Assembly (NCBI GenBank): GCA_016203945.1
Contig: JACQLT010000003.1
Span: 10,958 to 74,957 of the forward strand
Direction: 5' to 3'
Source of the DNA: Parcubacteria group bacterium
Lineage (GTDB): Bacteria; Patescibacteriota; Minisyncoccia; Minisyncoccales; UBA10102
Length of the DNA stretch: 64,000 nucleotides
The notes below the pieces were generated by a model that worked only from the letters and a program-made list of their open reading frames with translations, did no database searches and was not told the origin of the DNA. Below are positions 1 through 64,000 of the stretch, piece after piece (position 1 is the stretch's first letter; every line of letters begins with the position of its first letter). The translations under genes were made by a program, and so were the position numbers.

Positions 1-500
1 AGAGCACCGATCTTCAAGATATAGAAGTATTTTCAAGGATGCATAAGCGCGTATCGCTTCGCCAGCATTTTATTCCCTTCTCTATAGAATACTTGAAAAA
101 AGAGTTTGAGATCTTTTCTCAAAACAACCAGATTCTTCTGTTGTTTGGAGAGTACGAGGGGAAGATTGCGGCAGCTTCCCTCGTAATATTCTGGAGCGGT
201 ATCGGGTTCTATCATCACGCGGCCTCTCTTCCGGAATTTGCCAAGCTTTCCATACCATATTTGCTACAGTGGGAAGCCATTAAGGAAGCCAAGAAGAGGG
301 GATGCTGGCAGTATGATTTTTGGGGGTATGTGGATCCAAAGAATAGATCCTCCCATCCCTGGGCTGGCCCCACGCTCTTTAAGATGGGGTTTGGGGGAGA
401 GGCGCATGAGTATGTGCATACTCAAGACCTTCCTTTGAAATCTCAGTATTGGATAACGTTCATGTTTGAGACCCTGCGGCGCATGCGCCGGGGGTTATAG
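1..500 (+). CDS. FemAB-family peptidoglycan bridge aminoacyltransferase, C-terminal part (5' end outside window)
   Basis: Frame of ORF 39..500 stays open back to base 3. The sequence FYHHAAS...YLLQWEAIKEAKKRGCWQYDFWG is typical of the FemA/FemX C-terminal acyltransferase domain. Confidence 0.7.
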   Translation, partial: STDLQDIEVFSRMHKRVSLRQHFIPFSIEYLKKEFEIFSQNNQILLLFGEYEGKIAAASLVIFWSGIGFYHHAASLPEFAKLSIPYLLQWEAIKEAKKRGCWQYDFWGYVDPKNRSSHPWAGPTLFKMGFGGEAHEYVHTQDLPLKSQYWITFMFETLRRMRRGL

Positions 501-505
501 TTCCT

Positions 506-1294
506 ATGCAGCGGAAATACGGAAAACCTCGCCGCGTCAAACGAAACACCCCATTCTGGCGCAAGAAATACCTTCTTGTGGTCTTTATGACGGTGTGTAT
601 TCTCGGGGGATTAGGATACCTGTTTCTTTTCTCCCCTATGTTCCAGCTGCAGGCGCGGGAAGTGCAGGGAGCCCATGCGGTAGCTCCCCAAGCCCTGTTG
701 GATATGGCCCCTTCGCAAGGCAATCTTCTGTTTATATCCCAAAAGTCAATTGAGAAGAATATTCTCAGTACGTTCCCCGAGATCGGAAGGACGCAGGTCA
801 AAAAGAACTTCTTGTTTCGCAAACTCGTTATTGATATAGTGGAACGCGAAGAAATCGTTCTTTCGTGCAATACAGATGGGAGGCGCGCGGTCCTGCCGTG
901 CATTGCCGTTGATTCGCAAGGGATAGCATTCAGGGGAAAGCAGGAAATCCCGGCAGGCATGCCCATACTTGTGCTATCCGAGCCCATTCCTTCCCTGGGA
1001 GCAAAGATTCTGGACTCGAACATCATTCCTTTCGTCGTTGAGTTGAAACGGTCTCTTGACGGCTGGAATGTGCTCCAGGACATGAAAACCAAGATTGAAT
1101 ACTTTTCTTTGGCTCCAAACCTTGTTTCAGTGCACATGACAGAGGGTTGGGAGATATACTTTACTCAGGAAGAAGACCGCAGTTGGCAAGAAACCAAGCT
1201 GCGAGAAGTACTTGAGAAGCAGATTCCTCAGGAGAAACGCAGCCGTCTTCAATATATTGACGTTCGTTTCGGCAACCAAGCCTACATCAAGTAA
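506..1294 (+). CDS. ftsQ: Cell division protein FtsQ/DivIB-like
   Basis: 262 aa with a basic N-tail and a single TM (LLVVFMTVCILGGLGYLFLF). This is followed by a POTRA-like segment (IEKNILSTFPEIGRTQVKKNFLFRKLVIDIVEREE). Confidence 0.7.
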   Translation: MQRKYGKPRRVKRNTPFWRKKYLLVVFMTVCILGGLGYLFLFSPMFQLQAREVQGAHAVAPQALLDMAPSQGNLLFISQKSIEKNILSTFPEIGRTQVKKNFLFRKLVIDIVEREEIVLSCNTDGRRAVLPCIAVDSQGIAFRGKQEIPAGMPILVLSEPIPSLGAKILDSNIIPFVVELKRSLDGWNVLQDMKTKIEYFSLAPNLVSVHMTEGWEIYFTQEEDRSWQETKLREVLEKQIPQEKRSRLQYIDVRFGNQAYIK

Positions 1295-1338
1295 TCCTAA
1301 ACTCGGTTTAGGTGTGGATAACTAAACCGAGTTTAGGA
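1295..1338. terminator. Bidirectional hairpin between convergent genes, loop = TGTGGATAA
   Basis: tcctaaactcggtttagg (1295-1312) pairs with ctaaaccgagtttagga (1322-1338). It starts 1 nt after the ftsQ stop and ends 1 nt before the stop of the minus-strand gene. Confidence 0.6.
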
Positions 1339-1339
1339 T

Positions 1340-3163
1340 TTATTGGGTGAGATGGTAGATGAAGATGGAGGTGCCGGCGCGGGCTACGGGCGTGTATTGA
1401 TCGAGCCAGCGGTAGTAGTCGGTGGATTGATTGAATCCAGGAACTGGGTTTGCAACTCCTCCCAAGAATTGGTTAATAGAGACAGCAACCCATTCTGTAA
1501 CCCCGGCTTCTTTTAGGGTAAGTCCTTGCGACAAATCATCAGCAACCTTTTTAGGATCGAGTTTTACATACCTATCCCCAAGCCAATATTCCGCGTTCTC
1601 TCCGCCAAAATAGTCCAGCTGGATTTTTTGTATATTATTCCTTTCAACAAAGTCGAGTAGGCGGTAGAAGTCCTGGCCCCAGTCATAGTTTGAATCCACG
1701 GCAATGCGCCATCCCTGCCCCTTTGCGAGCTCATTGTAATACGAGAGATAGCTAGGGAATGATGCAAGCGAGGAACTTACATACCATATACCAAGAAGCA
1801 GAACCACAGAAACGAATGGTTTCTTAAGGTTATGCCGAATATGCGCATGTGTTTCTTTGATGGACCACGCCACGATAAGAAAGAGGAACGGGTACGCGGG
1901 AAGAAGATGGCGGATGCCGATGTTCAAATTTCCCAACACGGCAAAACCCCAGTAGAGCAGGATAAACAAGAGCGAGGAAACAATGGCAAAGTGCGTTCGC
2001 AGCCAAACCATGCCTACCGGCAGGCAGGAAGAAAGGCGCTTTGCGTTTCGGAATATCAGAAACAGAAGACCTGCAATGGCAATAAGGGCGAGGAGATGCA
2101 GGGCCAAAGGTTCTTTAAAGAGGTAGAGGGTTGGGAAGTATGAGTCAAAGCCAGATCCTGAAATGCTTCCCATAAAGTACGTCGTGTTGCCGAAAGAAAC
2201 ACGTTGGCTTGCCATGAGCACGCCTCTGGCATATTGGGCAAGGGGTCGCAGAATAGGGATGTCTGACATGGAAACGACGACGCTTTCTGCCGCGCTTGTT
2301 CCTCCTGCTGCCAGGTCAGCTGCCGTGTCCCTCAGTTGATGGTCTGCGGGATAGTTCCAGACGTGGAATTGATAAACAGGGAATATGACGCCCGCAACCC
2401 CGATTATTCCCACCAAAGATCCCAAGAGAATATATTTACCCAATTCTTTTGGAAGACCCGAGATGCGATTGTTCAGCAGGACAAAGAGCAAAGTGAGTAG
2501 CGCAAAGAAAGGTATGAGGAGGGCCAAGGTAAATTTCAGGATCATCGCTATCCCAAAGACAACGCCGGCTTTAAAGATGTTTGTTTTTGTCGGGTGTTTG
2601 AGAAACTCCAGCCAGAGGAATGTTGCCGTGAATGCTCCCAAGGCGGCGGCAACGTCATTGGTCACCAATCTTCCATGGGCAAGAAATGTGGGCGAGAACG
2701 CAAACAAGAAAAGAACTCCCAGGGCTACTGCGTTTCCAAAAAGCCTGCGTGTTGTTCTGAAAAGAATCCAACCCAGGAATAAAAGCAGTCCTATCATGGG
2801 GAGGCGCGAGAAAAAAATGATTTGCTTAGGATCATTTCCTAACCGGTAAAGAAACTCAGTTCCCATATCAAACTGCACCCACCAAGGAGGAGCTTCTTTT
2901 GTCTGCAGCCAAACTTCTTTATCTGCAGGAAAGTGCAGGTCTAGGAAAAGGAGGGGAGTAGCAGCCAAGTCCTTGAACAGAGGAGGGTGTTCCGGGTTGA
3001 GGCGGTAGTCTTGTTGGGTAAGATACGAATATCCTGCAGGGATGTGAGCCAACTCGTCAAAGGTCAAGGAGTCAGAGCGCATGCTAAAAAAGGCCCCAAC
3101 TCCCATGATACAAAGGAGGGCGAAAGCGAATATGCTTGCGTTGTGCTTACGGAACAGGGACAT
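1340..3163 (-). CDS. GT-C fold glycosyltransferase (GT39/PMT-like, lipid-carrier dependent)
   Basis: 607 aa polytopic membrane protein. After TM1 it has an FDELAHIPAGYSY loop (DE..H motif of PMT-type enzymes), and it ends in a soluble C-terminal domain. Confidence 0.7.
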   Translation of the reverse strand: MSLFRKHNASIFAFALLCIMGVGAFFSMRSDSLTFDELAHIPAGYSYLTQQDYRLNPEHPPLFKDLAATPLLFLDLHFPADKEVWLQTKEAPPWWVQFDMGTEFLYRLGNDPKQIIFFSRLPMIGLLLFLGWILFRTTRRLFGNAVALGVLFLFAFSPTFLAHGRLVTNDVAAALGAFTATFLWLEFLKHPTKTNIFKAGVVFGIAMILKFTLALLIPFFALLTLLFVLLNNRISGLPKELGKYILLGSLVGIIGVAGVIFPVYQFHVWNYPADHQLRDTAADLAAGGTSAAESVVVSMSDIPILRPLAQYARGVLMASQRVSFGNTTYFMGSISGSGFDSYFPTLYLFKEPLALHLLALIAIAGLLFLIFRNAKRLSSCLPVGMVWLRTHFAIVSSLLFILLYWGFAVLGNLNIGIRHLLPAYPFLFLIVAWSIKETHAHIRHNLKKPFVSVVLLLGIWYVSSSLASFPSYLSYYNELAKGQGWRIAVDSNYDWGQDFYRLLDFVERNNIQKIQLDYFGGENAEYWLGDRYVKLDPKKVADDLSQGLTLKEAGVTEWVAVSINQFLGGVANPVPGFNQSTDYYRWLDQYTPVARAGTSIFIYHLTQ

Positions 3164-4667
3164 AGAGGAAGACCCGGGGGAATATCTTCAATATCCCTTG
3201 AGGGTAGCGAAGCAAGAGAGCGTCAATGATGCCGCGCTCCTGGTTCATGGTGATGAGAAAGTCTCCTTTCTGGAACGTTCGCGTTTCGGCATCTTGAATA
3301 CTGATGAATATGGCATCTTGTTTGCCTCCGGTTCTCTGGATGAACTTTACCGTTTCTGTGGGAAGGTCCCCTTCGCTTTCCACCACGTACTTTCTTGCTT
3401 CTGCCGGTAGATCATTGGCTATCGTCCCCGCCTCAACAAATCTTGCGGTGAAGGCATCCTGTACCTGGGGCATCTTTGCCCAGACCAGGAAATATTCGTT
3501 GAATACGACAATGGCGCTGCTCGTGAGAAAGAAGCCGAGCAGGATAGGAAAGAGAGTTCTCGGAGCCTTTTTCTGATCTAATATATTCTTCAGCCAGAAG
3601 AAGAACAGTGCGCCTCCCAGGCCCGCCAGGGCATAGAGCGCGGGTATGACCCCTATGACCCGAAGCGCGTGCGGAGTGCCTTCAAAGGTAAGGACGCCTG
3701 GCAAGAGAAGCGCAAAGAACCAAATGAAGAGCAGGGCATATGAGCCGTTCCATTTTTTGAAAGCGTAGGCAATCGCAAGAAGGAAAAACAATCCTGCTGT
3801 AACAGAGAGCTGAGGGCGCCCCGCAAAGTTATGTCGCCAGTTCTGGTCTCCCGCGACATGAAACATGGCAAGGTGCTTTGCCGCGCTCTCTCCAAAAGCC
3901 AGGAGGGGATTGTCTTTGGCGAATATTGAGACGCCCTCTGCCCGGGAAACGAAGAATTCCGGATGAGAGGCAAAGTACAAGAGCAGGGGAGTGGATATTG
4001 CAATTGCGATAAAAGAAAAAGCACAGACTGAAACGATGAATCGTTTCCCCCATTGCTCCTTGAGCGCCTGAAAAAGCCATATGAGAAGGGCAGCTGCCAC
4101 GAGTAGCGCAGAAAGGCGGAAACTGATGTAGGTGTACGCGCCCAAGCCGTAGATTACTCCTGCGGCGGCAAAGTTCCACAGCTTTCTGGTGCGCATGCCC
4201 CGTAATAGGAAAAAGAAAGCAAAAGAAAGAACAAGTGGCAGGAGGATGGCTCGAAACTGAATGCGGCTGAAGTTAATGTGCCAGAACGAAACTGCGAGCA
4301 GGAAGGCGGCAAGGAGGGCTGCAAGCTCTGCCCGTTTCTTGTCTAGGATTTTCAAGAGAAGTTCTTTGGAAAGAAGGTATTGACCCAAGATGGTGAGGAT
4401 TCCGGCTATAGCCGGCACGATCTTGAAAGACCATATACTGATGCCGAATACGGCAAAAGAGAGAGCTGTGAGGTTGTTGAACAGTCCTTCCCTGCCGTTG
4501 TTCGCGGGATAGAAGATCTGAGGCTGTTTTGTTTCAAGGGTTTGAATCGCATCAGTTGCGTTTTGCGCCTCGTCAGGATAGATGCCGGGAGGGACGACTT
4601 CAAGCTGCCACAGTCGCAGGAAGGCGGCTAGAAGGAGCACGAGAATCAATCCGAGCCTCACACCCAT
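3147..4667 (-). CDS. GT-C fold glycosyltransferase (ArnT/PMT_2-like)
   Basis: 506 aa polytopic protein with a GIYPDEAQNA loop after TM1. It overlaps the downstream paralog by 17 bp. Confidence 0.7.
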   Translation of the reverse strand: MGVRLGLILVLLLAAFLRLWQLEVVPPGIYPDEAQNATDAIQTLETKQPQIFYPANNGREGLFNNLTALSFAVFGISIWSFKIVPAIAGILTILGQYLLSKELLLKILDKKRAELAALLAAFLLAVSFWHINFSRIQFRAILLPLVLSFAFFFLLRGMRTRKLWNFAAAGVIYGLGAYTYISFRLSALLVAAALLIWLFQALKEQWGKRFIVSVCAFSFIAIAISTPLLLYFASHPEFFVSRAEGVSIFAKDNPLLAFGESAAKHLAMFHVAGDQNWRHNFAGRPQLSVTAGLFFLLAIAYAFKKWNGSYALLFIWFFALLLPGVLTFEGTPHALRVIGVIPALYALAGLGGALFFFWLKNILDQKKAPRTLFPILLGFFLTSSAIVVFNEYFLVWAKMPQVQDAFTARFVEAGTIANDLPAEARKYVVESEGDLPTETVKFIQRTGGKQDAIFISIQDAETRTFQKGDFLITMNQERGIIDALLLRYPQGILKIFPRVFLYVPVP

Positions 4668-5608
4668 CGCTTGCGCTTAAAATATAGATATAGCGTCACC
4701 ACGGCAATTGCCATGAATATCATGATGAACCAATAATCTTTCGTGTGGTTTCCGATCGGCAGCTCAACATTCATGCCAAAGATGGAGGCGATGAGCGTGA
4801 GCGGAAGAATGAGCGTGGAAAGCACGGTGAGGAGTCGCACAACCTCGTTTGTCTTTGCGGTGAGCAGGGAGTTGTTGGTCTCTTCAAGTGCCCGCACGGT
4901 TTCCCGGGCAGTTTCTAGCTCGTGGACCGACTGGTTGTAGTCGTCCACGATGTCCGAGAGATAGGGCTCAACTTCGGATCCAAAGAAGTCAGCGCCTTCT
5001 TTCCTGAGCCGCTCGAGGATTTCTCCTTGAGGTTCAACGATCCTCCAGAAATTGATGACATCCGCTTTTGCCAGCGAGATTTCCCGCACTTGGGTGCGTT
5101 CTTCTCCCTGGAAGATCTTCTCTTCGATCTGGTCTATCTTCAGGTTGACCCTCGTGAGTTTTAGCAGAGACTGCTTCCAGAATCCGCTGAGAACATAGAA
5201 GAGAAGGTATCCTGAACTTTGGCCGAGATAGTTGCCTCTTGCCTCGGGATACATGTTGCACTTGTCAAACAGCGCCTTCACCGGAACAATGGAGCTGTAG
5301 TGTACCGTGATGAGCGCGTTTTTGGTCACCAGGATGTCAAGCTCCCGGGGGCGGGTTTCTTTCCGTTCTTTGCTGTATACGGGGTAATAGAGAATGAGAG
5401 AAAGGTAATCTGGAAAGCGCTCCACCTTGGGACGCCAGGCGGGAATCAAGAGTTCGTCCAATACCAAAGGATGAAAATGAAAACTCCGGCGCAAGTCGTC
5501 AATATCTTTTCGGGTGGGGTTCTGAATGTCCACCCATTTTACGGTTGGCCCCTGAATCACCCTGAGCATTACAGCAGTATACCACAGCAAGAATATATCA
5601 AACAACAT
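4658..5608 (-). CDS. corA: Magnesium/cobalt transporter CorA
   Basis: 316 aa with two C-terminal TM helices carrying the FGMNV (GMN) signature. An AAGGA lies 5 nt upstream of the ATG at 5608. Confidence 0.85.
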   Translation of the reverse strand: MLFDIFLLWYTAVMLRVIQGPTVKWVDIQNPTRKDIDDLRRSFHFHPLVLDELLIPAWRPKVERFPDYLSLILYYPVYSKERKETRPRELDILVTKNALITVHYSSIVPVKALFDKCNMYPEARGNYLGQSSGYLLFYVLSGFWKQSLLKLTRVNLKIDQIEEKIFQGEERTQVREISLAKADVINFWRIVEPQGEILERLRKEGADFFGSEVEPYLSDIVDDYNQSVHELETARETVRALEETNNSLLTAKTNEVVRLLTVLSTLILPLTLIASIFGMNVELPIGNHTKDYWFIMIFMAIAVVTLYLYFKRKRWV

Positions 5609-5611
5609 TTC

Positions 5612-5649
5612 TATCCTTGGCTGTATCCTTGTATCCTTGACTATCCTTG
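5612..5649. repeat. Four tandem copies of TATCCTTG (CAAGGATA on the corA strand)
   Basis: Copies at 5612-5619, 5624-5631, 5632-5639 and 5642-5649. The array begins 4 nt upstream of the corA start codon. Confidence 0.85.
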
Positions 5650-5686
5650 GCTAAGCCAAGGTGTGGATAACTTGGCTAAGCCAAGG
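5645..5686. repeat. Perfect hairpin/cruciform with TGTGGATAA in the loop
   Basis: ccttggctaagccaagg (5645-5661), then tgtggataa (5662-5670), then cttggctaagccaagg (5671-5686). The architecture is the same as at 1295-1338. Confidence 0.7.
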
Positions 5687-5698
5687 AAGGAAGCAGAG

Positions 5699-5727
5699 TT
5701 GACAGGAAGAGAGATATATGCTATACT
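5699..5727 (+). promoter_or_regulatory. Near-consensus sigma70-type promoter
   Basis: TTGACA (5699-5704), exactly 17 nt of spacer, then TATACT (5722-5727). Confidence 0.55.
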
Positions 5728-5734
5728 GTATATA

Positions 5735-6181
5735 TCCTGGCAGCAGAGTGGGAGCTGTCGGATAAACGGAGAAGATCTCCGCGCCTTCCAGAAGAACCGG
5801 GAGGAAGCGTATTTCAACCGAAAGAACCGGCACCATCGGGAAGGACCCGATGGAGAGGAGATAGCTGTGATTGGCAATGTATTCAAAACGATTTTCTGGC
5901 CACTCCGCAAGCCCCTGGATTTCCTGATCCTGGACATCCTGCGCGAGTCTGTTCCTCTGTTGCGTCGGAGGAGGGAGAGGGACCATCTTCCGCAGAAGTG
6001 AAAGACGAGCTAGCACCAAGGTCTGGGGGTGGACCCACTCCACCCCCAACCCAAGTCCCGCTAAGGGTAACACCAAGGCGGACGTTTTGTTTTAGAGGGG
6101 TACGCATTAAAAAAGCTATCGCCCAATTAATGAGTTTTGTCGGGCTGGCAGTCGCAGGGCTTGACTGCTAATTTTGTTTTT
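5735..6181 (+). ncRNA. Orphan transcription unit without convincing ORF (candidate structured RNA; class unknown)
   Basis: Starts at the promoter at 5699. Contains strong hairpins: CCATCGGG/CCCGATGG (5833-5853) and TGGGGGTGGA/TCCACCCCCA (6024-6048). Ends at a terminator, GCAGTC/GACTGC (6148-6168) plus a T-run to 6181. The best in-unit ORF is only a 44-codon GTG ORF (5867..6001). Confidence 0.3.
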
Positions 6182-6189
6182 CGTATCAT
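6161..6189 (+). promoter_or_regulatory. Putative hrcA operon promoter
   Basis: TTGACT (6161-6166), 17 nt of spacer, then TATCAT (6184-6189). Confidence 0.5.
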
Positions 6190-6192
6190 AAT

Positions 6193-6227
6193 AAAGAGAG
6201 TATTCGCTTCAGCGAAACACTCTCTTT
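6193..6227 (+). promoter_or_regulatory. Inverted repeat at the hrcA transcription start (candidate HrcA operator, non-CIRCE sequence)
   Basis: AAAGAGAGT (6193-6201) pairs with ACTCTCTTT (6219-6227), with an inner TTCGCT/AGCGAA pair. It lies 4 nt after the -10 element and 11 nt before the hrcA ATG. Confidence 0.5.
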
Positions 6228-6237
6228 AACGAAAATT

Positions 6238-6930
6238 ATGGGGATTACGGAGAGACAAAAAACAATACTAGAAAATTTGGTGGCAGGATACATTCAGTCA
6301 GCTCACCCAATCAGCTCCCAATGGCTGGAAGAAGAAGGGGATTTTGATTTTTCTCCGGCCACCATTCGCAATGAGCTTATGGCGTTGACCGAAAGAGGAT
6401 ACTTGGAACAGCCTCACGTGTCAGCGGGAAGAGTTCCAACTGACCGAGGGTATAGGTTCGTGGTAGACGAGATTTTACAAGACCTTCAGGAGAAGGAACA
6501 GAGGCTGGAACAGGAAATGCGGGATTATTTCTCGCTGTTTGAACAACTTACTGAATCTTCTTCTGCCCTGGTGCTTGGGTACGGGCCAGGAGCCAAGCGA
6601 GTATTTCGAGAGGGATGGGAGCGGGTGCTCCGTGAGCCCGAGTTCGGAGAAAGAAGTTTTTTGTGGAACCTGACGAAGTTCGTAGAAGACATCGAGGAGA
6701 ATATCCGGGGGTTTCTTCCCGCAAAGGCAACAGAAGTGTATATTGGCAAAGAGAACCCGTTCTCTAAAGTGAAAGATTTTACCATCATCGTTCGCAGGTA
6801 CGGCATTGATTCTATAGAGGACGGCCTGCCTGCGCAGACAGGTTTGGTTGCCATGGTGGGCCCCAAGCGCATGGAGTACGAAAAGAATATTGAACTGATC
6901 ACTTCATATGGAAGAAGAAAAGACAACTGA
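6238..6930 (+). CDS. hrcA: Heat-inducible transcription repressor HrcA (short form)
   Basis: The N-terminal winged helix SPATIRNELMALTERGYLEQPHVSAGRVPTDRGYRFVVD is the HrcA signature. The protein is 230 aa, versus about 340 aa in typical HrcA. Confidence 0.85.
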   Translation: MGITERQKTILENLVAGYIQSAHPISSQWLEEEGDFDFSPATIRNELMALTERGYLEQPHVSAGRVPTDRGYRFVVDEILQDLQEKEQRLEQEMRDYFSLFEQLTESSSALVLGYGPGAKRVFREGWERVLREPEFGERSFLWNLTKFVEDIEENIRGFLPAKATEVYIGKENPFSKVKDFTIIVRRYGIDSIEDGLPAQTGLVAMVGPKRMEYEKNIELITSYGRRKDN

Positions 6931-7387
6931 AGAACCGCAGGGACAGCTGGAGAAGGCAGCAAAGGAGCGCGACGAGTATCTTGCAGGATGGCAGCGCTCG
7001 CGGGCAGACCTGATGAATTACAAGAAGGAGGAGATGGAACGCATTGGGAGTCTTATGCGATACGCCCAAGAAGAACTTCTTTTGAAATTGCTTCCGGTGC
7101 TGGATAATTTGGAGAGGGCCGAAAAACAGGCGAGCCAGCAGGACAAGGAAAGCAGCACGGTGCAAGGATGCTTTCTCGTGATTTCCCAGCTCAAAGAATT
7201 CTTACGGAACCAGGGAGTGGAGGCGCTGCATACAGAAGGAGAGAAGTTCAATCCAGAACTCCACGAAGCAGTAGGAGAGGAAGCCGCAGAAGGAAAAGAG
7301 CCCGGAACCGTGCTTGAAGAAGTCGAACGAGGATACCTGCTCTTGGGAAAATTGTTAAGACCTGCTAAAGTGAAGATTGCGAAATAA
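6908..7387 (+). CDS. grpE: Nucleotide exchange factor GrpE
   Basis: Contains [10 protein letters not shown]...[11 protein letters not shown] motifs. It sits between hrcA and dnaK. Confidence 0.9.
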
Positions 7388-7406
7388 TTCAATAATATAT
7401 GAATAT

Positions 7407-9248
7407 ATGGCAAAAATATTAGGAATAGACCTGGGCACCACTTTTTCTGCCATGGCAGTGGTGGAAGGAGGGGAGCCAAAAATCATTGAGAACAAGGAAG
7501 GCGCAAGGACCACGCCTTCTGTGGTTGCCTTGGCCAAGAATGGGGAGATTCTTGTCGGAATTCAGGCAAAGCGCCAACAGATCACCAATCCCAAAGGCAC
7601 CATATCCGTGGCAAAGCGTCTCATCGGCCGGAGATTTTCGGATGCTGAAGTCCAGCGCGACAAGACATTGCTGCCCTATGAGATCCGCGAGGACAAAGAT
7701 GGAGGGGTTGAAGTAAAGATGGGAGAGAAATGGTACAAGCCCCCTGAAATCTCAGCTATGGTGTTGCGCAAGCTCAAGGAGGATGCTGAGGCAAAGCTCG
7801 GAGAAAAGATCACGGAAGCCATCATTACGGTTCCCGCATACTTTGACGACAGTCAGCGCAAGGCGACCAAGGTGGCGGGCGAGATAGCGGGATTTGATGT
7901 CAAGCGCGTCATCAACGAGCCCACTGCCGCGGCGCTCGCCTACGGCCTTCAGAAAAAGAAAGACGAAAAGATCGTGGTGTACGACTTTGGAGGAGGGACC
8001 TTCGATATCTCAGTTCTTGAGGTGTCGGAGGACACCATTGAGGTGAAGGCGACCGGAGGAGACACGCACCTGGGCGGAGAAGACTTTGACCAGAAAATAG
8101 TGAACTGGCTCATTGAGCAGTTTAAGAAAGACCAGGGTATCGATCTTTCCCAGGATCCTTTGGCTTTGCAGCGCCTGAAAGAAGGGGCCGAGAAGGCAAA
8201 GATAGAACTTTCTTCTTCGACCGAAACCGAAGTCAACCTTCCCTTCATCACGTCTGACGCGGCAGGCCCCAAGCATTTACTGTTTCGGCTAGCTCGGGCG
8301 CAGTTGGAAACCATGGTGAAAGAATACGTTGACAAGTCCTTGAAGCTCATAGTTCAGACGCTCAAGGAGGCCAAGCTTTCTGAAAAGGAAATTGACGAGG
8401 TGGTACTCGTGGGAGGCCAGACCCGCATGCCGGCCATCCAGGAAGGGGTAAAGAAGCTGTTCGGCAAAGACCCGAACAGGAGCATTAATCCCGACGAAGT
8501 GGTGGCGCTGGGAGCTGCAATACAGGGAGGAGTCATGCAAGGAGACGTGAAAGACGTGCTCTTGCTGGACGTCACCCCGCTTTCCTTGGGTATTGAAACT
8601 TTGGGAAGCGTGAGCACCGTGCTCATTGCCAAAAACACCACGGTTCCTACATCAAAGAGCCAGATATTTTCTACCGCAGCCGACAATCAGACGTCTGTTG
8701 AGGTGCACGTGCTCCAGGGAGAGCGCCCGCTCGCGCAAGACAACAAGTCCTTGGGCAGGTTCGTCTTGGACGGCATCCCTCCGGCTCCCCGCGGGCTTCC
8801 CCAGATTGAGGTGACCTTTGACATTGACGCGAACGGAATATTGCAGGTGATTGCGAAAGACAAGGCATCGGGCAAGAACCAGAGTATTCGTATTGAGGGA
8901 TCCACCGGAATCTCCAAAGAAGAGGTGGAGCGTATGAGGAAAGAAGCCGAACTCCATGCAGAAGAGGACCAGAAACGCAGAGACCTCATTGACGCAAGAA
9001 ACAGCGCGGACGCGCTTCTGTATACAGCCGAGAAAGCGCTCAAGGACGCTGGAGACAAGGTGTCCTCGGAGGTGAAAAAAGAAGTGGAAGAGAAGGCAGG
9101 AGCATTGAAGAAGGTAAAGGATCAGGATATAATGGAGGATATACGGCAGGCCACGGACGCGCTTTCGCAAGCCCTGCAAAAGATAGGAACTGAAATGAAT
9201 AAGCAGGCTGAGCAAGGGCAAGAGCCAGAACAGCCCCAAGCCAACTGA
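7407..9248 (+). CDS. dnaK: Chaperone DnaK (Hsp70)
   Basis: Contains [22 protein letters not shown] and [10 protein letters not shown] motifs. The start is taken at ATG 7407 inside ORF 7377..9248. Confidence 0.97.
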
Positions 9249-9257
9249 GGTTAACCA

Positions 9258-10355
9258 ATGAAGGATTATTACAAAATATTGGGTATAGCGAAGGGAGCTT
9301 CCGAAGAAGACGTCAAGAAAGCGTACCGTCGCCTCGCCCATAAATACCATCCTGATAAAGGAGGGGACACCGGACGCTTCAAGGAAATCAGCGAGGCCTA
9401 TCAGATCTTGTCCAGCAAGGATAAGCGGGCCCAGTACGACAAATTCGGCAGGGTCTTTGAGGGAGGCCATTCGACAGGATCAGGACAAGATGGATTCGGC
9501 GGATTCCAATGGGGATGGCAGAGGGGCCCGCAAGAAGGGTTTGACGAGGGATCGTTTGATTTTCCGGACCTCGGAGACATCTTTGAGGATTTCTTCGGAG
9601 CCAATCAGGGACCCGCGGATCTCAGAAAAGGAAAAGACATTGAGGTGGAACTTCGTATTCCCCTGGAGGCCGTGCTTCTCAGAAGGGAAGAGCGAGTGTC
9701 TCTTTCCAAGTTCGTGCTCTGTTCCAGGTGCCAGGGGGTGGGGGCCGAGCCCAACACGAAAGTGTCAGAATGCTTCTCGTGCAGGGGAGCTGGCCAAGTG
9801 CAGCAGATCCGGAAAACCGTATTCGGCAGCTTTACGCGCCTGGGCATATGCCCTGAGTGCGCGGGAGAAGGACTGAGGCCGGAAAAGCCCTGCAACGTCT
9901 GCAAAGGAGAGGGCAGGGTGCGGGGGCAGGAAGAACTGCTGCTGGTTATTCCCGCGGGAGTGGATACGAACCAAATCCTCAAGTTTGAAGGTAAAGGAGA
10001 CGCGGGAAAGCGCAGGGGAAAGAACGGGGATCTGTACGCTCGCATTACGGTAAAGCCGCACGCGAACTTTAAACGGAGGGGCGACGATCTATACGCGAAA
10101 ACCCAAATTTCGTTTACACAAGCGGTTCTTGGAGATGAGATTCAGGTCCCAACGCTTGAAGGTGCTCGGGTCTTGCTGCAGGTCCCGGCCGGCACAGAAT
10201 CCGGAAGAGTGGTGAAAGTGCAGGGCAAGGGCGTCCCTCATTTCCAGGGCCTGGGAAGGGGAAACTTGAACTATGAGCTGGAGATCCACATACCAAAGAA
10301 ACTCAGCCGCCAGCAGAAGGAGCTTCTGGAGAAGTTGAAAAAAGAGGGGATTTGA
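9258..10355 (+). CDS. dnaJ: Co-chaperone DnaJ
   Basis: Has a J domain (YHPDK), a G/F region, and four CxxCxGxG zinc-finger repeats. Confidence 0.95.
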
Positions 10356-10480
10356 GGTACTATACCTAAAGGTAATTTGCCTTCGGCAAATCCCTGGGAG
10401 CATTTCCTAATCTATACATCCCGCCTTGGCGGGATGATTAAAGGATATGCTCCCGCACAAAGCAAAGACTTTTGCTTTGT

Positions 10481-10553
10481 GCCCCCATAGCTCAATTGGT
10501 AGAGCAATTCCCTTTTAAGGAAGTGGTTGCAGGTTCGACTCCTGCTGGGGGCA
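10481..10553 (+). tRNA. tRNA-Lys (anticodon UUU)
   Basis: Cloverleaf read by eye: acceptor GCCCCCA/TGGGGGC, D arm GCTC-AATTGGTA-GAGC, anticodon loop CTTTTAA, T arm GCAGG-TTCGACT-CCTGC, discriminator A. Confidence 0.9.
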
Positions 10554-10591
10554 CAGATAGAAACTAGACGGCTTTTTTGAAGCCAATTCGT

Positions 10592-10622
10592 GGGCGGCAC
10601 AAAGTGCCGCCCATTGATTTTT
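10592..10622 (+). terminator. Rho-independent terminator after tRNA-Lys
   Basis: GGGCGGCAC-AAA-GTGCCGCCC followed by attgattttt. Confidence 0.7.
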
Positions 10623-10804
10623 CCCTGACGAATCCTCTCCGCTCGGTGCGCGCAGAGTATTTGATGGCACACATCATTAGAGCGTTAGAACGGCAGGGCC
10701 TTACCTTGTTAAGGGGCAAGGTCTTGTATTTCTAACTAATTCGTGCTATATACAGATATAAAGACGCACCCAACGAAAGACCTACCTAACAAAAGGAGGA
10801 AGAC

Positions 10805-11677
10805 ATGCGTCGCTTGTTCTTTATTTTCGCGGTTGTGGCGGCGTTTGCCGCCCTTCTGCCCACAGCCGTCTTCGCCCAAGAGGGCGAGCAGCCCCCTCAG
10901 ACAATTGAGATTTCTGAGGGAGCAACTGTATTTGTCTGGCCGGGGGGCACATTACCGGTTGAGGAGGGGTTTGTTAACGCCCCCGATCGGTGGAGGTACT
11001 CCTCCTGGCCGCCACAACAACCCGAGAGGGTTGTTGCGATCCTGTGGCATTACGATGCTACAGAGGGATATACCTTTTGGCGTCCGGCAGATGGTTCCCG
11101 CAGGCCCTCGTCCACCCTCCGCGTTCTCCAGAACGGGGAGACATATGTGGTGTGGGCGCAGAGGGCGTTCGCCCTGCAGGTGCCGCCGCGACTCCCCCTC
11201 GCAGCGCTGGAAGCACAAGAGGCGGCGGGGATAAGAATCGTCCCCGTCGGCAACCCAAGCGCCAGAACTCTTGAGGGCATCGGCCAGGGGGTTTTGGACC
11301 TCCTGCGGGAGCAACCACATCGCGCGGCAGCACTTGCCGGCGTGCAGGTGTGGGTATACTCTGCGGACGCGGGGGACCCGGCCGGTTGGGGGCATCCCCT
11401 GGCGGTGGGACTCTCAAACATAAACGTATCCCCGCTCGTGATTGGGATGTACGAGCGTAATTTCATCTGGAATTACGCGAACAAGTGGTTAGCCGGGTAC
11501 GTGGTGGTAATCCACGAACTCGGCCATAACTTCGACTTGGCAGACGACGGGTTGAGTAATGCGTCGATCTGCCCGGGACTTGAGTCCACGGCCAGCGAGG
11601 AGTGCGCTGAAACATACAGCGCACTCATTGACCCTTTGTTGGTGTACTCCCCGAGCTGGGAGTACGCTAACAGATAG
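10805..11677 (+). CDS. Secreted HExxH zinc-metalloprotease-like protein
   Basis: Signal peptide MRRLFFIFAVVAAFAALLPTAVFAQE and motif VVIHELGHNFD. A strong SD, AGGAGG, lies 5 nt upstream. GC looks clearly higher than in the neighbours by eye. Confidence 0.6.
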   Translation: MRRLFFIFAVVAAFAALLPTAVFAQEGEQPPQTIEISEGATVFVWPGGTLPVEEGFVNAPDRWRYSSWPPQQPERVVAILWHYDATEGYTFWRPADGSRRPSSTLRVLQNGETYVVWAQRAFALQVPPRLPLAALEAQEAAGIRIVPVGNPSARTLEGIGQGVLDLLREQPHRAAALAGVQVWVYSADAGDPAGWGHPLAVGLSNINVSPLVIGMYERNFIWNYANKWLAGYVVVIHELGHNFDLADDGLSNASICPGLESTASEECAETYSALIDPLLVYSPSWEYANR

Positions 11678-11693
11678 GAGGCAGTGGAGACGA

Positions 11694-11735
11694 GGCCCGC
11701 TCCGATACATATCGGAGCGGGCCTTTCACATTTTT
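11694..11735 (+). terminator. Rho-independent terminator
   Basis: GGCCCGCTCCGATA/TATCGGAGCGGGCC (11694-11723) followed by tttcacattttt. Confidence 0.7.
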
Positions 11736-11772
11736 ACACAGTACTTTTTATGGACATAGTGTATAATAAAAA

Positions 11773-12195
11773 GTGATATCATTAATTTTTTATATTCTAT
11801 GTTTCCAAACTTTATGTTCCCAAACGCAAAAAAATTGGATAGCGACTATAATTGTTTTTCTATTAATTGGCGGCGGCGTAGGTTATGTTGTCGGTTTCAG
11901 TTTCCCGCCGACTACGGACGAGGGGCCTTTGCCGGTTGCTGATTTTGACTCCATCTGGAACGGATTTACAGCGAATATTCGCGTTGACGAAATTGGCACG
12001 GATAAAATTATCGTTAGTTCCCAAAGCGGCGGCAGGAGGGTGTGGGGGGAATTCCGCCGCGCCCGAGCGTTCCGCCGGAGCGAAGCGGAGGCGGTCAGCT
12101 CCCTTCAAAAAATGTTCGAGCAGAATTATATAATTCTACCATGTAAGATTTTTTACGGCAAGAAACGGCAGTCATGCTGGTTTTTCTTGACATAG
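11773..12195 (+). CDS. Hypothetical single-TM protein (weak call)
   Basis: Only a GTG start is available. It has one TM (WIATIIVFLLIGGGVGYVVGF). The C-terminal third runs through a GC-rich patch and looks unnatural. Confidence 0.3.
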   Translation: MISLIFYILCFQTLCSQTQKNWIATIIVFLLIGGGVGYVVGFSFPPTTDEGPLPVADFDSIWNGFTANIRVDEIGTDKIIVSSQSGGRRVWGEFRRARAFRRSEAEAVSSLQKMFEQNYIILPCKIFYGKKRQSCWFFLT

Positions 12196-12283
12196 AAGAT
12201 ATATTGTGTTAGCGTTATACACACAATCAAGTCATGATGACTTGATAAAAAGGCACATTAGGCACATTCACAAGGAGGCACAC

Positions 12284-12583
12284 GTGGTTACGGAGGATAG
12301 AGATTTTCCCGTTATTTGTCCTACGTGCGGCAAAGGAATGGGTTCCTTGGCGCTGTTCTGCAATAAGTGCGGAACTGAGCTGCCGCCCAATTCTAACCCG
12401 GTCGATCTAGAGGAAGGGGAAAGGGAGGAGATTCTCCGAGTATTTTGCGAAGGATTGGGTCATAAGATCCAAACCCTCTTGCTCGGTTCTGTAAACTTCT
12501 GTCCCTTCTGCGGAGCGAACCTTGGAGCGAACCTTCGAAGGCGTATCAATCTCGATTCGATGTCTCCGATGTCCAGGAATTGA
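12284..12583 (+). CDS. Zinc-ribbon domain protein
   Basis: AAGGAGG lies 5 nt before GTG 12284. Cysteine pairs are CPTCG...CNKCG and a later CPFCG. Confidence 0.5.
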   Translation: MVTEDRDFPVICPTCGKGMGSLALFCNKCGTELPPNSNPVDLEEGEREEILRVFCEGLGHKIQTLLLGSVNFCPFCGANLGANLRRRINLDSMSPMSRN

Positions 12584-12605
12584 GCTGGAAGGCATCATTT
12601 CCATT

Positions 12606-12649
12606 CCCCGGGATCCGTAAGGATTTCCCGGGGTTCTTTTTTTCTTTTT
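12606..12649 (+). terminator. Rho-independent terminator
   Basis: CCCCGGGA (12606-12613) pairs with TCCCGGGG (12626-12633), followed by a long T-run. Confidence 0.7.
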
Positions 12650-12667
12650 ATATGGTAGACTGGTCGT

Positions 12668-13876
12668 ATGAATCCTATGGGGAAAAAAATCTGGTTTGTT
12701 TTTTTTGTTGGGTTTATCCTTGTCGCATTCGGCTTAGGATTTTTCTGGGGCAAGGAGCAGGCCAGGGTGGTGCCGATTGAGGGTGTTGTCAATCTGGAGG
12801 CCGGAAAGCCCTCGGCAGTTGATTTCTCCCTGTTTTGGGATTCCTGGATTCAGATCCAAGAGAAGTACGCGAAATCCTCTTCTGTCAATCCTCAGGATTT
12901 GGTGTATGGAGCCATTCGCGGGATGGTGGCTTCTCTCCAGGATCCCTATACCGTGTTTCTGGATCCCAAAGAGGCAAAGATGTTTCTGGACGACGTCGCA
13001 GGCTCCTTTGAGGGAGTGGGTATGGAGATCGGGCTCAAGAAGGGCATTCTGACGGTCATCGCTCCCCTGGAAGGGACTCCGGCCCAGAAAGCAGGCATCC
13101 GGGCGGGCGACATGATCCTGAAGATCGGAGACAAGAATACGGACGGACTGAGCACAGAAGAAGCAGTTGCCCTTATTCGAGGCCCCAAAGGAAGCGTCGT
13201 GAAGCTGTCTGTGATGAGAAGCAACTGGGAGCAGCCTAAAGACATTGAAATTACGAGAGCCGTGATTGAAGTTCCCTCATTGAAATGGGAAATGAAAGAA
13301 GGAGATATTGCGTACGTCCATATCTTCCAGTTCTCAGAAAAGGCGGCACGAGATTTTCAGAAGGCGGCAGGGGAGATAGAAAAGTCTTCCGCAAAAAAAA
13401 TCGTGGTTGACCTGAGGAACAACCCGGGCGGATACCTGGAAATAGCCCGGTACATAGGAGGATGGTTCTTGGAGCGGGGACAGGTCGTGGTCGTGGAAGA
13501 TTTTGCAGCCGAAGGAAAGAAACAAGAGTATCTAAGTCAGGGTCCCTCAAGATTGCTTTCCTTGCCCGTAGTCGTTCTCATGAACGAGGGTTCGGCTTCG
13601 GCTTCCGAGATTCTGGCGGGAGCCCTGAGAGATAACAGGGGGGCTCAGCTTGTCGGCGCCAAATCCTTCGGAAAAGGGTCTGTGCAAGAGCTTCAGAACT
13701 TGCGAGACGGTTCTTCTTTGAAAATCACCGTGGCAAATTGGCTTACTCCCAAAGGCACGCTCATCAACGGCCAGGGCTTGGAGCCTGACGTGAAGGTGGA
13801 GCTTGGAGAGCAAGACCTGGAGGAGGGAAAGGATGCGCAGCTTGACAAGGCGATTGAAATTGCCAAAGGGTTGTAA
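12668..13876 (+). CDS. ctpA: Carboxyl-terminal processing protease (peptidase S41)
   Basis: N-terminal TM, a PDZ region (GIRAGDMILKIGD), and the S41 core (LMNEGSASASEILAGAL, SFGKGSVQ). Confidence 0.85.
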   Translation: MNPMGKKIWFVFFVGFILVAFGLGFFWGKEQARVVPIEGVVNLEAGKPSAVDFSLFWDSWIQIQEKYAKSSSVNPQDLVYGAIRGMVASLQDPYTVFLDPKEAKMFLDDVAGSFEGVGMEIGLKKGILTVIAPLEGTPAQKAGIRAGDMILKIGDKNTDGLSTEEAVALIRGPKGSVVKLSVMRSNWEQPKDIEITRAVIEVPSLKWEMKEGDIAYVHIFQFSEKAARDFQKAAGEIEKSSAKKIVVDLRNNPGGYLEIARYIGGWFLERGQVVVVEDFAAEGKKQEYLSQGPSRLLSLPVVVLMNEGSASASEILAGALRDNRGAQLVGAKSFGKGSVQELQNLRDGSSLKITVANWLTPKGTLINGQGLEPDVKVELGEQDLEEGKDAQLDKAIEIAKGL

Positions 13877-13888
13877 TATAACTGAACC

Positions 13889-14341
13889 ATGAAAGTCATT
13901 CTCTTGCAGGACGTGAAGAATCTTGGAAAGAAATATGAAGTAAAGGACGTGGCTGACGGCTACGCCCGCAACCTCCTGTTTCCCAAGAATGTTGTGCGGG
14001 AGGCGACTCCGGAAACATTGGAGTGGCTCGCCATGCAGAAAGAGATTCTTGCTGCAAAAGCCGAAGAATCCCTAAAGCACATTCAGGATACAGCTTCCAG
14101 CCTGGATGGTTTGGAAGTGGTCATTGCGGTAAAGGTAGGCGACAGTGGCCAGTTATTTGAAAACATCACCAGCCAAAAGATAGCGGAGCGCCTGAAGGAA
14201 ATGGGGTTTGAGGTAAAAAAAAATCAAGTTCAGCTGGAAGTCCCTATTAAGGAGCTGGGAGAGTTTCCGGTAAAAGTACGACTTGATCACAATCTGGAAG
14301 CCGAGCTTAGGGTTATCATAAGCGAAGTTCAAGAAGGATGA
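13889..14341 (+). CDS. rplI: 50S ribosomal protein L9
   Basis: The [35 protein letters not shown]-terminal domain is diagnostic. Confidence 0.9.
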
Positions 14342-15963
14342 AGACGAGATACATTTTTGTTGCGGGAGGTGTCATGTCATCGGTCGGGAAGGGAATTGCC
14401 GTGGCCTCCATAGGCAAGATTTTGCAGAGCAAAGGGTTTCGCGTCTCTGCGGTAAAAATAGATCCGTACATCAATGTGGACGCTGGCACCATGAATCCCC
14501 TGGAACACGGGGAAGTTTTTGTGGCGCAAGACGGTACGGAATCAGACCAGGACATCGGAAACTACGAACGCTTTCTAGACCAGAACCTCAGCTCCCAAAA
14601 CTATATGACCACGGGCAAGGTGTATCTCTCGGTCATCAACCGGGAGCGCAATTTGGAGTATGGAGGCAGATGCGTGGAAGTGGTGCCCGATATTCCTCAA
14701 GAGGTCATCTCACGCATTCAGGCTGCTGCAAAAAAGGATAAAGCGGATTTTGTAATAGTTGAAATCGGGGGAACAGCAGGGGAATATCAAAACCTCCTGT
14801 TCTTGGAAGCCGCTCGCATGATGAAGCTGAAGTATCCGAAAGACGTGGTATTCGCGCTCGTGAGCTACCTGCCGATTCCGGCCATGGTGGGGGAAATGAA
14901 GACAAAGCCCACGCAGTCTGCGGTGCGCAACCTCAACGAGGCTGGCATCCAGCCGGATATTATCATCGCGCGCTCGGAGCTGCCCGTGGACGAGCCGAGA
15001 AAGCGTAAGATATCCATCTTCTGCAGCGTTCGGCTAGAGGATGTCATTTCAGCTCCGGACGTCAAAACGGTGTACCAGGTGCCGCTCCAGTTTGAAAAAG
15101 AGAATCTGGGCAACAAGATTCTCAAGAAGTTCGGCATGCAAGCTCGCAAAAGCAAGTTGGCGAGCTTGCAGGGCTTGATGAAAATCATTGCCAGGAAAAA
15201 GAAGCCCGTGCGCATCGGCATTGTCGGCAAGTACTTTGAGACTGGCGACTTTACGCTCATGGATTCATACATCTCCGTCATCGAATCCATTGAGCATGCC
15301 TCGTGGGCTCACAACAAAGATCCTGTCATTACCTGGCTGTCGGCTGAGGCGTACGAAAAAGACCGCGGTTCCTTGGAAGAACTCAAACGGTTTGACGGTA
15401 TCATCGTTCCTGGAGGATTCGGCAACCGCGGCGTTGAAGGAAAGATGCGCGCCATTGAATACTGCAGGAAGCGCAAGATCCCGTATTTGGGCCTGTGCCT
15501 GGGCATGCAGCTCATGGTCATAGAGTTTGCACGGAACCTATGCAAGATACAAGGGGCCATGTCCCGCGAGTTTGACGCAAAAGCCAAGCACGCCGTCATT
15601 GACGTTATGCCGGACCAAAAAGCGCTCCTGAAAGAACGGCACTACGGAGGAACCATGCGGCTGGGTTCCTACGCCTGCAGGATAAAGCGGGGTACGCTCG
15701 CCTGGGACGCATACGGCAGAGAGTCCATTTCGGAACGTCACCGCCACCGCTACGAGGTGAATAACGAATATCGGGAACGCCTGGAGAAGCACGGCATGGT
15801 AATGTCGGGCGTCAATCCAGAGCGGAACCTGGTTGAGATCGCAGAATTAAAAAACCACCCCTTCTTTTTAGGGACGCAGTTTCATCCGGAGTTTCAGTCG
15901 AGGCCCTTAAAACCTCATCCGCTGTTCCGTGAATTTATCGCAGCTGCCATCAAAGCACGTTGA
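14338..15963 (+). CDS. pyrG: CTP synthase
   Basis: Contains [11 protein letters not shown] and a glutamine amidotransferase domain ([15 protein letters not shown]). Its start overlaps rplI by ATGA. Confidence 0.97.
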
Positions 15964-16222
15964 CCGTTCTGGCAAGGCGCAGGGCTCCGTCAAACCGCTG
16001 TTTGCGCTTTGTGGTGAAGTTTACCACCCCCTGCTTGATGGCATAGAGGGTGTCGTCTTTTCCACGCTTTACATTTTTGCCCGGGAGCCATCTGGTGCCC
16101 CGCTGACGCACCAAGATCTGGCCAGGATTCGCTTTCTGGCCGTCAAACAGCTTAATCCCAAGGTACTTGGGCTGAGAATCTCTTCCTAATCTTGTAGAAC
16201 CCGCAGATTTTGTAGTTGACAT
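15950..16222 (-). CDS. rpmA: 50S ribosomal protein L27
   Basis: Contains AGSTRLGRDSQPKYLGIK...GQILVRQRGTRWLPG. Confidence 0.93.
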   Translation of the reverse strand: MSTTKSAGSTRLGRDSQPKYLGIKLFDGQKANPGQILVRQRGTRWLPGKNVKRGKDDTLYAIKQGVVNFTTKRKQRFDGALRLARTVNVL

Positions 16223-16230
16223 AGCAGTGT

Positions 16231-16401
16231 ATGGATATCCTAACAGATATAAAACGAGTTGTCAAAACCCGCCGATCTGATATCATATTGGGAATTGGGG
16301 TGTTTCTGCTGTCGCTGCTTTCTTTCGGGATCGGATACATGACGGCGCAAGAACAGCTGAAAGAACCCCTGCGCATTGAAGACTATGGCAAAACTCAATA
16401 A
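16231..16401 (+). CDS. Hypothetical 56-aa single-TM protein (below the ORF-track cutoff)
   Basis: Hand translation: MDILTDIKRVVKTRRSDIILGIGVFLLSLLSFGIGYMTAQEQLKEPLRIEDYGKTQ. It overlaps the uppS start by 17 nt. Confidence 0.35.
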   Translation: MDILTDIKRVVKTRRSDIILGIGVFLLSLLSFGIGYMTAQEQLKEPLRIEDYGKTQ

Positions 16402-17215
16402 AGCGAAGCTCGTCTCGCGGCGAGCCCTGGGAAACCTTAAGGATGCCGTGTTCGCCAAAAATGCTCGCACATGGCAAGCAAAGGTAAGTTTCCCCACAGA
16501 AGCAAAGCAGTTTGCTTCTGTGCCGCGCCACATTGTCGTATTCCCCGACGGGAACCGAAGATGGGCAAAAGAACAAGGGCTTGATACTCTAGAAGGCCAC
16601 AAAGCAGGATACGAGAACCTGCTGAGGTTCCGGGAATGGTGCCAAGCGCGAGGGGTCCAGGGATTGACCGCCTTTGGATTTTCTACGGAGAATTGGGATC
16701 GGACCGAACGCGAGGTTTCGTATCTCATGAAACTTCTGGAATCGGGCCTCGTAAGTCATTTTAAGCGATACATCAACGAAGCCGCTCTGCAAGAACAGGG
16801 AGTGCGCGTCCGTATCATCGGGCAGAAGGCCCGTCTGCCCCAGTCCCTCCAGAAAGTCATAGCCGAAGTGGAAGAAGGCACGAAAGACAATACGAAATTC
16901 TTTCTGAACCTTGGCATCAGCTACGGGGGAAGATGGGATATCGTGCAGGCGACCCAGCGGATCATAGAAGACGGCATAGCCGCGGATAAGGTAACGGAAG
17001 ACCTGTTCGCCTCGTATCTTTCTACGGCAGGATTGCCCGAGCCCGACCTTGTCATTCGGGCGGGAGGAGAACATCGGTTTTCCAACTTTGTCTTGTGGCA
17101 GGCGGCGTACGCCGAGCTCTTTTTCGTTCCCAAGTATTGGCCCGCCTTCACGGAACACGATTTTGACGAGGTGCTGGAAGAATACGCAAGGAGAAACCGA
17201 AGATTCGGGAAATAG
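16385..17215 (+). CDS. uppS: Undecaprenyl diphosphate synthase
   Basis: Contains VVFPDGNRRWAKEQGL and the C-terminal RRFG motif. The start is taken at ATG 16385. Confidence 0.92.
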   Translation: MAKLNKAKLVSRRALGNLKDAVFAKNARTWQAKVSFPTEAKQFASVPRHIVVFPDGNRRWAKEQGLDTLEGHKAGYENLLRFREWCQARGVQGLTAFGFSTENWDRTEREVSYLMKLLESGLVSHFKRYINEAALQEQGVRVRIIGQKARLPQSLQKVIAEVEEGTKDNTKFFLNLGISYGGRWDIVQATQRIIEDGIAADKVTEDLFASYLSTAGLPEPDLVIRAGGEHRFSNFVLWQAAYAELFFVPKYWPAFTEHDFDEVLEEYARRNRRFGK

Positions 17216-17217
17216 GC

Positions 17218-17790
17218 ATGGAATCGCCCCGAATCATCACATTTACCGGCCCCTCGGGATCGGGAAAGACGACCATTCTCACGGAATTATTCAAGAAGAT
17301 TCCGGGACTCGCGTTCGTTCCCAGCTATACTACGAGAGCGGCCCGCTCCTCGGATTTTCCAACGGAGTTCAGGCATGTTACCAATCAGGAGTTCCAAGAG
17401 CGTCAAGACCAAGAAGAGTTCATCTGGGCGGTGGAAGTTCACGGAAACCGGTATGGGACGCGATACGCGGATATTGAGGAAGCTCTTAAGGCAGATCATC
17501 TTTCTGTCATGACTCTGGTGCCGGAAGCAACATCTAAGCTTTTTGAATACACAAAAAAAGGAAACTTCGTTCCTTTGTTCGTGCTCCCTCCGCCGCCTGA
17601 GGTTCTGAGGAAGCGCCTTAAGGAACGCGGAGAAGAGGAAGCCGTCATTGAGCGCAGGATCGCTGACTGTGCCAGCTGGGAAGAAGCAGCAAAAGAATCT
17701 CATATTCCCTATCGGTACGTTTCAAACGAAGGTACGGTAGAAGAGATAGTGCAGCAACTATTGTCTGTACTATCATACTATATAGTATAG
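17218..17790 (+). CDS. gmk: Guanylate kinase
   Basis: P-loop GPSGSGKTT and YTTRAARS. Confidence 0.9.
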   Translation: MESPRIITFTGPSGSGKTTILTELFKKIPGLAFVPSYTTRAARSSDFPTEFRHVTNQEFQERQDQEEFIWAVEVHGNRYGTRYADIEEALKADHLSVMTLVPEATSKLFEYTKKGNFVPLFVLPPPPEVLRKRLKERGEEEAVIERRIADCASWEEAAKESHIPYRYVSNEGTVEEIVQQLLSVLSYYIV

Positions 17791-17829
17791 TAGTATTTGT
17801 TCGTCTGTGGATCTATGGCCGCATCGGGG

Positions 17830-17858
17830 TTGACACGAACTCTGGTCTTTATTAGTAT
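17830..17858 (+). promoter_or_regulatory. Near-consensus promoter
   Basis: TTGACA (17830-17835), 17 nt of spacer, then TAGTAT (17853-17858). Confidence 0.5.
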
Positions 17859-17900
17859 ATATCAAATCGGTTCAGCTCGTTTTAGAGATGGAGGATTCTG

Positions 17901-18092
17901 TTGGCAGAGTTATTCTCTCCGCAAGACGCACCAGAGGACGTTTGGCTGCACCCCGTCCTAAACGGGGAAGACGTGGGCGTTCCGCTCAAGCGAGTGGGCG
18001 ACCACGTCATTGCAGAGCGGGGATTACCTCGGAAACTGCCTATCAACCAGCTACCGCAGTGTCCAGAATATCGACTTCGTCTCATCATCTGA
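17901..18092 (+). CDS. Hypothetical 63-aa protein (alternatively the unit is an ncRNA)
   Basis: GGAGG (17890-17894) lies 6 nt before TTG 17901. The overlapping 71-aa ATG frame is Arg-rich and looks off-frame. GC looks high by eye. Confidence 0.3.
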   Translation: MAELFSPQDAPEDVWLHPVLNGEDVGVPLKRVGDHVIAERGLPRKLPINQLPQCPEYRLRLII

Positions 18093-18117
18093 CAACGCGC
18101 TGACTCGCATATGCGAT

Positions 18118-18152
18118 AGGGCAGGATCTTTAAGGTCTCTGCCCTCTTTTTT
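18118..18152 (+). terminator. Rho-independent terminator
   Basis: AGGGCAG (18118-18124) pairs with CTGCCCT (18139-18145), followed by tctttttt. Confidence 0.7.
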
Positions 18153-18168
18153 GTGATATACTAGACAC

Positions 18169-18453
18169 ATGAATCCCGTTAGAGAAAACAAAACCTGGTA
18201 TACCTATCTCTTGCAAAGCAAGAAAGACAAACACTGGTATACTGGCTGTACTGCAGATTTACGGAAGCGCTTTAAAGAACACAATGACAACCTGGTAACA
18301 TCAACAAAAGGTCGTGGCCCTCTCAATCTTATTTACTACGAAGCGTGTTTCGATAAAAATGATGCCTTTGCGCGAGAAAGATATTTGAAATCGGGTATGG
18401 GCAAACGATATTTAAAAAATCGGCTAAAGCGCTTCCTTTCTCTAACGAGATGA
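18169..18453 (+). CDS. GIY-YIG nuclease domain protein
   Basis: WYTYLLQSKKDKHWYTGCTADLRKRFKEHN matches the GIY-YIG (UPF0213-type) pattern. Confidence 0.8.
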   Translation: MNPVRENKTWYTYLLQSKKDKHWYTGCTADLRKRFKEHNDNLVTSTKGRGPLNLIYYEACFDKNDAFARERYLKSGMGKRYLKNRLKRFLSLTR

Positions 18454-19316
18454 AGACGATCGGATTTCTGTTCATTCTTGTTCTCATCATTTCCGGAGCC
18501 ACGCTGTTTCTGGAAGGAAGGATTCCATTCCTTCTGTTTGAACATCGTTTGGAACAGATCGGATCTCAGAACTTTGGCATTCAGGCAGCCCCGCACGAGA
18601 TTGTGCTTCCCCCGCCTCTCCGCGGGAGCACGGAGTCAAAGCCTGCCACCCTTTCGCATTCCGGGGTTTTCTTTTGGACGAATGAGCAGCGGAAGGACAA
18701 CGGTCTGACTGTGCTAAAATCAAGCTTGGCTCTTGACGCGGCAGCCGCAGCAAAACTCAATGATATGTTTATTCATCAATATTTTGCCCACGTTTCTGCA
18801 ACTGGCCTGGGAGTCGGAGACTGGGCTGCAGATCAGCATTACGAGTTCATCACAATAGGAGAGAATCTTGCTTTGGGGAACTATAAGGACGACCAGGCCT
18901 TGGTGCAGGCGTGGATGGACAGCCCCGGACACCGGGCAAACATCTTGAACGCGAAGTATCAGGAAATCGGCATTGCGGCTGGCCAGGGAATGTACGAAGG
19001 AAGGCAGACGTGGCTGGCGGTGCAGATCTTCGGGCTTCCGTTCTCCGCGTGTCCTGCGGTAGACAGCGCGCTCTATTCCGAGATTCAAGAGCAAAAGACC
19101 AAGCTTGCTGCTGCGGCAGCCATTCTAGACGCTCAGTACGAAGAACTTAAAAAACCGGCTGCCAAGCGGGATCCAGAGTATTCTCAAAGGGTGCAGGACT
19201 ACAATGCCGCAGCCGAGGCGTATAACAAGACGGCGGCTGAAATAAAGGCAATGGTTGAAACATATAACACTCAGGTTAAAGAGCAGCAGGCATGCCTGGC
19301 TGAATTCGATGCCTAA
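18450..19316 (+). CDS. CAP/SCP/PR-1 domain protein, membrane-anchored
   Basis: N-terminal TM, a CAP core (AWMDSPGHRANIL, YQEIGIA), and an Ala-rich coiled tail. Confidence 0.75.
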   Translation: MKTIGFLFILVLIISGATLFLEGRIPFLLFEHRLEQIGSQNFGIQAAPHEIVLPPPLRGSTESKPATLSHSGVFFWTNEQRKDNGLTVLKSSLALDAAAAAKLNDMFIHQYFAHVSATGLGVGDWAADQHYEFITIGENLALGNYKDDQALVQAWMDSPGHRANILNAKYQEIGIAAGQGMYEGRQTWLAVQIFGLPFSACPAVDSALYSEIQEQKTKLAAAAAILDAQYEELKKPAAKRDPEYSQRVQDYNAAAEAYNKTAAEIKAMVETYNTQVKEQQACLAEFDA

Positions 19317-19947
19317 TCAATATATGCATCTGTATTTTATTCGCCACGGAGAAAGCGTGTACAATGCAAAAGACACGGTTCAGCCTCCAGAAGCAGAACT
19401 TTCTAAGCTCGGCATCAAGCAGGCACAAGCGCTGGCAGAGCGGGCATCTCGTCTTCCGATTGAAGCTATACTCTCAAGTCCTTTTGTCCGTACCAGGCAG
19501 ACCGCAGAAATTATCAAAGAAGCAACGGGAAAAGAGGTTATATACACGGAACTTCTACAAGAGCGCAGAAGCCCGTCTGACATTGTCGGATTGAAGCGAA
19601 AAGATCCCCGTATCATATCCATTCGGAGAGAGCTGAGGATTCATGCCAGCAACCCTGCTTGGCATTATTCCGATGAAGAAAACTTCTCTGAGCTAAGAGA
19701 CCGCGCCGCCCAATTTTTAGAGTTCGTTTCTTCAAGAAATGAAGAACGCATTCTCGCGGTCACGCACGGGGATTTGCTCCGCATGGTTCTCATGGTCATG
19801 ATGCTGGGGAATGAAGTCGCCCCCGACATATTCTACCGCTTCAACGATTTTTTCAAGACGCGCAATACCGGCATTACTTTGTGCATACGGCATTCAGAAA
19901 AAGGATGGCAGCTACTCACCTGGAATGACCACGCCCATTTAGGGTAG
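19309..19947 (+). CDS. Histidine phosphatase (phosphoglycerate mutase family)
   Basis: LYFIRHGES catalytic RHG motif, plus a late VTHGD. Confidence 0.8.
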   Translation: MPNQYMHLYFIRHGESVYNAKDTVQPPEAELSKLGIKQAQALAERASRLPIEAILSSPFVRTRQTAEIIKEATGKEVIYTELLQERRSPSDIVGLKRKDPRIISIRRELRIHASNPAWHYSDEENFSELRDRAAQFLEFVSSRNEERILAVTHGDLLRMVLMVMMLGNEVAPDIFYRFNDFFKTRNTGITLCIRHSEKGWQLLTWNDHAHLG

Positions 19948-19962
19948 TATTCATTAAGATAT

Positions 19963-20343
19963 ATGAACCATTCCGACCAGTGGAAAAAGAAGTTGAGCAA
20001 GGAGCAGTACCACGTCATGCGGGAACAGGGGACGGAAGCCCCCTTTTCCGGCAAGTACTGGGATTCGCACGAGAAAGGCATGTTCGTGTGCGCAGCGTGC
20101 GGAGCAGAATTATTTTCTTCTGATACGAAGTTTGATTCGTCAAGCAGATGGCCCAGTTTTACCGAGCCTGCAAACCTTGAGCATGTCGTTCTCAAAGAAG
20201 ATATGAGTTATGGCATGAAGAGGACCGAGGTCGTATGCAAGAGATGTGGAGCGCACCTGGGTCATGTGTTTGACGATGGCCCCAAAGAGCGGGGAGGAAA
20301 ACGGTACTGCATCAACTCAGTATGCCTAGACCTCAAAAGATAA
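19963..20343 (+). CDS. msrB: Peptide-methionine (R)-S-oxide reductase
   Basis: Contains CAACGAELF...RWPSF...CKRCGAHLGHVFDDGP. Confidence 0.92.
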   Translation: MNHSDQWKKKLSKEQYHVMREQGTEAPFSGKYWDSHEKGMFVCAACGAELFSSDTKFDSSSRWPSFTEPANLEHVVLKEDMSYGMKRTEVVCKRCGAHLGHVFDDGPKERGGKRYCINSVCLDLKR

Positions 20344-20392
20344 TAGGCGCGTATTCGGATTTCGGTATTGACAGTTTCTATCCGCATGGTAC

Positions 20393-20644
20393 ATGTATTC
20401 TAATATACACGCAAAGGTCGAAGAATTCGTTGCTCAATATATCGCTAACGTTATGAACGGAGATAAGACCTGCGGTTGTGCACATCACCAAGCGTTCCCC
20501 GTGCTCGTCGTTCTTTTCGGCCTGTTGTTCTTGCTGGGAGAAATGAATGTTGTCGCGGCAAGCACGGTGAGCTTGGGCTGGCCCATCCTCGTCATCTTGG
20601 CTGGATTGCTCAAGCTGAGCAAGGGTATGTGCAAGTGCTGCTGA
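20393..20644 (+). CDS. Small 2-TM protein with Cys/His clusters
   Basis: CGCAHH before TM1 and a C-terminal GMCKCC. The start is ambiguous (20393 or 20453). Confidence 0.45.
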   Translation: MYSNIHAKVEEFVAQYIANVMNGDKTCGCAHHQAFPVLVVLFGLLFLLGEMNVVAASTVSLGWPILVILAGLLKLSKGMCKCC

Positions 20645-20670
20645 TATCATACTATATTGTCGGAACACGG

Positions 20671-20710
20671 ACCCCGCCAGTCCATGGACTGGCGGGGTTT
20701 TCGATTTTCG
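20671..20710 (+). terminator. Rho-independent terminator
   Basis: ACCCCGCCAGTCC/GGACTGGCGGGGT followed by ttttcgatttt. Confidence 0.75.
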
Positions 20711-20749
20711 ATCGCCATCGAGGCAATTTTTTGCTAGAATAGATTGGAC

Positions 20750-21949
20750 ATGAAGACATTGCGGATATTTAATCCCAGAACGAAGAGGAAGGAAGAGTTC
20801 AAAACAACAGACAGAAAGGCGGGGGTATACGTGTGCGGCATCACTCCGTATGACATCACGCATCTGGGGCATGCCTTTACCTACACGTTTTTTGACGTTC
20901 TCTTGCGGTATCTGCGGTACATCGGATACCAGGCGACATATGTGCAGAACCTTACCGACATTGACGACGACATCATCAAGAAGTCAAAAGAGCTGAATAA
21001 GAACTGGAGAAAGCTTGGAGAAGAGAATGCCCAGAAGTTTCTGCAGGACATGAAGTGGCTCAATAACGAACAGCCGGACGCGTATCCAAAAGCTACGGAT
21101 CATATCCGGGGGATACAGGAAATGATCAAGGTACTTCTCAAGCGAGGCGTTGCCTATGCAAAGCACGGGAGCGTGTATTTTTCCATTGCCAAAGACAAGT
21201 CCTATGGCAAGCTGAGCGGGTTATCAAGGAACCGGATGTTGCCCATCGCAAATCAGCGGGGGAATGATCCCAAGGATCCCAACAAAAGGGATTCCTTGGA
21301 CTTTATGTTATGGCAGGCGCGAAAGAAAGGGGAGCCCTTCTGGAATTCCCCGTGGGGGACCGGGCGCCCCGGGTGGCACATTGAGTGCAGTGTCATGTCC
21401 ACTTCGTATCTTGGAGATACCGTAGACATCCATGGTGGAGGATCTGATTTGATCTTTCCCCATCACGAGAGCGAGATTGCGCAGTCTGAAGCAGCAACCG
21501 GCAAGCGATTCGTAAGGCATTGGATGCATACCGGAATGCTGAAGTATAAAGGAGAAAAGATGTCGAAGTCCCTGGGTAATCTGGTACTGATAAGGAATTT
21601 GAAGAAGAAATACAGCGCAAACGCAATCAGAATGTATTTGCTTTCCCATCATTACCGCTCGGTATTTGAATTTTATGAAAAGAATTTGAAAGGGGCACAG
21701 CAGAGGGAGGAGTTGTTTAAGAAGGTATGGCGCTTGCAGTCGCAGACAGGAAGTTCACTTAACATTTCTGAATATAGGGAAGAATTCCACAAAGCTATGA
21801 ATGATGATATGAATACCCCACAGGCGCTAAAGACCATGGAACGCCTGGCTAAGCGCATCCTCAAAGAAAAAGAAAAGAATATTACCGCAGCCAAGGCGTT
21901 TCTAAACATCGCATTCGGCATTATGGGTCTGACCATAGAATACCAATGA
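20750..21949 (+). CDS. CysRS-family paralog of the MshC type (putative L-cysteine:glucosaminide ligase)
   Basis: Contains VCGITPYDITHLGHA, RGNDPKDPNKRDSLDFMLWQ, GRPGWHIECS and KMSKSLGN. It lacks the CysRS C-terminal tail. The ATG at 20750 lies 9 nt after TGcTAGAAT. Confidence 0.75.
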   Translation: MKTLRIFNPRTKRKEEFKTTDRKAGVYVCGITPYDITHLGHAFTYTFFDVLLRYLRYIGYQATYVQNLTDIDDDIIKKSKELNKNWRKLGEENAQKFLQDMKWLNNEQPDAYPKATDHIRGIQEMIKVLLKRGVAYAKHGSVYFSIAKDKSYGKLSGLSRNRMLPIANQRGNDPKDPNKRDSLDFMLWQARKKGEPFWNSPWGTGRPGWHIECSVMSTSYLGDTVDIHGGGSDLIFPHHESEIAQSEAATGKRFVRHWMHTGMLKYKGEKMSKSLGNLVLIRNLKKKYSANAIRMYLLSHHYRSVFEFYEKNLKGAQQREELFKKVWRLQSQTGSSLNISEYREEFHKAMNDDMNTPQALKTMERLAKRILKEKEKNITAAKAFLNIAFGIMGLTIEYQ

Positions 21950-22665
21950 CCAAGAACCTGAAAACCCCTAAAACCGCGCTTGCCGTGTTTGCGCATCCTG
22001 ACGACATGGATTTCAGCTCGTCTGGAACCATCGCAAAATGGGCTTTACGAGGGGCGATTATTACCTATTTGGTGTGTACAGACGGAAGCAAGGGTTCGGA
22101 AGATCCAAAGATCACCCCGCGAAAGCTGGCCGCGATCCGCAAGAAGGAACAGCTTGAAGCCGCCAAGATCCTCGGCGTGAAAGATGTCATATTCCTCGGA
22201 CATCGCGACGGAGAGCTCGTCGTAGATATGAAGCTTAAAGAGGCCATTGCCAGGGTGATCCGGCAAAAGAAGCCGGACCTGGTCATTACCCTGGACCCCA
22301 CGTTCCTATATTCCACGAAGCGCGGTTTTGTGAACCATTCAGACCATCGGGCAGCTGGTCAAGCCGCGATTGACGCCGTGTTTCCTCTGGCGCGCGACCG
22401 CCTAAATTTTCCTCTTCACGAGAAGCAGGGACTGGTCCCGCACAAGACAAACATACTGCTCTTGGTATCCTTTGACGAGCCCGAGCACTTTGAGGATATC
22501 ACCAAGACCTTTGCGAAGAAGCTGAAGGTCCTCCAAGCGCACAAGAGTCAGGTCGGAGATGCAGATCCTTCCTTTGCAAAGCGCATACGAGACCGCGCAC
22601 GCCAGCTTGGGAAGAAGGCCGGAATGTCGTATGCGGAGGGATTCAAAAAAATCGAGCTTTTATGA
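21946..22665 (+). CDS. PIG-L/LmbE family N-acetylglucosaminyl deacetylase
   Basis: VFAHPDDMDF and NHSDHRAAG motifs. Its start overlaps the upstream stop (ATGA). Confidence 0.85.
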   Translation: MTKNLKTPKTALAVFAHPDDMDFSSSGTIAKWALRGAIITYLVCTDGSKGSEDPKITPRKLAAIRKKEQLEAAKILGVKDVIFLGHRDGELVVDMKLKEAIARVIRQKKPDLVITLDPTFLYSTKRGFVNHSDHRAAGQAAIDAVFPLARDRLNFPLHEKQGLVPHKTNILLLVSFDEPEHFEDITKTFAKKLKVLQAHKSQVGDADPSFAKRIRDRARQLGKKAGMSYAEGFKKIELL

Positions 22666-23816
22666 CAGAACAAGAGGCCCTTGATTATCACAAGAAGAAA
22701 CGCGGCAAGATTGAGATTGCCGCCAAGACCTCAATTAGGACCAAGAAGGACTTACGCCTCGCATATACTCCAGGGGTCGCGTTTGCATCCCTGGCCATTG
22801 CAAAAGACAAGACGCAAGATCGCGTGCTGACAAACAAGGGAAACTCCGTAGCCATTATCACAGACGGCACCGCTGTTCTTGGCCTTGGGGATATCGGGCC
22901 GGAAGCCGCAATTCCGGTCATGGAAGGAAAATCAGCCATCTTCAAGTCGTTTGCAGGCATTGACGGATACCCCATTTCCCTGGCCGAGAAAGATCCAAAG
23001 AAGATCATTGATATTATCCTTGCCTTAGCACCCAACTATGCCGGCATCAACCTGGAAGACATTTCAGCTCCTCGATGCTTTGAGATTGAGCGCACCTTAC
23101 GGAGGAAACTTGAGATCCCTGTGTTTCACGACGACCAGCACGGAGCCGCGATCATTGTTGTAAGCGCGCTCGTCAACGCGCTCTCTCTTGTAAAGAAGAA
23201 AGCAGAAGACATTAAGCTCGTGGTCAACGGAGCAGGGGCGGCCGGCATTGCGACAATCCATCTTCTGCTCGCATACGGAGTAAAACACATCACCGCTGTG
23301 GACAAGCAGGGCATTCTTCACAAAAGAGCAAAGGGCATGCACAAGTACCAAGCGGAAATTGCAGCCCTGATCAATCCAAAAAGAAGAGGAGGGCTTAAAG
23401 AGGCGATTGAGGGAGCGGATGTCTTCATCGGATTCTCCGTCGGAAACGTTCTGACAAAATCCATGGTGGCTTCCATGGCAAAGAAGGCCATTGTGTTCGC
23501 GTGTGCGAATCCAACGCCAGAAATCAACCCAAAAGATGCAAAACAGGCGGGCGCATATATTGTTGCAACCGGAAGATCCGACTATCCAAATCAGATCAAC
23601 AACGCGCTTGTGTTCCCCGGACTCTTCAAGGGATTGCTTGAGGCGGGAGCAGCTGAAATTACTCCGCAAGCCATGATCTGCGCCGCAACCTGTCTTGCCG
23701 GGCTGGTAAAGAAGCCGAGTCCCGGCAACATCGTCCCTTCGCTTTTTAATCGGAGGGTGGTGGAAACCGTGGCCTTTACCATACGCCAGCCCGGGGTGTG
23801 CGTGTGCAAGTATTGA
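22662..23816 (+). CDS. NAD(P)-dependent malic enzyme (short form)
   Basis: Contains LAYTPGVA, ITDGTAVLGLGDIGPEAAIPVMEGK and VVNGAGAAG. Its start overlaps the upstream stop. Confidence 0.9.
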   Translation: MTEQEALDYHKKKRGKIEIAAKTSIRTKKDLRLAYTPGVAFASLAIAKDKTQDRVLTNKGNSVAIITDGTAVLGLGDIGPEAAIPVMEGKSAIFKSFAGIDGYPISLAEKDPKKIIDIILALAPNYAGINLEDISAPRCFEIERTLRRKLEIPVFHDDQHGAAIIVVSALVNALSLVKKKAEDIKLVVNGAGAAGIATIHLLLAYGVKHITAVDKQGILHKRAKGMHKYQAEIAALINPKRRGGLKEAIEGADVFIGFSVGNVLTKSMVASMAKKAIVFACANPTPEINPKDAKQAGAYIVATGRSDYPNQINNALVFPGLFKGLLEAGAAEITPQAMICAATCLAGLVKKPSPGNIVPSLFNRRVVETVAFTIRQPGVCVCKY

Positions 23817-23851
23817 CAAGCGCTCTTGAAAAGAGGGAAGGTAGAGTAATC

Positions 23852-24082
23852 ATGAAGAAACCTAAAAACGAGAGTAAGCGAGACCGATTTCGCCGCTTAG
23901 CCCAGCGCAGGACGAATTTGGTTATTAAGCGCTTGAAGATTCTTGGCAACTGCGCGGATAAGGGAAGGTACGAATACATGAAAGAGGATATGGAGCGCAT
24001 CTTCACTGCCATAGACAGAAGATTGAATAAAACGAAAGCAAGGTTCGATCTCCCTGTAGATAGAGAAGAGTTTAAGCTATGA
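23852..24082 (+). CDS. Hypothetical basic 76-aa protein
   Basis: A GGGAAGG-type SD lies upstream of ATG 23852. The stop overlaps the next gene's start. Confidence 0.4.
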   Translation: MKKPKNESKRDRFRRLAQRRTNLVIKRLKILGNCADKGRYEYMKEDMERIFTAIDRRLNKTKARFDLPVDREEFKL

Positions 24083-24333
24083 TTAATACAGAACATCTTT
24101 TGAAAGTTACCGCAGTTTGGACAAGCATTGTCTACGTTGTCTGTTTTGCGGTCATCGGGTTTTTCCCCGGAGTTCGCCCGGGATTTATGATGTACGGCTT
24201 GCATATGAACGTTGCTGGTTGGCAGAATATCTTCAGCTTCCAGACGCTTCTTTCCGGCCTGATTATCTGGAACATCATTGCAGGGCTCTCGGTGTGGCTT
24301 TTTGCCTTTCTTTTCAACAATATTAAGAAGTGA
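24079..24333 (+). CDS. Hypothetical 3-TM membrane protein
   Basis: 84 aa and strongly hydrophobic. It is translationally coupled to the preceding ORF. Confidence 0.5.
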   Translation: MINTEHLLKVTAVWTSIVYVVCFAVIGFFPGVRPGFMMYGLHMNVAGWQNIFSFQTLLSGLIIWNIIAGLSVWLFAFLFNNIKK

Positions 24334-24407
24334 GAATAGCAAGCGAGAGAAGAAAATACCGTATGGTACGCCCAGCGGTTTTTCTTTAGAGATGTTAGAA
24401 TAAGGAT

Positions 24408-25547
24408 ATGGAGCCGTTAGCTTCAAAAATACGGCCAAAAAGCTTAAAGGAGTTTGTCGGCCAGGAGCATCTGGTGGGGGAGAGCAAACCCCTCAATATT
24501 GCGATTGCCCAGAAGCACCTTTTTTCTTTCATCCTCTGGGGCCCGCCGGGTTCCGGGAAAACAACGCTGGCAAGAATATATGCAAAGAGCCTCAACGCAA
24601 AACTGTATGCGCTTTCTGCGGTGTCAGCAGGCAAGGCAGACATTAAAAAAATCATAGATAATGAAGCAGGGGATAGTCCCAAGGTTCTATTCTTGGATGA
24701 GATCCATAGGTTCAATAAAGCGCAACAAGATTTTCTTTTGCCCTATGTGGAATCAGGAGAGTTGACCCTGATCGGAGCCACAACCGAAAACCCAAGCTTT
24801 GAGGTAATTCCGCCATTGCTTTCCAGATGTCGCGTGTTTGTGCTCAACGAGCTTTCTGGCGAAGAAATGGCAAAGGTCATCAAGCAGACAGGGCTCAAGC
24901 TCGACAAAAAGGCAACCGATTGGCTGGTCGCCATGGCAAATGGTGACGCGCGCCAGGCAATCACGATGCTTGAAAATACCAAGGAGCTGTATGGCACAAT
25001 TACGGTAGGAACGCTGAAAGATACGCTTCAGTCAAAATTCCTTCGATACGATAAAAAAGGAGAAGAGCATTACAACACCATCTCGGCCTTCATCAAGAGT
25101 ATGAGGGCTTCCCAGCCAGACGCCGCCCTGTACTATCTGGCGAGAATGATTGACGCTGGCGAAGACCCAAAGTTCATAGCCAGGAGAATGGTCATATTCG
25201 CTTCAGAAGACATTGGACTAGCTCACCCAACGGCTCTTGTCGTCGCAGACGGAGTATTCCGCGCGGTGGAGATCATCGGGCTTCCGGAATGCGCCATAAA
25301 CCTTGCGCACGGCGTTGCCTACCTATGCGAGTGCAAGAAGGATAAGAGCGCGTACGAGGCCTATTTCAGGGCGGCAGCAGACGTAAAAGAATACGGAAAT
25401 CTACCGGTTCCCCTGAAGATCAGGAATGCCCCGACCAAACTCATGAAAGAATTGGAATACGGAAAGGGCTATGAGAAATATGCGAAAGAAGACCTGCTGC
25501 CAGAGAGATTGAAAGGGAAGAAGTATCTTTTCAAAAAACAGCATTGA
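24408..25547 (+). CDS. rarA: Replication-associated recombination protein A (AAA+)
   Basis: [14 protein letters not shown] and [10 protein letters not shown], plus the MgsA C-terminal region ([12 protein letters not shown]). Confidence 0.88.
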
Positions 25548-25644
25548 CCGCACCAGTTGGAAGGGGAATAATGGAGGAAGAATCCAAACTCTAGAAAGAG
25601 AAAGGTCGAGGCCAATTCCATACATCTTTTTAACTTCTAACAGG

Positions 25645-25890
25645 ATGAAGCCAATAGGAAAAGTTTCTCACTACTACGACAAGGCGGGGGTGGCCATTAT
25701 AGAGCTTCAAGATACCCTGAAAATTGGCGATAGGATCCGGATTGAAAGGGGAGAGAACGTTTTTGAGCAGGGGGTTTCCTCCATGCAGGTGGATTACAAG
25801 CCGGTAGAGAAGGCGGGGAAAGGGGATACGGTGGGTATTAAGATAGACCAGAGGGCCAAGGAAGGATCACTCGTGCTTTTGCTGGAATAA
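25645..25890 (+). CDS. Small beta-barrel protein (EF-Tu domain-2-like)
   Basis: 81 aa. The GDRIRI...GDTVGIKI pattern resembles translation-factor domain II. Confidence 0.45.
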   Translation: MKPIGKVSHYYDKAGVAIIELQDTLKIGDRIRIERGENVFEQGVSSMQVDYKPVEKAGKGDTVGIKIDQRAKEGSLVLLLE

Positions 25891-25913
25891 GAGCGGTCCG
25901 CGCTTGCAGCAGG

Positions 25914-25941
25914 CAGGGAAAACTTGGCAGGGAAAACTTGG
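25914..25941. repeat. Tandem 14-mer CAGGGAAAACTTGG x2
   Basis: Exact copies at 25914-25927 and 25928-25941, running into the palindrome cttggcttagctaagg (25937-25952). Confidence 0.85.
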
Positions 25942-25964
25942 CTTAGCTAAGGTATTATTAGAGT

Positions 25965-26306
25965 ATGATTTCGTTTGAGCAGTTTAAAGAGATTAAGTTG
26001 AAGGTAGGGGAGGTGGTTGCCGCAGAACCTATAGAAGGGTCAAGCAAGCTTTTGAAGCTTAAAGTTTCTTTAGGCGATCCTTCGACGGACTCAGGACAGG
26101 GGATTCGGCAGATTATAGCCGGCATTGGAAAGAAGTATGCGCCAGAACAGTTGATTGGCAGGCAGATTGTTATTGCGGCAAATCTGGAACCAAAGCAGAT
26201 GATGGGCGAAGAGAGCCAGGGCATGCTTCTTGCTGCCGACAGTCCAGAGGGTCCCGTATTTCTTATCCCAGAGCAGCCGGTTCCTCCAGGCACCAATATC
26301 CGCTAG
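25965..26306 (+). CDS. tRNA-binding domain protein (CsaA/Trbp111-like)
   Basis: Contains KLKVGEVVAAEPIEGSSKLLKLKV...ANLEPKQMMGEESQGMLLAA. Confidence 0.85.
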   Translation: MISFEQFKEIKLKVGEVVAAEPIEGSSKLLKLKVSLGDPSTDSGQGIRQIIAGIGKKYAPEQLIGRQIVIAANLEPKQMMGEESQGMLLAADSPEGPVFLIPEQPVPPGTNIR

Positions 26307-26347
26307 ACATATATAACGGGGAAACCAGGGTTAGTTACCTATAGTTT

Positions 26348-26842
26348 ATGGAACCAGAGAATATTTTAAAAGGAAGAATGGCCGAAAGTTTGGTGGAGGA
26401 GTTACTAAAAAAGAGTGGCAATAAAGTTTACCGTTTCGGCTACGAAGCTGTTTTACAGAATTTAACTCAATTAGAAAAAGCATTTGATAGAGAAAACGAA
26501 GTAGGCGAAAGAATAAGATCTATCCCTGATTTTATCGTGATTAATAAACAAGGAAAGCCATTCTTTGTTGAAGTAAAATTCAGAACAGATTTAACTGTCT
26601 ATAATAAAGATATTAAACAGATCGGTTTTATAGAAAAGTTTTGGAAAGCAAAGATAATCGTATTAACAGTCAAACAGCCCTATTTTAGGGTTTCTAATAG
26701 CCCTTATCTAAATGAAAAGCAAGCATGGAATTTGATTTCCCTAAGAGATGATCGCGATTTCGATATTCCAGATGATTCTATAAAAGCTTGCGATGCGCTA
26801 GCAGAAAAGTATTATAAAAAAAGAAACTCAAAGGATAATTGA
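26348..26842 (+). CDS. PD-(D/E)xK nuclease-fold protein (Hjc/YraN-like)
   Basis: GRMAESLVEELLKKSGNKVYRFG...IPDFIV...KPFFVEVKFR gives the E/PD/EVK catalytic pattern. The gene looks AT-rich by eye. Confidence 0.5.
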   Translation: MEPENILKGRMAESLVEELLKKSGNKVYRFGYEAVLQNLTQLEKAFDRENEVGERIRSIPDFIVINKQGKPFFVEVKFRTDLTVYNKDIKQIGFIEKFWKAKIIVLTVKQPYFRVSNSPYLNEKQAWNLISLRDDRDFDIPDDSIKACDALAEKYYKKRNSKDN

Positions 26843-26906
26843 TTGTGCTCTGGACAAGTGTAGGAAATTATGTAGGATGTTTGTAGTACAAGGAGGAGGA
26901 AACTTC

Positions 26907-27161
26907 ATGGCAATTGGGTTTCGGGTGCTTCCACACAGCGTGCGCCCGGGCGTTCAAATCGCCGAGATCCTCATTAACGGCAGCATGGTTGCCGCCATCT
27001 ATCCAGACGGAGAGAAGGGGATTAAGCTCGTCAGCGCGCATATGAAAGAAGTGCGCCAGGATGACGGGACGACGTCCGTGCCACCGATCCCTGCCGTGCT
27101 GATTGAGTTCGACCACCAACCCTACACCATTGAGGGAGGAAGGATCGTAAGGCATCCTTGA
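26907..27161 (+). CDS. Hypothetical 84-aa protein
   Basis: AGGAGGAGGA lies 6 nt upstream of ATG 26907. Confidence 0.4.
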   Translation: MAIGFRVLPHSVRPGVQIAEILINGSMVAAIYPDGEKGIKLVSAHMKEVRQDDGTTSVPPIPAVLIEFDHQPYTIEGGRIVRHP

Positions 27162-27188
27162 GAATAAAGAAGACTCGGAGGATCAGAA

Positions 27189-27446
27189 ATGGCAGTTCGA
27201 GAGGCGAGCGCTTCTCGCGGATGTCGGCATCGATGGCGTCCTGTACCTACTATCCAAAAAAACGACCTCCTTTTCCATCTTCTCTTGCACGGGTGCACGA
27301 AATGCGGGAGGACCCGCGCTCGAGCCCTCTTCTTCTCCTGGAAAGAGATCAGATTGAGCGCCTGGCAGTATTCCCCAAACCCCGGATTTCAGCTCGAACT
27401 GGAAGAACCCGACTGCCCAGACGAGGACCCGTACAGATACGCCTAA
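27189..27446 (+). CDS. Hypothetical 85-aa protein (weak)
   Basis: GGAGG lies 7 nt before ATG 27189. The N-terminal half has an odd Arg/Cys-rich composition. Confidence 0.3.
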   Translation: MAVREASASRGCRHRWRPVPTIQKNDLLFHLLLHGCTKCGRTRARALFFSWKEIRLSAWQYSPNPGFQLELEEPDCPDEDPYRYA

Positions 27447-27493
27447 GGGCCCCTTGCAGAATCTGATTCTGCTCGGGGCCCCCTTTTTATTTT
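27447..27493 (+). terminator. Strong rho-independent terminator
   Basis: GGGCCCC..CAGAAT/ATTCTG..GGGGCCC followed by cctttttatttt. Confidence 0.8.
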
Positions 27494-27544
27494 AGGTTTT
27501 TACCACAGTTAATCCCGCAACGAATTCTGGAGATAGGGGAGTGG

Positions 27545-28486
27545 TCACTTCAATTCTTTGCCTCCGTGGAATTTCTTATGCACCTCGCGAAGCTTTTGGC
27601 TCGTGACATGGGCGTAGATCTGGGTTGCGGTAATGCTTTTGTGGCCTAGGAACTCCTGGATGGTGCGGAGGTCTACTCCTTGAGAGAGGAGGTCTGTGGC
27701 AAAGGTATGGCGCATGACGTGCGGCGTGGTAAATGAAGGGATGCCGGACATCACGACATACCGCTTGAGGGACTTCTGGATAGAACGGGGAGTGAGGCGG
27801 TGGGGGTCTTTGCCTTTGCCTCTATAGGCCACAAAAAGGGCATCATGGTTGTCTTTTCTAGCCTGGAGGTACTTGGAAAGCCAGGAAAGCGCGCGGGCCG
27901 AGAAATAGACGGTCCTAGTCCTTCCGCCCTTGCCCCTGATGCTTACCTCGAGTTCTTCCGCTCCGGGCCGTATCTTAATCTGGTCTTGATCCAATGCTAC
28001 GAGCTCTGATATGCGCATTCCTGTGGAAAAAAAGGTCTCAATAATAGCCCTGTCGCGCAATCCGTGGAATGTTGAGGTATCTGGCGCGTCAAGGAGCTTT
28101 TGGAGCTGTTCTAAGGTGAGAAAGCGGATCTGCCTGTCTTCTTTATCTTTTGCAAGCTTTATGTTCTCTGAAGGGAGAGAAAGGATATTGTGATTCGCAA
28201 AATAGTTCAAAAGAGCCCGGAGCGCTATAAGGTAGTAGTTCTGTGTGGACTTTTTGAGCTGTTTGCCAGAACTGCGGGAGAGGAAGACCCGATAGTCCCA
28301 GACGTGTTGGGGAGTGAGCTCGTGGGGTTTGAGACCTCCTAGATTATTCGCTTTCAGCCAGTCCAGAAACTTTTTGAGAAATCTTCCGTAATTTTCCTGC
28401 GACTTGGAGGATAATCCCTTTTCTATATCTAACCAGTCCAAAAACTCCGTCAGGTACTGGGGAATGGGTTTTTGACTCTGCTCCAT
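27545..28486 (-). CDS. Tyrosine recombinase, XerC/XerD family
   Basis: N-terminal SAM-like domain, and a catalytic region HVMRHTFATDLL...LGHKSITATQIYAHV. Confidence 0.85.
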   Translation of the reverse strand: MEQSQKPIPQYLTEFLDWLDIEKGLSSKSQENYGRFLKKFLDWLKANNLGGLKPHELTPQHVWDYRVFLSRSSGKQLKKSTQNYYLIALRALLNYFANHNILSLPSENIKLAKDKEDRQIRFLTLEQLQKLLDAPDTSTFHGLRDRAIIETFFSTGMRISELVALDQDQIKIRPGAEELEVSIRGKGGRTRTVYFSARALSWLSKYLQARKDNHDALFVAYRGKGKDPHRLTPRSIQKSLKRYVVMSGIPSFTTPHVMRHTFATDLLSQGVDLRTIQEFLGHKSITATQIYAHVTSQKLREVHKKFHGGKELK

Positions 28487-28745
28487 ATACCGATACGCTT
28501 AAGTATAATTATGCGAACCTCTATATATCTACAATATGCCATCCCCTAGGTAGGGGTGTCAAGTACCCTTGCTTCGACAAGTACCCAAGTGCCTTTTGTG
28601 TGGTATGGTAGATATATGAGGCTCACAAAAAGAACTGAGGCACGCCGTATATACAGCACTTCGCCTCGAGCAAAGCGTCTGGAGGGAAAGGTTAAAAACG
28701 TCGGGATTCGGCCAAAGCGTAAGCAGCCGAAGTCCAGGTAGAGAG

Positions 28746-29090
28746 TTACGGGATCAGGGTCTTGAAGCGCTCCCAGAGACCCTGGAAGCCTCCTTGGGAC
28801 TCAAGTTCGGTCTGGAGCTCCCGAGACAGCTCTTCCTTTTCTTTTTCCAGTTCGGGCTCAATGCGCCACCATACGTACTTTGTCCACAGATCTCGGGCAA
28901 TGATCCACACCTTGTTCAATATCGGCAGCAATTCCTGATTCCATACTTGTTGCATAGCTCGGGGAAGGGCGAGAAGGATCTGCTCTACCACTCCCTTTGC
29001 CTCGTCCAGGGTCTGCGGTGGCATAATGAGACCGGAAGACGCGATCATCCCTGCCATCATCACTCCCCCGAGCAATGTTTTTATATTCAT
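28746..29090 (-). CDS. Hypothetical membrane-anchored/secreted 114-aa protein
   Basis: Hydrophobic N-terminus. Its start overlaps the gltX stop. Confidence 0.5.
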   Translation of the reverse strand: MNIKTLLGGVMMAGMIASSGLIMPPQTLDEAKGVVEQILLALPRAMQQVWNQELLPILNKVWIIARDLWTKYVWWRIEPELEKEKEELSRELQTELESQGGFQGLWERFKTLIP

Positions 29091-30514
29091 CGCAGTTTTT
29101 TTCTTGCAGACGCTACACGTTCCAGTGTTTCTTTTTTTCCAAGTACCGTAGCCACCTCAAAGGGTCCCGCAGAAGCTTCCTTTCCCGTCAAGGCAACTCT
29201 CATGGGCCAAAGCCACACTCCCCTACTCCCTTGTCTCTCTGCATGTGGCATAACAATTGTTTCTATGATTTCTTTGTTCCAATCTTTTTCTTCAATTGAC
29301 TGCAATACTGTCGCAAGCTCCTGAAGGGCCTTTGATATGTCTTTCTTGGAAACGTCTTTCCAGACAAGTAGGTCGGCCGAATATTCCGGCTTCTTGAAAA
29401 AGAAATCTAAAAGTTCTGGAACTTCGAAAAGTTTTTTGATGCGTTCCTGGTACAGCCGCACCATGGGTTCTACCGTTTTAAGAGAGGCGTCTGCGACGAG
29501 TCCAGCTTCCTTCAGATATGGTATGGAAAGCTCAGATAATTTCTGGAGGGACATCTGCCTGATGAAAAACGCATTTATCCATTCCAGCTTGCGTAGCTGC
29601 AACATGGCTCCTCCTTTCTGCACGCGTTCCAGGGAGAATTCTTTGATGAGGGAAGACAAAGAGAAGATTTCTTTTTCTGTTCCGGGATTCCATCCCAAGA
29701 GCGCCAAGAAATTGATGATTGCTTCAGCGAGATATCCTTGTTTGCGGAAATGCGCGATTGAAAAGTCGCCATGGCGCTTTGAAAGCTTCGTCCGGTCTTC
29801 CCCAAGAATGAGGGGCAGATGGGCGTACAGCGGCCGTTTGAGCCCCAGGGCTTCTTGCAAGAGGATTTGCTTTGGGGTGTTGGAAATATGGTCTTCCCCT
29901 CGGATGACGTGAGTGATATCCATGGCTGCGTCGTCCACCGTGGCAGAAAAGTTGTACAGGGGCGTTTCCCAGTCCTTTGCCACGACGATATCCCCCATCA
30001 AGCCGGTATCAAACTCAATGTTTCCCCGTATGAGGTCGTGAAACTTCACTTTGCGGGGTTCTAGTGCGAATCGGATGACCGAAGGCTCCCCGTTCTTCTG
30101 CCTTTGTTCCGCCTCCTCTGCTTTCAATGCTCTGCATTTGCCGCTGTATTTGGGTGTCTCTCCCCTGCTTATCTGATCCTGGCGCAGGGCTTCCAACTCG
30201 TCTTCCGTGCAAAAGCAATAGTAGGCTTTTCCCTTTTGGAATAGGGTTTGCAGTGCCTCTTTGTAGATATCAACTCGTTCTGACTGGCGGAAAGGGCCTT
30301 CGTCCCATGCGAGTCCGAGCCATGTCAGGTTTTCCAAGAGATCCTCTTCCCATCTCTTTTCCGAGCGCTCTTTGTCCGTGTCTTCAATGCGCAAAAGAAA
30401 AACGCCGCCCTCTTTTCTTGAAAACAGGTAGTTGAAGAGAGCGGTTCTCGCGTTCCCCATGTGCAGGGGCCCCGTAGGAGATGGAGCGAATCTGGTGCGA
30501 ATACCAGTTGCCAT
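29087..30514 (-). CDS. gltX: Glutamyl-tRNA synthetase
   Basis: RFAPSPTGPLHMGNARTALFNY and KLSKRHG. Confidence 0.95.
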   Translation of the reverse strand: MATGIRTRFAPSPTGPLHMGNARTALFNYLFSRKEGGVFLLRIEDTDKERSEKRWEEDLLENLTWLGLAWDEGPFRQSERVDIYKEALQTLFQKGKAYYCFCTEDELEALRQDQISRGETPKYSGKCRALKAEEAEQRQKNGEPSVIRFALEPRKVKFHDLIRGNIEFDTGLMGDIVVAKDWETPLYNFSATVDDAAMDITHVIRGEDHISNTPKQILLQEALGLKRPLYAHLPLILGEDRTKLSKRHGDFSIAHFRKQGYLAEAIINFLALLGWNPGTEKEIFSLSSLIKEFSLERVQKGGAMLQLRKLEWINAFFIRQMSLQKLSELSIPYLKEAGLVADASLKTVEPMVRLYQERIKKLFEVPELLDFFFKKPEYSADLLVWKDVSKKDISKALQELATVLQSIEEKDWNKEIIETIVMPHAERQGSRGVWLWPMRVALTGKEASAGPFEVATVLGKKETLERVASARKKLR

Positions 30515-30526
30515 GGGTTCACGCTA

Positions 30527-31654
30527 TCACGCTGTCTTGAGATATTCAACTAAGACGCGAGCAGCTATATTCGCGGCTTCCGGCCGTGCGAATGACTTGG
30601 CGGCTGCCGCCATTTTCTGCAGTTCTTCTGTATGGCTGAACAGGTACCTGAGCTTTTCTAGGAAGAAGCGCGGGGTAAGGTTTGATTCTTCCAATACGAG
30701 AGCGGCTCCAGTTTGGGCGTACCGGTACGCGTTGCGCACCTGGTGGTTCTGGGCAGATTCTGGAAGCGGCACCAGAATGGCGGGCTTTCCTAAGGCCGCC
30801 AGTTCAAATATGGTGGCGGCTCCCGACCTGCTAAGGATAAGGTCTGAGGCCGCGTACGCGTGCCGCAGGTCGGTCTCCCGCATGAAAGACACCACATGAA
30901 AGTATTTCTCCATGGCAGGATTGATGACAACCGCGGCTTCTTTACGCACCTGGTCCGCGTTCTTGAAGCCCGCCTGGTGGATAATCTCAAAGTCGGAGAG
31001 CAGATCGTCCAAAGAAGCCAGGATCATGTCGTTCATGCGCTGAGACCCTTGCGACCCGCCGAGGACCAGGAGTACCGGCTTGTCTCCCACGAGGTTGAAG
31101 ATTGAAGTTGCCTCCTCCTTGCTTCCAGTCAGCATCTCTCTGCGCACGAAGTTTCCGACATGCATTACTTTTGAACTCTTGAAGTCGGGGGTTTTGGGAT
31201 ATGAAGTGAATACCTTGAGCGCAAAGTGCGAAGCAAAGACATTCGCCCTTCCCGGCACGGCGTCTGATTCGTGAAGAAATACCGGGACTCCCAGCATTCT
31301 GGCTGCGATCGTTATCGGCAAGGCCCCGTATCCTCCTTTACTGAAGACGACATCCGGAGAGAAGAAGAAGATCTTCCAGAAGGCCTGCATAATTCCTATC
31401 GGCATTTTGACGGCCATATCCAGGATGTTCTCAAGAGTCGGAAGAATTCCTCCGTATCTCCGGATTTTGCCCGCCAACACCGTGCCGGTCGCAATTCCCT
31501 CATGGGACAGGACGAGCTTTGCAAATTCGTCCTTGGGCCCCAGGTATAGGAACTTCAGATCTTTTGCAGGCACGACACGCCTCAGTTCCCGGATAAGGGC
31601 CACGAGCGGCACGACGTGTCCTCCAGTTCCTCCTCCCGTAAGCAAGATTTTCAT
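30527..31654 (-). CDS. murG: Lipid II synthase MurG
   Basis: KILLTGGGTGGHVVPLVAL, with a GT28 C-terminal domain. Confidence 0.93.
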   Translation of the reverse strand: MKILLTGGGTGGHVVPLVALIRELRRVVPAKDLKFLYLGPKDEFAKLVLSHEGIATGTVLAGKIRRYGGILPTLENILDMAVKMPIGIMQAFWKIFFFSPDVVFSKGGYGALPITIAARMLGVPVFLHESDAVPGRANVFASHFALKVFTSYPKTPDFKSSKVMHVGNFVRREMLTGSKEEATSIFNLVGDKPVLLVLGGSQGSQRMNDMILASLDDLLSDFEIIHQAGFKNADQVRKEAAVVINPAMEKYFHVVSFMRETDLRHAYAASDLILSRSGAATIFELAALGKPAILVPLPESAQNHQVRNAYRYAQTGAALVLEESNLTPRFFLEKLRYLFSHTEELQKMAAAAKSFARPEAANIAARVLVEYLKTA

Positions 31655-32775
31655 GTTTTTTGTTCTCTCGAAGCGTTAAGCAATAATCCGATGGCGATAA
31701 GCTCTGATACAAGGGCAGATCCCCCATAGCTCACGAAAGGCAAGGGAATGCCGGTGAGCGGAAGAATGCCAGCTAGAGCTCCGATGTTCACGAAGGCCTG
31801 TATAGAAATCCAGGAGACGATGCCGACGGCAAGAAGTTGCGGAAACCTGTCTTTAATCGCGGCAGCTATGAAATAGCCACGGAGCGCGAACGCAAGAAAC
31901 AGCAGGACGAAAAGTGAGGCTCCAATAAACCCCGCCTCTTCTGAAAATACGGCAAAGATGGAGTCCGACATGGGCTGCGGGAGAAAGCCGAATTTCTGCA
32001 CGCTCAGCCCGAGTCCTCTTCCGAACAATCCTCCTGACCCGATGGAAATGAGCGCCTGCTTGATCTGATATCCGCTTCCCAGGGGATCCAGCGAGGGATC
32101 AAGAAATGTCTGGATGCGGGCCATTCGGTATGGGGCAACCTTGATCAGCAAGAGGACGGCCGCTATCCCCAGCCCTCCAAGAGCAAGGATGTGCGAGATC
32201 GGAGTTTTTGCTGAGAAATACATAATGCTGGCAATCAGGGCGAGAACAATGAGGGTGCCGAGGTCCGGTTGGGCGATGAGAAGGAGGGCCGCCACTCCCA
32301 GGATAGCAAGAAAAGGAAGCAGCGTCTGCCAGAATTCCGGGCTCTTCCCTTTTCCGAAATTCCTTTTCTCCATTCTGGAATCCAGCCAGGCCGCAAGATA
32401 AATGATAAAAGCGAGCTTGAAGAGCTCGGATGGTTGAAATGAGAATGAGCCGAGGAGTATCCATCTGCTGGCTCCCCCGCTCGCCCCTCCGACAACAGGG
32501 AGAAATACGGCTCCCATGGCAGCCAGGCTCCCCAGGAGAAGCAGAGGGCTTTTTTTCTTCAAAAGTTTCAGGGAAAACATGTATGCAATGCCTCCCAGCA
32601 CTAATCCCGGCAGAAGGCCAAAGAGCAGCTGATGGTTCAAAAAGAACAGCGTGCTCCCTGTCTTTTGACGAGAGAACGAAGCAGAAACGCTCGCCAGGAC
32701 GAGAATGCCAAGGAAGACCAGGAGTACGATGGTTGCGACAAGAACAAGATCCGGTTTATTTCTTTTTTTTTGCAT
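31651..32775 (-). CDS. ftsW: SEDS protein FtsW
   Basis: 10-TM FtsW/RodA family protein (SDSIFAVFSEEAGFIG, LPFVSYGGS). It sits between murD and murG. Confidence 0.9.
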   Translation of the reverse strand: MQKKRNKPDLVLVATIVLLVFLGILVLASVSASFSRQKTGSTLFFLNHQLLFGLLPGLVLGGIAYMFSLKLLKKKSPLLLLGSLAAMGAVFLPVVGGASGGASRWILLGSFSFQPSELFKLAFIIYLAAWLDSRMEKRNFGKGKSPEFWQTLLPFLAILGVAALLLIAQPDLGTLIVLALIASIMYFSAKTPISHILALGGLGIAAVLLLIKVAPYRMARIQTFLDPSLDPLGSGYQIKQALISIGSGGLFGRGLGLSVQKFGFLPQPMSDSIFAVFSEEAGFIGASLFVLLFLAFALRGYFIAAAIKDRFPQLLAVGIVSWISIQAFVNIGALAGILPLTGIPLPFVSYGGSALVSELIAIGLLLNASREQKT

Positions 32776-34027
32776 ATTTCATCACGTATCGTTTAAACTG
32801 ATCTCCGCGATCTTTGAAATCTCTGAACATATTGAATGAGGCCGATGCCGGGGAAAGCAAGCATATATTCCCTTTCGGGGTGTGCGCGTAGCTTAGGCGT
32901 ACCGCCTCTTTCATGTCTGAAGCAATACAGTGAGAAATGTTTTTTCTTACATCCCGGAGGATCTTCTTGCCAGTATCCGGAAATAGGATGAGGAGGCGAA
33001 CGCTGCTTTTTTCAATCTCATGGGCAAGTTCTCGGTACGACAGTCCCCTATCCAGCCCTCCTGCGATCAAAGTATGCGGGTGTAGCTTCTTGAGGGCAGC
33101 ATATGTTGCCGCAGGATTTGTTGCAGCGGAATCGTTCACGAACGTAATGCCTCGAAATGTTCCAACCGGCTCCATCCTATGAGCAAGCGGCTTGAATTTC
33201 CTGATGGCAGCAGCCACCCCCGTTTTAGAAATGCCGAGCAATTTGCCGACGATAACCGCAGGTTCCGTTGCCGCCACCCATGCTATTCCAGACCGAGATT
33301 TTTCTATTCTTTTCTTTCTAGTAAATGGAATCTTCCTTCCTTTGGAGAGCCGGGCAAGACTTGCCGCGTTTCTGTTCTGAGCGTCATATATGACGATGTC
33401 TCCCTTTTTTTGGAACCTGGCAATGTTTGATTTTGCTTTCAAATATTCTTTCAGGGTTCCGTGGCGATCCAAATGCTCTGGAAACACGTTGAGAATTATT
33501 GCGATATGCGGACTTTGCTCGAGATCTGCCAGCTGAAAGCTTGAGAGCTCGTATACGAAAACGTCCCCCTGTTTTGCTTTTTGCAGCAGAGAGAGCGAAG
33601 GAGTCTCAATATTGCCCACCAGAAAGGCGCGCCTCCCCGCTTCTTTGAGTACGCCGTATATAAGCGAAGATGTTGTGCTTTTACCTTTTGTTCCTGTGAC
33701 GCCTATGATGGTTCCGGGGCAGTTGGCAAAGAACAGGGCGGTTTGTGACGTGGCCCTTTGGCCGTTCCGCATGTATGGTTTTATCTTCCAGAGCGGAATG
33801 CCCGGAGATCGCACCAAAACATCATACTTTGGGATCGCCCTAAGGTAATTTTTGCCCAAATGCCATATGACGCGTTTCTTACGACCGTGAGAAACGCGGT
33901 ATTGCTCATCTGCAACTCCGAAGCGCTGCTCTAGAAATTTTTTCCTCAAAAACAAAAAAGTGTCTTTCCCTTCTCTTCCAAACCCGAGGATAAGAATTGA
34001 TTTGTTTTTGAGCTCTGAAAGCAGCAT
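32756..34027 (-). CDS. murD: UDP-MurNAc-L-Ala:glutamate ligase MurD
   Basis: GVTGTKGKSTTSSLI P-loop and Mur ligase domains. Confidence 0.9.
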   Translation of the reverse strand: MLLSELKNKSILILGFGREGKDTFLFLRKKFLEQRFGVADEQYRVSHGRKKRVIWHLGKNYLRAIPKYDVLVRSPGIPLWKIKPYMRNGQRATSQTALFFANCPGTIIGVTGTKGKSTTSSLIYGVLKEAGRRAFLVGNIETPSLSLLQKAKQGDVFVYELSSFQLADLEQSPHIAIILNVFPEHLDRHGTLKEYLKAKSNIARFQKKGDIVIYDAQNRNAASLARLSKGRKIPFTRKKRIEKSRSGIAWVAATEPAVIVGKLLGISKTGVAAAIRKFKPLAHRMEPVGTFRGITFVNDSAATNPAATYAALKKLHPHTLIAGGLDRGLSYRELAHEIEKSSVRLLILFPDTGKKILRDVRKNISHCIASDMKEAVRLSYAHTPKGNICLLSPASASFNMFRDFKDRGDQFKRYVMKYAKKKK

Positions 34028-34091
34028 TCTGCATACAGGATATCACAGGTTTTGCCCAAAAAAAAGTAGGGCCCGAGGAGGTCCTACATGA

Positions 34092-35393
34092 CTAAGTCAA
34101 GGAATTTTTGAGAATACGCGCAAGCGCAGGAGGAACGAGGTTGCGTTTGTTCCACGAACGCAGAATTTTATTCGCTTCCCTAGTATCCTTAGTCCGATCA
34201 AGGATGGAAAGGGCGGCGTTGACCTCTTCTGAGGTGCCGACGCACTCGAAAGGCTTGAATCCCCTCTCCCCCGTGAGCTGGCCCATGAGAGGCGCGAGAG
34301 ATTTGTCCTTGAGAAGATTCTTGTTGAAGATTCTTTCTAGGGTTTTTTGCGCGACGAACGGAGAAATAATAATGTAGGTAAACAAGCATTTAGGGCATCT
34401 GCCGCACCACGTTTGGGCCCTAGTTTTTCGAGCGTTATTGCAGCTCATGAATACCGAGAAATATTTTGGAAAGCAGCTAAAGATTTTTGCGATCTGCAGG
34501 TCAGAAAGCGGTCGCAAAAAACTGAAATACTCAAGGTCTTGCAAAAGAAACTGCTTGGAATATCGGCGAAATCGTTTCTCAAAGTCAAAGCTTTTTGAAT
34601 ATTGATGGTTTATCGTATTCCCGAGATATCGCACGTTCCCTTCGTTTGAGCTCTTTTCGTTTGAGACCGCGACGAACCTGTAATCAAAGAGCGCTGCCAC
34701 AAGCGCGCCGAGAAACGCAAGATAAGCTGAGAACGGCGTGTGCCCGTTCAAAAATCCTTTCCTGTTGAGCTCAAGGAGCTTTGGGTCAATCGTGCGCAGG
34801 ACCGTGATTGGGGATTTCCCCCCCGCTCTTTTGATGATGGCCAGTTGCGGCTTTTTTGGATTAAGGACAAAGGGCCGGACATCCATGCGCTTTAAGAGCT
34901 CAAGGGTTACCGCAGAATCTTTTCCTCCTCCCACCGGCACTAATATTCTATTTTTTAAGCGGAAAGAGTGTTTTGCCGAAGCGAAGGCGAACACTTTTTC
35001 CGCTGTAATGGCAAGAAAGTTTTTCTTGGTAAAATCGATCTTATTCTGATAAAAGAACTCTCCGAGGCCCCGCACGAAAAGATTCTTCCACCAGGCAAGC
35101 TGTCGTGCATCCAAAGTTTCATCCTGCACGATAATTTGAGGGCTGCAAGTTGCCTTCCAATAGCTGGGCAGTTCCATCATGCCAAGATGAAATACAAGAT
35201 TATTGAGAGCGCTCTTCCCCACTCTCTTGAGATTTTTTTCTCCTACATTTTTTATGAGAGCTTTGGGAGTAAACCGAATATCGGGGGGAACCCTAAAGTC
35301 AAATGAGACGTGCAGGTCCCCTCCCTGGAGCTTGTATGAATATCCTTTGTAGAAAAACTTGGGATAGCGCGTTCTGAGTTGCGAGATGGTCAT
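34092..35393 (-). CDS. PP-loop (adenine-nucleotide alpha-hydrolase-like) ATPase embedded in the mur operon; possible MurL-type epimerase
   Basis: VPVGGGKDSAVTLELL PP-loop-like motif and a C-terminal WCGRCPKC cluster. The protein is 433 aa and its start overlaps the mraY stop. Confidence 0.6.
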   Translation of the reverse strand: MTISQLRTRYPKFFYKGYSYKLQGGDLHVSFDFRVPPDIRFTPKALIKNVGEKNLKRVGKSALNNLVFHLGMMELPSYWKATCSPQIIVQDETLDARQLAWWKNLFVRGLGEFFYQNKIDFTKKNFLAITAEKVFAFASAKHSFRLKNRILVPVGGGKDSAVTLELLKRMDVRPFVLNPKKPQLAIIKRAGGKSPITVLRTIDPKLLELNRKGFLNGHTPFSAYLAFLGALVAALFDYRFVAVSNEKSSNEGNVRYLGNTINHQYSKSFDFEKRFRRYSKQFLLQDLEYFSFLRPLSDLQIAKIFSCFPKYFSVFMSCNNARKTRAQTWCGRCPKCLFTYIIISPFVAQKTLERIFNKNLLKDKSLAPLMGQLTGERGFKPFECVGTSEEVNAALSILDRTKDTREANKILRSWNKRNLVPPALARILKNSLT

Positions 35394-36499
35394 CCGAGTA
35401 GGCGTATTGCAATGCCGGCTATTGCCGTGACAATGCCGATGACCCAGAAGCGCATGGTGATCTGGAAGTGCGGCCAGCCGATTGCCTCAAAGTGATGATG
35501 AATAGGGGTCGCAAGAAACACTTTGCGTTTCAGGAACTTTTTTGAGAAGAACTGTATGATCGCAGAGCCCGATTCCAGTACCAGGGGAAACCCGATGATC
35601 GGGAGCACGAGCACGGAATCTGTAAGAAAGGCCACGACCGTGAGGGTTGCTGTTAACCCCATCATGCCCGCTTCCCCCATATAGAACTTGGCAGGAGGAA
35701 TATTAAACCAAAGAAAGGCCAATATGGTTCCCACGAGCGCGATGCAGAAGGCAGCTAAGTCAATCTGGTGCTGAGCGAAGGCAATAACCGCATATGCTCC
35801 GAATATAGAGGCAAAGGTTCCTCCCGCAAGGCCGTCTAAGCCGTCTATGATGCCGCCAGAATATGTGGCGAGCATGACGATAAGGAAGATGGGAATGTAG
35901 AGCCAGCCGAGCTGAATATCCCCTCCTCCTGGAATGTGCAGAGTGCTCCATCCGAGCTTCTCGTAGAACCACCATGCTCCTGTCAATCCAATAAGGGCGA
36001 CAAGAAGGAGGCGATATCGCAGACTCAGACCAGCCCCGTATTTTTCCATGAGAGGCCACAGGCGTTTCAGTATCTTGTGGGAAGGGGTGACGATCACTTG
36101 GAGAATATCGTCTACAAATCCGACAAAGCCGGCTGCGAGTAGGGTCGCCACCGGGAGCCAGGTTTGCGAGCGGCTCAGAAAATTGAACGATTCCAACGGC
36201 CAGACGCCGGCTTTTTCAAGCAGGAAGAAGAGGAAGGCGAGAAACGGAGGTACGAGCCACACGAGCAATCCGCCCAAGCGTGGAACAGAGGTTTCTCCTT
36301 CCGTGTGGAATTTTTGGAACACCGGCAGAGCTCCCCCACCCAAAGCTTTTGTCCTTACTTCTTTGCGCCAGAGCTTGTGGCGCACAAGGAATGAGAGCAG
36401 GGAGGGAGCCAGCAGAAAGGCGACCAAGAATCCCGTGGTTCCGGCGAGCGCTATCTTTATCACGCTGAATGAAAGAGAGGATATCATGTGATTCACCAA
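35390..36499 (-). CDS. mraY: Phospho-MurNAc-pentapeptide translocase
   Basis: Polytopic protein with GFVDDILQV, IDGLDGLA and the HHHFE motif. Confidence 0.95.
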   Translation of the reverse strand: MVNHMISSLSFSVIKIALAGTTGFLVAFLLAPSLLSFLVRHKLWRKEVRTKALGGGALPVFQKFHTEGETSVPRLGGLLVWLVPPFLAFLFFLLEKAGVWPLESFNFLSRSQTWLPVATLLAAGFVGFVDDILQVIVTPSHKILKRLWPLMEKYGAGLSLRYRLLLVALIGLTGAWWFYEKLGWSTLHIPGGGDIQLGWLYIPIFLIVMLATYSGGIIDGLDGLAGGTFASIFGAYAVIAFAQHQIDLAAFCIALVGTILAFLWFNIPPAKFYMGEAGMMGLTATLTVVAFLTDSVLVLPIIGFPLVLESGSAIIQFFSKKFLKRKVFLATPIHHHFEAIGWPHFQITMRFWVIGIVTAIAGIAIRLLG

Positions 36500-37431
36500 A
36501 TATAGCCGTCATGCGTCCAGTCAACAAGCTTGCGCATTTCCCCAAAGCGGTCTCCCGTTCCCAGGATGACGTTGACGGTGTACCCTTTGTTCTTGGGGCT
36601 CTGCAGGAGAAGGATGAGGGTTCCTTGCGCCAGGTCTGTCTGGCCGGTCTTTCCTCCGAGAACCTTGGTGCGCCAGCCGTTTGAGTGCACGAATTCATTC
36701 GTGTTGACGTAGGGGCCGAATTCGGGAAGCACGAGGATCTTGAACACCTCGGGATGCTCCCGCTTTATGAACACGGCGAGCTCGGCAAGATCTTTGGCGC
36801 TTGAGAGGTTCGGCAATTTCTCAGGATTCTCCGGATCAAGGCCGTTCGGATTTACGAACAAAGTGTTCGTCAGCTTCAGGGTGTCTGCCCGATGGTTCAT
36901 GCGGTTGATGAAGTGCTCTTGCCCGATGTGCTCAGCTAAGGCTGTTGCCGCGTCATTGCTTGATTCTAAGAGCAGAGGGTACAACATCTCCTGCACGGAA
37001 AGCGTCTGTCCCTTTAAAAGCTTTCCCTGATCCCCTTCTTCTGCGAGAGCTTTGGCGCTTACGAGGATTTGCTCCTCTGGGCCGTAGGATTCCAGAGATA
37101 CGAGAGCCGTCATGAGTTTCGTGAGAGAAGCGATCGGAAGCGCGCGATCCTGGTTTTTTGCGAATAGCACCTGCCCCTCCCTTCCCGGAACAACAAGAAA
37201 GCTGAATGCGGCTGCAGCTCGGATATCGGGAGCTGCGACGCCGGATTTTAGCGTCGGCCGGATTTCCTCAAGCTGTTTTTGCAGAGCGTCTGCAGAGGAA
37301 TCTGCCGACAGGCGAGCTAACTCATGCCAGAAGAACAGATCCTTAAGCATGGAAATTCCCGTGCCCACAAGAAACCACAGGGCAAAGCTTGTGAGGCAGG
37401 CTCCAAGGAATATCTTCGTATTGCGCGTCAT
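36493..37431 (-). CDS. D-alanyl-D-alanine carboxypeptidase (peptidase S11)
   Basis: SxxK (ASLTK), SxN (SSND) and KTG (GGKTGQT) motifs, with an N-terminal TM. Confidence 0.85.
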   Translation of the reverse strand: MTRNTKIFLGACLTSFALWFLVGTGISMLKDLFFWHELARLSADSSADALQKQLEEIRPTLKSGVAAPDIRAAAAFSFLVVPGREGQVLFAKNQDRALPIASLTKLMTALVSLESYGPEEQILVSAKALAEEGDQGKLLKGQTLSVQEMLYPLLLESSNDAATALAEHIGQEHFINRMNHRADTLKLTNTLFVNPNGLDPENPEKLPNLSSAKDLAELAVFIKREHPEVFKILVLPEFGPYVNTNEFVHSNGWRTKVLGGKTGQTDLAQGTLILLLQSPKNKGYTVNVILGTGDRFGEMRKLVDWTHDGYIW

Positions 37432-38816
37432 TTTTTTACCACCTTGATGCCGAGCTCCTTGAGCTGCTCCTTTGAAATTTCTGCGGGAGACGCCATCATG
37501 GGATCTCTTGCGTCGCCGGTCTTGGGAAATGCGATGACTTCCCTGATGGAGGGCTCATTAAGCATGACTGCCAGGAAGCGGTCAATGCCGGGTGCCATGC
37601 CGCCGTGGGGCGGGACCCCGTAGCTGAAAGCTTCCAGCAGGTGCGAAAATTGCTTGCGCATCCCCTCTTTGGAATGGCCCATGATTTCAAACACGGCTTC
37701 CAGAACCTGTATGTTTGAGGTTCTCAGGCTTCCTCCCCCTATTTCAGATCCATTCAGCACGAAGTCGTACTGGTAAGCGAGTATGGAGCCAGGATCCTTT
37801 TTCATTGCTACAATGTCTTCTGTCTGCGGGCGCGTGAATGGATGGTGCACGGCATCCCATCGGTTCTCGCGCTCTTTCCATTCAAACATGGGAAAGTCAA
37901 CGATGAATGCGAACGCAAGCTCGTTTGGGTCTTTTAGATCCTTCCTGATGTCCGGCTTGTCGCTATTCCATCTTTCTTGCGCCTCCTTGTAAGAGATGCG
38001 CGGGAAAGGGTTTTGTTGGATCTTTTTTTCAGGGAACAGTTTCTGCACGATTTCGGTGTAGAGACGCTCTACGAGATTTAGGATGTCTTCTTGCGTGGTG
38101 AAAGACATTTCAAGGTCCAGCTGGGTAAATTCCGGCTGCCTGTCCGCTCTTGGATCCTCGTCGCGAAAGCATTGCGCTATCTGAAAATAGCGCTCAAATC
38201 CGGCAACCTGCAGGAGCTGCTTGTACTGCTGGGGGCTCTGCGGAAGGGCGTAAAAGGTTCCTGGATACAGACGCGAAGGCACGACGTAGTCGCGCGCCCC
38301 CTCCGGAGTTGACTTGCTGAGGATGGGAGTTTCTATCTCAACGAATTTTTCTTTGCTCAAGAACTCCCGCATGAACTGGATGACGCGATGGCGCAGCACA
38401 AGGTTGCGCTTCATGCGTTCTCTTCTTAGATCTAGGTACCGGTAGCGCAGACGCTTCTCTTCTTCAATCTCGTATCCTTCTGTATCCAAAGGAAAGGGAG
38501 GCGTCTTTGCTTCAGAAAGTATTGTGATCGTTTGTGCTTGCACCTCCACGCTTCCTTGAGGGGTTTCATTGGTCATGCCTTCAGGCCGCTTCTGGCACAC
38601 GCCTTGTATCTCAAGCACCCACTCGGGCCGTACCCGTTCTGCTATCTTGTACGCTTCTTCGTGTTTGGGCGTGCACACAACCTGTACGATTCCTGTCCTG
38701 TCCCTCATGTCCAAAAACACGAGCTTACCATGGTCTCGCCGTATGTTCACCCATCCGGCAATCTTTATATTTTCCCCGACATGTCGGGAAGCTTCACTAT
38801 TCAGCACCCTGTTCAT
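37428..38816 (-). CDS. aspS: Aspartyl-tRNA synthetase (bacterial type without GAD insertion)
   Basis: OB fold plus class II motifs (FRDEDPRADRQPEFTQLD, GGGSLR). It is 462 aa. Confidence 0.93.
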   Translation of the reverse strand: MNRVLNSEASRHVGENIKIAGWVNIRRDHGKLVFLDMRDRTGIVQVVCTPKHEEAYKIAERVRPEWVLEIQGVCQKRPEGMTNETPQGSVEVQAQTITILSEAKTPPFPLDTEGYEIEEEKRLRYRYLDLRRERMKRNLVLRHRVIQFMREFLSKEKFVEIETPILSKSTPEGARDYVVPSRLYPGTFYALPQSPQQYKQLLQVAGFERYFQIAQCFRDEDPRADRQPEFTQLDLEMSFTTQEDILNLVERLYTEIVQKLFPEKKIQQNPFPRISYKEAQERWNSDKPDIRKDLKDPNELAFAFIVDFPMFEWKERENRWDAVHHPFTRPQTEDIVAMKKDPGSILAYQYDFVLNGSEIGGGSLRTSNIQVLEAVFEIMGHSKEGMRKQFSHLLEAFSYGVPPHGGMAPGIDRFLAVMLNEPSIREVIAFPKTGDARDPMMASPAEISKEQLKELGIKVVKK

Positions 38817-38856
38817 TGAGACAGTATACCACGATTGTTCCGTACAGGAAGTATTT

Positions 38857-40008
38857 CTAGCGCACTAACTGGGTCCGCTTCGCTTCTTCGTAGAAATTCA
38901 GGACTTGTTTTGCGATGACCGGCCACGCGTATCGCTGAGCTTCTTTTTTTCCCCACGCGCCGAGTTCTTTTCTCAACTGAGGCTTTTTAATAAACCGGTC
39001 AATCGTTTCAGCCAGCAGGCGGGAGTTTCCCACGGGGACGAGCCCAGACGCCCCTTTGGTGCCTTCCAAGAACTGCCGATATCCCCGATTCGCAAATGCG
39101 ACGATAGGAAGGCCGCACGCCATGGCTTCCAGGAGCACCATGCCAAAGCTCTCTCCGTAGAGAGCTGGGCTGCAGAAGATGTCTGCCTGCTGATATGCGG
39201 AGATTAGCTCTTCATCGGTTTTCTTTCCGAGAAACCGTATATTTTGCAATTTGTTCTTTTTTATAAATGCCGCGCACTTTTTTTGTTCTTCTCCCTCTCC
39301 CACGACAAGGAGCCGCAGCTGCGGGCGCGTCTTCTTGTCCTGAGCAGGGTCGAAGGGCTGGAGCAGCTTCATTGCTTCTAGCAGCAAGAGAAGTCCTTTG
39401 CGTTCTTCCAGACGCCCCACAAATAACAAGGTTATGGCGTCGCTCGGTTTTTTGAAAGAGGCCGGTTTAAATATTGTGATATCAATGCCGTTTGAGATGA
39501 TGCGCTTGGGTCCCCGATACCCTTTTGCCATCTCCATGGCTACCGGAGAAACTGCAATGACTCCTTGGATCTTCCAGTTGAGGACTTTTGTCACCATTGC
39601 GGGAAGCCAGGGAAGGTTGCGCATGAGCTCGCTTCCGTCTGGATTTGAATGAAGCGTCATGATGTTTGTGGCTTTTGAAAACGAAAGGATTTCCAGTATG
39701 GAAGGAAATCCAAAATTATGAAAATGAAGAACGTCAAAACGTTCTCGCTTTAAGATTTTTTGCAAGGAGAGAAGATTGAAATACAGGGATATATCCGCCT
39801 GGCTTGCGTTGAACGGAATAGGAAATGCCGTGCCCACGAGCACGACATCCTTACCGTACTTTGCGGCAGACTCGGAGCGCGAACGCCTGGGCACGATGAT
39901 TTTGGAAGAAACCCCCCGTTTCTCAAACTCATGGTGGAGATTGAGAATATGACTTTTGACTCCTCCCGGGGCCTGGAACGAAGAGGAAGAGATGAATCCT
40001 ACTTTCAT
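38857..40008 (-). CDS. Glycosyltransferase family 4
   Basis: GT-B fold with GGVKSHILNL at the N-terminus and an E-x7-E region (ESFGMVLLEAMACGLP). Confidence 0.85.
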   Translation of the reverse strand: MKVGFISSSSFQAPGGVKSHILNLHHEFEKRGVSSKIIVPRRSRSESAAKYGKDVVLVGTAFPIPFNASQADISLYFNLLSLQKILKRERFDVLHFHNFGFPSILEILSFSKATNIMTLHSNPDGSELMRNLPWLPAMVTKVLNWKIQGVIAVSPVAMEMAKGYRGPKRIISNGIDITIFKPASFKKPSDAITLLFVGRLEERKGLLLLLEAMKLLQPFDPAQDKKTRPQLRLLVVGEGEEQKKCAAFIKKNKLQNIRFLGKKTDEELISAYQQADIFCSPALYGESFGMVLLEAMACGLPIVAFANRGYRQFLEGTKGASGLVPVGNSRLLAETIDRFIKKPQLRKELGAWGKKEAQRYAWPVIAKQVLNFYEEAKRTQLVR

Positions 40009-40560
40009 TTAGAGTCCTGGATCAAGCCGCGTAGGGGGAGAAACCGGGGGCTCCTTATCGGGTGCGGGGGCTGGCTTGGGTTCTGGAGTAAAAGATTTTG
40101 GCTCGTCAGGGGGTTCCAATTCAGGAAGATCTGAAAGAAACGTAAGGCTGGGCCGAGGAGCTTGGTTTTGGGGTTCAGCTACGGGCTTTGGAGCTGGCGG
40201 AGGCGGAGGAGGCGGAACAGGAGGCCTTGGAGGTTCTGGGGCTGGCTTGGGCGCAGGAGGAGGCGGGGGTACCGGTTTTGGAATTGGTGGCGGCGGAGGT
40301 GGCGTTGGCTTGGGAGCAGGAGGCGGCGAAGGCGGATTCGGTCGAGGCGCTGGCTGCGCTTGAGGAGCACGCGGAACAAAAACGATGCCTGGTTCTTTGG
40401 GCTGCGTAGCAATGCGGGCAGGCCCGCCAGCTGGCGGGGCAGGCGGCGGCGGGCTAGGAATAGGAGGTATTGGAAAGTGCTGTATCGCGCTTCGCCTTCC
40501 CAAGAACCATCCAAATCCAATGGCTGCTCCGAATATGAAGAAAAGCAGAAGAAGCGTCAT
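40009..40560 (-). CDS. Proline-rich membrane-anchored protein
   Basis: N-terminal TM followed by about 150 aa of PPxP/APKP low complexity. The gene abuts murC and the GT4 gene with no gap. Confidence 0.6.
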   Translation of the reverse strand: MTLLLLFFIFGAAIGFGWFLGRRSAIQHFPIPPIPSPPPPAPPAGGPARIATQPKEPGIVFVPRAPQAQPAPRPNPPSPPPAPKPTPPPPPPIPKPVPPPPPAPKPAPEPPRPPVPPPPPPPAPKPVAEPQNQAPRPSLTFLSDLPELEPPDEPKSFTPEPKPAPAPDKEPPVSPPTRLDPGL

Positions 40561-41930
40561 GAGTTCATTTTCTCCTTTCTTCTTTCGCGTGTCAAACGAA
40601 GGGTGAGGCGTTCGTAGATATTACCCGCTCCCATGACGATAACTGCTTCTCCGCCCCGGAGATTTTTGCGAAGGTATCGTTCAACTTCTTTAAGCGTAGA
40701 GATATAGAGAACAGAATTTTTAATTGTTTCGGCAAGCTTTTTTGATGAAACTCTTTTCTCAATCTGTTCATTCTCTCTTCCTGCCACGTCATAAATGTCA
40801 GTAAGAATAAGTTTATCAACCGGCAGGTGCGAGAGAACTTTTACGAAATCGTTCCACAAAAAATACGTTCTGGCATATTGGTGCGGCTGGAACACGAGCC
40901 AGATCTTTTTCTTCGGCTTGCCCGCCGAAGCTTTAGCGAAGGTGGGCCACTTCGCCCGGGCCGCCTGCACCGTTGCCGCAATCTCGGTCGGATGATGCCC
41001 ATAATCACTCACAAGCGTGTACGGGAGGCGCTTGCCTGCCGAAGTTTTGACGAAGGCGGGGAATATCTCAAACCTTCGCCAAGAGCCGCGGTACTGGGAT
41101 AGGACGCTCAGACCCACACGCTTTGGAATGCAGAGAGTCGTGCTTGTCGCGAGCGCAGCAAGCGCATTTGCCACGTTATGCTCGCCCGGCACCTGGAGAA
41201 TCCCTCTCAGTTTCTCAGCTCGTTGTTCTTTGAGCGAAAACCATGTGACTCCCGTCTTCCCCTTCAGGATGTTTCGAATGTTCTTGTCATCCTTGTTCCC
41301 CACGATCAGAGGAGCATGGGAAACGAACGTTCTAAAAGCCTTCAGAAGATTTTTCAGGTTCTTGTAGTAGTCCAGATGGTCAGCTTCAACCGACGTCAGT
41401 ACGGCGAGCTGCGGCCGATAGTTCAGGAAGGAAGCGAAGTGCTCATCAGCTTCGATGACCAGGTATTTTGACTTCCCTACTCTGCAATTTGAATCTCCGA
41501 ACTCTTTGAGCTTGGTGCCCATGATAACCGTTGGATCAAACCCAGCTTTCGTGAGCAAAAGGCCGATCATCGCAGTGGTGGTGCTTTTCCCATGGGTGCC
41601 GGCCACGGCTATGGTGAAATGCTTTTTGGTCAACTCCCCCAAGGCTTGGGGATAGCTGAGCGTGGGAATTTTCAATTTCCTCCGCCAGCTGGCGGATTCA
41701 ATTTTTAAACTATCTTTTTGCACTGCCGGACTGTAGATAATTTTTTCAGCGCCCGCGGGACACGCCGCATCGGGTTTTCCAATGCGTATTTTCACTCCCA
41801 TTTTTTTGAGCTGGTCGGTTGTTTCAGAAGAAACCAAATCGCAACCCGAAACCTCATGTCCTTTTGCAAGGTAGTATTTGGCCAGCGCCGAAACGCCGAT
41901 TCCTCCGATGCCAATAAAATGTACTTTCAT
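40557..41930 (-). CDS. murC: UDP-MurNAc:L-alanine ligase MurC
   Basis: MKVHFIGIGGIGVSALA and GTHGKSTTTAM. The start is taken at ATG 41930. Confidence 0.92.
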   Translation of the reverse strand: MKVHFIGIGGIGVSALAKYYLAKGHEVSGCDLVSSETTDQLKKMGVKIRIGKPDAACPAGAEKIIYSPAVQKDSLKIESASWRRKLKIPTLSYPQALGELTKKHFTIAVAGTHGKSTTTAMIGLLLTKAGFDPTVIMGTKLKEFGDSNCRVGKSKYLVIEADEHFASFLNYRPQLAVLTSVEADHLDYYKNLKNLLKAFRTFVSHAPLIVGNKDDKNIRNILKGKTGVTWFSLKEQRAEKLRGILQVPGEHNVANALAALATSTTLCIPKRVGLSVLSQYRGSWRRFEIFPAFVKTSAGKRLPYTLVSDYGHHPTEIAATVQAARAKWPTFAKASAGKPKKKIWLVFQPHQYARTYFLWNDFVKVLSHLPVDKLILTDIYDVAGRENEQIEKRVSSKKLAETIKNSVLYISTLKEVERYLRKNLRGGEAVIVMGAGNIYERLTLRLTRERRKEKMNS

Positions 41931-41934
41931 AAAT

Positions 41935-42492
41935 TCACTTGACGAGTCGAAAGCTTGCCAAGACGGTATATTGGGATCCTCCGAACTTGCTTTCCATAAG
42001 CTCAAAAGAGTTTACGGGAAAAGACAGGTCAATCTCTTCTTCTATAATGGGCCGCTCTTCTTCCTCCATGGCCGCAAACGCCCATTTATCAAGCCGCAAA
42101 AGAGTTAAATGCACTATGGCGTCTTCTTGTTTCGGCTCAAATCGGAGCACGGGAGAGGTAGTCAGCCCCTTCTCTATATCCCTCTTTAAGCTAAGAAATT
42201 CATTCTGACTCTCTCCGATTGCCCAGATCATGAGCGGGGTTGTCTTGGGTGGTCCGTATGCGATGCGGGAAATATGCATGGTGAATGGAGCGTGCTTTGC
42301 TGCCACCTTCTTTAAGATACTTCGTATTTCTTGTTCCTCCTGTTCTGACTTGTTGCCGAGGAAAGCAAGCGTAGCATGGAGGTTTTCTCTCTTCGTCCAT
42401 GTGCCGGGGAGTTCTACCCACATCTCTTGGTACGAAAGCAGTTCTTCTTTGGCACTTTCGGGCAGATTGACAGCGACGAACAATCGTTTCAT
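41935..42492 (-). CDS. thpR: RNA 2',3'-cyclic phosphodiesterase (2H family, ThpR/LigT)
   Basis: Two HxT/S motifs (HATLAF and HLTLLR). The start is taken at MKRLFVAV. Confidence 0.8.
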   Translation of the reverse strand: MKRLFVAVNLPESAKEELLSYQEMWVELPGTWTKRENLHATLAFLGNKSEQEEQEIRSILKKVAAKHAPFTMHISRIAYGPPKTTPLMIWAIGESQNEFLSLKRDIEKGLTTSPVLRFEPKQEDAIVHLTLLRLDKWAFAAMEEEERPIIEEEIDLSFPVNSFELMESKFGGSQYTVLASFRLVK

Positions 42493-42541
42493 GGTTTGAA
42501 GTTTAGCATAAAAAGAGATAGAATAGAAGCTGGAGAATACG

Positions 42542-43225
42542 ATGGCGCAAGTAAAAAAGAACAACAAAGCAATAGCCGAGATCTTCTCTGAGATGGCAGA
42601 TTTATTGGAGATAAACAGCGTGCCATACAAGCCCAAAGCCTACCGCAAAGCGGCGCAATCTTTGCATGCTTTGGAGCAAGACGTTGCCTTGATTTACAAG
42701 GAGAAGGGACGAGGCGGCCTAAGAAAGATTGCTGGCATCGGGGAAAGCATCGCTGGTAAGATCGAGGAATATTTGAAAAAGAAAAAGATCGCGCAGTATG
42801 AAGAATTGAAGGAGAAAACTATGCTCCGCGATATCGTTACCCACTACTTTGAGACCAAGGGAGTTTCTTTAGAGGAGCTTAAAAGAAACGCGCGCAAGCA
42901 GAAGATTGTGTATGCGAGATTCGCGAAAGCGGCAAAACAGCTTCTTTTGCTTGCGGGATCTGCGGCGAAAGCAAAACACGCTCTTTCGGTGGTGGCTGCC
43001 TGGGCGAAATCCAACAAGCTAGACTATACCATTGATACGGTGTTCAAACGCTGGCCGGAACTGGATCGGTTGAAACCCAAAGAGCGGGTCAGAAAGCCAT
43101 TCTATCGGGGATCCCCCATGGTATGGGTGGAGTCCAAGAAGAAATGGTTTGTCGTGCGCGGAACCGGGGACTGGCTGGAGTTCGTGGGAGACGAAAAAGA
43201 TATTGAGTGGAGGATGCAATCATGA
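42542..43225 (+). CDS. PolX-type N-terminal (8-kDa/HhH) domain protein with unknown C-terminal domain
   Basis: NKAIAEIFSEMADLLEI...YKPKAYRKAAQSL...IAGIGESIAGKIEEYL matches the Pol beta/X N-terminus. No polymerase palm motifs are present. Confidence 0.6.
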   Translation: MAQVKKNNKAIAEIFSEMADLLEINSVPYKPKAYRKAAQSLHALEQDVALIYKEKGRGGLRKIAGIGESIAGKIEEYLKKKKIAQYEELKEKTMLRDIVTHYFETKGVSLEELKRNARKQKIVYARFAKAAKQLLLLAGSAAKAKHALSVVAAWAKSNKLDYTIDTVFKRWPELDRLKPKERVRKPFYRGSPMVWVESKKKWFVVRGTGDWLEFVGDEKDIEWRMQS

Positions 43226-44178
43226 AAATTGTGTTTTTCGGCACTTCGGAGTTCGGAGCGATCGTGCTCCGGACGATTATACGGGCGAGTATAATTCCTG
43301 CTCTTGTTGTCACCGTGCCAGATAAGCCCGCGGGAAGGAAGCTTAAGGTCCATCCTTCTTGGGTGAAGCAAGTTGCGTTGGAGTACCGCATTCCCCTGCT
43401 CCAGCCCGAAACACCGCAGGAAAAAGTTCTTTCACAGCTGAGATCTATGGAGCCGGATCTGTTCCTGGTTGCGGCCTACGGAAAGATTCTGCCGCAGGAA
43501 TTACTGGATATTCCAAAGAAGGGATCTCTCAACGTGCATCCTTCCTTGCTTCCTTTGTATCGGGGAGCAGCTCCCGTGCAAGCGGCCTTGCTCAACGGAG
43601 ACGAGAAGACCGGAGCCACCGTCATACTCATGGATGAGAGGATGGATCACGGACCAATAGTGGCAAGCTCAAAAATCAAAATCCAAAATCCAAAAATTAA
43701 TTACCCGGAACTTCATAATAAACTGGCGAAACTTGGCGGTGAGCTTTTGATAAAAACGATCCCTCTCTGGATTGCGGGCAAGATCAAAGCAGTTCCCCAG
43801 CAAGATTCCAAAGCAACGTATACCAAGCACCTTACAAAAGAAGCAGGACGAATTGACTGGACAAAATCTGCCTTGTATATAGAAAGACAGGTTAGAGCTT
43901 TGCAGCCGTGGCCGGGAACGTTTTGCAAAATAAAAGCTCAAAGCAAAAAATCCAAAAATACAGAGCAAAATTTAAAAATTCTTAAAGCAGGCATACGAGA
44001 AGGCGTACATGGAGAACCAGGAAAAACTTTTCTCGCGCAAGGGAAAAAGCTCGGCGTATATGCAGGAAAAGATGCTTTGATAATTGAGGAATTACAGCTA
44101 GAAGGTAGCAAACCTGTGAGTTCAAAAGAATTTTTACTCGGCCATAAGGATATTCTAAATAATAAATTGCCTATATGA
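43222..44178 (+). CDS. fmt: Methionyl-tRNA formyltransferase
   Basis: MKIVFFGTSEFG, SLNVHPSLLPLYRG and the Fmt C-terminal domain. Confidence 0.93.
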   Translation: MKIVFFGTSEFGAIVLRTIIRASIIPALVVTVPDKPAGRKLKVHPSWVKQVALEYRIPLLQPETPQEKVLSQLRSMEPDLFLVAAYGKILPQELLDIPKKGSLNVHPSLLPLYRGAAPVQAALLNGDEKTGATVILMDERMDHGPIVASSKIKIQNPKINYPELHNKLAKLGGELLIKTIPLWIAGKIKAVPQQDSKATYTKHLTKEAGRIDWTKSALYIERQVRALQPWPGTFCKIKAQSKKSKNTEQNLKILKAGIREGVHGEPGKTFLAQGKKLGVYAGKDALIIEELQLEGSKPVSSKEFLLGHKDILNNKLPI

Positions 44179-44735
44179 TTGATCATACGCAATTGCGAAA
44201 AGGGGTCCAGATCGTGCTGGACGGAGCCCCGTACGAAATATTAGAATCGGCTCCCATGAAGAAGGCCCAGCGCAGGGTCGTCATCCAAGCGCGCCTCAGG
44301 AATCTCCTTACGGGAAACATGCTGGACCGCAATTTTCATCAGGGAGACACGTTTGAGGAAGCGGACCTCGTAAAGAAAAACGTCCTTTTTCTGTACGGCC
44401 GCCGGGGAAAATACATGTTCTGTGAAAAAGAAAACCGAGGGAATCGGTTTGAGCTTGAGGAATCAAGTTTGGGAGAAGCCGCTCACTTCCTGAAACAGGA
44501 TCAGGAGCTGACGGCGGTAGAGTTTGAGGGAAAGATCGTCAATGTCATCTTGCCCATCAAGGTACAGCTGAAAGTGGCGGAAGCTCCTCCCGGAGTAAAG
44601 GGAGACCGGGCGCAGGGAGGGACGAAATCCGTCACCCTAGAAACCGGAACTATTATCCAAGCTCCCCTGTTCATTGAGACGGGCGACTCCGTAGAGATTA
44701 ACACGGACAAGGGAGAATATGTAAGGAGGGTGTGA
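44175..44735 (+). CDS. efp: Elongation factor P
   Basis: Contains KKAQRRVVIQARLRNLLTG and VAEAPPGVKGD. Confidence 0.95.
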   Translation: MIDHTQLRKGVQIVLDGAPYEILESAPMKKAQRRVVIQARLRNLLTGNMLDRNFHQGDTFEEADLVKKNVLFLYGRRGKYMFCEKENRGNRFELEESSLGEAAHFLKQDQELTAVEFEGKIVNVILPIKVQLKVAEAPPGVKGDRAQGGTKSVTLETGTIIQAPLFIETGDSVEINTDKGEYVRRV

Positions 44736-45346
44736 ACGGGATGAACGATTTGGTGAATCTGTTGAGGAAAGGAGGTGTCCTGAAGACCCAAGCGATCATC
44801 GAGGCGTTTTCACATGTTGATCGAAAAGATTTTGTCTTAGCCGAGTTTCAGGAATATGCATACGGCGACTATCCCCTGCCGATAGCCGAAGAGCAGACCA
44901 TTTCCCAGCCGACCACCGTGGCATTCATGCTGGAGCAGCTTCAGCCCCAGCCAGGAGAGAAGATCCTGGACGTTGGATCGGGCTCTGGCTGGACTACGGC
45001 GCTCCTTGCGTTCCTTGTGGGGGAAAAGGGCCGAGTGTTCGGCTTGGAGCGCATCCCGGAGCTCGTGGCATTCGGCGCACAAAATCTCAAGAAATACGAT
45101 TTTCCTTGGGCGACAATCGCACAGGCAGAAAAAATTCTTGGTTTAGTCAAGGAAGCTCCCTTTGATAAAATTCTTGTTTCTGCGGCAGCCCAAAGCTTTC
45201 CGGAAAACCTTCTTTCCCAACTGAAAGAAGGGGGCGTCATAGTCATGCCCGTGCAAAACGCCGTCTGGCACGTCAAAAAATTGTCTCAAGGTAAAACCGA
45301 GATCCAAAAGTTCGAGGGTTTTGCTTTTGTCCCGCTTATAACGTAA
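44732..45346 (+). CDS. pcm: Protein-L-isoaspartate O-methyltransferase
   Basis: Contains TISQPTTVAFMLEQL and LDVGSGSGWTTALLA. Confidence 0.9.
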   Translation: MNGMNDLVNLLRKGGVLKTQAIIEAFSHVDRKDFVLAEFQEYAYGDYPLPIAEEQTISQPTTVAFMLEQLQPQPGEKILDVGSGSGWTTALLAFLVGEKGRVFGLERIPELVAFGAQNLKKYDFPWATIAQAEKILGLVKEAPFDKILVSAAAQSFPENLLSQLKEGGVIVMPVQNAVWHVKKLSQGKTEIQKFEGFAFVPLIT

Positions 45347-45368
45347 ACGATATATCGAGCAAAGCTCG

Positions 45369-46322
45369 CTATAGAAGATCCCAGCTGAATCCCCTGCCAA
45401 AGTGGCCCCAGGCAGCGGTTTTAGCGTAAATTGGGCTTCTCAAGCCAAGCTTCTCGATAATTCCCTTTGGAGTAAGATTATACTCTTTGGGAATCTGTAT
45501 CTCTTCTGCGCCGTTTATAAGGGCCTTTGCCATCAGAGGTTCTGCTTTTCCAATGGCGTACGCTATCTTCACAAGCACGGTGTCCGCCTTGGCGCTTTCC
45601 AATAGCCCTACCGCGATTTTTCTGGCCATGTACGCCCCGCTCCTGTCTACCTTTGTTGGGTCCTTTCCGGAAAATGATCCTCCTCCCACCGGAATCTCGG
45701 GGCCGTAGGCATCAACGACGATCTTTCTTCCGGAAAGCCCAGAGTCAGAATCAAATCCCCCGACTTCCCACTCCCCTGCGGGGTTCACCAGATATTCCTC
45801 CGCTTTTACCAGGTCTTGCAATATTGTTCTCACTTCTTCCGTCTTTGTATTTTGAAAAGACGCGACCACGGCAAGAACCTTGTTTCCGTCCAACGTAACC
45901 TGCACTTTTCCGTCCGTGGGATATTTCTGGTACATGGCCCGACAGATCCTTCTGGCAAGTTCGTATTCCAGAGGCATACGGCTTTCCGTTTCTCTGGTGG
46001 CGTATCCCACCATGATGCCCTGGTCTCCGGCTCCTCCGGTATCCACTCCCCGGGCGATGAACGGGCTCTGCTGGGAAATCGTCGTGGCAATCTCATATTT
46101 CTTGCCCATGAGATTGTGAACGATGGGAGCGATATCTACTTTGGCCTTGCTTGTCACCTCTCCGGACACGGTAACCCGTCCATGCCCTCCCATAATTTCC
46201 AAGGCGACCCTGCTCTGGGGGTCTTGCGCGATGAAAGCATCAAGCAAGGAGTCAGCAATGATGTCACAAATCTTGTCAGGATGCTTTGGAGAAACAAACT
46301 CGCATGTTTTTATTGATCCCAT
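45369..46322 (-). CDS. metK: S-adenosylmethionine synthetase (short, 317 aa)
   Basis: Contains SPKHPDKICD, GAGDQGIMVGYA and GGGSFSGKDPTKVDRSGAY. Confidence 0.9.
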   Translation of the reverse strand: MGSIKTCEFVSPKHPDKICDIIADSLLDAFIAQDPQSRVALEIMGGHGRVTVSGEVTSKAKVDIAPIVHNLMGKKYEIATTISQQSPFIARGVDTGGAGDQGIMVGYATRETESRMPLEYELARRICRAMYQKYPTDGKVQVTLDGNKVLAVVASFQNTKTEEVRTILQDLVKAEEYLVNPAGEWEVGGFDSDSGLSGRKIVVDAYGPEIPVGGGSFSGKDPTKVDRSGAYMARKIAVGLLESAKADTVLVKIAYAIGKAEPLMAKALINGAEEIQIPKEYNLTPKGIIEKLGLRSPIYAKTAAWGHFGRGFSWDLL

Positions 46323-46456
46323 ATAAAAAGTATTGAATTGATTAGTATTGATTATGTTATTTTACGCAACAATACAAACAGCATACTGTAGTTGAATGAA
46401 TCTGTCCATAGACCACAAATGTATAGAGGATACAGAAATGGCCACAGGAGGTTCTA

Positions 46457-46678
46457 GTGGCAACAACAAAGAGTCCGAGGGTACGGAAAAGATACAGGGG
46501 CCGGGTCTGGGATGACCGGGCCAAGGTCTGGCAGTACTTCAAGACCAAAGCAGTCTCAGAGAAGCAAGCACAGAACAATCTCCGCCAGCAGTTCTTTCTG
46601 AAGTACGGACGCAATCCTTCCGGCTCCATAGAGACCTGGCTCTATATATCTGGAGGAGTCCCGTGGTGGGCTACATAG
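46457..46678 (+). CDS. Hypothetical basic 73-aa protein
   Basis: AGGAGG lies 5 nt before GTG 46457. KRYRGRVWDDRAKVWQYF is reminiscent of AP2/Arm-type DNA-binding repeats (weak). Confidence 0.4.
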   Translation: MATTKSPRVRKRYRGRVWDDRAKVWQYFKTKAVSEKQAQNNLRQQFFLKYGRNPSGSIETWLYISGGVPWWAT

Positions 46679-46700
46679 CAACTACGGGATTTTCTTTTAT
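46660..46700 (+). terminator. Hairpin plus T-run
   Basis: CCCGT (46660-46664) pairs with ACGGG (46684-46688), followed by attttctttt. Confidence 0.5.
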
Positions 46701-46706
46701 TTCAAA

Positions 46707-46937
46707 TCAGGCGCGATACGAAGAGAGCCAGTCGATCACCCGTTTGCGGTGCTGGGCCAATGACCACATGTTCCCGTGCTTGAAAAGCGCGGGGTATGCA
46801 CTTTGGAACTTTTTTAACATTGTAATAGAGGCCCGAGGAAAGCTTACGGGGATGTTTTTGTTGTACAACTCCAAAAATTTCGCAAGGGGTATTTGATCAA
46901 CGCTATGGTCTACCTCTTCTCGTCTTCTTCTCATCAT
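46707..46937 (-). CDS. Hypothetical 76-aa protein
   Basis: ORF only. It lies immediately downstream (minus sense) of repeat copy A. Confidence 0.35.
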   Translation of the reverse strand: MMRRRREEVDHSVDQIPLAKFLELYNKNIPVSFPRASITMLKKFQSAYPALFKHGNMWSLAQHRKRVIDWLSSYRA

Positions 46938-46978
46938 CTTGTATCATACAAAAAATCACCCCAAAAGTCAATCGTATG

Positions 46979-47062
46979 CTGTGTACCTCGGTCTAGAACC
47001 TTAGGTTTAAGAGGGGTTTTAGGGCTTTTTCAGAGTGTCTCATTGACCCGTCTCGGTCGGGG
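46979..47062. repeat. 84-bp repeat, copy A
   Basis: About 87% identical to 47738..47821 (hand alignment, about 11 mismatches). Confidence 0.85.
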
Positions 47063-47111
47063 TAGTTTTAGCACGAACGACCAATCTCGGTTACAGAAAG
47101 CAACCCTTAAT

Positions 47112-47657
47112 CTACTGAATTCCTTTTATATCTTCTTGTAGTATCTTAAGGGCTTCATCATGTTCTTTTTTATGACCTTCAATTTGTGTTGTCATCTCAA
47201 AAATCCTCACTGCTTCAATTAAATATCCTTCCCAGCCAGACTTACCATTATCTTTCAAGCAAGTACCCAAGGCGAAATAACTAAAAGGAAATTTAGGTTC
47301 GTCTTTTATTACCTCTTTGTATATATTTAAAGAATTCTCATCACATTTAAATTGCAGTTGGTCATCTCTTTCTTCATAGGTTCCCTTTAATAACTCACCA
47401 TTATTTGTGAAAGACCTACCCGTATAAACAGTTCCTCCTACTGCATTTAAAAAAGCTACATAGCCGTATTCTCTAAGAAGCTCATCATTCCCATCCGAAT
47501 AATTTACTATTGAATTAGGACTCTTAAATAATACTGGACTATTAAGTGCGTTTCTGTTGTCGATAGAAATATCAGAACCAAAAAACACATAGCCAAGCAC
47601 AAGAACGAATAACGGGAATACGATATATTTCATCCACCATTTTTCGTAAATTTTCAT
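47112..47657 (-). CDS. Hypothetical membrane-anchored 181-aa protein
   Basis: N-terminal TM (YIVFPLFVLVLGYVFFG), a possible TPR-like C-terminus, and a very AT-rich coding sequence. Confidence 0.55.
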   Translation of the reverse strand: MKIYEKWWMKYIVFPLFVLVLGYVFFGSDISIDNRNALNSPVLFKSPNSIVNYSDGNDELLREYGYVAFLNAVGGTVYTGRSFTNNGELLKGTYEERDDQLQFKCDENSLNIYKEVIKDEPKFPFSYFALGTCLKDNGKSGWEGYLIEAVRIFEMTTQIEGHKKEHDEALKILQEDIKGIQ

Positions 47658-47737
47658 AGCTATTAAAACTCTCTAGTGTGATGGACTTGTCTCAAACTGG
47701 CTATATACCTCAGTCACCTGACTTAGCATATGACGGC

Positions 47738-47821
47738 TGTGTACCTCGGTCTAGAACCGAGGGTTTAAGGGGGATTTCAGGGCTTTCTAAGGGTGTCTCA
47801 TCTACCCGTCTCGGTCGGGGA
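47738..47821. repeat. 84-bp repeat, copy B, with T-arm-like hairpin
   Basis: On the minus strand CTCGG-TTCTAGA-CCGAG aligns with the tRNA-Gln T arm CTTGG-TTCGAAT-CCAAG, with compensatory changes. It is preceded by the shared flank tcacctgacttagcatatgacggctg (47714-47739). Confidence 0.8.
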
Positions 47822-48490
47822 TTATTTTTTCTTTTCGTTATCTTTTCTTGTCCTATATTCCGTAATTTGCTTCGGCAAATCGTAAAGATATTTGAGTAAG
47901 TAATCAAGAAATTCTATTGCGTCTTTAATGTCTTGCGGATTTTTTGCAGCTTGTTCTGCCTTTGGATGAGCCGAGTCATTTCTCAATAATCTCAATTCAT
48001 CAGACCACTCCCTCATTATCGGGGGAAGAATACCTTTGGTGGCTAAATCGTTAATTTCGCTCTTGAGATCACTCCCAACGGCTTTATTCAGACGAAGGGC
48101 GACTTGTAAAACACTTCCTATCATTACTGCTGCCGCGTCCCAACTTTCATTCTTCACAGACTCATGCGCCTGCAACCAAAAACGCTGAACTTCTTCGGGC
48201 CAGTATTTCGGTGCTTCAATTTTTCCAACAACCCAAGGAAGAACTTGATAGTTATGCAGTCCACCGCCATATTCACTTGCCGACCATAAAACCATCACAT
48301 ATCCGGCACAATTTCCGCATTTGTAAGTATCGAAATTTAATTTTTTGCTTGAATTGGGTTTTTTCTTCTCAGCACGATGCTCAAGCGAAAAATTGCCTTC
48401 TTCCAAGCAGAAAGGGCATTGTATCTGGTAAAGAGATAGAGTATCTCCTCTAGATCCGTATCCTTCTCCTAGGCTCCACCAACTATCCAT
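47822..48490 (-). CDS. Zinc-ribbon + DUF4145 (HEPN-like) protein
   Basis: CPFC...CGNC at the N-terminus. The C-terminal region SWDAAAVMIGSVLQVALR...LRLLRNDSAHP carries an R-x4-H motif. The start is taken at MDSWW, because the ORF-track N-terminus runs into the tRNA. Confidence 0.65.
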   Translation of the reverse strand: MDSWWSLGEGYGSRGDTLSLYQIQCPFCLEEGNFSLEHRAEKKKPNSSKKLNFDTYKCGNCAGYVMVLWSASEYGGGLHNYQVLPWVVGKIEAPKYWPEEVQRFWLQAHESVKNESWDAAAVMIGSVLQVALRLNKAVGSDLKSEINDLATKGILPPIMREWSDELRLLRNDSAHPKAEQAAKNPQDIKDAIEFLDYLLKYLYDLPKQITEYRTRKDNEKKK

Positions 48491-48553
48491 AATATGTGTA
48501 AGTAGTTTAATTATTACCGATGCATCTCGGTCATCTGACTTAGCATATGACGG

Positions 48554-48624
48554 CTGCCGGGCTTGGATTCGAACCAAGATACCTACCTCCAAAGGGTAGT
48601 GTCCTACCGTTAGACGACCCGGCA
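48554..48624 (-). tRNA. tRNA-Gln (anticodon UUG)
   Basis: Read on the minus strand: acceptor TGCCGGG/CCCGGCA (U1-A72), anticodon arm CTACC-CTTTGGA-GGTAG, T arm CTTGG-TTCGAAT-CCAAG, discriminator G. Confidence 0.88.
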
Positions 48625-48628
48625 ATAT

Positions 48629-49744
48629 TTACTTTCGTTCGCAAGTTTCAATGATTGCGAGTTCAAGAGGAAGTTGCGGAATGTAGGCATACTTCATCTT
48701 GTTCTCAGCGGCAAGGAACAACTCCACCGCTTTCTGCAGGTCCCGCTCTTCCCAAAGAGCGGTCTGCTTTTTCATCCTCTCTTTCTGTTCCTTTGTATAT
48801 CCTGCGAGCAGCACGTTCTCAAGGTCTGGACTAATTTTTACTAACAGGGAATATCTCAAATGCGTGGCGAGCGCCTTTGCAAACTCATAAGGATCACTCC
48901 CCTGCTCTAAGGCACTGGAAAGAAACCCTATGGCTTCTTTTCCCTTCCTCTCCACGAGTAATTGAGCCAGCTGCGCCACTAGGTTAATATCCACCAGCCC
49001 CAGGAGCTCTTTTACCTGATCTGCGTCAATCCCCTTCTTCTTTGTACCCGAGCCAAGCTGAAAAGTCAAAACTTTGTCAAGAATGCTTTCCGCGTCCCGC
49101 AGGGAGCCCTGGGCCGCCAAAGCGATGAGTTCAAGGGCCGCTTTTTCCACCTCCAAATGTTCTTTCTTTGCCAATGTGTTGAGGCGCTGCACCATCTCTT
49201 CTGCCCTGAGCTTGCGAAAATCAAAGCGCTGGCACCGGGACATAATGGTCCCTATCATCTTGTGCGTCTCGGTCGTAGCCAGGATGAATATGGCGTGAGC
49301 AGGGGGCTCTTCTAAGGTCTTGAGCAAGGCGTTTGCGGCTTCCTTGGTGAGCTGATGGGCTTCGTCAATCACAAACACCTTGTACTTGAGCTTGACTGGC
49401 ATGAACTTGATGCCCTCTTTGAGTTCTCGGATCTCGTCTATGCCCCTGTTCGAGGCGGCGTCAATCTCAACCAAATCCATGGCCCTTCCCCCGTTTATCT
49501 CCTGGCAGGCAGAACACGCATTGCACGGCTCTCCGTCTTTGCCGAGCTTCTCGCAGTTCACCGCTTTCGCAAGCAGGCGCGCCATGGTTGTCTTCCCGGA
49601 TCCTCTGGTTCCGCAAAAGAGATACGCATGAGAAACTAGGCCGTGTGCCAAGGCGTTCTTTAACGTCTGCACTACGTGCTCTTGTCCAATGATCTCTGCA
49701 AAGGTTTTCGGCCTGTATTTTCTGTAAAGCGCGAGGGAAGCCAT
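48629..49744 (-). CDS. dnaX: DNA polymerase III subunit gamma/tau
   Basis: YRPKTFAEIIGQEHV, GTRGSGKTT, a CxxC zinc module and VFVIDEAHQL. Confidence 0.92.
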   Translation of the reverse strand: MASLALYRKYRPKTFAEIIGQEHVVQTLKNALAHGLVSHAYLFCGTRGSGKTTMARLLAKAVNCEKLGKDGEPCNACSACQEINGGRAMDLVEIDAASNRGIDEIRELKEGIKFMPVKLKYKVFVIDEAHQLTKEAANALLKTLEEPPAHAIFILATTETHKMIGTIMSRCQRFDFRKLRAEEMVQRLNTLAKKEHLEVEKAALELIALAAQGSLRDAESILDKVLTFQLGSGTKKKGIDADQVKELLGLVDINLVAQLAQLLVERKGKEAIGFLSSALEQGSDPYEFAKALATHLRYSLLVKISPDLENVLLAGYTKEQKERMKKQTALWEERDLQKAVELFLAAENKMKYAYIPQLPLELAIIETCERK

Positions 49745-49746
49745 GA

Positions 49747-50349
49747 CTATATCTTAAACACGAAGAGTTTGTACCCAAAAAAGTTCCACGCCAAAGAAAC
49801 AAAGGCTGCAACGACAGCTCCCACGTTCGCCCAGAGCGCTTTGGAAAAACCAAATTGCGGACCTATGACGTTTACCACAAAAGAGGCAGCCCCTACGTTA
49901 ATGACAAACCCTAAGCCACTTACAGCAAAGAATTGCAAGAATTCCTGCCAGGCGGTTTTATCAACATTCTTTTTTGGAAAGGTCCAATATTTGTTCCAGA
50001 AATAGCTGTTTATGACCGCAGTCAAAAAGGAAGTCCCTTTGAACAGGGAGTATGAGAAGCCAGAGGCTGCTCCCGTAAGAGCGATGAGGAAATTGAGCAC
50101 TCCAAGATCAATAAAGGAGTTGAGCGCTCCGACAAGAAGAAACCTTGCCGCCTGAAACAGTGCAGGCAAGGTACGGGCTATCGCGGAAGCCACGACAATG
50201 CCTACGGCAGACAGAGCAGGAAAGAGTATGAGGATGGCCGGAAGATACGGCACAGAAAATTCCTCGAGGTTATTTGCCACGCTGAGAAAAAATACCGCAA
50301 TCAAGAATCCTGCGAGTGCTGCAAGTACAATATCTTTTTTTGTTGCCAT
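49747..50349 (-). CDS. GtrA-family membrane protein
   Basis: 200 aa, 4 TM, with RFLLVGALNSFIDLGVLNFL and YFWNKYWTF motifs. The start is taken at MATKKD. The 200-codon upstream extension was rejected. Confidence 0.8.
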   Translation of the reverse strand: MATKKDIVLAALAGFLIAVFFLSVANNLEEFSVPYLPAILILFPALSAVGIVVASAIARTLPALFQAARFLLVGALNSFIDLGVLNFLIALTGAASGFSYSLFKGTSFLTAVINSYFWNKYWTFPKKNVDKTAWQEFLQFFAVSGLGFVINVGAASFVVNVIGPQFGFSKALWANVGAVVAAFVSLAWNFFGYKLFVFKI

Positions 50350-50377
50350 ATAGGGTATCGTATCACAAAAGTTTACA

Positions 50378-50406
50378 TAAAAAAAGGAACGAGACATGGT
50401 CTCGTT
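50378..50406 (-). terminator. Rho-independent terminator 29 nt upstream of the gtrA start
   Basis: On the minus strand: AACGAGAC-CAT-GTCTCGTT followed by cctttttttatg. Confidence 0.75.
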
Positions 50407-50944
50407 TTTAGAATGTGGTTGGGTGCCTGGGGCACCGGAGCAGCTATGAGGTCCGCTCCGATGCCCCAGGCCCTGCAGGGCCTTTTGCCGGTGTCCCCAC
50501 GGCACTGGCACTGGCATTAGGCGCCGGCGCCGGCGTTCAGCTCGACGAGCTGATTTTCGTCTTCTGCCCGGGCATCGTATGGACGCGCATCGTGTGAGAT
50601 TCCTTTCCCACAATCTCGGACTACGTGCCGAGCCGGGAAAACCACCTGAAGGAACAATCCTTCGGCCTTCCTTTCCATTCCCAAGCCCTGAAGCACAGGC
50701 GCAGAAAGGAATTCCGAAGTTTTCACAGCATAGCATATGGCTGGAGTTTGTCAATAGGTAAGATTCAGGAGCCATACATGATGGCTCCTTTGAGGAGAGA
50801 GTGGGATTGGGAAAGTGCTGAAAGTGCTTTTCTGCGTCTAGGGGGGTAGAGATCGCGAATGAATTCTTTTCTCGTCTGCACGAGATGTGAGACCGATATC
50901 GAGCAAGCCTGGTCTCGTCTGGAAAGAAACGCCCTGACCTCTCC
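50378..50944 (-). ncRNA. About 567-nt promoter-to-terminator unit without credible ORF (candidate large structured RNA or leader)
   Basis: Starts at the promoter at 50951-50979. Contains many GC-rich hairpins, e.g. AGGAGCCAT/ATGGCTCCT (50767-50789) and CCTGGGGCA..CGGAGC/GCTCCG..TGCCCCAGG (50426-50470). Ends at the terminator at 50378-50406. Confidence 0.3.
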
Positions 50945-50950
50945 ACCCTC

Positions 50951-50979
50951 ATTATCCCACCTGCAAACTACCCCGTCAA
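50951..50979 (-). promoter_or_regulatory. Near-consensus promoter (minus strand)
   Basis: TTGACG (50979-50974), 17 nt of spacer, then GATAAT (50956-50951). Confidence 0.55.
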
Positions 50980-51018
50980 CCCATGCTAAAGCCTCAAGGT
51001 ATGGTATACTAAATATAT

Positions 51019-52413
51019 ATGATGCGCGCGTATAACTCCCTTACGAAGAAGAAAGAAGAAATAAAGCCGGGACAAGGCAAAAAGATCAAACTGTTTGTTT
51101 GCGGACCTACGGCATACGACTTCTCGCATCTCGGGCACGCGAGAACATATATCGTCTTTGACGCCATGGTCAGATACTGGAGATCCCTTGGCTTTGGCGT
51201 CTTCTACCTCCAGAACATCACGGACATTGATGACAAGATCATCCAAAGGGCCACAGAGCAAGGACAAGATCCCCTGACTCTAGCCGATACCTTTGCCGAG
51301 TATTACTTTGAAGATATGGAAGTTCTTGGCATACGAAGCGTGAGCAAATACGCCAAGGCGACTAATTATATCCAGGAAATCATCTCCCAGGTGCAACGCT
51401 TGGAAGAACAGGGATACGCATATCGTATTGAGGATGGCGTCTACTACGACGTCACCAAGTTCAAGGGATACGGAAAGCTTTCTGGAAGAACGACTGAGGG
51501 GGCAGAAGACGCTGTCTCCCGCATTGACGAATCAATAACAAAAAGGCACAAGGCAGACTTTGCCCTCTGGAAACTTTCCAAGGAGGATGAGCTCGCCTGG
51601 ACGAGTCCCTGGGGGGACGGCCGCCCTGGCTGGCATATTGAAGACACCGCAATCACGGAAAAGGAGCTTGGCGAGCAGTACGACGTTCACGGAGGAGCAC
51701 GCGACCTTCTCTTCCCTCATCATGAAGCCGAAATAGCCCAAATGGAGGCGCTCTCCGGCAAGGCACCCCTGGTGAAGCACTGGATCCATACGGGACTCCT
51801 CACCGTTGAAGAGGAGAAGATGGCAAAGTCGCAGGGCAACTTCATCACCATCAGGGAGTTTATTGAAGAATATTCTGCGCGGGCAATGCGTTTCCTCATC
51901 CTTAGCTCTCACTGGCACTCCCCTATTGACTACTCGACGGCTCTGGTTCAGCAGACGGAACAAGATCTCAAACGCATTGATGAATTTTTATCAAAGCTGG
52001 AATCCGTTGAAAGCTCGAATAGAACCAATGCGTGGCAGAAACCTCTCAAGAGGTCAGAGAAAGAATTTTGGGCGGCCCTAGAAGACGATTTCCACACGCC
52101 AAAAGCAATCGCCTCTCTCTTCAACCTCATCCGCTCCGTCAATCCTCTGTTTTCAAATAATGAATTGAACAAGGAAGGAGCTCAGACAATCCTCGCGTTT
52201 CTTCAGAAAGCAGACGAAGTACTCAGTTTTCTGTTCTGGGGCAGAGAAGAAACAGAAGAAGCTCCTCAGGAAATCCAAACACTTCTGGAAGAGCGCGAGC
52301 AAGCAAGAGCATTAAATGACTGGAGCAAAGCAGACGAGCTGAGAGATCGCATAGCCAAGGTTGGTTGGCAGATAGACGACACTTCTGACGGCCCTCGCCT
52401 TAAGAAGCAATAA
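51019..52413 (+). CDS. cysS: Cysteinyl-tRNA synthetase (canonical)
   Basis: VCGPTAYDFSHLGHA and KMAKSQGN, plus a full C-terminal anticodon-binding region ending WSKADELRDRIAKVGWQIDD. Confidence 0.93.
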   Translation: MMRAYNSLTKKKEEIKPGQGKKIKLFVCGPTAYDFSHLGHARTYIVFDAMVRYWRSLGFGVFYLQNITDIDDKIIQRATEQGQDPLTLADTFAEYYFEDMEVLGIRSVSKYAKATNYIQEIISQVQRLEEQGYAYRIEDGVYYDVTKFKGYGKLSGRTTEGAEDAVSRIDESITKRHKADFALWKLSKEDELAWTSPWGDGRPGWHIEDTAITEKELGEQYDVHGGARDLLFPHHEAEIAQMEALSGKAPLVKHWIHTGLLTVEEEKMAKSQGNFITIREFIEEYSARAMRFLILSSHWHSPIDYSTALVQQTEQDLKRIDEFLSKLESVESSNRTNAWQKPLKRSEKEFWAALEDDFHTPKAIASLFNLIRSVNPLFSNNELNKEGAQTILAFLQKADEVLSFLFWGREETEEAPQEIQTLLEEREQARALNDWSKADELRDRIAKVGWQIDDTSDGPRLKKQ

Positions 52414-52460
52414 CGTGTTTGCCAGGAATATCTCAAAAGAGTAGGATAAAAACCACTCGC

Positions 52461-53861
52461 ATGCCAGAGAAAACGTCTCATTCGTTTACGCTTCCAGACC
52501 GCCTTCCTCCGCAGAACGTGGAGGCGGAGATGTCTTTGCTGGGTTCTTTAATGCTGGACAAAGACGCATTCACCAAGGTTGGAGATTTCTTGGAGGTTCG
52601 CGACTTCTACAAGGAACAGCATCAGAAAATCTATGAAGCCATCGTTGACCTATTTGAAAGGAGAGAATCCATAGACGTGTTGTCGGTGACGGCGCGCCTC
52701 AAGGAAAAGAACCAACTGGAAGGCGTTGGGGGTTCTGGCTATCTCACCGAGCTCATCAACATCGTGCCCACGGCCTCACACGTGCTCAGCTACGCAAAGC
52801 AGGTGCAAAAAAAGCGGGTACTGCGCGACCTCATTTCAGCTTCTTCTGATATAGGCATGCTTGGCTACAACGAGTCAGAGGATCCCGAGGTGCTTGTTGA
52901 CCAGGCAGAAGCCAGGATTTTTTCCATTGCTCAGCACGCTCTCTCTCAGAACTTTGTCCTTGTCAAAGACATTCTGGAAGAAGCGTTTGAGCGCATTGAC
53001 CTGCTTTCAAAGCATGAGAAAGGAACGCGGGGCGTTCCTACGGGATTTGCCGACTTGGACAATATTCTTTCAGGGCTCCAGAAATCAGACCTCGTCATTC
53101 TGGCTGCCCGTCCTTCGATGGGCAAATCTTCTCTTGCTTTGGACGTGGCAAGGAGGGTTGCGATACAACACAAGATTCCGGTGGGCCTATTCAGCTTGGA
53201 AATGTCGAAGGATCAGGTCATAGATAGATTGCTGGCTTCTCAAGCCCAAGTTGACCTTTGGAGGCTGCGTACCGGCAAACTCTCTTCGCAGGGCGCAGAG
53301 AACGACTTTGAGCGCATTCAGCATGCCATGGGAGAGCTTTCCGAAGCCCCTATCTTCATTGAAGACGCGGCTTCCATCAATGTTCTGCAAATGAGGGCAA
53401 TGGCCCGTCGCCTGCAGGCAAACCACGGCTTGGGCTTGCTTATCGTAGACTATCTCCAGCTCATTGAGCCCAGAAATACCCAGGCTCCTATAGTGCAGCA
53501 GGTCACTGAAATATCGCGTTCCCTCAAGGGACTGGCAAGAGAGCTGAACGTACCAGTTCTTGCCTTATCTCAACTCTCACGCGCGGTGGAACAGCGTGTT
53601 CCTCAGCGTCCCCGGCTATCCGACCTCAGAGAGTCTGGGTCTTTGGAACAAGATGCAGACGTCGTACTCTTTATTTACCGGGAAGACCGATACCGTCAAG
53701 ACAGCCAGCAAAAGAACATCGCCGAGATCATCGTGGCAAAGCACCGGAACGGCCCCGTCGGAGGAACAAAGCTCTACTTTGACGAAAAGACCGTGAGTTT
53801 CCGCGACCTTGCCAAGGGCATGGACTATGAAGAGGCAGGGGGAGACGAGTTCGGATTGTAA
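52461..53861 (+). CDS. dnaB: Replicative DNA helicase
   Basis: PPQNVEAEMSLLGSLMLD, Walker A ARPSMGKSS, and the RecA-like C-terminal domain. Confidence 0.95.
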   Translation: MPEKTSHSFTLPDRLPPQNVEAEMSLLGSLMLDKDAFTKVGDFLEVRDFYKEQHQKIYEAIVDLFERRESIDVLSVTARLKEKNQLEGVGGSGYLTELINIVPTASHVLSYAKQVQKKRVLRDLISASSDIGMLGYNESEDPEVLVDQAEARIFSIAQHALSQNFVLVKDILEEAFERIDLLSKHEKGTRGVPTGFADLDNILSGLQKSDLVILAARPSMGKSSLALDVARRVAIQHKIPVGLFSLEMSKDQVIDRLLASQAQVDLWRLRTGKLSSQGAENDFERIQHAMGELSEAPIFIEDAASINVLQMRAMARRLQANHGLGLLIVDYLQLIEPRNTQAPIVQQVTEISRSLKGLARELNVPVLALSQLSRAVEQRVPQRPRLSDLRESGSLEQDADVVLFIYREDRYRQDSQQKNIAEIIVAKHRNGPVGGTKLYFDEKTVSFRDLAKGMDYEEAGGDEFGL

Positions 53862-53864
53862 TCC

Positions 53865-54494
53865 ATGTATCCAGAACCCATCCAGAAGTTAGCCGTCTTC
53901 TTTGCTCGGTTGCCTGGCATAGGACCTCGCATGGCTTCGCGATTCGCCTTCTATCTTTTGAAGGTGCCAGAACAGGAAGCTCAAGAACTTGGAGAAGCGT
54001 TGCTTCAGCTTCACAAGCGCATGCGCCTGTGCGCTTTTTGTTTCAACCCGTTCTCTCCCTCGGCAGGCTCGGGAGAAACCCTTTGCGCCATTTGCGCTGA
54101 CGCGCGAAGAGAAAAAACCACGCTTTGCATCGTTGAAAAAGAAGGCGACCTGGAAGCATTGGAAGCAACCAAGGCATACCGCGGCCTGTATTTCATTCTT
54201 GGAGGAACCGTAGGAATGCTTCGCAAGGTAGATATGAAGCATTTGAGGCTGGAAGAACTGAAAGAACGCCTTGCGAATCCAAAAAAGTTTAATATTGCTT
54301 CAGATGGATTTTCCGAAGCAATCTTCGCCATGAACCTTACGACCGAAGGCGAAGCCACGGCCCTTTATCTTGAGCGGCTGCTCAATCCTATGCATATAAA
54401 AACAACCCGCCTCGGACGGGGACTCCCCGTAGGAGGAGAGCTGGAGTACTCAGACCCTGAAACCCTCCGTCAATCCCTTGAAAACCGCCGCTAA
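53865..54494 (+). CDS. recR: Recombination protein RecR
   Basis: LPGIGPRMASRFAFYLL HhH, a C4 zinc finger and a Toprim domain. Confidence 0.93.
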   Translation: MYPEPIQKLAVFFARLPGIGPRMASRFAFYLLKVPEQEAQELGEALLQLHKRMRLCAFCFNPFSPSAGSGETLCAICADARREKTTLCIVEKEGDLEALEATKAYRGLYFILGGTVGMLRKVDMKHLRLEELKERLANPKKFNIASDGFSEAIFAMNLTTEGEATALYLERLLNPMHIKTTRLGRGLPVGGELEYSDPETLRQSLENRR

Positions 54495-54562
54495 CCAATC
54501 TTCTATCCTTGGCCGAACCAAGGTATGGCCAAGGTATGGGCAACTTGGTCGGACTAAGGAAA

Positions 54563-54835
54563 TTAGGGGAGGAAGCGGGTGACGAAGTACGCAACTGCGG
54601 TAAAGCAGAGTAAGATCACAGTTCCCAGAGCAAACATTTTCGGGGTGGAATCTCGGTATTTTCCCATGGCATAGTTATACACGTGGCCGCTTTCCATAAT
54701 ACAGGCAGAAAGGAATATGATTCCCCAGCTCTGCTGTGCCAAGCCATATCCTAAAAGCGCAAAACCCACGAAGTGAGTTGTATGGTTGATAACTCCTGAA
54801 TGAAATTCTCCAAAAAAGAATCGCAGAGTTTTCAC
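54563..54835 (-). CDS. Hypothetical 3-TM membrane protein (DUF962/Mpo1-like pattern, weak)
   Basis: FHSGVINHTTHFVGFALL and ESGHVYNY His motifs. A GTG start lies 1 nt after the rplU stop. Confidence 0.45.
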   Translation of the reverse strand: MKTLRFFFGEFHSGVINHTTHFVGFALLGYGLAQQSWGIIFLSACIMESGHVYNYAMGKYRDSTPKMFALGTVILLCFTAVAYFVTRFLP

Positions 54836-54836
54836 C

Positions 54837-55148
54837 TTACGCAGCAATAGTGACAATCTCTACCTCAGTGAAGGGCTGCTTATGCCCCAGTTTCTTTTTG
54901 TAGCGCTTCTTTGCTTTGAACTTTATGGTCATGACCTTCTTGGCTCTCCCCTGCCTCACTACCTTTCCGAATACCTTAGCTCCTGCTATGACCGGAGTCC
55001 CGATGTCTACATCCTGGCCCTTTTCTGCCAGAAGCACTTGATCAAATACCACCTCGCTCCCGGCTTCTTGCGGGAGCTTTTCAATCTTGATGGTCTTTCC
55101 GGGTTCAACAATATATTGCTTCCCACCCGTTTTTATCACAGCGAACAT
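54837..55148 (-). CDS. rplU: 50S ribosomal protein L21
   Basis: MFAVIKTGGKQYIVEPGKTIKIEKL. Confidence 0.92.
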   Translation of the reverse strand: MFAVIKTGGKQYIVEPGKTIKIEKLPQEAGSEVVFDQVLLAEKGQDVDIGTPVIAGAKVFGKVVRQGRAKKVMTIKFKAKKRYKKKLGHKQPFTEVEIVTIAA

Positions 55149-55189
55149 ATCTGGTATCTTATACCGACTCAGGTTCCAAGTCAATAAAC

Positions 55190-56209
55190 CTATTCTTTCT
55201 CGGGGCCCTGGATTTCAGCTGCCTTAATATCTCCCGACTGCCCCGTGATCTTCAGCACATCCTTATCAATCTTCCCCAGCTCCCGATACGCCGCATTGTA
55301 CGCATTCACGCTTGTACCCAAGTGCCCTCCAAGCTTCTGCATATAGGATTCATGGCTCACGATATGTCTGCCCAGATCTTCCACGCGCTTTCTAATGACC
55401 TTGGTTGATTCTTCTATCTGCAGAGCCCTAAGCCCCTGGAGCACGGTTTGCAGGTATGCGAGAAAAGACGTGGGGGAAACAATGATCACCTTTTTCTGAA
55501 AGGCGTACTGGATAAGGTCCTTTGCCTCAACAGCCCCCACCTTGTTGATGAGCACGTCATAGAACACGGCTTCAGAAGGTATGAACATGAAGGCAAAGTC
55601 CAGGGTTCCCTCTTCTGGCTTTACATATTTTGAGGTTTCGTCAATGCGATTCTTGAGATCTTGCCTGAAGAGCTTTTCAAACCTTTCTTTTTTTTCTTGC
55701 TCTCTGGTTTCTGCCATGCGGTTGTAGTTCTCCAGAGAGAACTTGGAGTCTACGGGAATCACCTTGTCCTGGACAATGATCGCAGCGTCAACTACGGTGC
55801 CGTCCCTGAACGCATACTGCAGCCGAAAGGCTCCCGGAGGCAAAACGTTCTTGAGCACGGTTTCCAGATAGTACTCTCCCAGTACTCCCCGCTGCTTTGG
55901 ATTCTGAAGGATATCCTGTAAAGACTGCAGCTGGTCTGCGAAGTTCACCACCTGCTTCTGTCCTTCATTCACGCGTACCAGTTCTCGGGTGATTTCTCGG
56001 ATGATTTTCGCACTTTCTCCGAACTGGGTTTGAATCAGACGGGCCGATTCTCCGAGCCTGCTGTCCAAAGTCCTGGTAATCTCGTTGAGCTGGTTTTGCA
56101 AGAACGCTACATCTCCTCTCCCTCTATTCTTTTGAAAAAGGAGCATCGCAACAAGCCCCACGCCCGCGAGAATCAATATTGCGATTAACCCTATGAGAAC
56201 AGCCTCCAT
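55190..56209 (-). CDS. rmuC: DNA recombination protein RmuC
   Basis: N-terminal TM and coiled coil, followed by the RmuC core (QRGVLGEYYLETVL, PVDSKFSLENY). Confidence 0.88.
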   Translation of the reverse strand: MEAVLIGLIAILILAGVGLVAMLLFQKNRGRGDVAFLQNQLNEITRTLDSRLGESARLIQTQFGESAKIIREITRELVRVNEGQKQVVNFADQLQSLQDILQNPKQRGVLGEYYLETVLKNVLPPGAFRLQYAFRDGTVVDAAIIVQDKVIPVDSKFSLENYNRMAETREQEKKERFEKLFRQDLKNRIDETSKYVKPEEGTLDFAFMFIPSEAVFYDVLINKVGAVEAKDLIQYAFQKKVIIVSPTSFLAYLQTVLQGLRALQIEESTKVIRKRVEDLGRHIVSHESYMQKLGGHLGTSVNAYNAAYRELGKIDKDVLKITGQSGDIKAAEIQGPEKE

Positions 56210-56218
56210 GTTTCTATT

Positions 56219-57208
56219 CTACGGGGTGAGGCCGATGAAGGGAAGGATGGCGTGACGGAATATTTCTGTGAGCACGAATATGACATAGAGCGCCAAGAGA
56301 ATAGACGCCTCGCCTAAGGTCACCTTTCTGTCGCTTCGTACGAAGAGGAAAAAGAAAAGAGCAGAAACAACGAGAAAGACCCGCGCGATGGCAAACGGAG
56401 AGAAGTCTGAAATCACAATAGGCTCAATGAGTGCCACAACTCCCAATACGAATGTCGAGATAACGATGACAGAACCCATCATCTCTCCCAACACAACCCG
56501 GTATCTTCCCCTGCGGGCCGCTGCAATGCCAAAATACAGCTCTGGCAGAGCGCTCCCCATGCCAATCACAAGAATTCCAATCAAAGGAATGGGGAGCTCA
56601 AAGGAGTCTGCAAAATATTTGGCGGCCCGCACCACGCCCTCCGCAGAAAGAAACATAAGAAAGACGCCTCCTGCGATTTGTGAAATCATAAAGAAAAACC
56701 TTTTGAAGTTCTTGACGGGCTGCTCCTCTGCCGGGTGATGGTTGAATATTTCAGGATGGGTTTTTCTCTTGGAAAATAGCCAGAATGAATAGAAGAAAAA
56801 CACGAACAAAAGCACTGCGGCATCTCCCCTGCCCAATGACCCGTCCATAATGAGCAGAATGGGCAGTACGGCCACAACCGAGGTAATGAGCGAGGAAACC
56901 TGCACGGTATTGCTTGGGACAGACATATGTTTTCCGATAATGCCAGCGAGGGCCATCACAAGCGTCAAGTCAATGACGCTGTTTCCCATTACGTCTCCGA
57001 ATGAAAGTTCCGGAATGCCGTGAAGCGCAGATGATATTCCAACAAACAAGTTGGGAATGGAAGAAGCGATTGCCATGACAAAAAAGGCAATGACAAACTC
57101 TTGCCACTGAAGGTATCGGGCGATGAAAATGATGCCTCGTACGATCTGATTGGCGGCAATGAACAAGAGGACTCCCGAACCCACTAAAAGAAAGAAATAC
57201 GGAATCAT
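56219..57208 (-). CDS. Ca2+/Na+ antiporter (CaCA family)
   Basis: Two alpha-repeats (GDVMGNSVIDLTL and GSALPELYFGIAAA...GEMMGSVIV). Confidence 0.85.
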   Translation of the reverse strand: MIPYFFLLVGSGVLLFIAANQIVRGIIFIARYLQWQEFVIAFFVMAIASSIPNLFVGISSALHGIPELSFGDVMGNSVIDLTLVMALAGIIGKHMSVPSNTVQVSSLITSVVAVLPILLIMDGSLGRGDAAVLLFVFFFYSFWLFSKRKTHPEIFNHHPAEEQPVKNFKRFFFMISQIAGGVFLMFLSAEGVVRAAKYFADSFELPIPLIGILVIGMGSALPELYFGIAAARRGRYRVVLGEMMGSVIVISTFVLGVVALIEPIVISDFSPFAIARVFLVVSALFFFLFVRSDRKVTLGEASILLALYVIFVLTEIFRHAILPFIGLTP

Positions 57209-59814
57209 GCGCGTGTTTTTTTAATGAAACCCCATTTTGCCAATTCAATCAAGGCAATGTTTGCGACTCCTAAGCCCGCCAGCAGCATCCAGTCAAATAT
57301 CCGTAAGGGCGCAAGCCCAAGAATATTCTGCGTGAACGGCACGTATACGGGCAAGACAAAGAGCGCGATTCCGATAAAGACACTGAGCGTCAAGAAACGG
57401 TTATCCAATACATTGTACTGCCATATATTCTTCCTGAGATTCTTGCATGAGAATACGAAGAATAGGGAGTTGATTCCCAGGCCGATAAATACCAGCGTGC
57501 GCACGTGCTCCAAAGAAACGACTTGATATTTCCAGAACCAGACAAAGAGCAGGAGCAGAAGGATGTCGGTGACGATGCCGATGATAAATATGATGACTCG
57601 CATTTCTAGGGTAAGAAGCGAAGATCGCTTTTTCTCCGGCTTGCGCTGCATGACGTTCTCATCTGTCTTTTCAAATGCGAGAGCCAAGGCGGGAGGCCCG
57701 TCCCCAATGACGTTGATCCACAGGATCTGGAGGGCGGTGATGGGGAGCGGGAGCCCCAGCGCAAGAGAGCTACCTATGAGGATGACTTCCGTAAAGGATC
57801 CCGAGAGCAGGTAGGTTATCACCTTCCGTATGTTGTCCACGATGCCTCTCCCTTCCCTGATGGCAGCCGGAATGATTTTGAAGTCGTCTCCGAGAAGCAC
57901 CAGGTCTGCCACCTCTTTGGCAATGTCGGTCCCGGATCCCAACGCAATGCCGATATCCGCCTTCTTGAGGGCCGGAGAATCGTTGACCCCGTCTCCGGTC
58001 ATTGCGATGACCTCTCCCCTTGCCTGCCAGGCCTCAACGATCCTGAGTTTGTGGCTGGGCTCCACGCGCGCATAGACGAAAAGGTCGTCCAGCCGTTTCT
58101 GGAGCTGTTCGTCAGAAAGTCGCTCAAGTTCTTTCCCCTCAATGCAATTGTCGTCTGTTGCGGGAATGTTGATTTCTCTCGCTACTGCCTGGGCCGTAAG
58201 AAGATGATCTCCGGTAACGATGATGGTGCGGATACCAGCTTGTTTTGCTGATGCTATCGCCCCTTCTACCCCTTTTCTGATGGGATCTTTTAGACCGATG
58301 AGTCCTGCAAAAGTCAGGTTCCTGATCTCTTCTTTTGCGGCCTTGATAGCCTCTCGGCCCAATTCGCTCGCCTTGAATTCCTTGAGGGCAAACCCGATGA
58401 CACGAAGGCCCTTGCCGGCAAGCTCCCGTATCTTCGCGTCCAACTCATCCTTTTCTTTTTTTGTTCCCGCCGAGATCTCAAGAAGGGCGTCCGGAGCCCC
58501 TGAGACGTACATGAAAAGACGCCCGTCCTTTTTGTGCAAACTTCCCACGTATTTCTCTTGGTGGGTAAAGGGGATGCGCAGTACGAGAGGGTATTGCTTT
58601 TCCAGCTGGTCCTTGAGAAGACCTGCTTCCATGGCAGCTTCCAAGAGAGCCCGTTCTGTAGGACGGCCTACGACGACACGCTTTTCAAACATTGCTTCCG
58701 GGTTTTCAACGAACGCCTCGTTCGCAAGGGCTGCTATGACAAGAACCGATTGATGATCTCCTCTGATGGAAAATATCTCTCCTACCTCCATGCGTCCCTC
58801 GGTGAGCGTAAGAGTCTTGTCCGTTGCGATGACGGTGGCAGATCCCAGGGTCTCTGCCGCGGTGAGCCTTCGCACCAGCCCCTTTTTGCGCAGAATCTTC
58901 TGCATGCCCAGAGCCAGCACAACGGTGATGGCAAGTGGCAAGCCTTCGGGAACCGCGGCAACCGCCACTGCCACCGCTATGAGAAACATATCTGCCGGGT
59001 TCTGGTTCGTGAATATTCCCTGCAAAAACAGCAAAGCGGCAGCAACAGCTACCATGCCACTTATCACCCACGAGAATGCCGCGAGCTTTCGCTGATACGG
59101 GGTCTTCTCTTCTGTAATTTCTCGCAGCGAAGAAGCGATGTGTCCGAGTTCCGTACGGAGGCCGATTTCAACGACAATTGCCTTCCCGTTTCCTTCCTCT
59201 GCCACGGTACCCATGTATACCATGCAGTTACGGTCGGCGAGAGAAGCTCCAGCAGGAACTGGCTGCGGAGTTTTAGGAGAAGCGATCCATTCGCCGGTCA
59301 ACACGGCTTCATTCACCTGCAGCCCGACGCTTTCAATGACACGGGCATCAGCTGCAATAGTATTGCCTGGGGTCAAGAACAGGATGTCTCCCGGAACCAA
59401 TTCTTTCTGGAAAATCTCTTTCTCATGGCCTGCGCGTATGACTCGAGCCTTGAACTGCAAGACTCCCCGAAGCTTGCTCAGGGCTTTCTGCGCCCGGTAC
59501 TCCTGCACGTGGCTGATGAGAGCGTTCAACAGAAGCGCCGCGGTAATGACAAGAGTATTCGTATATTCTCTCAAGAACAGCGTGATGATTACTGCCCCAA
59601 GGAGAATGAGAATGAGGGGGTTCTTGAACTGACGAAGGAATACAACAGCTTGCGAAGGGAGCTTTTCCTCGGGGAGCTTGTTCTCTCCGCTCTGCCTTCT
59701 GCGTTTTTCCACCCCCTCTTCGGTGAGCCCCACGAGAACGTTTGTCGCAAGCTTGCGTTCCGTCTCCTGCCACGAGAGCGCGTGCCATTGAGTGCGTCCT
59801 AAAGCTGAGTTCAT
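57205..59814 (-). CDS. P-type cation ATPase (P2, Ca2+-type)
   Basis: LTGEW, phosphorylation site read as DKTLTLT, VSGAPD, VTGDH and MTGDGVNDSPALKKADIG. The stop overlaps the CaCA gene start. Confidence 0.93.
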   Translation of the reverse strand: MNSALGRTQWHALSWQETERKLATNVLVGLTEEGVEKRRRQSGENKLPEEKLPSQAVVFLRQFKNPLILILLGAVIITLFLREYTNTLVITAALLLNALISHVQEYRAQKALSKLRGVLQFKARVIRAGHEKEIFQKELVPGDILFLTPGNTIAADARVIESVGLQVNEAVLTGEWIASPKTPQPVPAGASLADRNCMVYMGTVAEEGNGKAIVVEIGLRTELGHIASSLREITEEKTPYQRKLAAFSWVISGMVAVAAALLFLQGIFTNQNPADMFLIAVAVAVAAVPEGLPLAITVVLALGMQKILRKKGLVRRLTAAETLGSATVIATDKTLTLTEGRMEVGEIFSIRGDHQSVLVIAALANEAFVENPEAMFEKRVVVGRPTERALLEAAMEAGLLKDQLEKQYPLVLRIPFTHQEKYVGSLHKKDGRLFMYVSGAPDALLEISAGTKKEKDELDAKIRELAGKGLRVIGFALKEFKASELGREAIKAAKEEIRNLTFAGLIGLKDPIRKGVEGAIASAKQAGIRTIIVTGDHLLTAQAVAREINIPATDDNCIEGKELERLSDEQLQKRLDDLFVYARVEPSHKLRIVEAWQARGEVIAMTGDGVNDSPALKKADIGIALGSGTDIAKEVADLVLLGDDFKIIPAAIREGRGIVDNIRKVITYLLSGSFTEVILIGSSLALGLPLPITALQILWINVIGDGPPALALAFEKTDENVMQRKPEKKRSSLLTLEMRVIIFIIGIVTDILLLLLFVWFWKYQVVSLEHVRTLVFIGLGINSLFFVFSCKNLRKNIWQYNVLDNRFLTLSVFIGIALFVLPVYVPFTQNILGLAPLRIFDWMLLAGLGVANIALIELAKWGFIKKTRA

Positions 59815-59871
59815 ATATTTGTTCAGTATATACGAAAAAACGGCCCGTTGAAACCGTTCTGTTCGTTAGTG

Positions 59872-59946
59872 CGGCCTCATCGGGATTTGAACCCGAGTTC
59901 CCAGAATGAGAATCTGGTGTCCTAGACCAGGCTAGACGATGAGGCC
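59872..59946 (-). tRNA. tRNA-Glu (anticodon CUC)
   Basis: Read on the minus strand: acceptor GGCCTCA/TGAGGCC, anticodon arm CCAGA-TTCTCAT-TCTGG, T arm TCGGG-TTCAAAT-CCCGA. Confidence 0.9.
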
Positions 59947-59976
59947 ATGAAAGGAGAGGCGGACGGCACTATCTTC

Positions 59977-60261
59977 CTACTCCCCCTCCAGATATTTTTG
60001 AATTGCATAGATCCTCCCTGCAGCGTCTTCTCCGCTGATGAACTGGGCTACGCGGACGAGATCTGCCTCGCGGGCTCCCGCCCTAAGGAGACGCTGCTTC
60101 CGCGTAGAGAATACTGTGAAGGTCTGTCCGGTATTGCCGCCTTCCTGGAGAGCTTTCCGGTGTTCAAGCACGGCTCCCACGTATCTCTTCCAGAGAGACG
60201 GTTTATTGGGCCGCGCTGTCAGTTCAAGAAGTAACTTCAGACGATCCTCTTGAATCACCAT
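59977..60261 (-). CDS. Hypothetical 94-aa protein
   Basis: AGGGAG lies 5 nt before ATG 60261. The gene looks GC-rich by eye and ends 30 nt from the tRNA-Glu 5' end. Confidence 0.4.
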   Translation of the reverse strand: MVIQEDRLKLLLELTARPNKPSLWKRYVGAVLEHRKALQEGGNTGQTFTVFSTRKQRLLRAGAREADLVRVAQFISGEDAAGRIYAIQKYLEGE

Positions 60262-60406
60262 GCCTTCTCCCTTCTTGGAAGAGAGAGCTGGAGGTGCCGC
60301 CCGCCTGCTCTGCGCCAACCCTACCACAGGAAACGCGCTCGCTCAACCCATTCGATCAGGGTTGAGGTTCGTAATATGAACCACTTACTTCGCTCAGAAC
60401 CATATA

Positions 60407-62107
60407 TTACTCAGTGACGTTCGTAATATCAGGAGGGATCTGATAGTAGTCAATGATATATTTGGCAAGATCGTGGAATACAGGGATTGCGGAGTATTCC
60501 GCGGTCCGCGTTTTTGGGTTGTTAATCTTCACCATGAGCATAAAGCGTGGGTTGAATGCGGGAGCGTATCCGATGAACGATTGCACGGTTTCTTGAGAAT
60601 ATCCGGGCTTTGCAATGCCCAGGGCGGAATACGCGACCTGCGCGGTTCCGGTCTTTCCCGCAATGTGATAGCCAGGGATGCGGGCGCGCTTGCCAAACCC
60701 CTCTTCAACGACGGATGCCAGCATGGAGGTGACCGTTGCTGCGGTCTCTTCGCTCATCACGCGAATTTGCTGCCTGGCATGGGATTTAGGAACTATCTCT
60801 GTCCCACGCTCCAGGATTGTCTCTGCGATGACGGGGTTCACCATCATTCCCTTGTTCGCAATCGCAGAGAATGCCCTGAGTATCTGGAGAGGGTTCATCT
60901 CAACGCCTTGGCCGAATGCCGCCGTGGCAAAAGAAACGATATGCCCCTTTTTTAATTCCTGGTTTGCGGAATATGTTTCTCCCGCAAGGTCTATGCCCGT
61001 CTGCTCAAATATGCCGAATCGTTTGATGAAATCCAGAAAGTTTTGGTGGCCGAGCTGCTCCTCTGCGAATACGGCTCCCGTGTTAATGGAGAACTCCAGC
61101 ACCTGGCGCATCGTCTGCACGCCGTAGCTCCGATTGTCATAGTTCCTGATTATTTCTCCCCCGCGCTCCAGCATGCCTTGGTCTTGGTATGTGGTATCTG
61201 GAGTCACCTTTCCTTTTTCTATCGCTCCTGCCATAGTGAGGGGTTTGAAAACGGATCCCGGCTCAAAGAGCTTTTCTATAACGGGGTTCTGAAACCGTTC
61301 CAGATTTGATACTGAACCGAATGCGTTCGGATCAAAATCAGGGGTGCTTGCCATGGCAAGAATCTTCCCGCTCGCAGGATCCATAACAACAATACTCCCC
61401 TCTTTCGCTTCCAGGTCCGCAACCGCTTTTTTCAAGAGTTCTTCCGCCTTAGTCTGAATACGCAAATCCAGGGTCAGAATGACGTCAGATCCGTCTTGCA
61501 CAGTGTCTTGCGAAGAAAACAGGTATCCTCCGGGATTGGGGCTGGCGGTCGCGATTCCTTCTTTTCCTTCCAGGAAAGAGTTGTAGTATTCTTCAACTCC
61601 GTACTGTCCCTTCCCTTCTTGATTGGTAAAGCCGAGAACGTGGGCAGCCAGGCTTCCTTGGGGATAGAAGCGGACCGCGTCTTCTCCCACGTATACGCCC
61701 TTAACCCGGGCTTTTGTAATACTTTGCGCCTGCTCTGAAGAAACATTTTTCAAGATGAGTTCGTACAAGCTTTCCTCCTCATCCATTTTTTTTATAATCT
61801 CAGATTCCGGGATAAGAAGCGTGGAGCTGAGCAGCAGGGCAGCCTGTTCTCTGTCTTCTATCTCAACCGGAGAGATGAATACGAAGGGAATCTTTCTGAT
61901 GGTGGCAAGCTGATAGAGAGCGCCCTCTTTGTCTTTCACAAAGATTTGTCCGCGCTCCCCTTTGGCCAGAGAGCTCAGATTCTGCTGACCCTGAGCCAAG
62001 GCTTTGTAAAATCCCTGGTTGAGAATCTGGAGGTATGCCAAGCGCCCGATAATGACAATGGCGAGGAGCGCCACTCCCGCCATGAGTAATCGAATCCTCC
62101 AATGCAT
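60407..62107 (-). CDS. ftsI: Penicillin-binding protein 2/FtsI (class B transpeptidase)
   Basis: N-terminal TM and dimerisation domain, then SxxK (SVFKP), SxN (SIN) and KTGT. Confidence 0.9.
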   Translation of the reverse strand: MHWRIRLLMAGVALLAIVIIGRLAYLQILNQGFYKALAQGQQNLSSLAKGERGQIFVKDKEGALYQLATIRKIPFVFISPVEIEDREQAALLLSSTLLIPESEIIKKMDEEESLYELILKNVSSEQAQSITKARVKGVYVGEDAVRFYPQGSLAAHVLGFTNQEGKGQYGVEEYYNSFLEGKEGIATASPNPGGYLFSSQDTVQDGSDVILTLDLRIQTKAEELLKKAVADLEAKEGSIVVMDPASGKILAMASTPDFDPNAFGSVSNLERFQNPVIEKLFEPGSVFKPLTMAGAIEKGKVTPDTTYQDQGMLERGGEIIRNYDNRSYGVQTMRQVLEFSINTGAVFAEEQLGHQNFLDFIKRFGIFEQTGIDLAGETYSANQELKKGHIVSFATAAFGQGVEMNPLQILRAFSAIANKGMMVNPVIAETILERGTEIVPKSHARQQIRVMSEETAATVTSMLASVVEEGFGKRARIPGYHIAGKTGTAQVAYSALGIAKPGYSQETVQSFIGYAPAFNPRFMLMVKINNPKTRTAEYSAIPVFHDLAKYIIDYYQIPPDITNVTE

Positions 62108-62109
62108 CG

Positions 62110-62418
62110 CTATTGATTTCGGGCAACCACTTCTCCGCCGATTTTGATGTAGTTCACGCTAGTCACCCGCTCAAAACGAAGTAGCTGCGCCATGTGTTCC
62201 AATTGAGGAGTTGAGAACGTCTCGCCAGATAGCTGCTCGAGGGTTGCCGTCTCTTTGTCCAGGGTTTGGACCTGCTCTCGGTATTCTGCGGCCTGGTATG
62301 TGAGCTCAACGAGCTTGTTTATTTGTACGATGTACATGAGAGAAAGGGCGCACACAATGGTTCCCAAGGCGGCCCATGATATTTTGCTGGAAGGAGCAGA
62401 AAGGATGTATGTATTCAT
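62110..62418 (-). CDS. ftsL: FtsL-like cell division protein
   Basis: 102 aa with a single TM and a coiled coil. It sits between rsmH and ftsI. Confidence 0.6.
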   Translation of the reverse strand: MNTYILSAPSSKISWAALGTIVCALSLMYIVQINKLVELTYQAAEYREQVQTLDKETATLEQLSGETFSTPQLEHMAQLLRFERVTSVNYIKIGGEVVARNQ

Positions 62419-62472
62419 GATAGTTTGAGCGTTAGCGAGAACTATATGGTTCTGAGCGATAGCGAATGGTTC

Positions 62473-63351
62473 TTATGATTTGACTGCGACTCGCAATTTT
62501 GCCGACCTTGCCTTGGGATTGCCTCGAACCTCCCGCAGGGACGCCATAACGGGTTTCCTGGTTATTGGTGTTAAAGAAGAGGTGGTATTGAAGAAGCGTT
62601 TTACAATCCTGTCTTCCAAAGAATGAAAGGAGATGACGGCTATCCTTCCTCCTGCAGATGCCACCGCGTGAGCCGCTTCCAATCCTTTCTCCAGATTTTC
62701 TAATTCGTTGTTCGTTGCGATTCTCAACGCCTGGAACGTTCTTGTGGCTGCGTGGATGCGTCCCCCAAGGAATCGCTTTGGCACCGCGCTCTCAATGATG
62801 CTGACCAGCTGACGGGTTCTTGTAATCTGGCGGCTGCTTCTCTCTTGAATGATGCGGCCTGCTATCTGACGCCAGAACCGTTCTTCTCCGTAGATCTTCA
62901 GAATCCGTTCCAGCTCGGGGCGGCTCTGGTAGTTTACGATTTTCTCGGCCGTCACCGGATTCGTGGAGCTATAGCGCATATCCAGCGGACCGTCTTTCTG
63001 AAACGAGAATCCGCGCTTAGTTGTCTCCATCTGCGAAGTTGAGAATCCAAGATCAAAGAGAATGCCATGGATTCTATGAAACTTTTCTCGTGCCGCTATT
63101 TCTTGCATATTGGCGAAGTTATCTTGCACAAGGGCTGCTCGGCTGCTCAAGCCCGAGGACTTCAGGCTGGCTGCCGCTGTTTTAATGGAGGCCTCGTCCC
63201 AATCAATGCCAAGGAGCTTTCCTTTGGGCGCCGTCCTTTCCAATATCAGAGTTGCGTGCCCTCCGTTTCCCAGCGTGCAGTCAATGAAATTCTCGTTCTC
63301 TTTTGGATCAAGTAGTTTCATAAGTTCTTCTGTGAGTACGGGTATGTGCAT
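62473..63351 (-). CDS. rsmH: 16S rRNA m4C1402 methyltransferase
   Basis: MHIPVLTEE and DCTLGNGGHA. The start is taken at ATG 63351. Confidence 0.93.
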   Translation of the reverse strand: MHIPVLTEELMKLLDPKENENFIDCTLGNGGHATLILERTAPKGKLLGIDWDEASIKTAAASLKSSGLSSRAALVQDNFANMQEIAAREKFHRIHGILFDLGFSTSQMETTKRGFSFQKDGPLDMRYSSTNPVTAEKIVNYQSRPELERILKIYGEERFWRQIAGRIIQERSSRQITRTRQLVSIIESAVPKRFLGGRIHAATRTFQALRIATNNELENLEKGLEAAHAVASAGGRIAVISFHSLEDRIVKRFFNTTSSLTPITRKPVMASLREVRGNPKARSAKLRVAVKS

Positions 63352-63353
63352 GG

Positions 63354-63785
63354 CTAAAGTCCAAGTTCTTTCAAACGCTCTGATATGTCCCCCGCTTCGT
63401 TCTCGACCTTCTCTTTGTATTCCTGCCACTTTTGCTCATCCCAAATCTCCATGCGGTCATATACTCCTGCCACGACCACCTTCTTTTGAAGCGCTGCGTA
63501 TGACTTCAAGCGGTCAGGGACTAGAATCCTTCCCAGGTTATCCAGTTCGACATCCCAGGCGCCCGTGAGCATGAGCCTGGCAATTCCTCTGGCGTCTGCT
63601 TGGGCAAGCGGGAGCTTGCTCAGTTTTCCTGCTTGTTCTTCCCATGCCTTGATGGGATACAGGAAAAGACACTGATCAAGCCCCCTGGTGATGACCGCCT
63701 TCTTGCCTAAGGCAGAACGGAACTTTGGGGGTATTGCCAATCTTTTTTTCTCGTCTATGACGTACGTGTATTCTCCGATAAACAT
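63354..63785 (-). CDS. mraZ: Transcriptional regulator MraZ
   Basis: MFIGEYTYVIDEKKRLAIPPKFR and the second SpoVT/AbrB-like repeat (DNLGRILVP). Confidence 0.93.
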   Translation of the reverse strand: MFIGEYTYVIDEKKRLAIPPKFRSALGKKAVITRGLDQCLFLYPIKAWEEQAGKLSKLPLAQADARGIARLMLTGAWDVELDNLGRILVPDRLKSYAALQKKVVVAGVYDRMEIWDEQKWQEYKEKVENEAGDISERLKELGL

Positions 63786-63808
63786 ATCCTTGACCTGACC
63801 CGGTCTAG

Positions 63809-63947
63809 TTATCCACAGTTTGGCTCAGTTATCCCCACTTTTATCCACAACTCTCCCCTATATTCCCACAATATGCCACCTATGTATGCCAGTCAACCAC
63901 ATATAGACACTCATAAATCCCCGTTCAAACCGGATAGTTCTCCACAT
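63809..63947 (-). promoter_or_regulatory. Phased array of GTGG(A/G) boxes upstream of mraZ (putative MraZ operator)
   Basis: CCAC cores at 63813, 63835, 63845, 63866, 63876, 63897 and 63942, with spacings of 22, 10, 21, 10, 21 and 45 nt. Two boxes are exact TTATCCACA. Confidence 0.55.
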
Positions 63948-64000
63948 ATTCTCCCCAAGCTAAGTTTTGGCATGGGTGCGCTTAGCGCATCCTTAAGATA

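Follow-up and report, generated by a model that had tools for sequence, protein, structure and literature searches.

A cysteine ligase-like gene translationally coupled to a sugar deacetylase gene in a Parcubacteria-group genome: a candidate cysteine-glucosamine module

Introduction

CPR genomes are rich in genes for cell-envelope glycosylation, and to our knowledge no protective thiol of the mycothiol or bacillithiol sort is known in these bacteria. In mycobacterial genomes the mycothiol genes mshB and mshC are dispersed. The diacetylchitobiose deacetylases (Dac) of Thermococcales act on small soluble sugars, and Dac works in chitin catabolism alongside glucosaminidase. Canonical CysRS reads the first acceptor-stem base pair with its CP1 loop, and the CysRS* proteins are defined by a PTVS motif in CP1 and by genes that follow selC*-selB* (PMC5389517). 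LmbE/PIG-L enzymes are recognised by an HxDD motif together with a His (zinc/base), a conserved Arg and an H-x-D-H motif (PMC4101496).

The window, i.e., the whole stretch of 64,000 nucleotides analysed here, holds two genes of the CysRS family, and the shorter of these is followed by a gene for an LmbE/PIG-L deacetylase. MBI4123162.1, a protein of a Parcubacteria-group MAG, has the same sequence as the short protein. No description of such a ligase-deacetylase system was found in the literature. The operon points to an uncharacterised cysteine-glucosamine compound, possibly a new protective thiol, and we consider it fairly probable that the two enzymes form a module making a Cys-GlcN-R compound, in which the short CysRS-family protein is a tRNA-independent cysteine:aminosugar ligase.

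Results and Discussion

Organization of the Locus

The relevant features of the window are:

19963..20343, + strand, msrB (MsrB match of 173 bits; context only)
20393..20644, + strand, small Cys/His-rich LiaF-TM-like membrane protein (domain call; context only)
20669..20700, + strand, terminator-like hairpin (14 bp, 9 G-C, T-rich tail)
20712..20740, + strand, promoter-like site (TCGCCA-17-TAGAAT, TG ahead of the -10; ligase ATG 10 nt further on)
20750..21949, + strand, MshC-like ligase (399 aa from ATG; 401 aa from an upstream TTG)
21946..22665, + strand, LmbE/PIG-L zinc de-N-acetylase (239 aa; PF02585)
22662..23816, + strand, short-form NAD(P) malic enzyme (384 aa; both malic-enzyme domains)
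51019..52413, + strand, full-length CysRS (464 aa; DALR and CysS_C anticodon-binding domain)

The genes, motifs and gene overlaps described in a sequence-only reading of the window were all found where it had placed them. Read directly from the sequence, the ligase stop and the deacetylase start share a 4-nt ATGA (21946-21949), and so do the deacetylase stop and the malic enzyme start (22662-22665). The deacetylase is translationally coupled to the ligase through the first of these overlaps. The malic enzyme (PF00390, 91 bits; PF03949, 69 bits; NF009501, 376 bits over the catalytic part) follows the pair here and otherwise only in a relative with 84% identity, L126, while the next gene after the pair in other CPR loci is acetyl-CoA synthetase/PPDK. 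Because the linkage is restricted to the closest relative, the malic enzyme is probably an operon passenger that is co-transcribed here, yet lies outside the functional module. The earlier suggestion that it hints at malate, and hence at bacillithiol, lost its footing for the same reason and because no BshA-like gene was seen; malate is not indicated as the R of Cys-GlcN-R.

Upstream, the gene of the small membrane protein is parted from the ligase by the G+C-rich hairpin at 20669-20700 and the promoter-like site at 20712-20740, this site being a consensus match only, of a kind no commoner than in shuffled sequence. With both features in between, msrB and the small membrane peptide probably belong to a transcription unit apart from the ligase operon. 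In L126 msrB is syntenic and is again adjoined by the small LiaF-TM-like protein gene, but in the window msrB is located upstream of the terminator-like hairpin, and as this hairpin separates the two, the link between msrB and the ligase implied by the sequence-only reading was not supported.

Conservation of the Ligase-Deacetylase Pair

Gene calls were read in 11 independent contexts of the ligase family, with about 60 canonical cysS loci as the comparison set. A PIG-L gene was found directly downstream of the ligase in seven of the 11 contexts and in none of the approximately 60 canonical loci. Ligase identity among the paired contexts is 56–84%, and both CPR and non-CPR genomes are represented; the pairing noticed in the window is conserved. 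In the related loci L105 and L108 the PIG-L gene is divergently adjacent to the ligase gene. In L001, from a non-CPR lineage, a full-length MshA-like glycosyltransferase (357 bits) comes after the ligase in place of PIG-L, and three contexts have no linked partner gene. PIG-L was not seen beside the Acidimicrobiia-like genes in the contexts examined. Redox genes in the neighbourhoods are generic (TrxB, YruB-type Grx).

The Short CysRS-Family Protein

The 464-aa copy was correctly read as a gene with complete CysRS layout: it matches PF01406 with 363 bits, carries the CysS_C domain, and contains VCGPTAYD, HLGH, KMAKS and the tail WSKADELRDRIAKVGWQIDD. It has Asp where the second Zn-ligand Cys stands, which is typical of the lineage and conserved in its clade. 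It is presumed to be the housekeeping enzyme charging tRNA-Cys, which would make the short copy redundant for translation.

The 399-aa ligase contains the CysRS catalytic domain (PF01406, 381 bits), whereas Pfam detected no CysS_C anticodon-binding domain in it; in alignments it has no residues past the common core, where canonical CysRS has 52–85. The HIGH motif is present as HLGH, KMSKS is retained, the DALR helical domain is kept, and C29, C213, H238, and E242 align with the Zn/Cys site of CysRS and MshC, including Glu (PHHESE) as the fourth Zn ligand of CysRS type, which mycobacterial MshC is without. In ligase and deacetylase alike, the catalytic and Zn motifs are intact and do not vary across the family. 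Both motifs quoted earlier for the paralog, VCGITPYDITHLGHA and RGNDPKDPNKRDSLDFMLWQ, were found, and the second is the MshC-type CP-domain insertion: the CP1 loop is replaced by a 4-residue-longer RG[NG]xPxDPxK+DxLDFxLW motif which is common to all short forms including true MshC, is in no canonical CysRS aligned, and aligns un-gapped to MshC (ERGGDP...K.D.LD..LW).

Profile scores gave a divided answer. The ligase exceeds the cutoff of the cysS model TIGR00435 (433.4 bits, cutoff 340), of which it matches only positions 1–385 of 466, and falls below that of the MshC equivalog TIGR03447 (EC 6.3.1.13; 381.9 bits, cutoff 485.1), of which it covers 16–401 of 411. Identity is 42–44% to canonical CysRS, 38% to MshC and 38% to the full-length CysRS of the window, i.e., by sequence the ligase is slightly nearer to CysRS (344–350 bits vs. 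294 bits for mycobacterial MshC). The AF2 model (pLDDT 93) matches MshC end to end, with an rmsd of 1.5–2.0 Å (1.5 Å on 3c8z, TM 0.91/0.91), and reaches a target coverage TM of 0.80 on tRNA-bound CysRS (1u0b). Neighbour-joining trees separated canonical CysRS from the short forms with bootstrap values of 97/100 and 99/100 and placed the ligase on the short-form side. The ligase family, which covers Patescibacteria and Desulfobacterota-type genomes, formed its own clade (100/100 and 98/100), and MshC together with the Acidimicrobiia-like proteins formed another (98/100). The proposal that the paralog is of MshC type and not a true CysRS therefore stands with respect to the missing anticodon-binding domain, the CP insertion, the fold and the 97–99% bootstrap split, but the protein is not an MshC orthologue, given its separate clade, its 38% identity and its score of 382 bits, well short of the 485 of the MshC model. 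Nor does it group with full-length CysRS or retain the anticodon-binding domain, so that neither of the outcomes named beforehand as speaking against the proposal, a bona fide CysRS or a pairing not conserved in relatives, was observed.

It is quite unlikely that the ligase is still a tRNA synthetase, either a minimal CysRS for tRNA-Cys or a CysRS*-like enzyme for an unusual tRNA, and that its adjacency to the deacetylase is meaningless. In favour of a synthetase are its score above the cysS equivalog cutoff and the HIGH, KMSKS, DALR and four Zn-site features kept from CysRS; CysRS* proteins without the anticodon-binding domain (ABD) do occur in Desulfobacterales (PMC5389517), and some members of the ligase family come from Desulfobacteraceae/Deltaproteobacteria MAGs. 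On the other hand, a full-length CysRS is encoded in the same window, the loop that reads the acceptor stem is remodelled exactly as in MshC, and the family groups with MshC-type proteins. No selC*/selB or other tRNA gene was found beside the family genes (the window and 15 related loci were scanned for tRNAs and 11 contexts were read), and the tRNA genes of the window, for tRNA-Lys, tRNA-Gln, and tRNA-Glu only, are all far from the ligase. Moreover, an enzyme of translation would hardly be expected to be coupled to PIG-L by overlapping genes across phyla, with no such case among the approximately 60 canonical loci.

The Deacetylase

The product of 21946..22665 matches PIG-L (PF02585) with 105 bits and has the expected motif residues, H17-P-D19-D20 (AHPDD), R65 and H131-S-D133-H134 (HSDH). 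Its best NCBIfam matches are BshB1 (TIGR04001; 98 bits, cutoff 182.5) and BshB2 (TIGR04000; 99 bits, cutoff 195.3), both far under cutoff, and MshB (TIGR03445; 42 bits, cutoff 224.4) is matched in its N-terminal half only. The profile of the deacetylase family scored 181 bits with Dac (149–181, full length), 80 with BshB1 and 50 with MshB, and among solved structures the archaeal diacetylchitobiose deacetylases (8BGN, 3WL4, 3WE7) come closest, so that the original assignment to the MshB/BshB type was replaced by one closest to Dac.

A genuine mycothiol or bacillithiol pathway, with GlcN-inositol or GlcN-malate as acceptor and the ligase as either an MshC that has diverged or an enzyme that takes the place of BshC, has in our estimate only a small chance of being encoded here. 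Many family members are labelled MshC by JGI/KEGG, the ligase has the MshC-type indel and architecture, an MshA-like glycosyltransferase lies beside it in L001, BshB1 and BshB2 head the NCBIfam matches of the deacetylase, and the operon includes a malic enzyme both in the window and in L126. These likenesses are countered by the clade of the ligase apart from MshC and its score under the MshC cutoff, by the deacetylase scores far below those required for BshB and MshB with Dac much nearer, by the confinement of the malic enzyme linkage to one close relative, and by the literature, which assigns mshA-D to Actinobacteria alone (PMC6282198). Also, no MshA, BshA, Ino1 (inositol-phosphate synthase) or MshD-like (GNAT) acetyltransferase gene is found in the 64-kb window, which is about 6% of an assumed genome of about 1 Mb.

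The GT4 gene at 38857..40008, once put forward as an MshA/BshA candidate, was rejected. It scored 84 bits with MshA (TIGR03449; C-terminal half only, cutoff 462) and 61 bits with BshA (TIGR03999; cutoff 274), and it is a generic GT4 enzyme of a mur/fts cluster with murC, aspS, dacA, mraY, murD, and ftsW as neighbours. Besides this mur cluster, the cell-envelope genes of the window include PMT_2 and GtrA.

Envelope genes of this kind would fit a pair that modifies macromolecular or lipid-bound GlcNAc, as in a cell-wall glycan, a glycolipid anchor or a glycoprotein, by deacetylation and cysteinylation of the amine so freed, with no soluble redox thiol as product. The lack of a visible glycosyltransferase for a soluble acceptor in most contexts would fit as well; alternatively PIG-L may take part in a salvage cycle as an amidase like Mca. 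The known substrates of LmbE enzymes include GlcNAc decorated with lipid, peptide or sugar, and some of the family are amidases (PMC4101496). Nevertheless we think these alternatives unlikely, as both proteins appear cytoplasmic and soluble (sequences read by eye, with no hydrophobic N-terminus), the Dac enzymes nearest to the deacetylase take small soluble sugars, and every characterised member of the ligase superclade, i.e., MshC, uses a small soluble acceptor.

Proposed Function

If ligase and deacetylase do form a cysteine:aminosugar module, the PIG-L/LmbE zinc hydrolase would first strip the N-acetyl group from a GlcNAc-R small molecule and leave a free 2-amino group. The ligase would then activate L-cysteine with ATP to Cys-AMP via its retained HIGH/KMSKS motifs and Zn/Cys site, as the conservation of these motifs suggests. 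In a third step the cysteinyl group would be moved to the freed amine, and not to tRNA, to give Cys-GlcN-R, a transfer that may be postulated from the analogy with MshC, the lost tRNA-recognition elements and the way in which ligase and deacetylase genes stay coupled. Several results count against such a module: the cysS score above its cutoff and the MshC score below it, the slightly greater likeness to CysRS in sequence, the retained Glu ligand, the lack of a glycosyltransferase, inositol-phosphate synthase or MshD-like gene for it in the 64-kb window, the three contexts with no linked partner and the generic redox neighbours. In addition, no Patescibacteria-labelled protein is present among the 120 closest MshA-like homologues. 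As product, a low-molecular-weight thiol like mycothiol or bacillithiol, or else the precursor of such a thiol, is most plausible. With its Dac-like character the deacetylase speaks for R as a simple glycoside or a free sugar (GlcNAc- or chitobiose-like), and the MshA-like glycosyltransferase adjoining the ligase in L001 suggests that an inositol-phosphate-like or related acceptor is used in at least one non-CPR lineage.

Comparison with Known Systems

The ligase shares with MshC the CysRS-derived class I fold with HIGH and KMSKS, the same 4-residue CP insertion (ERG[GN]xP..K.D.LD..LW), an ITPYD motif, and a genetic tie to the GlcNAc de-N-acetylase family, or in L001 to an MshA-like glycosyltransferase. 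It differs in having PHHESE, with its Glu ligand, where MshC has PHHE[FY]S, in occurring in Patescibacteria and Desulfobacterota-type genomes and not in Actinobacteria, in being operon-fused to its deacetylase, and in having a partner that is Dac-like and not MshB-like. Canonical CysRS (E. coli 1LI5/1U0B; TIGR00435) has the catalytic domain, the four Zn-site residues, KMSKS and DALR in common with the ligase, which in contrast lacks the anticodon-binding domain, has the CP1 loop swapped for the MshC-type insertion, is phylogenetically apart, occurs in addition to a full-length CysRS and has a sugar deacetylase as its coupled partner. Like CysRS* of Desulfobacterales (Mukai et al. 2016/2017, PMC5389517), the ligase is an ABD-less paralogue with altered CP1 in a genome with a normal CysRS, but it has no adjacent tRNA or selB and carries the MshC-type CP insertion, and by description it is set apart from CysRS*.

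For the deacetylase, Dac of Thermococcales is alike in its full-length profile match, about 100 bits above BshB1, in the same HxDD and HxDH motifs and in similar length, and differs in that the deacetylase of the window is bacterial and translationally coupled to a cysteine ligase. BshB and MshB belong to the same superfamily and have the same catalytic motifs, and as in those pathways deacetylation would come before cysteine ligation, but the deacetylase of the window scores far under their curated cutoffs and matches only the N-terminal half of MshB.

Gene organization around the short CysRS paralog

The window carries two genes of the cysteinyl-tRNA synthetase (CysRS) family, a short copy (the window ligase) and a full-length copy. 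Both genes, all motifs quoted for them and the two ATGA overlaps downstream of the short copy are present as the sequence-only reading had reported.

Features of the ligase region and the full-length CysRS
19963..20343, MsrB (curated profiles)
20393..20644, LiaF-TM-like small membrane protein (curated profiles)
20669-20700, strong hairpin with T-tail, preceding the ligase
20712-20740, promoter-like site, preceding the ligase
20750..21949, short CysRS-family protein (window ligase), 399 aa; PF01406, 381 bits
21946..22665, PIG-L/LmbE deacetylase, 239 aa; PF02585, 105 bits
22662..23816, short malic enzyme, 384 aa (curated profiles)
51019..52413, full-length CysRS, 464 aa; PF01406, 363 bits

The stop codon of the ligase and the start codon of the 239-aa gene (…CAATGACC…) overlap at ATGA 21946-21949, and the stop of the latter overlaps the start of the 384-aa gene (…TTATGACA…) at ATGA 22662-22665. 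As the hairpin with its T-tail and the promoter-like site precede the ligase, the trio of ligase, deacetylase and malic enzyme is probably transcribed on its own, without msrB and the small peptide gene; these two had been read as ligase context and are set apart from it by the same elements (20669-20700 and the site that follows). An Rfam scan of 19900-24100 found no cis-regulatory RNA. The small protein is Cys/His-rich with two TM segments (…CGCAHH…, C-terminal CKCC; 20393-20644), and it directly follows msrB also in L126 (7585-7776), the locus of the relative with an 84%-identical ligase. A protein from a Parcubacteria-group MAG, MBI4123162.1, is identical to the window ligase.

The remaining window is devoted to housekeeping (dnaK operon, tRNA synthetases, replication, EF-P, SAM synthetase), and no inositol-phosphate synthase, MshA/BshA or MshD-like GNAT was found within its 64 kb. 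The GT4 gene at 38857..40008 had been put forward as an MshA/BshA candidate. It is generic (MshA 84 bits, C-terminal half only; BshA 61) and lies among murC, aspS, a DD-peptidase gene, mraY, a MurL-like gene, murD and ftsW, and on these low scores and this placement the candidate was dropped. The MurL-like gene (34092-35393, minus strand; beside murD, 32756-34027) scores 272 bits on NF041275 (UDP-MurNAc-L-Ala-L-Glu epimerase), below the cutoff of 700, and hints that peptidoglycan synthesis in this Parcubacteria genome takes the L-Glu route of MurD2/MurL type. Two further enzymes are short: S-adenosylmethionine synthetase (45369-46322, minus strand) has just 317 aa, its N-terminal and central domains being shortened relative to the Pfam models, and AspRS (37428-38816, minus strand) has just 462 aa and aligns with the bacterial AspRS model (590 positions) in two separate blocks, the bacterial insertion (GAD) domain being apparently absent.

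In the full-length CysRS, residue 209 is Asp ('GRPGWHIEDTAI', GWHIED) instead of the second Zn-ligand Cys of canonical CysRS (Cys209 in E. coli); the protein also carries FPHHEAE and KMAKS. Since the Asp is conserved in 39 of 150 representatives (50%-identity clusters), including 17 of the 19 nearest, it is a lineage trait and no sign of decay. The possibility that the full-length copy is degenerate and the short copy the real synthetase was rejected on the same conservation, which also points to an entire clade of CysRS, presumably functional, with an altered metal/cysteine site.

The short copy resembles MshC in architecture and fold

With 472 bits the full-length copy spans the entire cysS model (positions 1-465 of 466), and it includes CysS_C, the anticodon-binding domain. 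CysS_C is missing from the short copy, which matches this model over positions 1-385 of 466 only (433 bits); its match to the MshC model spans the whole length (382 bits, positions 16-401 of 411), the full-length copy scoring 270 bits. In an alignment of 79 sequences the overhang past the common core at the C-terminus is 0-18 residues in the ~400-aa forms and 52-85 in canonical CysRS. All short forms, i.e., CysRS-like proteins of ~400 aa without the anticodon-binding domain, mycobacterial MshC included, have "…ANERG[NG]xPxDPxK[KR]DPLDFVLWQ…" in common, and likewise "CGITPYD". The loop is four residues longer than its canonical counterpart (…AGARIEVxExK…), which is found in every canonical CysRS aligned. 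In CysRS the CP1 loop reads the first acceptor-stem base pair (Mukai et al., PMC5389517). As the anticodon domain is absent and the loop is replaced by the insertion, both tRNA-recognition elements are gone or remodeled in the short copy.

The AF2 model of the window ligase is confident (pLDDT 93.3, pTM 0.92) and superposes best on Mycobacterium smegmatis MshC (3c8z, rmsd 1.5 Å, TM 0.91/0.91; 8hfn, TMq 0.93); the rmsd to E. coli CysRS is 3.0 Å. Against 1u0b_B, the full-length CysRS chain with bound tRNA, the target-normalised TM reaches just 0.80, as nothing in the short copy corresponds to the anticodon domain. Despite 38% overall identity, MshC and the window family share a conserved insertion motif, which may contact the glucosamine ring, the part of the acceptor common to both. 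No acceptor-bound MshC structure has been described in the literature.

Neighbor-joining trees on ~380 shared core columns were built with 79 sequences and then, after addition of 24 relatives of the window CysRS and realignment, with 103. They split canonical full-length CysRS from all short forms (97/100 and 99/100) and recover the family of the window protein as monophyletic (100/100 and 98/100), while mycobacterial MshC and the Acidimicrobiia MshC-like proteins make up a different clade (98/100). The paralog, as had been anticipated, is thus placed outside the bona fide CysRS clades. Over the core columns the window ligase is 63% identical to its own family, 44% to canonical CysRS, 43% to the Acidimicrobiia-like proteins and 38% to both MshC and the window's own CysRS. 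Its score is below the equivalog cutoff for MshC (382 vs 485 bits) and above the cutoff for cysS (433 vs 340), and in phmmer CysRS structures (344-350 bits) outscore MshC (294). The earlier view of an MshC-type enzyme therefore holds for architecture, indel, fold and the 97-99% split from CysRS, and fails for orthology, on both score and clade: the paralog is best placed within an MshC-containing superclade, not as an MshC orthologue.

None of ten non-mycobacterial short-form representatives scored reached the MshC cutoff, and the Acidimicrobiia 'MshC' score just 380-430 bits on that model. MshC-like proteins thus form a broad continuum, most of it unnamed. Further ~400-aa clades without the anticodon domain and with the MshC indel were seen (L008-L011, L014, L027, L028, L049, L078, L088-L125) in Levybacteria, Acidobacteriota, Chloroflexota/Dehalococcoidia, Acidimicrobiia and soil metagenomes, and in a search of metagenome contigs all relatives had ≤51% identity and belong to such other short-form clades. 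One ancient loss of the anticodon domain and one CP1 insertion appear to underlie this superclade of tRNA-independent cysteine ligases, of which actinobacterial MshC would be only one branch.

Conservation of the ligase–deacetylase pair

Clustered at 90% identity, the family has at least 120 clusters, 55-84% identical to the window protein and nearly all of ~400 aa, from organisms that include Parcubacteria, Patescibacteria, Nealsonbacteria and Gottesmanbacteria and also from Deltaproteobacteria and Desulfobacteraceae MAGs. Its members are named cysteine--tRNA ligase by the NCBI pipeline, because the catalytic domain alone passes the cysS cutoff, and MshC by JGI and KEGG-based pipelines, with automated 'MshC' labels on some since 2015 (e.g., KKS96361.1). 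Neither name is probably right in detail, and such naming affects how many 'duplicate CysRS' and 'mycothiol genes' are counted in metagenomes.

Eleven independent genomic contexts were compared. A PIG-L gene lies directly downstream, overlapping or within ~20 nt, in seven (ligase identity in brackets): the window, L126 (84%), L127 (63%), L128 (59%, Nealsonbacteria), L002 (59%), L004 (56%) and L006 (62%). In L001 a glycosyltransferase replaces PIG-L, and L005, L007 and L130 have no linked partner. In two loci of a related clade (L105, L108) PIG-L is divergently adjacent. Canonical cysS genes served as control and outgroup, the genome-contig matches listed for the family alignment being mainly canonical CysRS at 40-50% identity; by profile search PIG-L was absent from the ±8 kb around ~60 of them, and none adjoined other short-form clades, where many contigs were short. 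The coupling is therefore specific to the family clade and conserved across phyla, and the expected conservation of the pairing in relatives was borne out.

The third gene fared differently. Malic enzyme follows the pair only in L126; in L127 and L128 acetyl-CoA synthetase and PPDK come after it, with a glutaredoxin-like gene and GAPDH upstream, and the pair merely sits among central-carbon genes in compact genomes. With linkage limited to L126, the malic enzyme no longer hints at a malate aglycone, and the bacillithiol reading was abandoned on this point together with a deacetylase that is not BshB-like and the absence of BshA from the window. In the two CPR loci (L127, 8607-11918; L128, 8676-11927) the glutaredoxin-like gene is of YruB type and not a mycoredoxin, with genes for TrxB, enolase and a His-phosphatase farther upstream; the two loci, whose ligases are ~60% identical to that of the window, have this arrangement in common. 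The flavoprotein is TrxB and not YpdA (317-326 vs 78-88 bits), and the methyltransferase of L002 is UbiG-like. Redox neighbors that are generic (TrxB), YruB-type, UbiG-like or weakly GloB-like were not counted as support for a thiol pathway.

The partner deacetylase has the complete LmbE signature (H17-P-D19-D20, R65, H131-S-D133-H134; motif as in PMC4101496). Among solved structures it matches archaeal diacetylchitobiose deacetylase (Dac) best (138 bits, full length), followed by LnmX (90), BshB1 (49), BC1534 (46) and MshB (30, N-terminal half only), and the ranking is unchanged with a profile built from eight ligase-linked partners (Dac 181/159/149, LnmX 125, BshB1 80, MshB 50). On the NCBIfam models for BshB and MshB it falls far short of the cutoffs. 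The MshB/BshB assignment is accordingly replaced: as Dac scores top in both comparisons, the protein is predicted to be a GlcNAc de-N-acetylase of the Dac-containing subfamily. Characterised Dac enzymes (Thermococcales) act on small soluble sugars.

A possible cysteinyl-aminosugar pathway

From the HIGH/KMSKS and Zn-site residues, which are intact and invariant across the family, the ligase would be expected to form Cys-AMP. The deacetylase, by its family membership, would free the 2-amine of GlcNAc-R, R being the rest of the molecule, and the ligase would pass Cys to this amine, as judged from the analogy with MshC, the lost tRNA elements and the conserved coupling. Less probably, the pair modifies bound GlcNAc in an envelope glycan or lipid, or PIG-L serves in Mca-like salvage.

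The short copy might instead be a tRNA synthetase, either a minimal CysRS or CysRS*. The latter is defined by its location downstream of selC*-selB* (PMC5389517). Neither a tRNA gene nor selB adjoins a family gene in the window or in related loci (15 scanned for tRNA genes, gene calls of 11 contexts read), so CysRS* is rejected on context, and the same window holds a complete CysRS.

Genuine mycothiol or bacillithiol synthesis has to be weighed by lineage. In L001, from a Deltaproteobacteria MAG, an MBL-fold hydrolase, the ligase and an MshA-like GT4 lie in this order (5336-9075); the GT4 scores 357 bits in a full-length match to the MshA model (cutoff 462; BshA 102), the hydrolase is weakly glyoxalase-II-like (GloB 85 bits, cutoff 200), and the three genes could be a thiol-related cluster. 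The 120 closest homologues listed for this GT are labeled Thermodesulfobacteriota, Rokubacteria, Nitrospiraceae or Methylomirabilota, none Patescibacteria. In lineages with such a GT, R may be inositol. For the present genome the separate ligase clade and the Dac-like partner disfavor mycothiol or bacillithiol, as does the finding that the 64-kb window has no further msh or bsh gene.

With a low probability in our estimate, a cysteinyl-aminosugar thiol would be made in CPR bacteria and in several lineages of anaerobes (Desulfobacterota-type and others) by a minimal two-gene module, in which the Dac-like deacetylase acts on GlcNAc or a chitobiose-like sugar obtained by salvage, without a dedicated glycosyltransferase, and the distinct MshC-like ligase adds cysteine. 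To our knowledge no low-molecular-weight thiol is known in CPR/Patescibacteria, and many anaerobes lack genes for glutathione, mycothiol and bacillithiol. If true, the module would be the first low-molecular-weight thiol system assigned to CPR bacteria and a third Cys-GlcN thiol branch beside mycothiol and bacillithiol. According to a survey of thiol genes, mshA-D occur as a full set in Actinobacteria alone (PMC6282198), and we found no literature on an MshC-like ligase or Cys-GlcN thiol in CPR or other lineages of the family. A distinct MshC-type ligase clade with a distinct, operon-fused Dac-like deacetylase would be new, and the module is a well-supported, directly testable lead to a thiol or cysteinyl-sugar; being conserved and of mycothiol type, it is a cheaply testable candidate for a missing redox buffer or a new cysteinylated sugar metabolite.

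The chemistry proposed extends a known theme. In contrast to mycobacterial MshC, which has PHHE[FY]S, the window ligase retains the CysRS-type fourth Zn ligand (PHHESE).

Follow-up and report, generated by a model that had tools for sequence, protein, structure and literature searches.

Staphylococcal SCCmec elements and composite SCC islands depend on CcrAB or CcrC, large serine recombinases acting at the 3′ end of rlmH, and form tandem composite arrays set off by short direct repeats; many members, the pseudo-SCC elements, carry no recombinase and rely on its supply in trans. CIMEs, known from site-specific accretion at tRNA or fda attachment sites in streptococci, are recombinase-less and att-bounded and are placed in tandem alongside an autonomous element, which can carry them along when it moves; they derive from ICEs with tyrosine integrases and are much larger than the cassettes considered here. 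Modules of the pdif or Xer type are recognised by 28-bp XerC-6-XerD sites, inverted around the modules, or by integration at chromosomal dif, and the recombination sites of integron cassettes measure about 60–140 nt. In Prochlorococcus, tycheposons are cargo elements at tRNA genes, several kb long, flanked by full and partial tRNAs and in many cases equipped with replication modules; successive integrations push older elements deeper into the island, remnants are scattered, and 910 of 937 tycheposons and cryptic elements use tyrosine recombinases, with a minority using large serine recombinases (10.1101/2020.12.28.424599).

The locus described here lies in a window of 64,000 nt, the whole stretch of DNA that was analysed. 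Its elements, like those of SCC islands, are inserted where a conserved housekeeping gene has its 3′ end. It differs from them in its target, the end of a tRNA gene rather than of a protein gene, in its host, a Parcubacteria-like member of the candidate phyla radiation (CPR), in cassette size, about 0.8 kb with one gene where SCC elements span tens of kb, and in the element end, a conserved 84-nt unit that appears to mimic the target. Unlike those of tycheposons, the repeats are not true partial tRNAs but copies of a distinct 84-nt unit with a tRNA-like end, and most units enclose one to three genes, none of them for a recombinase. The likeness to integrons lies in the array: it is anchored, its cassettes are small, closely packed and oriented alike, and each ends in a putative recombination site. 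IntI, an attI or Pc platform gene and a hairpin-forming attC are all lacking, however; the sequence of the site is conserved, and the enzyme proposed is a serine rather than a tyrosine recombinase. In contrast to CIMEs, no conjugation genes were seen in the present loci. In our view the region probably holds two small integrative cassettes, non-autonomous and arrayed in tandem, that site-specific recombination placed exactly at the 3′ end of tRNA-Gln.

Anatomy of the array beside tRNA-Gln

All features of the array lie on the minus strand, in the order dnaX (48629..49744, assigned by Pfam and used as the conserved upstream anchor for synteny comparison), tRNA-Gln(UUG) (48554..48624) and two cassettes of 817 and 758 nt. 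The tRNA, placed at this position in the first-pass annotation, was recovered by ARAGORN (48552-48624) and by Rfam (tRNA, 60.5 bits). It is intact, and foreign DNA begins at the base after its 3′ end (...GGTTCGAATCCAAGCCCGGCAG), with the insertion point at or just after the last G (48554); the crossover is located no more finely than CAGC(C), and the insertion point is written here as ...GCAG|C. From the sequence, we infer that this 3′ end is the chromosomal half of the attachment site. Each cassette spans from just past one CAG to the next, the start-to-start spacings of the array units are likewise 817 and 758 nt, and the core CAG(C) is found at all three array junctions. Cassette 1 (47737..48553) consists of a leader (CCGTCATATGCTAAGTCAGATGACCGAGATGCATCGG, 48517..48553; the putative P′ end), a gene for a 222-aa protein with a Zn-ribbon and DUF4145 (47822..48490), and the 84-nt end unit B (47737..47820; the putative P end), which starts CCCCGACCGAGACGGGT and ends GGTTCTAGACCGAGGTACACAG. 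Cassette 2 (46979..47736) has the same layout, with leader CCGTCATATGCTAAGTCAGGTGACTGAG (47709..47736), a 181-aa gene (47112..47657) and the 84-nt end unit A (46979..47062), which would be its P end and forms the distal array boundary, its terminal CAG abutting native DNA.

The flank first noticed as a shared 26-mer extends to 27 nt (CAGCCGTCATATGCTAAGTCAGRTGAC), which occurs exactly twice in the 64 kb (48530-48556 and 47713-47739) and not at all in 100 shuffles; together with the CAG, the leaders form a 31-nt direct repeat (48526-48556 and 47709-47739). Units A and B are identical at 73 of 84 positions, in agreement with the earlier figure of about 87%, and nhmmer found no other copy in the window. 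The cassettes are AT-rich, as had been reported, with GC contents of 42.1% and 36.7% against 50.2% for the whole window; cassette 2, at the 0.5th percentile of same-sized windows, is where GC in the window is lowest. No recombinase gene, whatever its type, adjoins the array.

The first-pass annotation had counted the pattern three times, the third instance being repeat A, a degenerate flank and a 76-aa ORF. Two cassettes stand, but the third unit was rejected: the ORF is 75% identical in amino acid sequence to L176 5068-5295, lies directly upstream of metK there too, and has a promoter-like site of its own, found by promoter scan (TTGACT-17-TATGAT, 46971..46943), directly after repeat A. Judged by this homology and by the promoter scan, the ORF with its promoter-like site (46707..46971, minus strand) and the DNA below about 46978 are native, and the supposed degenerate flank is the promoter native to this conserved gene.

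In its final 22 nt (GGTTCTAGACCGAGGnnCnCAG) the 84-nt unit resembles the part of tRNA-Gln (GGTTCGAATCCnnGnCCnGCAG) made up of T-loop, 3′ T-stem and 3′ acceptor strand. The two share their terminal CAG, the P and B half-sites are alike (GGTTC.A..CC...CAG), and every unit copy ends in CAG(C), after which similarity stops. It had been suggested that repeat B lacks a 5′ acceptor strand and keeps a paired T arm through compensatory changes. The 5′ acceptor strand is indeed absent, and in repeat B the 5-bp T-arm-like stem is kept via one compensatory pair (CTCGG/CCGAG versus CTTGG/CCAAG), but in repeat A it has only three of five pairs (TAAGG/CCGAG), and across the unit family it is fully paired in 12 of 25 members, which shows that no RNA helix is being maintained here. 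Folding of the units is no stronger than that of shuffled sequences (z of -1.6 and +0.1), and neither strand has a significant hairpin. Covariance-model scans with Rfam 15 at the gathering threshold returned only tRNAs in the window and in 14 related loci, in this array tRNA-Gln itself, with no match to the unit, the leader or the long form of the leader. The tRNA-like end of the units is best read as a DNA half-site mimic rather than a conserved RNA T arm.

Each window cassette holds one ORF, which is not a recombinase, and since neither contains an integrase gene, the cassettes are non-autonomous. Their two genes are mutually unrelated. The cassette 1 protein matches Pfam DUF4145 (3.9e-14, 52.9 bits against a cutoff of 23.1) and has 699 homologues at E<=1e-10. 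It also matches the PADLOC profile of PD-T7-4 (PDLC04109, 8.9e-11), a single-gene anti-phage system with DUF4145, over most of its length (residues 22-212 of 222), and differs from PD-T7-4 in an N-terminal Zn-ribbon-like Cys cluster read from the translation; these profile matches make it a likely candidate for a PD-T7-4-like anti-phage gene. The 181-aa protein of cassette 2 has an N-terminal hydrophobic segment, again read from the translation, and a weak TPR-like match (Pfam TPR_17, 3e-4, under the cutoff), with no match in PADLOC or NCBIfam. The cargo of related loci includes several defence genes; among its members are an MvaI/BcnI restriction endonuclease with its methyltransferase, GmrSD, OLD/AAA_15-DUF4435, HicAB-like genes and DUF5677.

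Distribution and exchange of the cassettes

Comparison loci were metagenome contigs, numbered L001, L176 and so on. The 18-mer core of the leader is present in more than 120 of them; among about 121 distinct occurrences, it lies directly 3′ of an intact tRNA-Gln in 43, after tRNA-Glu in one, after the 84-nt unit in 12 and after other pseudo-tRNA ends in 49. The unit itself was found in about 34 distinct copies, up to three per contig, with the leader downstream in 12, a variant leader in three and unrelated DNA in 19. Copies elsewhere follow cargo genes in arrays at tRNA-Gln, and in the fetched loci units occur only in arrays adjoining tRNA-Gln or the leader motif. A dispersed intergenic repeat or MITE was rejected on these grounds, both window copies lying in the array and the others in tRNA-Gln arrays; the first-pass annotation had allowed for a dispersed element unrelated to tRNA-Gln, with the same genes conserved in all relatives, and neither holds. 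Within and between arrays the units are 85–90% identical over 84 nt, and their sequence is conserved across hosts whose DnaX proteins are only about 62% identical. The cassette family is widespread, and apparently undescribed.

The 5′ end of a cassette is often a leader of 28–40 nt (CCGTCATATGCTAAGTCAGGTGACYGAG...; 37 and 28 nt in the window) that holds an imperfect inverted repeat, GTCATATG-CTAAGT-CAGRTGAC. In 32 contigs it extends into a longer element that has an intrinsic terminator and a hairpin covarying at two pairs, each with 11 double changes. The palindrome-like part is missing from many cassette junctions, and the downstream cassettes of L208 have no leader at all, their ORFs beginning 2–8 nt past the unit, which counts against the mechanism proposed below and implies either that a conserved P′ half-site is dispensable or that the cassettes in question no longer move. 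Between CAG and TATGC lies a hexamer that the copies of one contig usually share, as would fit the overlap region of a tyrosine recombinase; it differs between copies in L113, L127, L144 and L130.

Cassette 1 recurs in L208, L209 and L210 with 91% nucleotide identity over 900 nt, from CAG through the unit end, where it sits after ftsE-ftsX and a different isoacceptor, tRNA-Gln(CUG). Upstream genes and tRNA body differ from those of the window; in the alignment with L208 a single acceptor-stem difference (position -5) stays with each tRNA, and the sequence is common from about -4 onward. Closer to home, cassette content varies among relatives. L205 and L206 have identical DnaX (P0002), yet L205 carries a GIY-YIG gene and L206 a five-cassette array, and they differ even in tRNA-Gln sequence. 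In L001 (84% DnaX identity) tRNA-Gln is followed directly by the membrane-protein gene that lies beyond the array in L176, so the L001 site is empty; L204 (93% DnaX) ends in tRNA-Gln|CCGTCATATGCT. Neither an empty site for the window's own lineage nor an excised circle was seen, and both results weigh against the model. Of the general marks of tRNA-targeting elements, an intact tRNA, presence/absence polymorphism, a second site and direct repeats of the att core were found, and an integrase gene inside the element was not. That mobile cassettes were inserted serially and site-specifically at the 3′ end of tRNA-Gln, a reading raised in the first-pass annotation alongside cassette capture, is very probable in light of the second tRNA-Gln locus, the differing relatives and the empty site.

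A candidate recombinase and the competing readings

In the mechanism we propose, the 84-nt unit would be the element-borne half-site (P), read by a recombinase as the tRNA end (B) is, and the leader would be the other end (P′) of larger, recombinase-carrying elements. New cassettes would enter at the tRNA-proximal junction and displace older ones outward, so that internal junctions would read unit|leader and the last junction unit|native DNA. The window cassettes would be recombinase-less derivatives moved in trans, one of them delivering a PD-T7-4-like defence gene. The best candidates for the enzyme would be large serine recombinases, with SCCmec CcrB and SPbeta SprA as the closest named families, which elsewhere sit directly 3′ of tRNA-Gln in elements with a leader at the start and a variant unit at the end.

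Large serine recombinases, taken here as proteins with the three domains Resolvase, Recombinase and Zn_ribbon_recom, were found in 14 of 120 motif loci, and in all 13 for which maps were drawn the gene is downstream and antisense with its 3′ end facing the att site. A control set of 80 dnaX loci held only two, both just 3′ of tRNA-Gln. In total 16 related loci carry such a gene, 11 with the tRNA in the contig and five without it; among the 11 the gene lies just 3′ of tRNA-Gln, except in L193, where the tRNA is tRNA-Glu. The distal end of the recombinase elements of L173, L084 and L144 is a variant of the unit that is longer, and no other recombinase was found with these sites elsewhere. As in SCC, the enzyme is closest to CcrB (NCBIfam, 3e-39; best PDB match SprA/YokA, 1e-14), but its score is far under the family cutoff (135 versus 900 bits), so it is not a Ccr orthologue. 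On this co-occurrence we lean slightly towards the large serine recombinase as the enzyme that moves the cassettes. Against it, none is encoded in the 64-kb window. In addition, the att sites of serine integrases are normally about 40–50 bp long with weak dyad symmetry and a 2-bp shared core; here the conserved P end has 84 nt, and on reading the sequence no dyad symmetry is visible around CAG. Nor does the canonical reaction of serine integrases, which joins attP to attB only, account on its own for repeated insertion at a site already occupied.

A tyrosine recombinase could instead act in trans, as in IMEX elements, Acinetobacter pdif modules or CIMEs, the enzyme being an integrase elsewhere in the genome or the host Xer-like protein (27545-28486), the only tyrosine recombinase of the window and, as first reported, some 20 kb away. 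We regard this as unlikely, though the inverted repeat in the leader, the overlap-like hexamer and the presence of the Xer-like gene would fit it, as would three direct GACCGAG copies that look more like arm-type sites of tyrosine integrases and the exact 17–20-nt tRNA-Gln 3′ ends that follow unrelated DNA at junctions in L111, L123, L124, L089, L162 and L165, a classical signature of tyrosine-integrase islands. The hexamer, however, varies between copies in four contigs, many unit junctions have no leader, and the repeats are direct, unlike the inverted XerC/XerD pairs of pdif modules. A phmmer search with the Xer-like query, which distant integrases could escape, found no tyrosine recombinase among the 2504 ORFs of about 120 loci, and Phage_integrase is absent from the 25 commonest Pfam families of 150 downstream ORFs. 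The Xer-like protein scores best as XerC/XerD, with integron-integrase models at 105 versus 265 bits, far under the cutoff, and is probably irrelevant to the array. Assignment to pdif/Xer modules or IMEX was rejected, the repeats being direct and beside dnaX and a tRNA, with the palindrome-like part of the leader often missing. An integron or a platform of that type, built on attC sites that fold as single strands and on an IntI-type integrase, is scarcely credible: short co-oriented cassettes, sites of about 85 nt, a fixed anchor and an apparent lack of own promoters in the closest cases recall one, but there is no intI, the only tyrosine recombinase is Xer-like, and the units are conserved in sequence and not merely in structure, share direct rather than inverted repeats at their ends and form no significant hairpin.

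It is also conceivable, but improbable, that no dedicated recombinase is involved and that units and leaders are portable homology patches for RecA-dependent exchange between arrays after DNA uptake, by which cassettes would be gained, lost and shuffled. The identity of the units over 84 nt would allow this, and the pair with identical dnaX and different tRNA-Gln suggests replacement of a whole segment anchored in the flanking genes. Left unexplained are the exact end of unit similarity at CAG(C), the mimicry of the tRNA end, the same cassette at two tRNA-Gln genes with unrelated flanks, and the conservation of the unit across distant hosts. Very improbable, and as a sole explanation close to excluded, is that the repeats are RNA signals (3′ UTR elements, processing sites resembling tRNA, or parts of a small RNA linked to tRNA-Gln) in an array grown by local duplication. 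The covarying hairpin and terminator of the long leader and the co-orientation with the tRNA throughout speak for an RNA role, but the cassette genes are unrelated to one another, content varies at strain level, the same cassette occurs at another locus, and the units show neither folding beyond shuffles, nor a consistently complete T-arm-like stem, nor a 5′ acceptor strand, nor an Rfam match.

A possible gene-capture platform in CPR bacteria

To our knowledge, very little is known about gene exchange in CPR bacteria (Patescibacteria), whose genomes are 0.5–1 Mb in size, and we know of few other mobile elements in them. Serial insertion at tRNA-Gln defines a hot spot that is recognisable from sequence, a family of cassettes whose ends, namely the 84-nt unit and the 18-mer core of the leader, are diagnostic, and a candidate recombinase family. 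With these, metagenomes can be searched directly for gene flux and the turnover of defence genes in uncultured CPR bacteria. Confirmation of the serine recombinase would make it an integrase specific for tRNA ends, with compact, defined sites, of interest for genome engineering; it would also be a second way, independent of integrons, to stack single genes.

Much more tentatively, all parts taken jointly, the arrays might amount to a dedicated CPR gene-capture platform, functionally integron-like but mechanistically different. A serine recombinase may stack small, co-oriented, apparently mostly promoterless cassettes at the tRNA-Gln 3′ end, each bearing what may be a dedicated 84-nt site that mimics the tRNA end. 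Insertion may restore the tRNA|leader junction and so leave the site reusable, the array may be expressed by read-through from the tRNA promoter, and organisms with tiny genomes may draw on the whole as an exchangeable store of defence and accessory genes.

Many metagenome dnaX contigs are short, and several close relatives end at or just after tRNA-Gln, because the site is a hot spot. Of the 222 ORFs lying up to 2.5 kb downstream, 191 are on the tRNA strand, as are 79 of the 86 first ORFs; with cargo thus co-oriented and tightly packed, expression is probably at least partly by read-through.

Organization and limits of the array

On the minus strand, dnaX (49744..48629) ends 4 nt before a tRNA-Gln(UUG) gene (48624..48554; called by ARAGORN, 60.5 bits with Rfam), and the base after the last G of the tRNA opens a leader, CCGTCATATGCTAAGTCAGATGACCGAGATGCATCGG, that precedes gene 1 (222 aa; 48490..47822). 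Gene 1 is followed by the 84-nt unit B (47820..47737), whose 3′ end reads ...GGTTCTAGACCGAGGTACACAG, by a second leader copy (47736..47709), by gene 2 (181 aa; 47657..47112), and by unit A (47062..46979), which has the same terminal CAG as unit B and gives way to unrelated DNA. The two units are identical at 73 of 84 positions, and the distal part of the unit reads GACCGAGACGGGTCAnTGAGACAC. The first-pass annotation had described tRNA-Gln, repeats and shared flanks here, and this description is accurate, tRNA call included, since the 27-nt string of CAG plus leader occurs exactly twice in the 64 kb (0 expected), the 84-nt unit also occurs exactly twice in the window, and the CAG-to-CAG segments measure 817 and 758 nt with low GC. 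The AT-richness it had seen by eye was borne out by computed GC contents of 42.1% and 36.7%, respectively, against 50.2% for the whole window, where no other stretch of that size is as AT-rich as the 758-nt segment.

A third cassette, proposed earlier around a 76-aa ORF, has to be given up: this is a native gene, with a 75% identical copy in the related locus L176, which shares 84% DnaX identity with the window and belongs to the same population as locus L206, and it lies directly upstream of metK in both the window and L176. What had been taken for a degenerate flank after unit A is a good match to a sigma-70-type promoter serving this ORF (TTGACT-17-TATGAT; 46971..46943), and the promoter region aligns between the window and L176. 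A reading of the DNA after unit A as a degraded remnant of a longer leader was rejected, as it is the −35/−10 region of the conserved 76-aa ORF, homologous in L176. Because the ORF is native and its promoter follows unit A, the limits of the array are exactly the CAG of tRNA-Gln and the CAG of unit A, and the array holds two cassettes. In the lineage of the window, the empty-site junction would read as the CAG of tRNA-Gln followed directly by CATACGATTGACT; neither such a junction nor an excised circle was seen for this lineage.

Two further observations concern the flanks. About 270 bp between the 76-aa ORF and metK in the window (46400-46700) are missing from L176, where the gap is about 100 nt and the flanking sequence (tatggacag...ttgtattgttgc) can be aligned; the extra DNA contains an opposite-strand 73-aa basic ORF (46457-46678, plus strand) and a hairpin, cccgtagttgctatgtagcccaccacggg, and looks like a second small insertion unrelated to the array. 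Upstream of dnaX, a 401-aa ORF (49747-50952) has a GtrA match confined to residues 270-399, and the gene of a relative encodes 213 aa, so the real gene is probably short; this would leave about 600 nt of apparently non-coding DNA of unusually high GC content (up to 61%; 50400-50700) before cysS, in which no Rfam match was found.

The DnaX comparison places the window among Parcubacteria/Nealsonbacteria-like CPR bacteria, and an exact-match look-up of its DnaX and gene 1 products returned no record. Of the 26 closest dnaX loci that were scanned for tRNAs, 21 contain a tRNA-Gln gene, mostly about 0.1-1 kb downstream of dnaX, and the sequence after it varies. In L204 (93% DnaX identity) it is followed by CCGTCATATGCT and then by the contig end, a break at the repeat. 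The loci L205 and L206, identical to each other in DnaX and 84% identical to the window, carry a single GIY-YIG gene and five cassettes, respectively; the cargo of the latter comprises small membrane ORFs, DUF5677, a 245-aa ORF and a HicAB-like pair, and several of these cassettes terminate in ...GACCGAGGTACACAG, the unit end seen in the window. In L176 the array is followed by a membrane-protein gene, and in L001 (84%) the same gene follows tRNA-Gln after 10 nt, which represents an empty site. Even at 62% DnaX identity, L008 has a homologous unit and two leader copies across 9 kb of accessory genes. The dnaX-adjacent tRNA-Gln itself varies among close relatives far beyond what is expected of a tRNA (window 48554-48624, L204, L001, L205 and L206; alignment A5): the tRNA of the window and that of L204 diverge in the D, anticodon and T arms, the tRNA-Gln genes of L205 and L206 are not the same in spite of identical DnaX, and L205 has, upstream of its intact tRNA, a disrupted tRNA-Gln-like remnant that contains an insertion of 44 nt. 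The tRNA-Gln gene seems to have been exchanged together with the array.

A second site for cassette 1, and the cargo

Gene 1 encodes a DUF4145 protein that matches the PADLOC PD-T7-4 model; its homologue P0121 (93% identical) is encoded on contigs L208-L210, where the upstream order is (RF-like gene)-ftsE-ftsX-tRNA-Gln(CUG). L208 and L209, like L204 and L205, come from the ERZ272547xx set of metagenomes. Upstream of the tRNA, alignment finds no nucleotide similarity to the window, and the tRNA bodies differ in the acceptor stem and the anticodon arm; the 81 aligned nt that start at the CAG, span the leader and reach the first codons contain just two substitutions, identity over 900 nt across gene and unit is 91%, and similarity ends after the ...CACAGCC of the unit. 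The lone acceptor-stem difference (G versus C), 5 nt from the tRNA end, matches the 5′ strand of each tRNA, so that the shared segment has its left boundary inside the final 4 nt of the tRNA or immediately behind them. The crossover lies at or beside CAGC(C), the finest position that the sequences give. Two further cassettes in L208, one with a HAD hydrolase and the next with a serine hydrolase and a 177-aa ORF, both end in the unit, and their ORFs start 2-8 nt after the preceding unit without a leader; a cassette therefore needs no more than ORF(s) plus unit, and can do without the leader. Contigs L211-L214 carry a copy of the DUF4145 gene that is 90% identical and has neither leader nor unit, 3 nt after a RibD_C/DHFR-like gene in a cluster of the order HTH-RibD_C-DUF4145-107aa-hydrolase, so this gene also travels in other contexts.

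The cargo is mostly co-oriented with the tRNA: ORFs up to 2.5 kb downstream of a leader number 191 on the tRNA strand and 31 on the opposite strand, and for the first ORF the counts are 79 and 7. Among the cargo genes are an MvaI/BcnI endonuclease with its methylase, GmrSD, an OLD-type AAA_15/DUF4435 ATPase, a NucS-like/DUF5655 protein, a HicAB-like pair, DUF5677, MacB/HlyD transporters, hydrolases and methyltransferases. For gene 2 of the window, the searches gave no informative match.

The leader and unit as a family

The leader 18-mer TATGCTAAGTCAGRTGAC occurs in at least 120 metagenome contigs. Among the matches listed, about 121 distinct occurrences, it is preceded by an intact tRNA-Gln in 43 (26 CUG, 17 UUG), a tRNA-Glu in 1, the 84-nt unit in 12, other ...CAG-ending sequences that variably resemble the tRNA-Gln 3′ end in 49 and a contig edge in 3; the other 13 have no CAG context and were set aside as apparent chance or coding matches. 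The most frequent upstream synteny among these matches is ftsE-ftsX-tRNA-Gln(CUG). An HMM of the unit, with the consensus (A-rich)-GCCCCGACCGAGACGGGTCAnTGAGACACCCCnAAAAGCCCCnAAATTnCCCCTTAAAACCTnGGTTCTAGACCGAGGnnnCCAG, finds 34 distinct copies, at most three per contig, and all copies inspected lie directly behind a cargo gene; what follows is the leader in 12, a variant leader in 3 and unrelated DNA in 19. In viral contigs, the leader 18-mer has three matches, all coding-sequence coincidences, and two unit-derived patterns have 14, none of them a true unit, leader or recombinase.

The repeat had been read as a T arm kept paired through compensatory changes, and this does not hold up: the sequence of the loop and of the 3′ side of the stem is conserved but that of the 5′ side drifts, and full pairing exists in only 12 of 25 copies. 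Neither strand of the units, as RNA or single-stranded DNA, folds significantly better than shuffles, and Rfam (the region at E ≤ 10, the whole window, 14 related loci and an example of the long leader) returned only tRNAs. The drifting 5′ strand and the incomplete pairing fit a double-stranded DNA half-site that mimics the tRNA end rather than an RNA T arm.

In 32 distinct contigs, the leader extends into an element of about 90 nt directly 3′ of tRNA-Gln (L084 2282-2400, L099 7545-7665, L181, L108 and 28 other loci; 32 distinct sequences), of which the window retains just the first 28-37 nt. It contains a first hairpin, UAUGC/GCAUA, whose invariant loop is UAAGUCAGGUGACUGAGAC, then a second hairpin in which covariation is clear (CG, GC and UA alternate; two pairs have 11 double changes each, a score reached by 0 of 500 shuffles) and an intrinsic terminator; covariation in the outer part of the leader hairpin is weak, with outer pairs 43-68% paired and inner pairs invariant and thus uninformative. 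No Rfam 15 family matches it. It could be a trailer RNA of the host tRNA-Gln or an undescribed small RNA, or the regulatory end of a serine-recombinase element. We lean towards the P′ end of an autonomous element rather than a host gene, because in several recombinase loci it separates tRNA-Gln from the recombinase, in arrays it is found at the distal unit–leader junction, and it is missing from most dnaX-linked tRNA-Gln genes. L021 (12916-13050) has a variant in which the first loop differs, and sequences of the first-loop-type variant stand alone in L008 (4031), L192 and L149.

Other arrangements of these sequences were seen. "Empty" mini-elements of about 110-135 nt between two leader copies (L113 2183-2295, L189 3150-3262, L096 100-290, L200 3882-3990) contain T-arm-like sequences in both orientations (GGTTCGAGTCC ... 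GGGACTCGAACC) plus GGGCGACCGAGACGCGTTCGA, and may be remnants that have no cargo or another kind of element end. One leader copy in L205 (11313-11436) is interrupted by some 90 nt of inserted DNA with CTAAGTC as a direct repeat on either side (CATATGCTAAGTC[...]CTAAGTCAGGTGACCGAGACGCA), which suggests that the leader is itself a target for some other insertion.

The candidate recombinase

The window has no large serine recombinase gene, and its sole recombinase is Xer-like. In the related locus L173, a three-domain large serine recombinase (12558-13853) lies between two leader copies, and close relatives of it were found in 14 of 120 motif loci among the matches listed. The gene is antisense, 0.1-3 kb downstream of the leader with its 3′ end facing the site (13 mapped loci), and in L173, L193 and L200 only a terminator separates the two. 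In a control set of 80 dnaX loci (1.16 Mb), there were only two recombinase matches (L019 and L021), both antisense and immediately 3′ of tRNA-Gln; across the 16 recombinase-bearing loci, the gene lies just 3′ of a tRNA in all 11 with a tRNA on the contig (10 tRNA-Gln, 1 tRNA-Glu). Where there is enough sequence (L173, L084 and L144), the element ends 3.7-4.5 kb further on in a longer unit variant, GACYGAGAYGC...GGTTCYAGACYGA...CAG. Since these related elements carry the leader, a variant of the unit and the recombinase that the window lacks, we infer that the window cassettes would be miniature, recombinase-less derivatives that retained only the two ends. The arrays in L113, L126 and L144 have cassettes between the tRNA and the recombinase element, a position suggesting that newcomers would enter at the tRNA-proximal junction.

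The nearest named families of the recombinase are CcrB (NCBIfam 3e-39, far below cutoff) and SPbeta SprA/YokA (PDB, 1e-14). Its one viral relative is 61% identical; the only tRNA there is a tRNA-Ser about 1.7 kb away, with no tRNA-Gln in the stretch examined. Canonical serine integrases are selective for attP x attB, and this selectivity alone does not give repeated insertion at an occupied site; for Ccr recombinases, non-canonical site pairs have been reported. No dyad of the serine-integrase type is visible at the site, and at 84 nt the conserved P end exceeds a serine-integrase half-site in length; it has GACCGAG in three direct copies, if the one in the leader is counted. The alternative that a tyrosine recombinase moves the cassettes keeps some weight because of these arm-like repeats and the hexamer between CAG and TATGC, which is usually the same in all copies of one contig (with four exceptions). 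Against this, phmmer with the Xer-like protein of the window as query detected no relative across about 120 loci, and among 150 downstream ORFs Phage_integrase is not one of the 25 commonest Pfam families. The leader as a dif/Xer-like core (GTCATATG-N6-CAGRTGAC) was dropped because the repeats are direct, the leader is missing at many junctions and no tyrosine recombinase co-occurs.

The closest systems in logic are SCC composite islands, in which tandem cassettes that lack a recombinase gene, with repeats at their limits, sit at a housekeeping gene's 3′ end and the enzyme is a serine recombinase, and Prochlorococcus tycheposons, which form tRNA-anchored tandem islands with remnants (bioRxiv 10.1101/2020.12.28.424599). 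Integrons are closest in appearance, but the array fails the integron-defining tests, as its units fold no better than shuffles and the only recombinase of the window is Xer-like. The literature, as far as it was covered, gave no account of a cassette array in CPR bacteria that links a serine recombinase to tRNA-Gln; with coverage incomplete, this absence is no proof of novelty.

Just upstream of the unit, recombinase-bearing elements have tandem TGTCTCATT repeats (L173, reverse complement, about 3640-3670; L084 6650-6690; L144 8200-8230), the reverse complement of the ATGAGACA motif inside the 84-nt unit; these repeats may be sites where an accessory factor binds.

Follow-up and report, generated by a model that had tools for sequence, protein, structure and literature searches.

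Orphan structured RNAs that are GC-rich and encoded in intergenic regions form a class that includes OLE, ROOL, GOLLD, raiA and HEARO. They lie in long gaps, have a GC content above background, possess their own promoter and terminator, and fold into many stems with pairing-preserving changes, with no conserved ORF. Type I toxin mRNAs of the hok/aapA1 kind are structured RNAs of 200–400 nt that have a strong terminator, a short ORF and a 5′ end that pairs over the ribosome-binding site; they often occur as tandem copies in intergenic hot spots. Attenuators of the trp and thr type comprise a short ORF, alternative hairpins and an intrinsic terminator that shortly precedes a gene of the same orientation. 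CsrB and RsmZ are stand-alone RNAs that carry several GGA/AGGA motifs and end at a Rho-independent terminator.

A predicted RNA, U2, encoded in the gap between cysS and gtrA of a Parcubacteria (CPR) metagenome-assembled genome, shares the above features with each of these systems; its promoter and terminator are predicted ones, and its purine motifs include an AAGGAA in the loop of stem-loop 4 (SL4). U2 differs from the OLE-type class in matching no Rfam model, in its distribution over about seven related Parcubacteria contigs, in having tandem paralogs, and in its hypervariable spacer, which makes up about a third of the RNA. Unlike hok and aapA1, it has a mini-ORF encoding hydrophilic peptides that are not conserved and can be as small as 5 aa, no antisense promoter on the plus strand, and no PADLOC or Pfam match. 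Unlike the attenuators, it is separated from the downstream gene by that gene's own predicted promoter, which lies between the terminator and the gtrA ATG; it is also absent in relatives that keep gtrA, conserves no run of regulatory codons, and has 130–250 nt between the ORF stop and the terminator with no conserved antiterminator. Compared with CsrB/RsmZ, its GGA/AGGA motifs are few and mostly buried in SL1, and no Csr/Rsm model of Rfam matches in the gap. In kind, U2 is thus like the OLE-type class; its likeness to the toxin mRNAs and the attenuators is confined to some traits, and the features that define those two were not found.

The gap measures 669 nt (positions 50350–51018 of the window, by which we mean the whole 64,000-nt stretch of DNA analyzed). 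On one side, outside the RNA units, lies a gtrA-family gene of 200 aa (49747–50349, minus strand; Pfam PF04138, E 9e-20), for which the same 200-aa call is made in L001 and which is followed downstream by dnaX and then tRNA-Gln. On the other side lies cysS (51019–52413, plus strand; Pfam PF01406, E 1e-108), which encodes CysRS and is followed by dnaB and recR. A search of species-representative genomes with CysRS returned only relatives with 32–38% identity. A large protein collection contained six CysRS sequences at 75–84% identity and several GtrA sequences at 68–78%. In the contigs of all these close relatives, the cysS–gtrA gap is enlarged (up to 1.4 kb) and homologous to the gap in the window, with identities of 72% over 661 nt for L008 and 79% over 267 nt for L007. 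We divided them into group A (the window, L008, L007 and L098) and group B (L010, L009 and L011, with L015, L077, L087 and L095 being near-identical to L010); the architecture of L098 and of group B matches that of the window locus. By contrast, L103, whose GtrA and CysRS are 58% and 60% identical to those of the window, has a gap of just 73 nt with no RNA unit, and in L102 a 94-aa membrane-protein gene occupies the gap instead. From these two differing gaps, we infer that the RNA locus is a lineage-specific insertion at a variable spot between two core operons. No further copy of the units was found by blastn in the 64-kb window outside the gap, a scan of a viral collection returned no copy and nothing relevant, and a literature search found no description of such an RNA. 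The family is known from about seven independent genomes and three paralog groups (U2, U3 and B).

The gap had been described in the original prediction as a single promoter-to-terminator unit of 567 nt. Both of its ends were recovered by our scans: a TG-extended promoter, TTGACG-17-GATAAT, at 50951–50979 (P1; 10/12 in the promoter scan), and a canonical intrinsic terminator at 50378–50406, given previously as AACGAGAC/GTCTCGTT plus a T-run and read as RNA as AACGAGAC-CAU-GUCUCGUU followed by U7. These and the features described below lie on the minus strand unless stated otherwise. All of the hairpins listed earlier are present, and the body is indeed GC-rich, at 0.60–0.64 over 50400–50699 against about 0.43–0.50 in the flanks. 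The single unit, however, proved to be composite, as a second promoter with a score equal to that of P1 lies within it at 50727–50754 (P2; TTGACA-16-TGc-TATGCT). The gap is thus predicted to hold two tandem minus-strand units, U1 and U2, and not one 567-nt RNA. Full promoters with both −35 and −10 elements are scarce, with 12 found on both strands of the 64 kb, two of which are P1 and P2, and terminator-like sites are enriched at the locus (10 found versus 2.7 expected).

Both promoters recur in relatives. P1 is identical in L008, and TTGACA-TATAAT promoters occupy the equivalent spot in L007 and L098; the U1 promoter is strong in all four group-A genomes. P2 is kept in L008, L007 and L098 (12/12 with TG in L098) and has equivalents in L010, L009 and L011; of the two promoters, it is P2, the inner one, that all relatives conserve. 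Every group-A genome has two consecutive promoter-led units, and L007, L098 and L008 have a third. The further tandem copy found in some relatives, U3, is itself a complete promoter-to-terminator unit, and one or two such extra units, or an 87-aa gene, lie between U2 and gtrA in L007, L098 and L077.

U1 is predicted to be an RNA of about 185 nt (approximately 50760–50944) with a fold z-score of −2.1. Its length varies among relatives through indels of up to about 130 nt. In an alignment of four relatives, the hairpin CUCGUG..ACGAG and the 3′ hairpin are kept, and 8 of the 26 predicted pairs stay paired via double changes. The 3′ hairpin, GGAGCCA-N7-UGGCUCC (50768–50788), has a U-poor tail; in L098, one of its C-G pairs is replaced with U-A and an A-U pair with G-C. 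Since this makes a weak terminator, transcription of U1, the more variable upstream unit, may read through into U2.

U2 is predicted to be an RNA of about 345 nt (50378–50722), counted from the putative transcription start through the whole T-run. Homologous units occur in six related contigs, in which the promoter, the 5′ stem-loops, a 14-bp GC hairpin and the terminator recur. The terminator is kept with changed stem bases in L008, L007, L098, L010 and L100, and its stem shows compensatory changes among relatives. The U2 sequence folds with a minimum free energy of −157.5 kcal/mol and a z-score of −5.56, none of 100 shuffles folding as well; for the homolog in L010, the z-score is −6.97, again with no shuffle folding as well. 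The entire 568-nt transcript from P1 to the terminator has a z-score of −4.4 and beats 100 of 100 dinucleotide shuffles.

The 5′ domain begins with SL1 (50660–50719), which is predicted in all nine family members. In this long helix, the 5′ strand is rich in C and U and its 3′ partner in G and A, and a small hairpin forms the cap. Over these nine, 86.9% of the cells are paired, compared with 40–57% when the partners were slid; double changes occur in 7 of 22 pairs, and the covariation score was reached by none of 500 shuffles. SL2 (50648–50663) is a GAAGGA/UCCUUC hairpin, the stem of which is kept in the U2 and U3 copies with variable loops. SL2 and the base of SL1 cannot form together, because the 5′ arm of SL2 overlaps that base and both pairings need the same CGAAGG segment. 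SL3 (50615–50632), a CUCGG/CCGAG hairpin with the loop CACGUAGU, occurs in each of the four group-A U2 copies, in the L007 copy of U3 and in group B, with loops that differ by 1–3 nt. SL4 (50594–50611) is a GUGGGA/UCUCAC hairpin whose loop displays the purine tract AAGGAA; in L008, an A-U pair is changed to G-C, and a G-U pair to G-C or A-U in L098 and L007.

In the 3′ part, a hypervariable GC-rich spacer separates the mini-ORF (see below) from a GC-rich hairpin, CUGGGGCAUCGGAG..CUCCGGUGCCCCAG, of 14–15 bp with a variable apical extension (50427–50470). Relatives contain 11 distinct copies of this hairpin, in which 89.8% of the cells are paired, compared with 29–49% after sliding; five pairs show double changes, and 2 of 500 shuffles attained the score. 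Two compensatory double changes occur in L100, from A-U to G-C and from G-C to A-U, and the apical extensions retain pairing even where their sequences are completely different. Many stems are uninformative because they do not vary, among them SL3 and, for the most part, the 14 bp at the base of the GC hairpin, and the covariation as a whole comes from few independent events in about seven genomes and three paralog groups. The U3 and group-B RNAs share SL1, with a clearly homologous 3′ strand, GCAG(A/U)AAAGAGGAU.., as well as SL2 or SL3, an AUG preceded by a purine tract, and the 3′ hairpin together with the terminator. The comparative alignment that the original prediction had called for yielded pairing-preserving changes, with the covariation of SL1 exceeding that of 500 of 500 shuffles.

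The GC-hairpin arm occurs in the window at this locus only, and the idea that the hairpin is a genome-wide repeat was rejected. When metagenomes were scanned for the hairpin, 86 loci were obtained, of which only four are related, all of them near-identical to L010; the remaining ones are ordinary terminators of unrelated organisms. Elsewhere in the window, a likely small-protein gene at 5699–6100 ends in a hairpin of similar type, flanked as here by AAGGUCUGGGG on the 5′ side and ACCCAAG on the 3′ side, and in L077 and L087 the GC hairpin itself, in its B-type form, lies at the end of a gene for an 87-aa membrane protein. Because such hairpins also end protein genes, the 3′ module is not specific to non-coding units.

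Comparison with known RNA families gave no match. In a cmscan of the window against Rfam at the gathering score, no family matched the units, and RNase P RNA, tmRNA, SRP RNA and 6S RNA were absent from the results; nor did a family match at E values up to 10 for positions 50250–51100 on both strands, and five related loci searched at E up to 1 gave no match to these four housekeeping RNAs; the permissive searches returned only chance miRNA-like matches on the GC hairpin. These searches agree with the earlier failure to recognize RNase P, tmRNA, SRP, 6S or T-box signatures. ARAGORN found three tRNAs and no tmRNA in the window. A housekeeping RNA was rejected, given the lack of a model match and the missing unit at the cysS–gtrA locus of L103, although a copy might in principle sit elsewhere in the genome of L103. 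The SRP RNA gene ffs often precedes dnaX. An assignment to SRP RNA by synteny was rejected on the same two grounds. A tmRNA-like tag, suggested by a frame reading AEDENQLVELNAGAGA*, was dropped, as a tRNA-like domain is lacking and L007 and L008 do not keep the frame. A T-box or other cis-acting leader of cysS was rejected as well: the conserved promoters and terminators lie on the opposite strand, no T-box model matches, and a predicted extended −10 box sits 8 nt before the start codon of cysS. A type I toxin–antitoxin pair failed on the hydrophilicity of the peptides and the lack of conservation of plus-strand ORFs; a plus-strand toxin was suggested by hydrophobic stretches in the window and in L009, which are not conserved and have no promoter, and our scan found no plus-strand promoter in 49500–51500. 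What we did find are the attributes of a stand-alone sRNA gene, namely its own predicted promoter and Rho-independent terminator, both conserved in relatives, together with covariation in SL1 and the 3′ hairpin and supporting fold z-scores, from few independent lineages.

The explanation that we favor, with a confidence slightly above even, is that the gap contains two tandem, independently promoted minus-strand sRNA genes, and that U2 would belong to a lineage-restricted family of paralogs (U2, U3 and B) and act as a free RNA. The same joint claim holds that gtrA and cysS are expressed independently of them. The earlier suggestion of an independent large structured RNA thus survives in its essentials (promoters, a terminator, fold z-scores, compensatory helices and no Rfam match), except that there appear to be two genes rather than one.

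The reading that competes best, although we consider it unlikely, is that U2 is a small mRNA in which a structured 5′ UTR gates the synthesis of a peptide of 17–41 aa, the GC hairpin and terminator form a stabilizing 3′ UTR, and the product is the peptide or its translation. In the window, a mini-ORF of 17 codons, MRVHTMPGQKTKISSSS (50537–50590), starts 9 nt past a purine tract, and in all nine family members such a tract (GGAAAGGAA or AAAGGAGG) is followed by an AUG 6–11 nt later. Among the four U2 copies, those of the window, L007 and L098 share a frame that encodes the N-terminus M(I)RVHTM(S/P)(G/A)Q and ends at a homologous stop, GAGCUGA/GAGCUAG, the mini-ORFs of L007 and L098 both being 32 aa long. 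The window copy has lost the first AUG and has gained another by a change of AUU to AUG one codon later and in frame, which hints that translation initiation may be under selection. AAGGAGG-type sites together with the same 3′ hairpin module also occur in other small genes (the 87-aa gene of L077 and window positions 5699–6100). Against this reading, the peptides, 5–41 aa long, show no relationship across U2, U3 and B, and the U3 copy of L098 encodes just 5 aa; the shared UUCGCG..ACGAU segment appears to be read in different frames in U2 and B; past codon 10, the sequences diverge faster than the flanking proteins, which are 75–84% identical; and open frames of 17–41 codons are expected by chance at 63% GC. 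The peptides are hydrophilic, with no hydrophobic segment and no Pfam match, and the best-conserved part of the RNA is the 130 nt upstream of the AUG, which lacks codon periodicity. In the explanation that we favor, the U2 mini-ORF would be at most a regulatory or incidental feature and not a conserved protein.

The wider search for coding potential gave a similar picture. Protein-like, 3-nt periodic conservation in relatives, named in the original prediction as an observation that would count against an RNA, was looked for in the 5′ domain and not seen: variable columns are distributed 11/11/12 over the codon phases, and indels of 1, 1, 4 and 1–3 nt fall in hairpin loops. Neither Pfam nor PADLOC gave a match for any ORF of 30 aa or more on either strand or for the gene-caller ORFs in relatives, and those gene-caller ORFs lie on opposite strands in different contigs and are mutually inconsistent. 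The original prediction had seen no credible ORF. This needs qualifying: in the window, a frame of 206 codons is open upstream of gtrA and in frame with it, making a 401-aa ORF, and stays open in only 4 of 5000 shuffles. Coding by this frame as a fusion to gtrA was rejected, as relatives have 1–52 open codons there and there is no Pfam match, and we treat the frame as a probable unconserved accident.

It is quite improbable, in our estimation, that the units are non-functional or selfish DNA, that is, decaying remnants of small genes or hairpin-bounded mobile cassettes in a recombination hot spot. The content of the gap does vary, from nothing in L103 through a membrane-protein gene in L102 and one unit in group B to two in the window, with three to four hairpin-ended modules in L007 and L098; in L077 and L087 the 87-aa gene sits between two copies of the GC hairpin, and the length of U1 differs by more than 100 nt. 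Against this reading stand near-consensus promoters and terminators kept in every copy and a 5′ domain that is conserved about as well as the neighboring genes and shows pairing-preserving changes. There is also no transposase, integrase or terminal repeat, blastn detected no other copy of U1, U2 or U3 sequence in the 64-kb window, the GC-hairpin arm is confined to this locus, and the viral collection yielded no copy.

How gtrA is expressed bears on the remaining alternative. The T-run is separated from the gtrA ATG at 50349 by exactly 28 nt, as originally described, and this had been taken to leave no room for another promoter, so that gtrA expression appeared to need read-through. This spacer does contain a predicted extended −10 box, TGATACGAT (TGaTACGAT; 50357–50365), 7 nt before the ATG in a leaderless layout. 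Every relative examined has such an element in front of gtrA: a box of the form TGnTAnGAT/TGnTATGAT lies 6–7 nt before the gtrA ATG in L007, L098, L100, L010, L009, L102 and L103, with the variants TGaTAGGAT and TGaTAAGAT, TGcTACGAT in L103 and TGaTATGAT in L102. The cysS gene has a similar predicted box, TGGTATACT (51002–51010, plus strand), 8 nt before its ATG at 51019, and many further first genes in the window are arranged alike. In the window, 12 ATGs have TGNTANNNT 5–8 nt upstream, and 9 of the 12, including those of gtrA and cysS, open ORFs of at least 94 aa; few window genes have Shine–Dalgarno-like sequences. This predicted extended −10/leaderless layout marks gene starts in this genome, and as part of the joint explanation that we hold at marginally better than even, gtrA and cysS are probably expressed independently, as leaderless mRNAs from predicted extended −10 promoters. 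A second structured unit with a like layout lies elsewhere in the window at 17830–18152, followed by a gene at 18169.

A long cis-regulatory leader running from P1 to the terminator, with gtrA (and dnaX and tRNA-Gln) transcribed only by regulated read-through of 50378–50406, is very improbable: the terminator lies close to gtrA on the same strand, the 5′ domain has alternative pairings of the SL1 base and SL2, and the second window unit is laid out alike, but the model is unsupported because gtrA has its own conserved box, because box and gtrA–dnaX are intact in L103 and L102, which lack the RNA, and because U3 units or the 87-aa gene are inserted between U2 and gtrA in relatives, such that neither a promoter-free stretch between terminator and gtrA nor a constant adjacency of RNA unit and gtrA (in L103, L102, L007, L098 and L077) was found, while no conserved antiterminator pairing involves the terminator stem and a read-through transcript would present an internal gtrA AUG with no Shine–Dalgarno sequence.

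Returning to the two tandem sRNA genes, we propose that U2 would be transcribed from its near-consensus sigma-70 promoter, with the approximate ends given above, and would fold into the long CU/GA helix of SL1 followed by three or four short hairpins. Its 3′ part would consist of the fast-evolving GC-rich spacer, the 14–15-bp GC hairpin and the canonical intrinsic terminator. It would probably act as a free RNA, either as a riboregulator or by binding a protein or the ribosome. Purine-rich, Shine–Dalgarno-like tracts may be alternately exposed or sequestered by the CU-rich strands. Because the SL1 base and SL2 compete for the CGAAGG segment and the CU-rich strands can cover the purine tracts, a conformational switch seems plausible, which would control access to a Shine–Dalgarno-like site. 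Such a switch could gate translation of the mini-ORF, or it could determine whether a site that binds a protein or the ribosome is presented or concealed.

A more speculative and rather doubtful extension is that U2, U3 and B constitute a previously undescribed family of 350–600-nt RNAs of a small groundwater Parcubacteria clade, with unusually strong promoters and tandem amplification, in which the CU/GA helices mimic anti-Shine–Dalgarno/Shine–Dalgarno pairing and the RNA serves as a decoy for the ribosome or an RNA-binding protein. If this were true, these RNAs would act on the translation machinery in an organism that relies largely on leaderless mRNAs.

With the same confidence as the joint explanation of which it is part, just on the favorable side of even, we suggest that the locus represents a new family of structured small RNAs that stand alone, are narrowly distributed and match no known family. 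The narrow distribution makes for a modest immediate impact. With coordinates, a structure model and homologs in hand, there is a basis for building a covariance model. For annotators, a terminator that abuts a start codon in this genome should not be equated with read-through control, because operons here typically start with a leaderless gene whose ATG follows an extended −10 box by 6–8 nt. Finally, CPR genomes are tiny and have little spare DNA, so that a gap full of predicted, strongly promoted and structured RNA genes in tandem is likely to be functional.

Upstream of P2, the promoter of U2, which is one of two tandem predicted minus-strand small RNA units (U1 and U2) in the gap between cysS and gtrA, lies a tandem 9-mer (AGCACTTTC AGCACTTTC, 50811..50828, minus strand), about 55–75 nt from the −35 box. 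It is kept as two copies of AGYACNTTC in the homologous gaps of the related Parcubacteria contigs L007 and L008, and as one copy in that of L098. The 9-mer could be an operator for P2 instead of a part of the U1 RNA. The 3′ module of U2 consists of a GC-rich hairpin followed by a terminator. In two other relatives, L077 and L087, this hairpin is present in two copies about 760 nt apart. Since a gene for an 87-aa membrane protein, with its own promoter and an AAGGAGG site, lies between the duplicated copies, a recombination or insertion event at the hairpin is suggested. The gtrA frame itself (49747..50967, minus strand) has no stop in the 206 codons that precede the gtrA start, which is the case in only 4 of 5000 dinucleotide shuffles; this upstream stretch is conserved in no relative and has no domain match. 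We regard it as an oddity that could misguide gene callers to a 401-aa prediction.

A hairpin with flanks similar to those of the U2 3′ module occurs in a plus-strand unit (5699..6100) whose promoter lies in a 630-nt gap. Downstream of this near-consensus promoter (TTGACA-17-TATACT with TG, 11/12) lie a purine tract and, as read by eye, a GTG-initiated ORF of 46 codons, which corresponds to the last 46 residues of a 260-aa open frame (5219..6001). Its peptide, (M)IGNVFKTIFWPLRKPLDFLILDILRESVPLLRRRRERDHLPQK, looks protein-like. The hairpin (AAGGUCUGGGGGUGGA..UCCACCCCCA ACCCAAG) and then a terminator lie 3′ of the ORF, and the fold of the unit is unexceptional (z −1.8). Small genes may share the hairpin module as their 3′ end.

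The window contains a second promoter-to-terminator unit with the layout of that in the cysS–gtrA gap (17830..18152, plus strand). A strong promoter at 17830 (TTGACA-17-TAGTAT) and a terminator (AGGGCAG..CTGCCCT plus T6) delimit a predicted RNA of about 290 nt, which folds well (z −4.5), gives no match in Rfam and includes overlapping putative ORFs of 63 and 71 aa. Directly 3′ of the terminator, an extended −10 box, TGTGATATACT, precedes a leaderless 94-aa gene (18169..18453, plus strand).

Direct repeats (46951..47062, 47709..47820 and 48526..48578) adjoin tRNA-Gln (48552..48624, minus strand). An 85-nt repeat element is present in two copies, 87% identical, with a T-arm-like hairpin apparent by eye; a 30-nt flank common to the repeats is also found after tRNA-Gln. 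Each repeat bounds a single gene, an arrangement resembling a tandem integration of small islands at tRNA-Gln. The first-island gene (47822..48625, minus strand) encodes a DUF4145 domain (PF13643, E 6e-14) and has a match to PD-T7-4, an anti-phage model in PADLOC (E 1.6e-10). Because its listed start overlaps tRNA-Gln, the gene probably begins at a codon downstream of this position.

Throughout the window, a TGnTAnnnT box 5–8 nt upstream of the ATG is typical for the first genes of operons (for example, the starts at 5569, 12668, 24408, 30514, 38816, 42492, 50349 and 51019), and T-rich terminator tails often lie directly upstream of these boxes. Few operon first genes have Shine–Dalgarno sequences. 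Together, the position of the boxes and the scarcity of Shine–Dalgarno sequences suggest that translation in this Parcubacteria genome is mostly leaderless.
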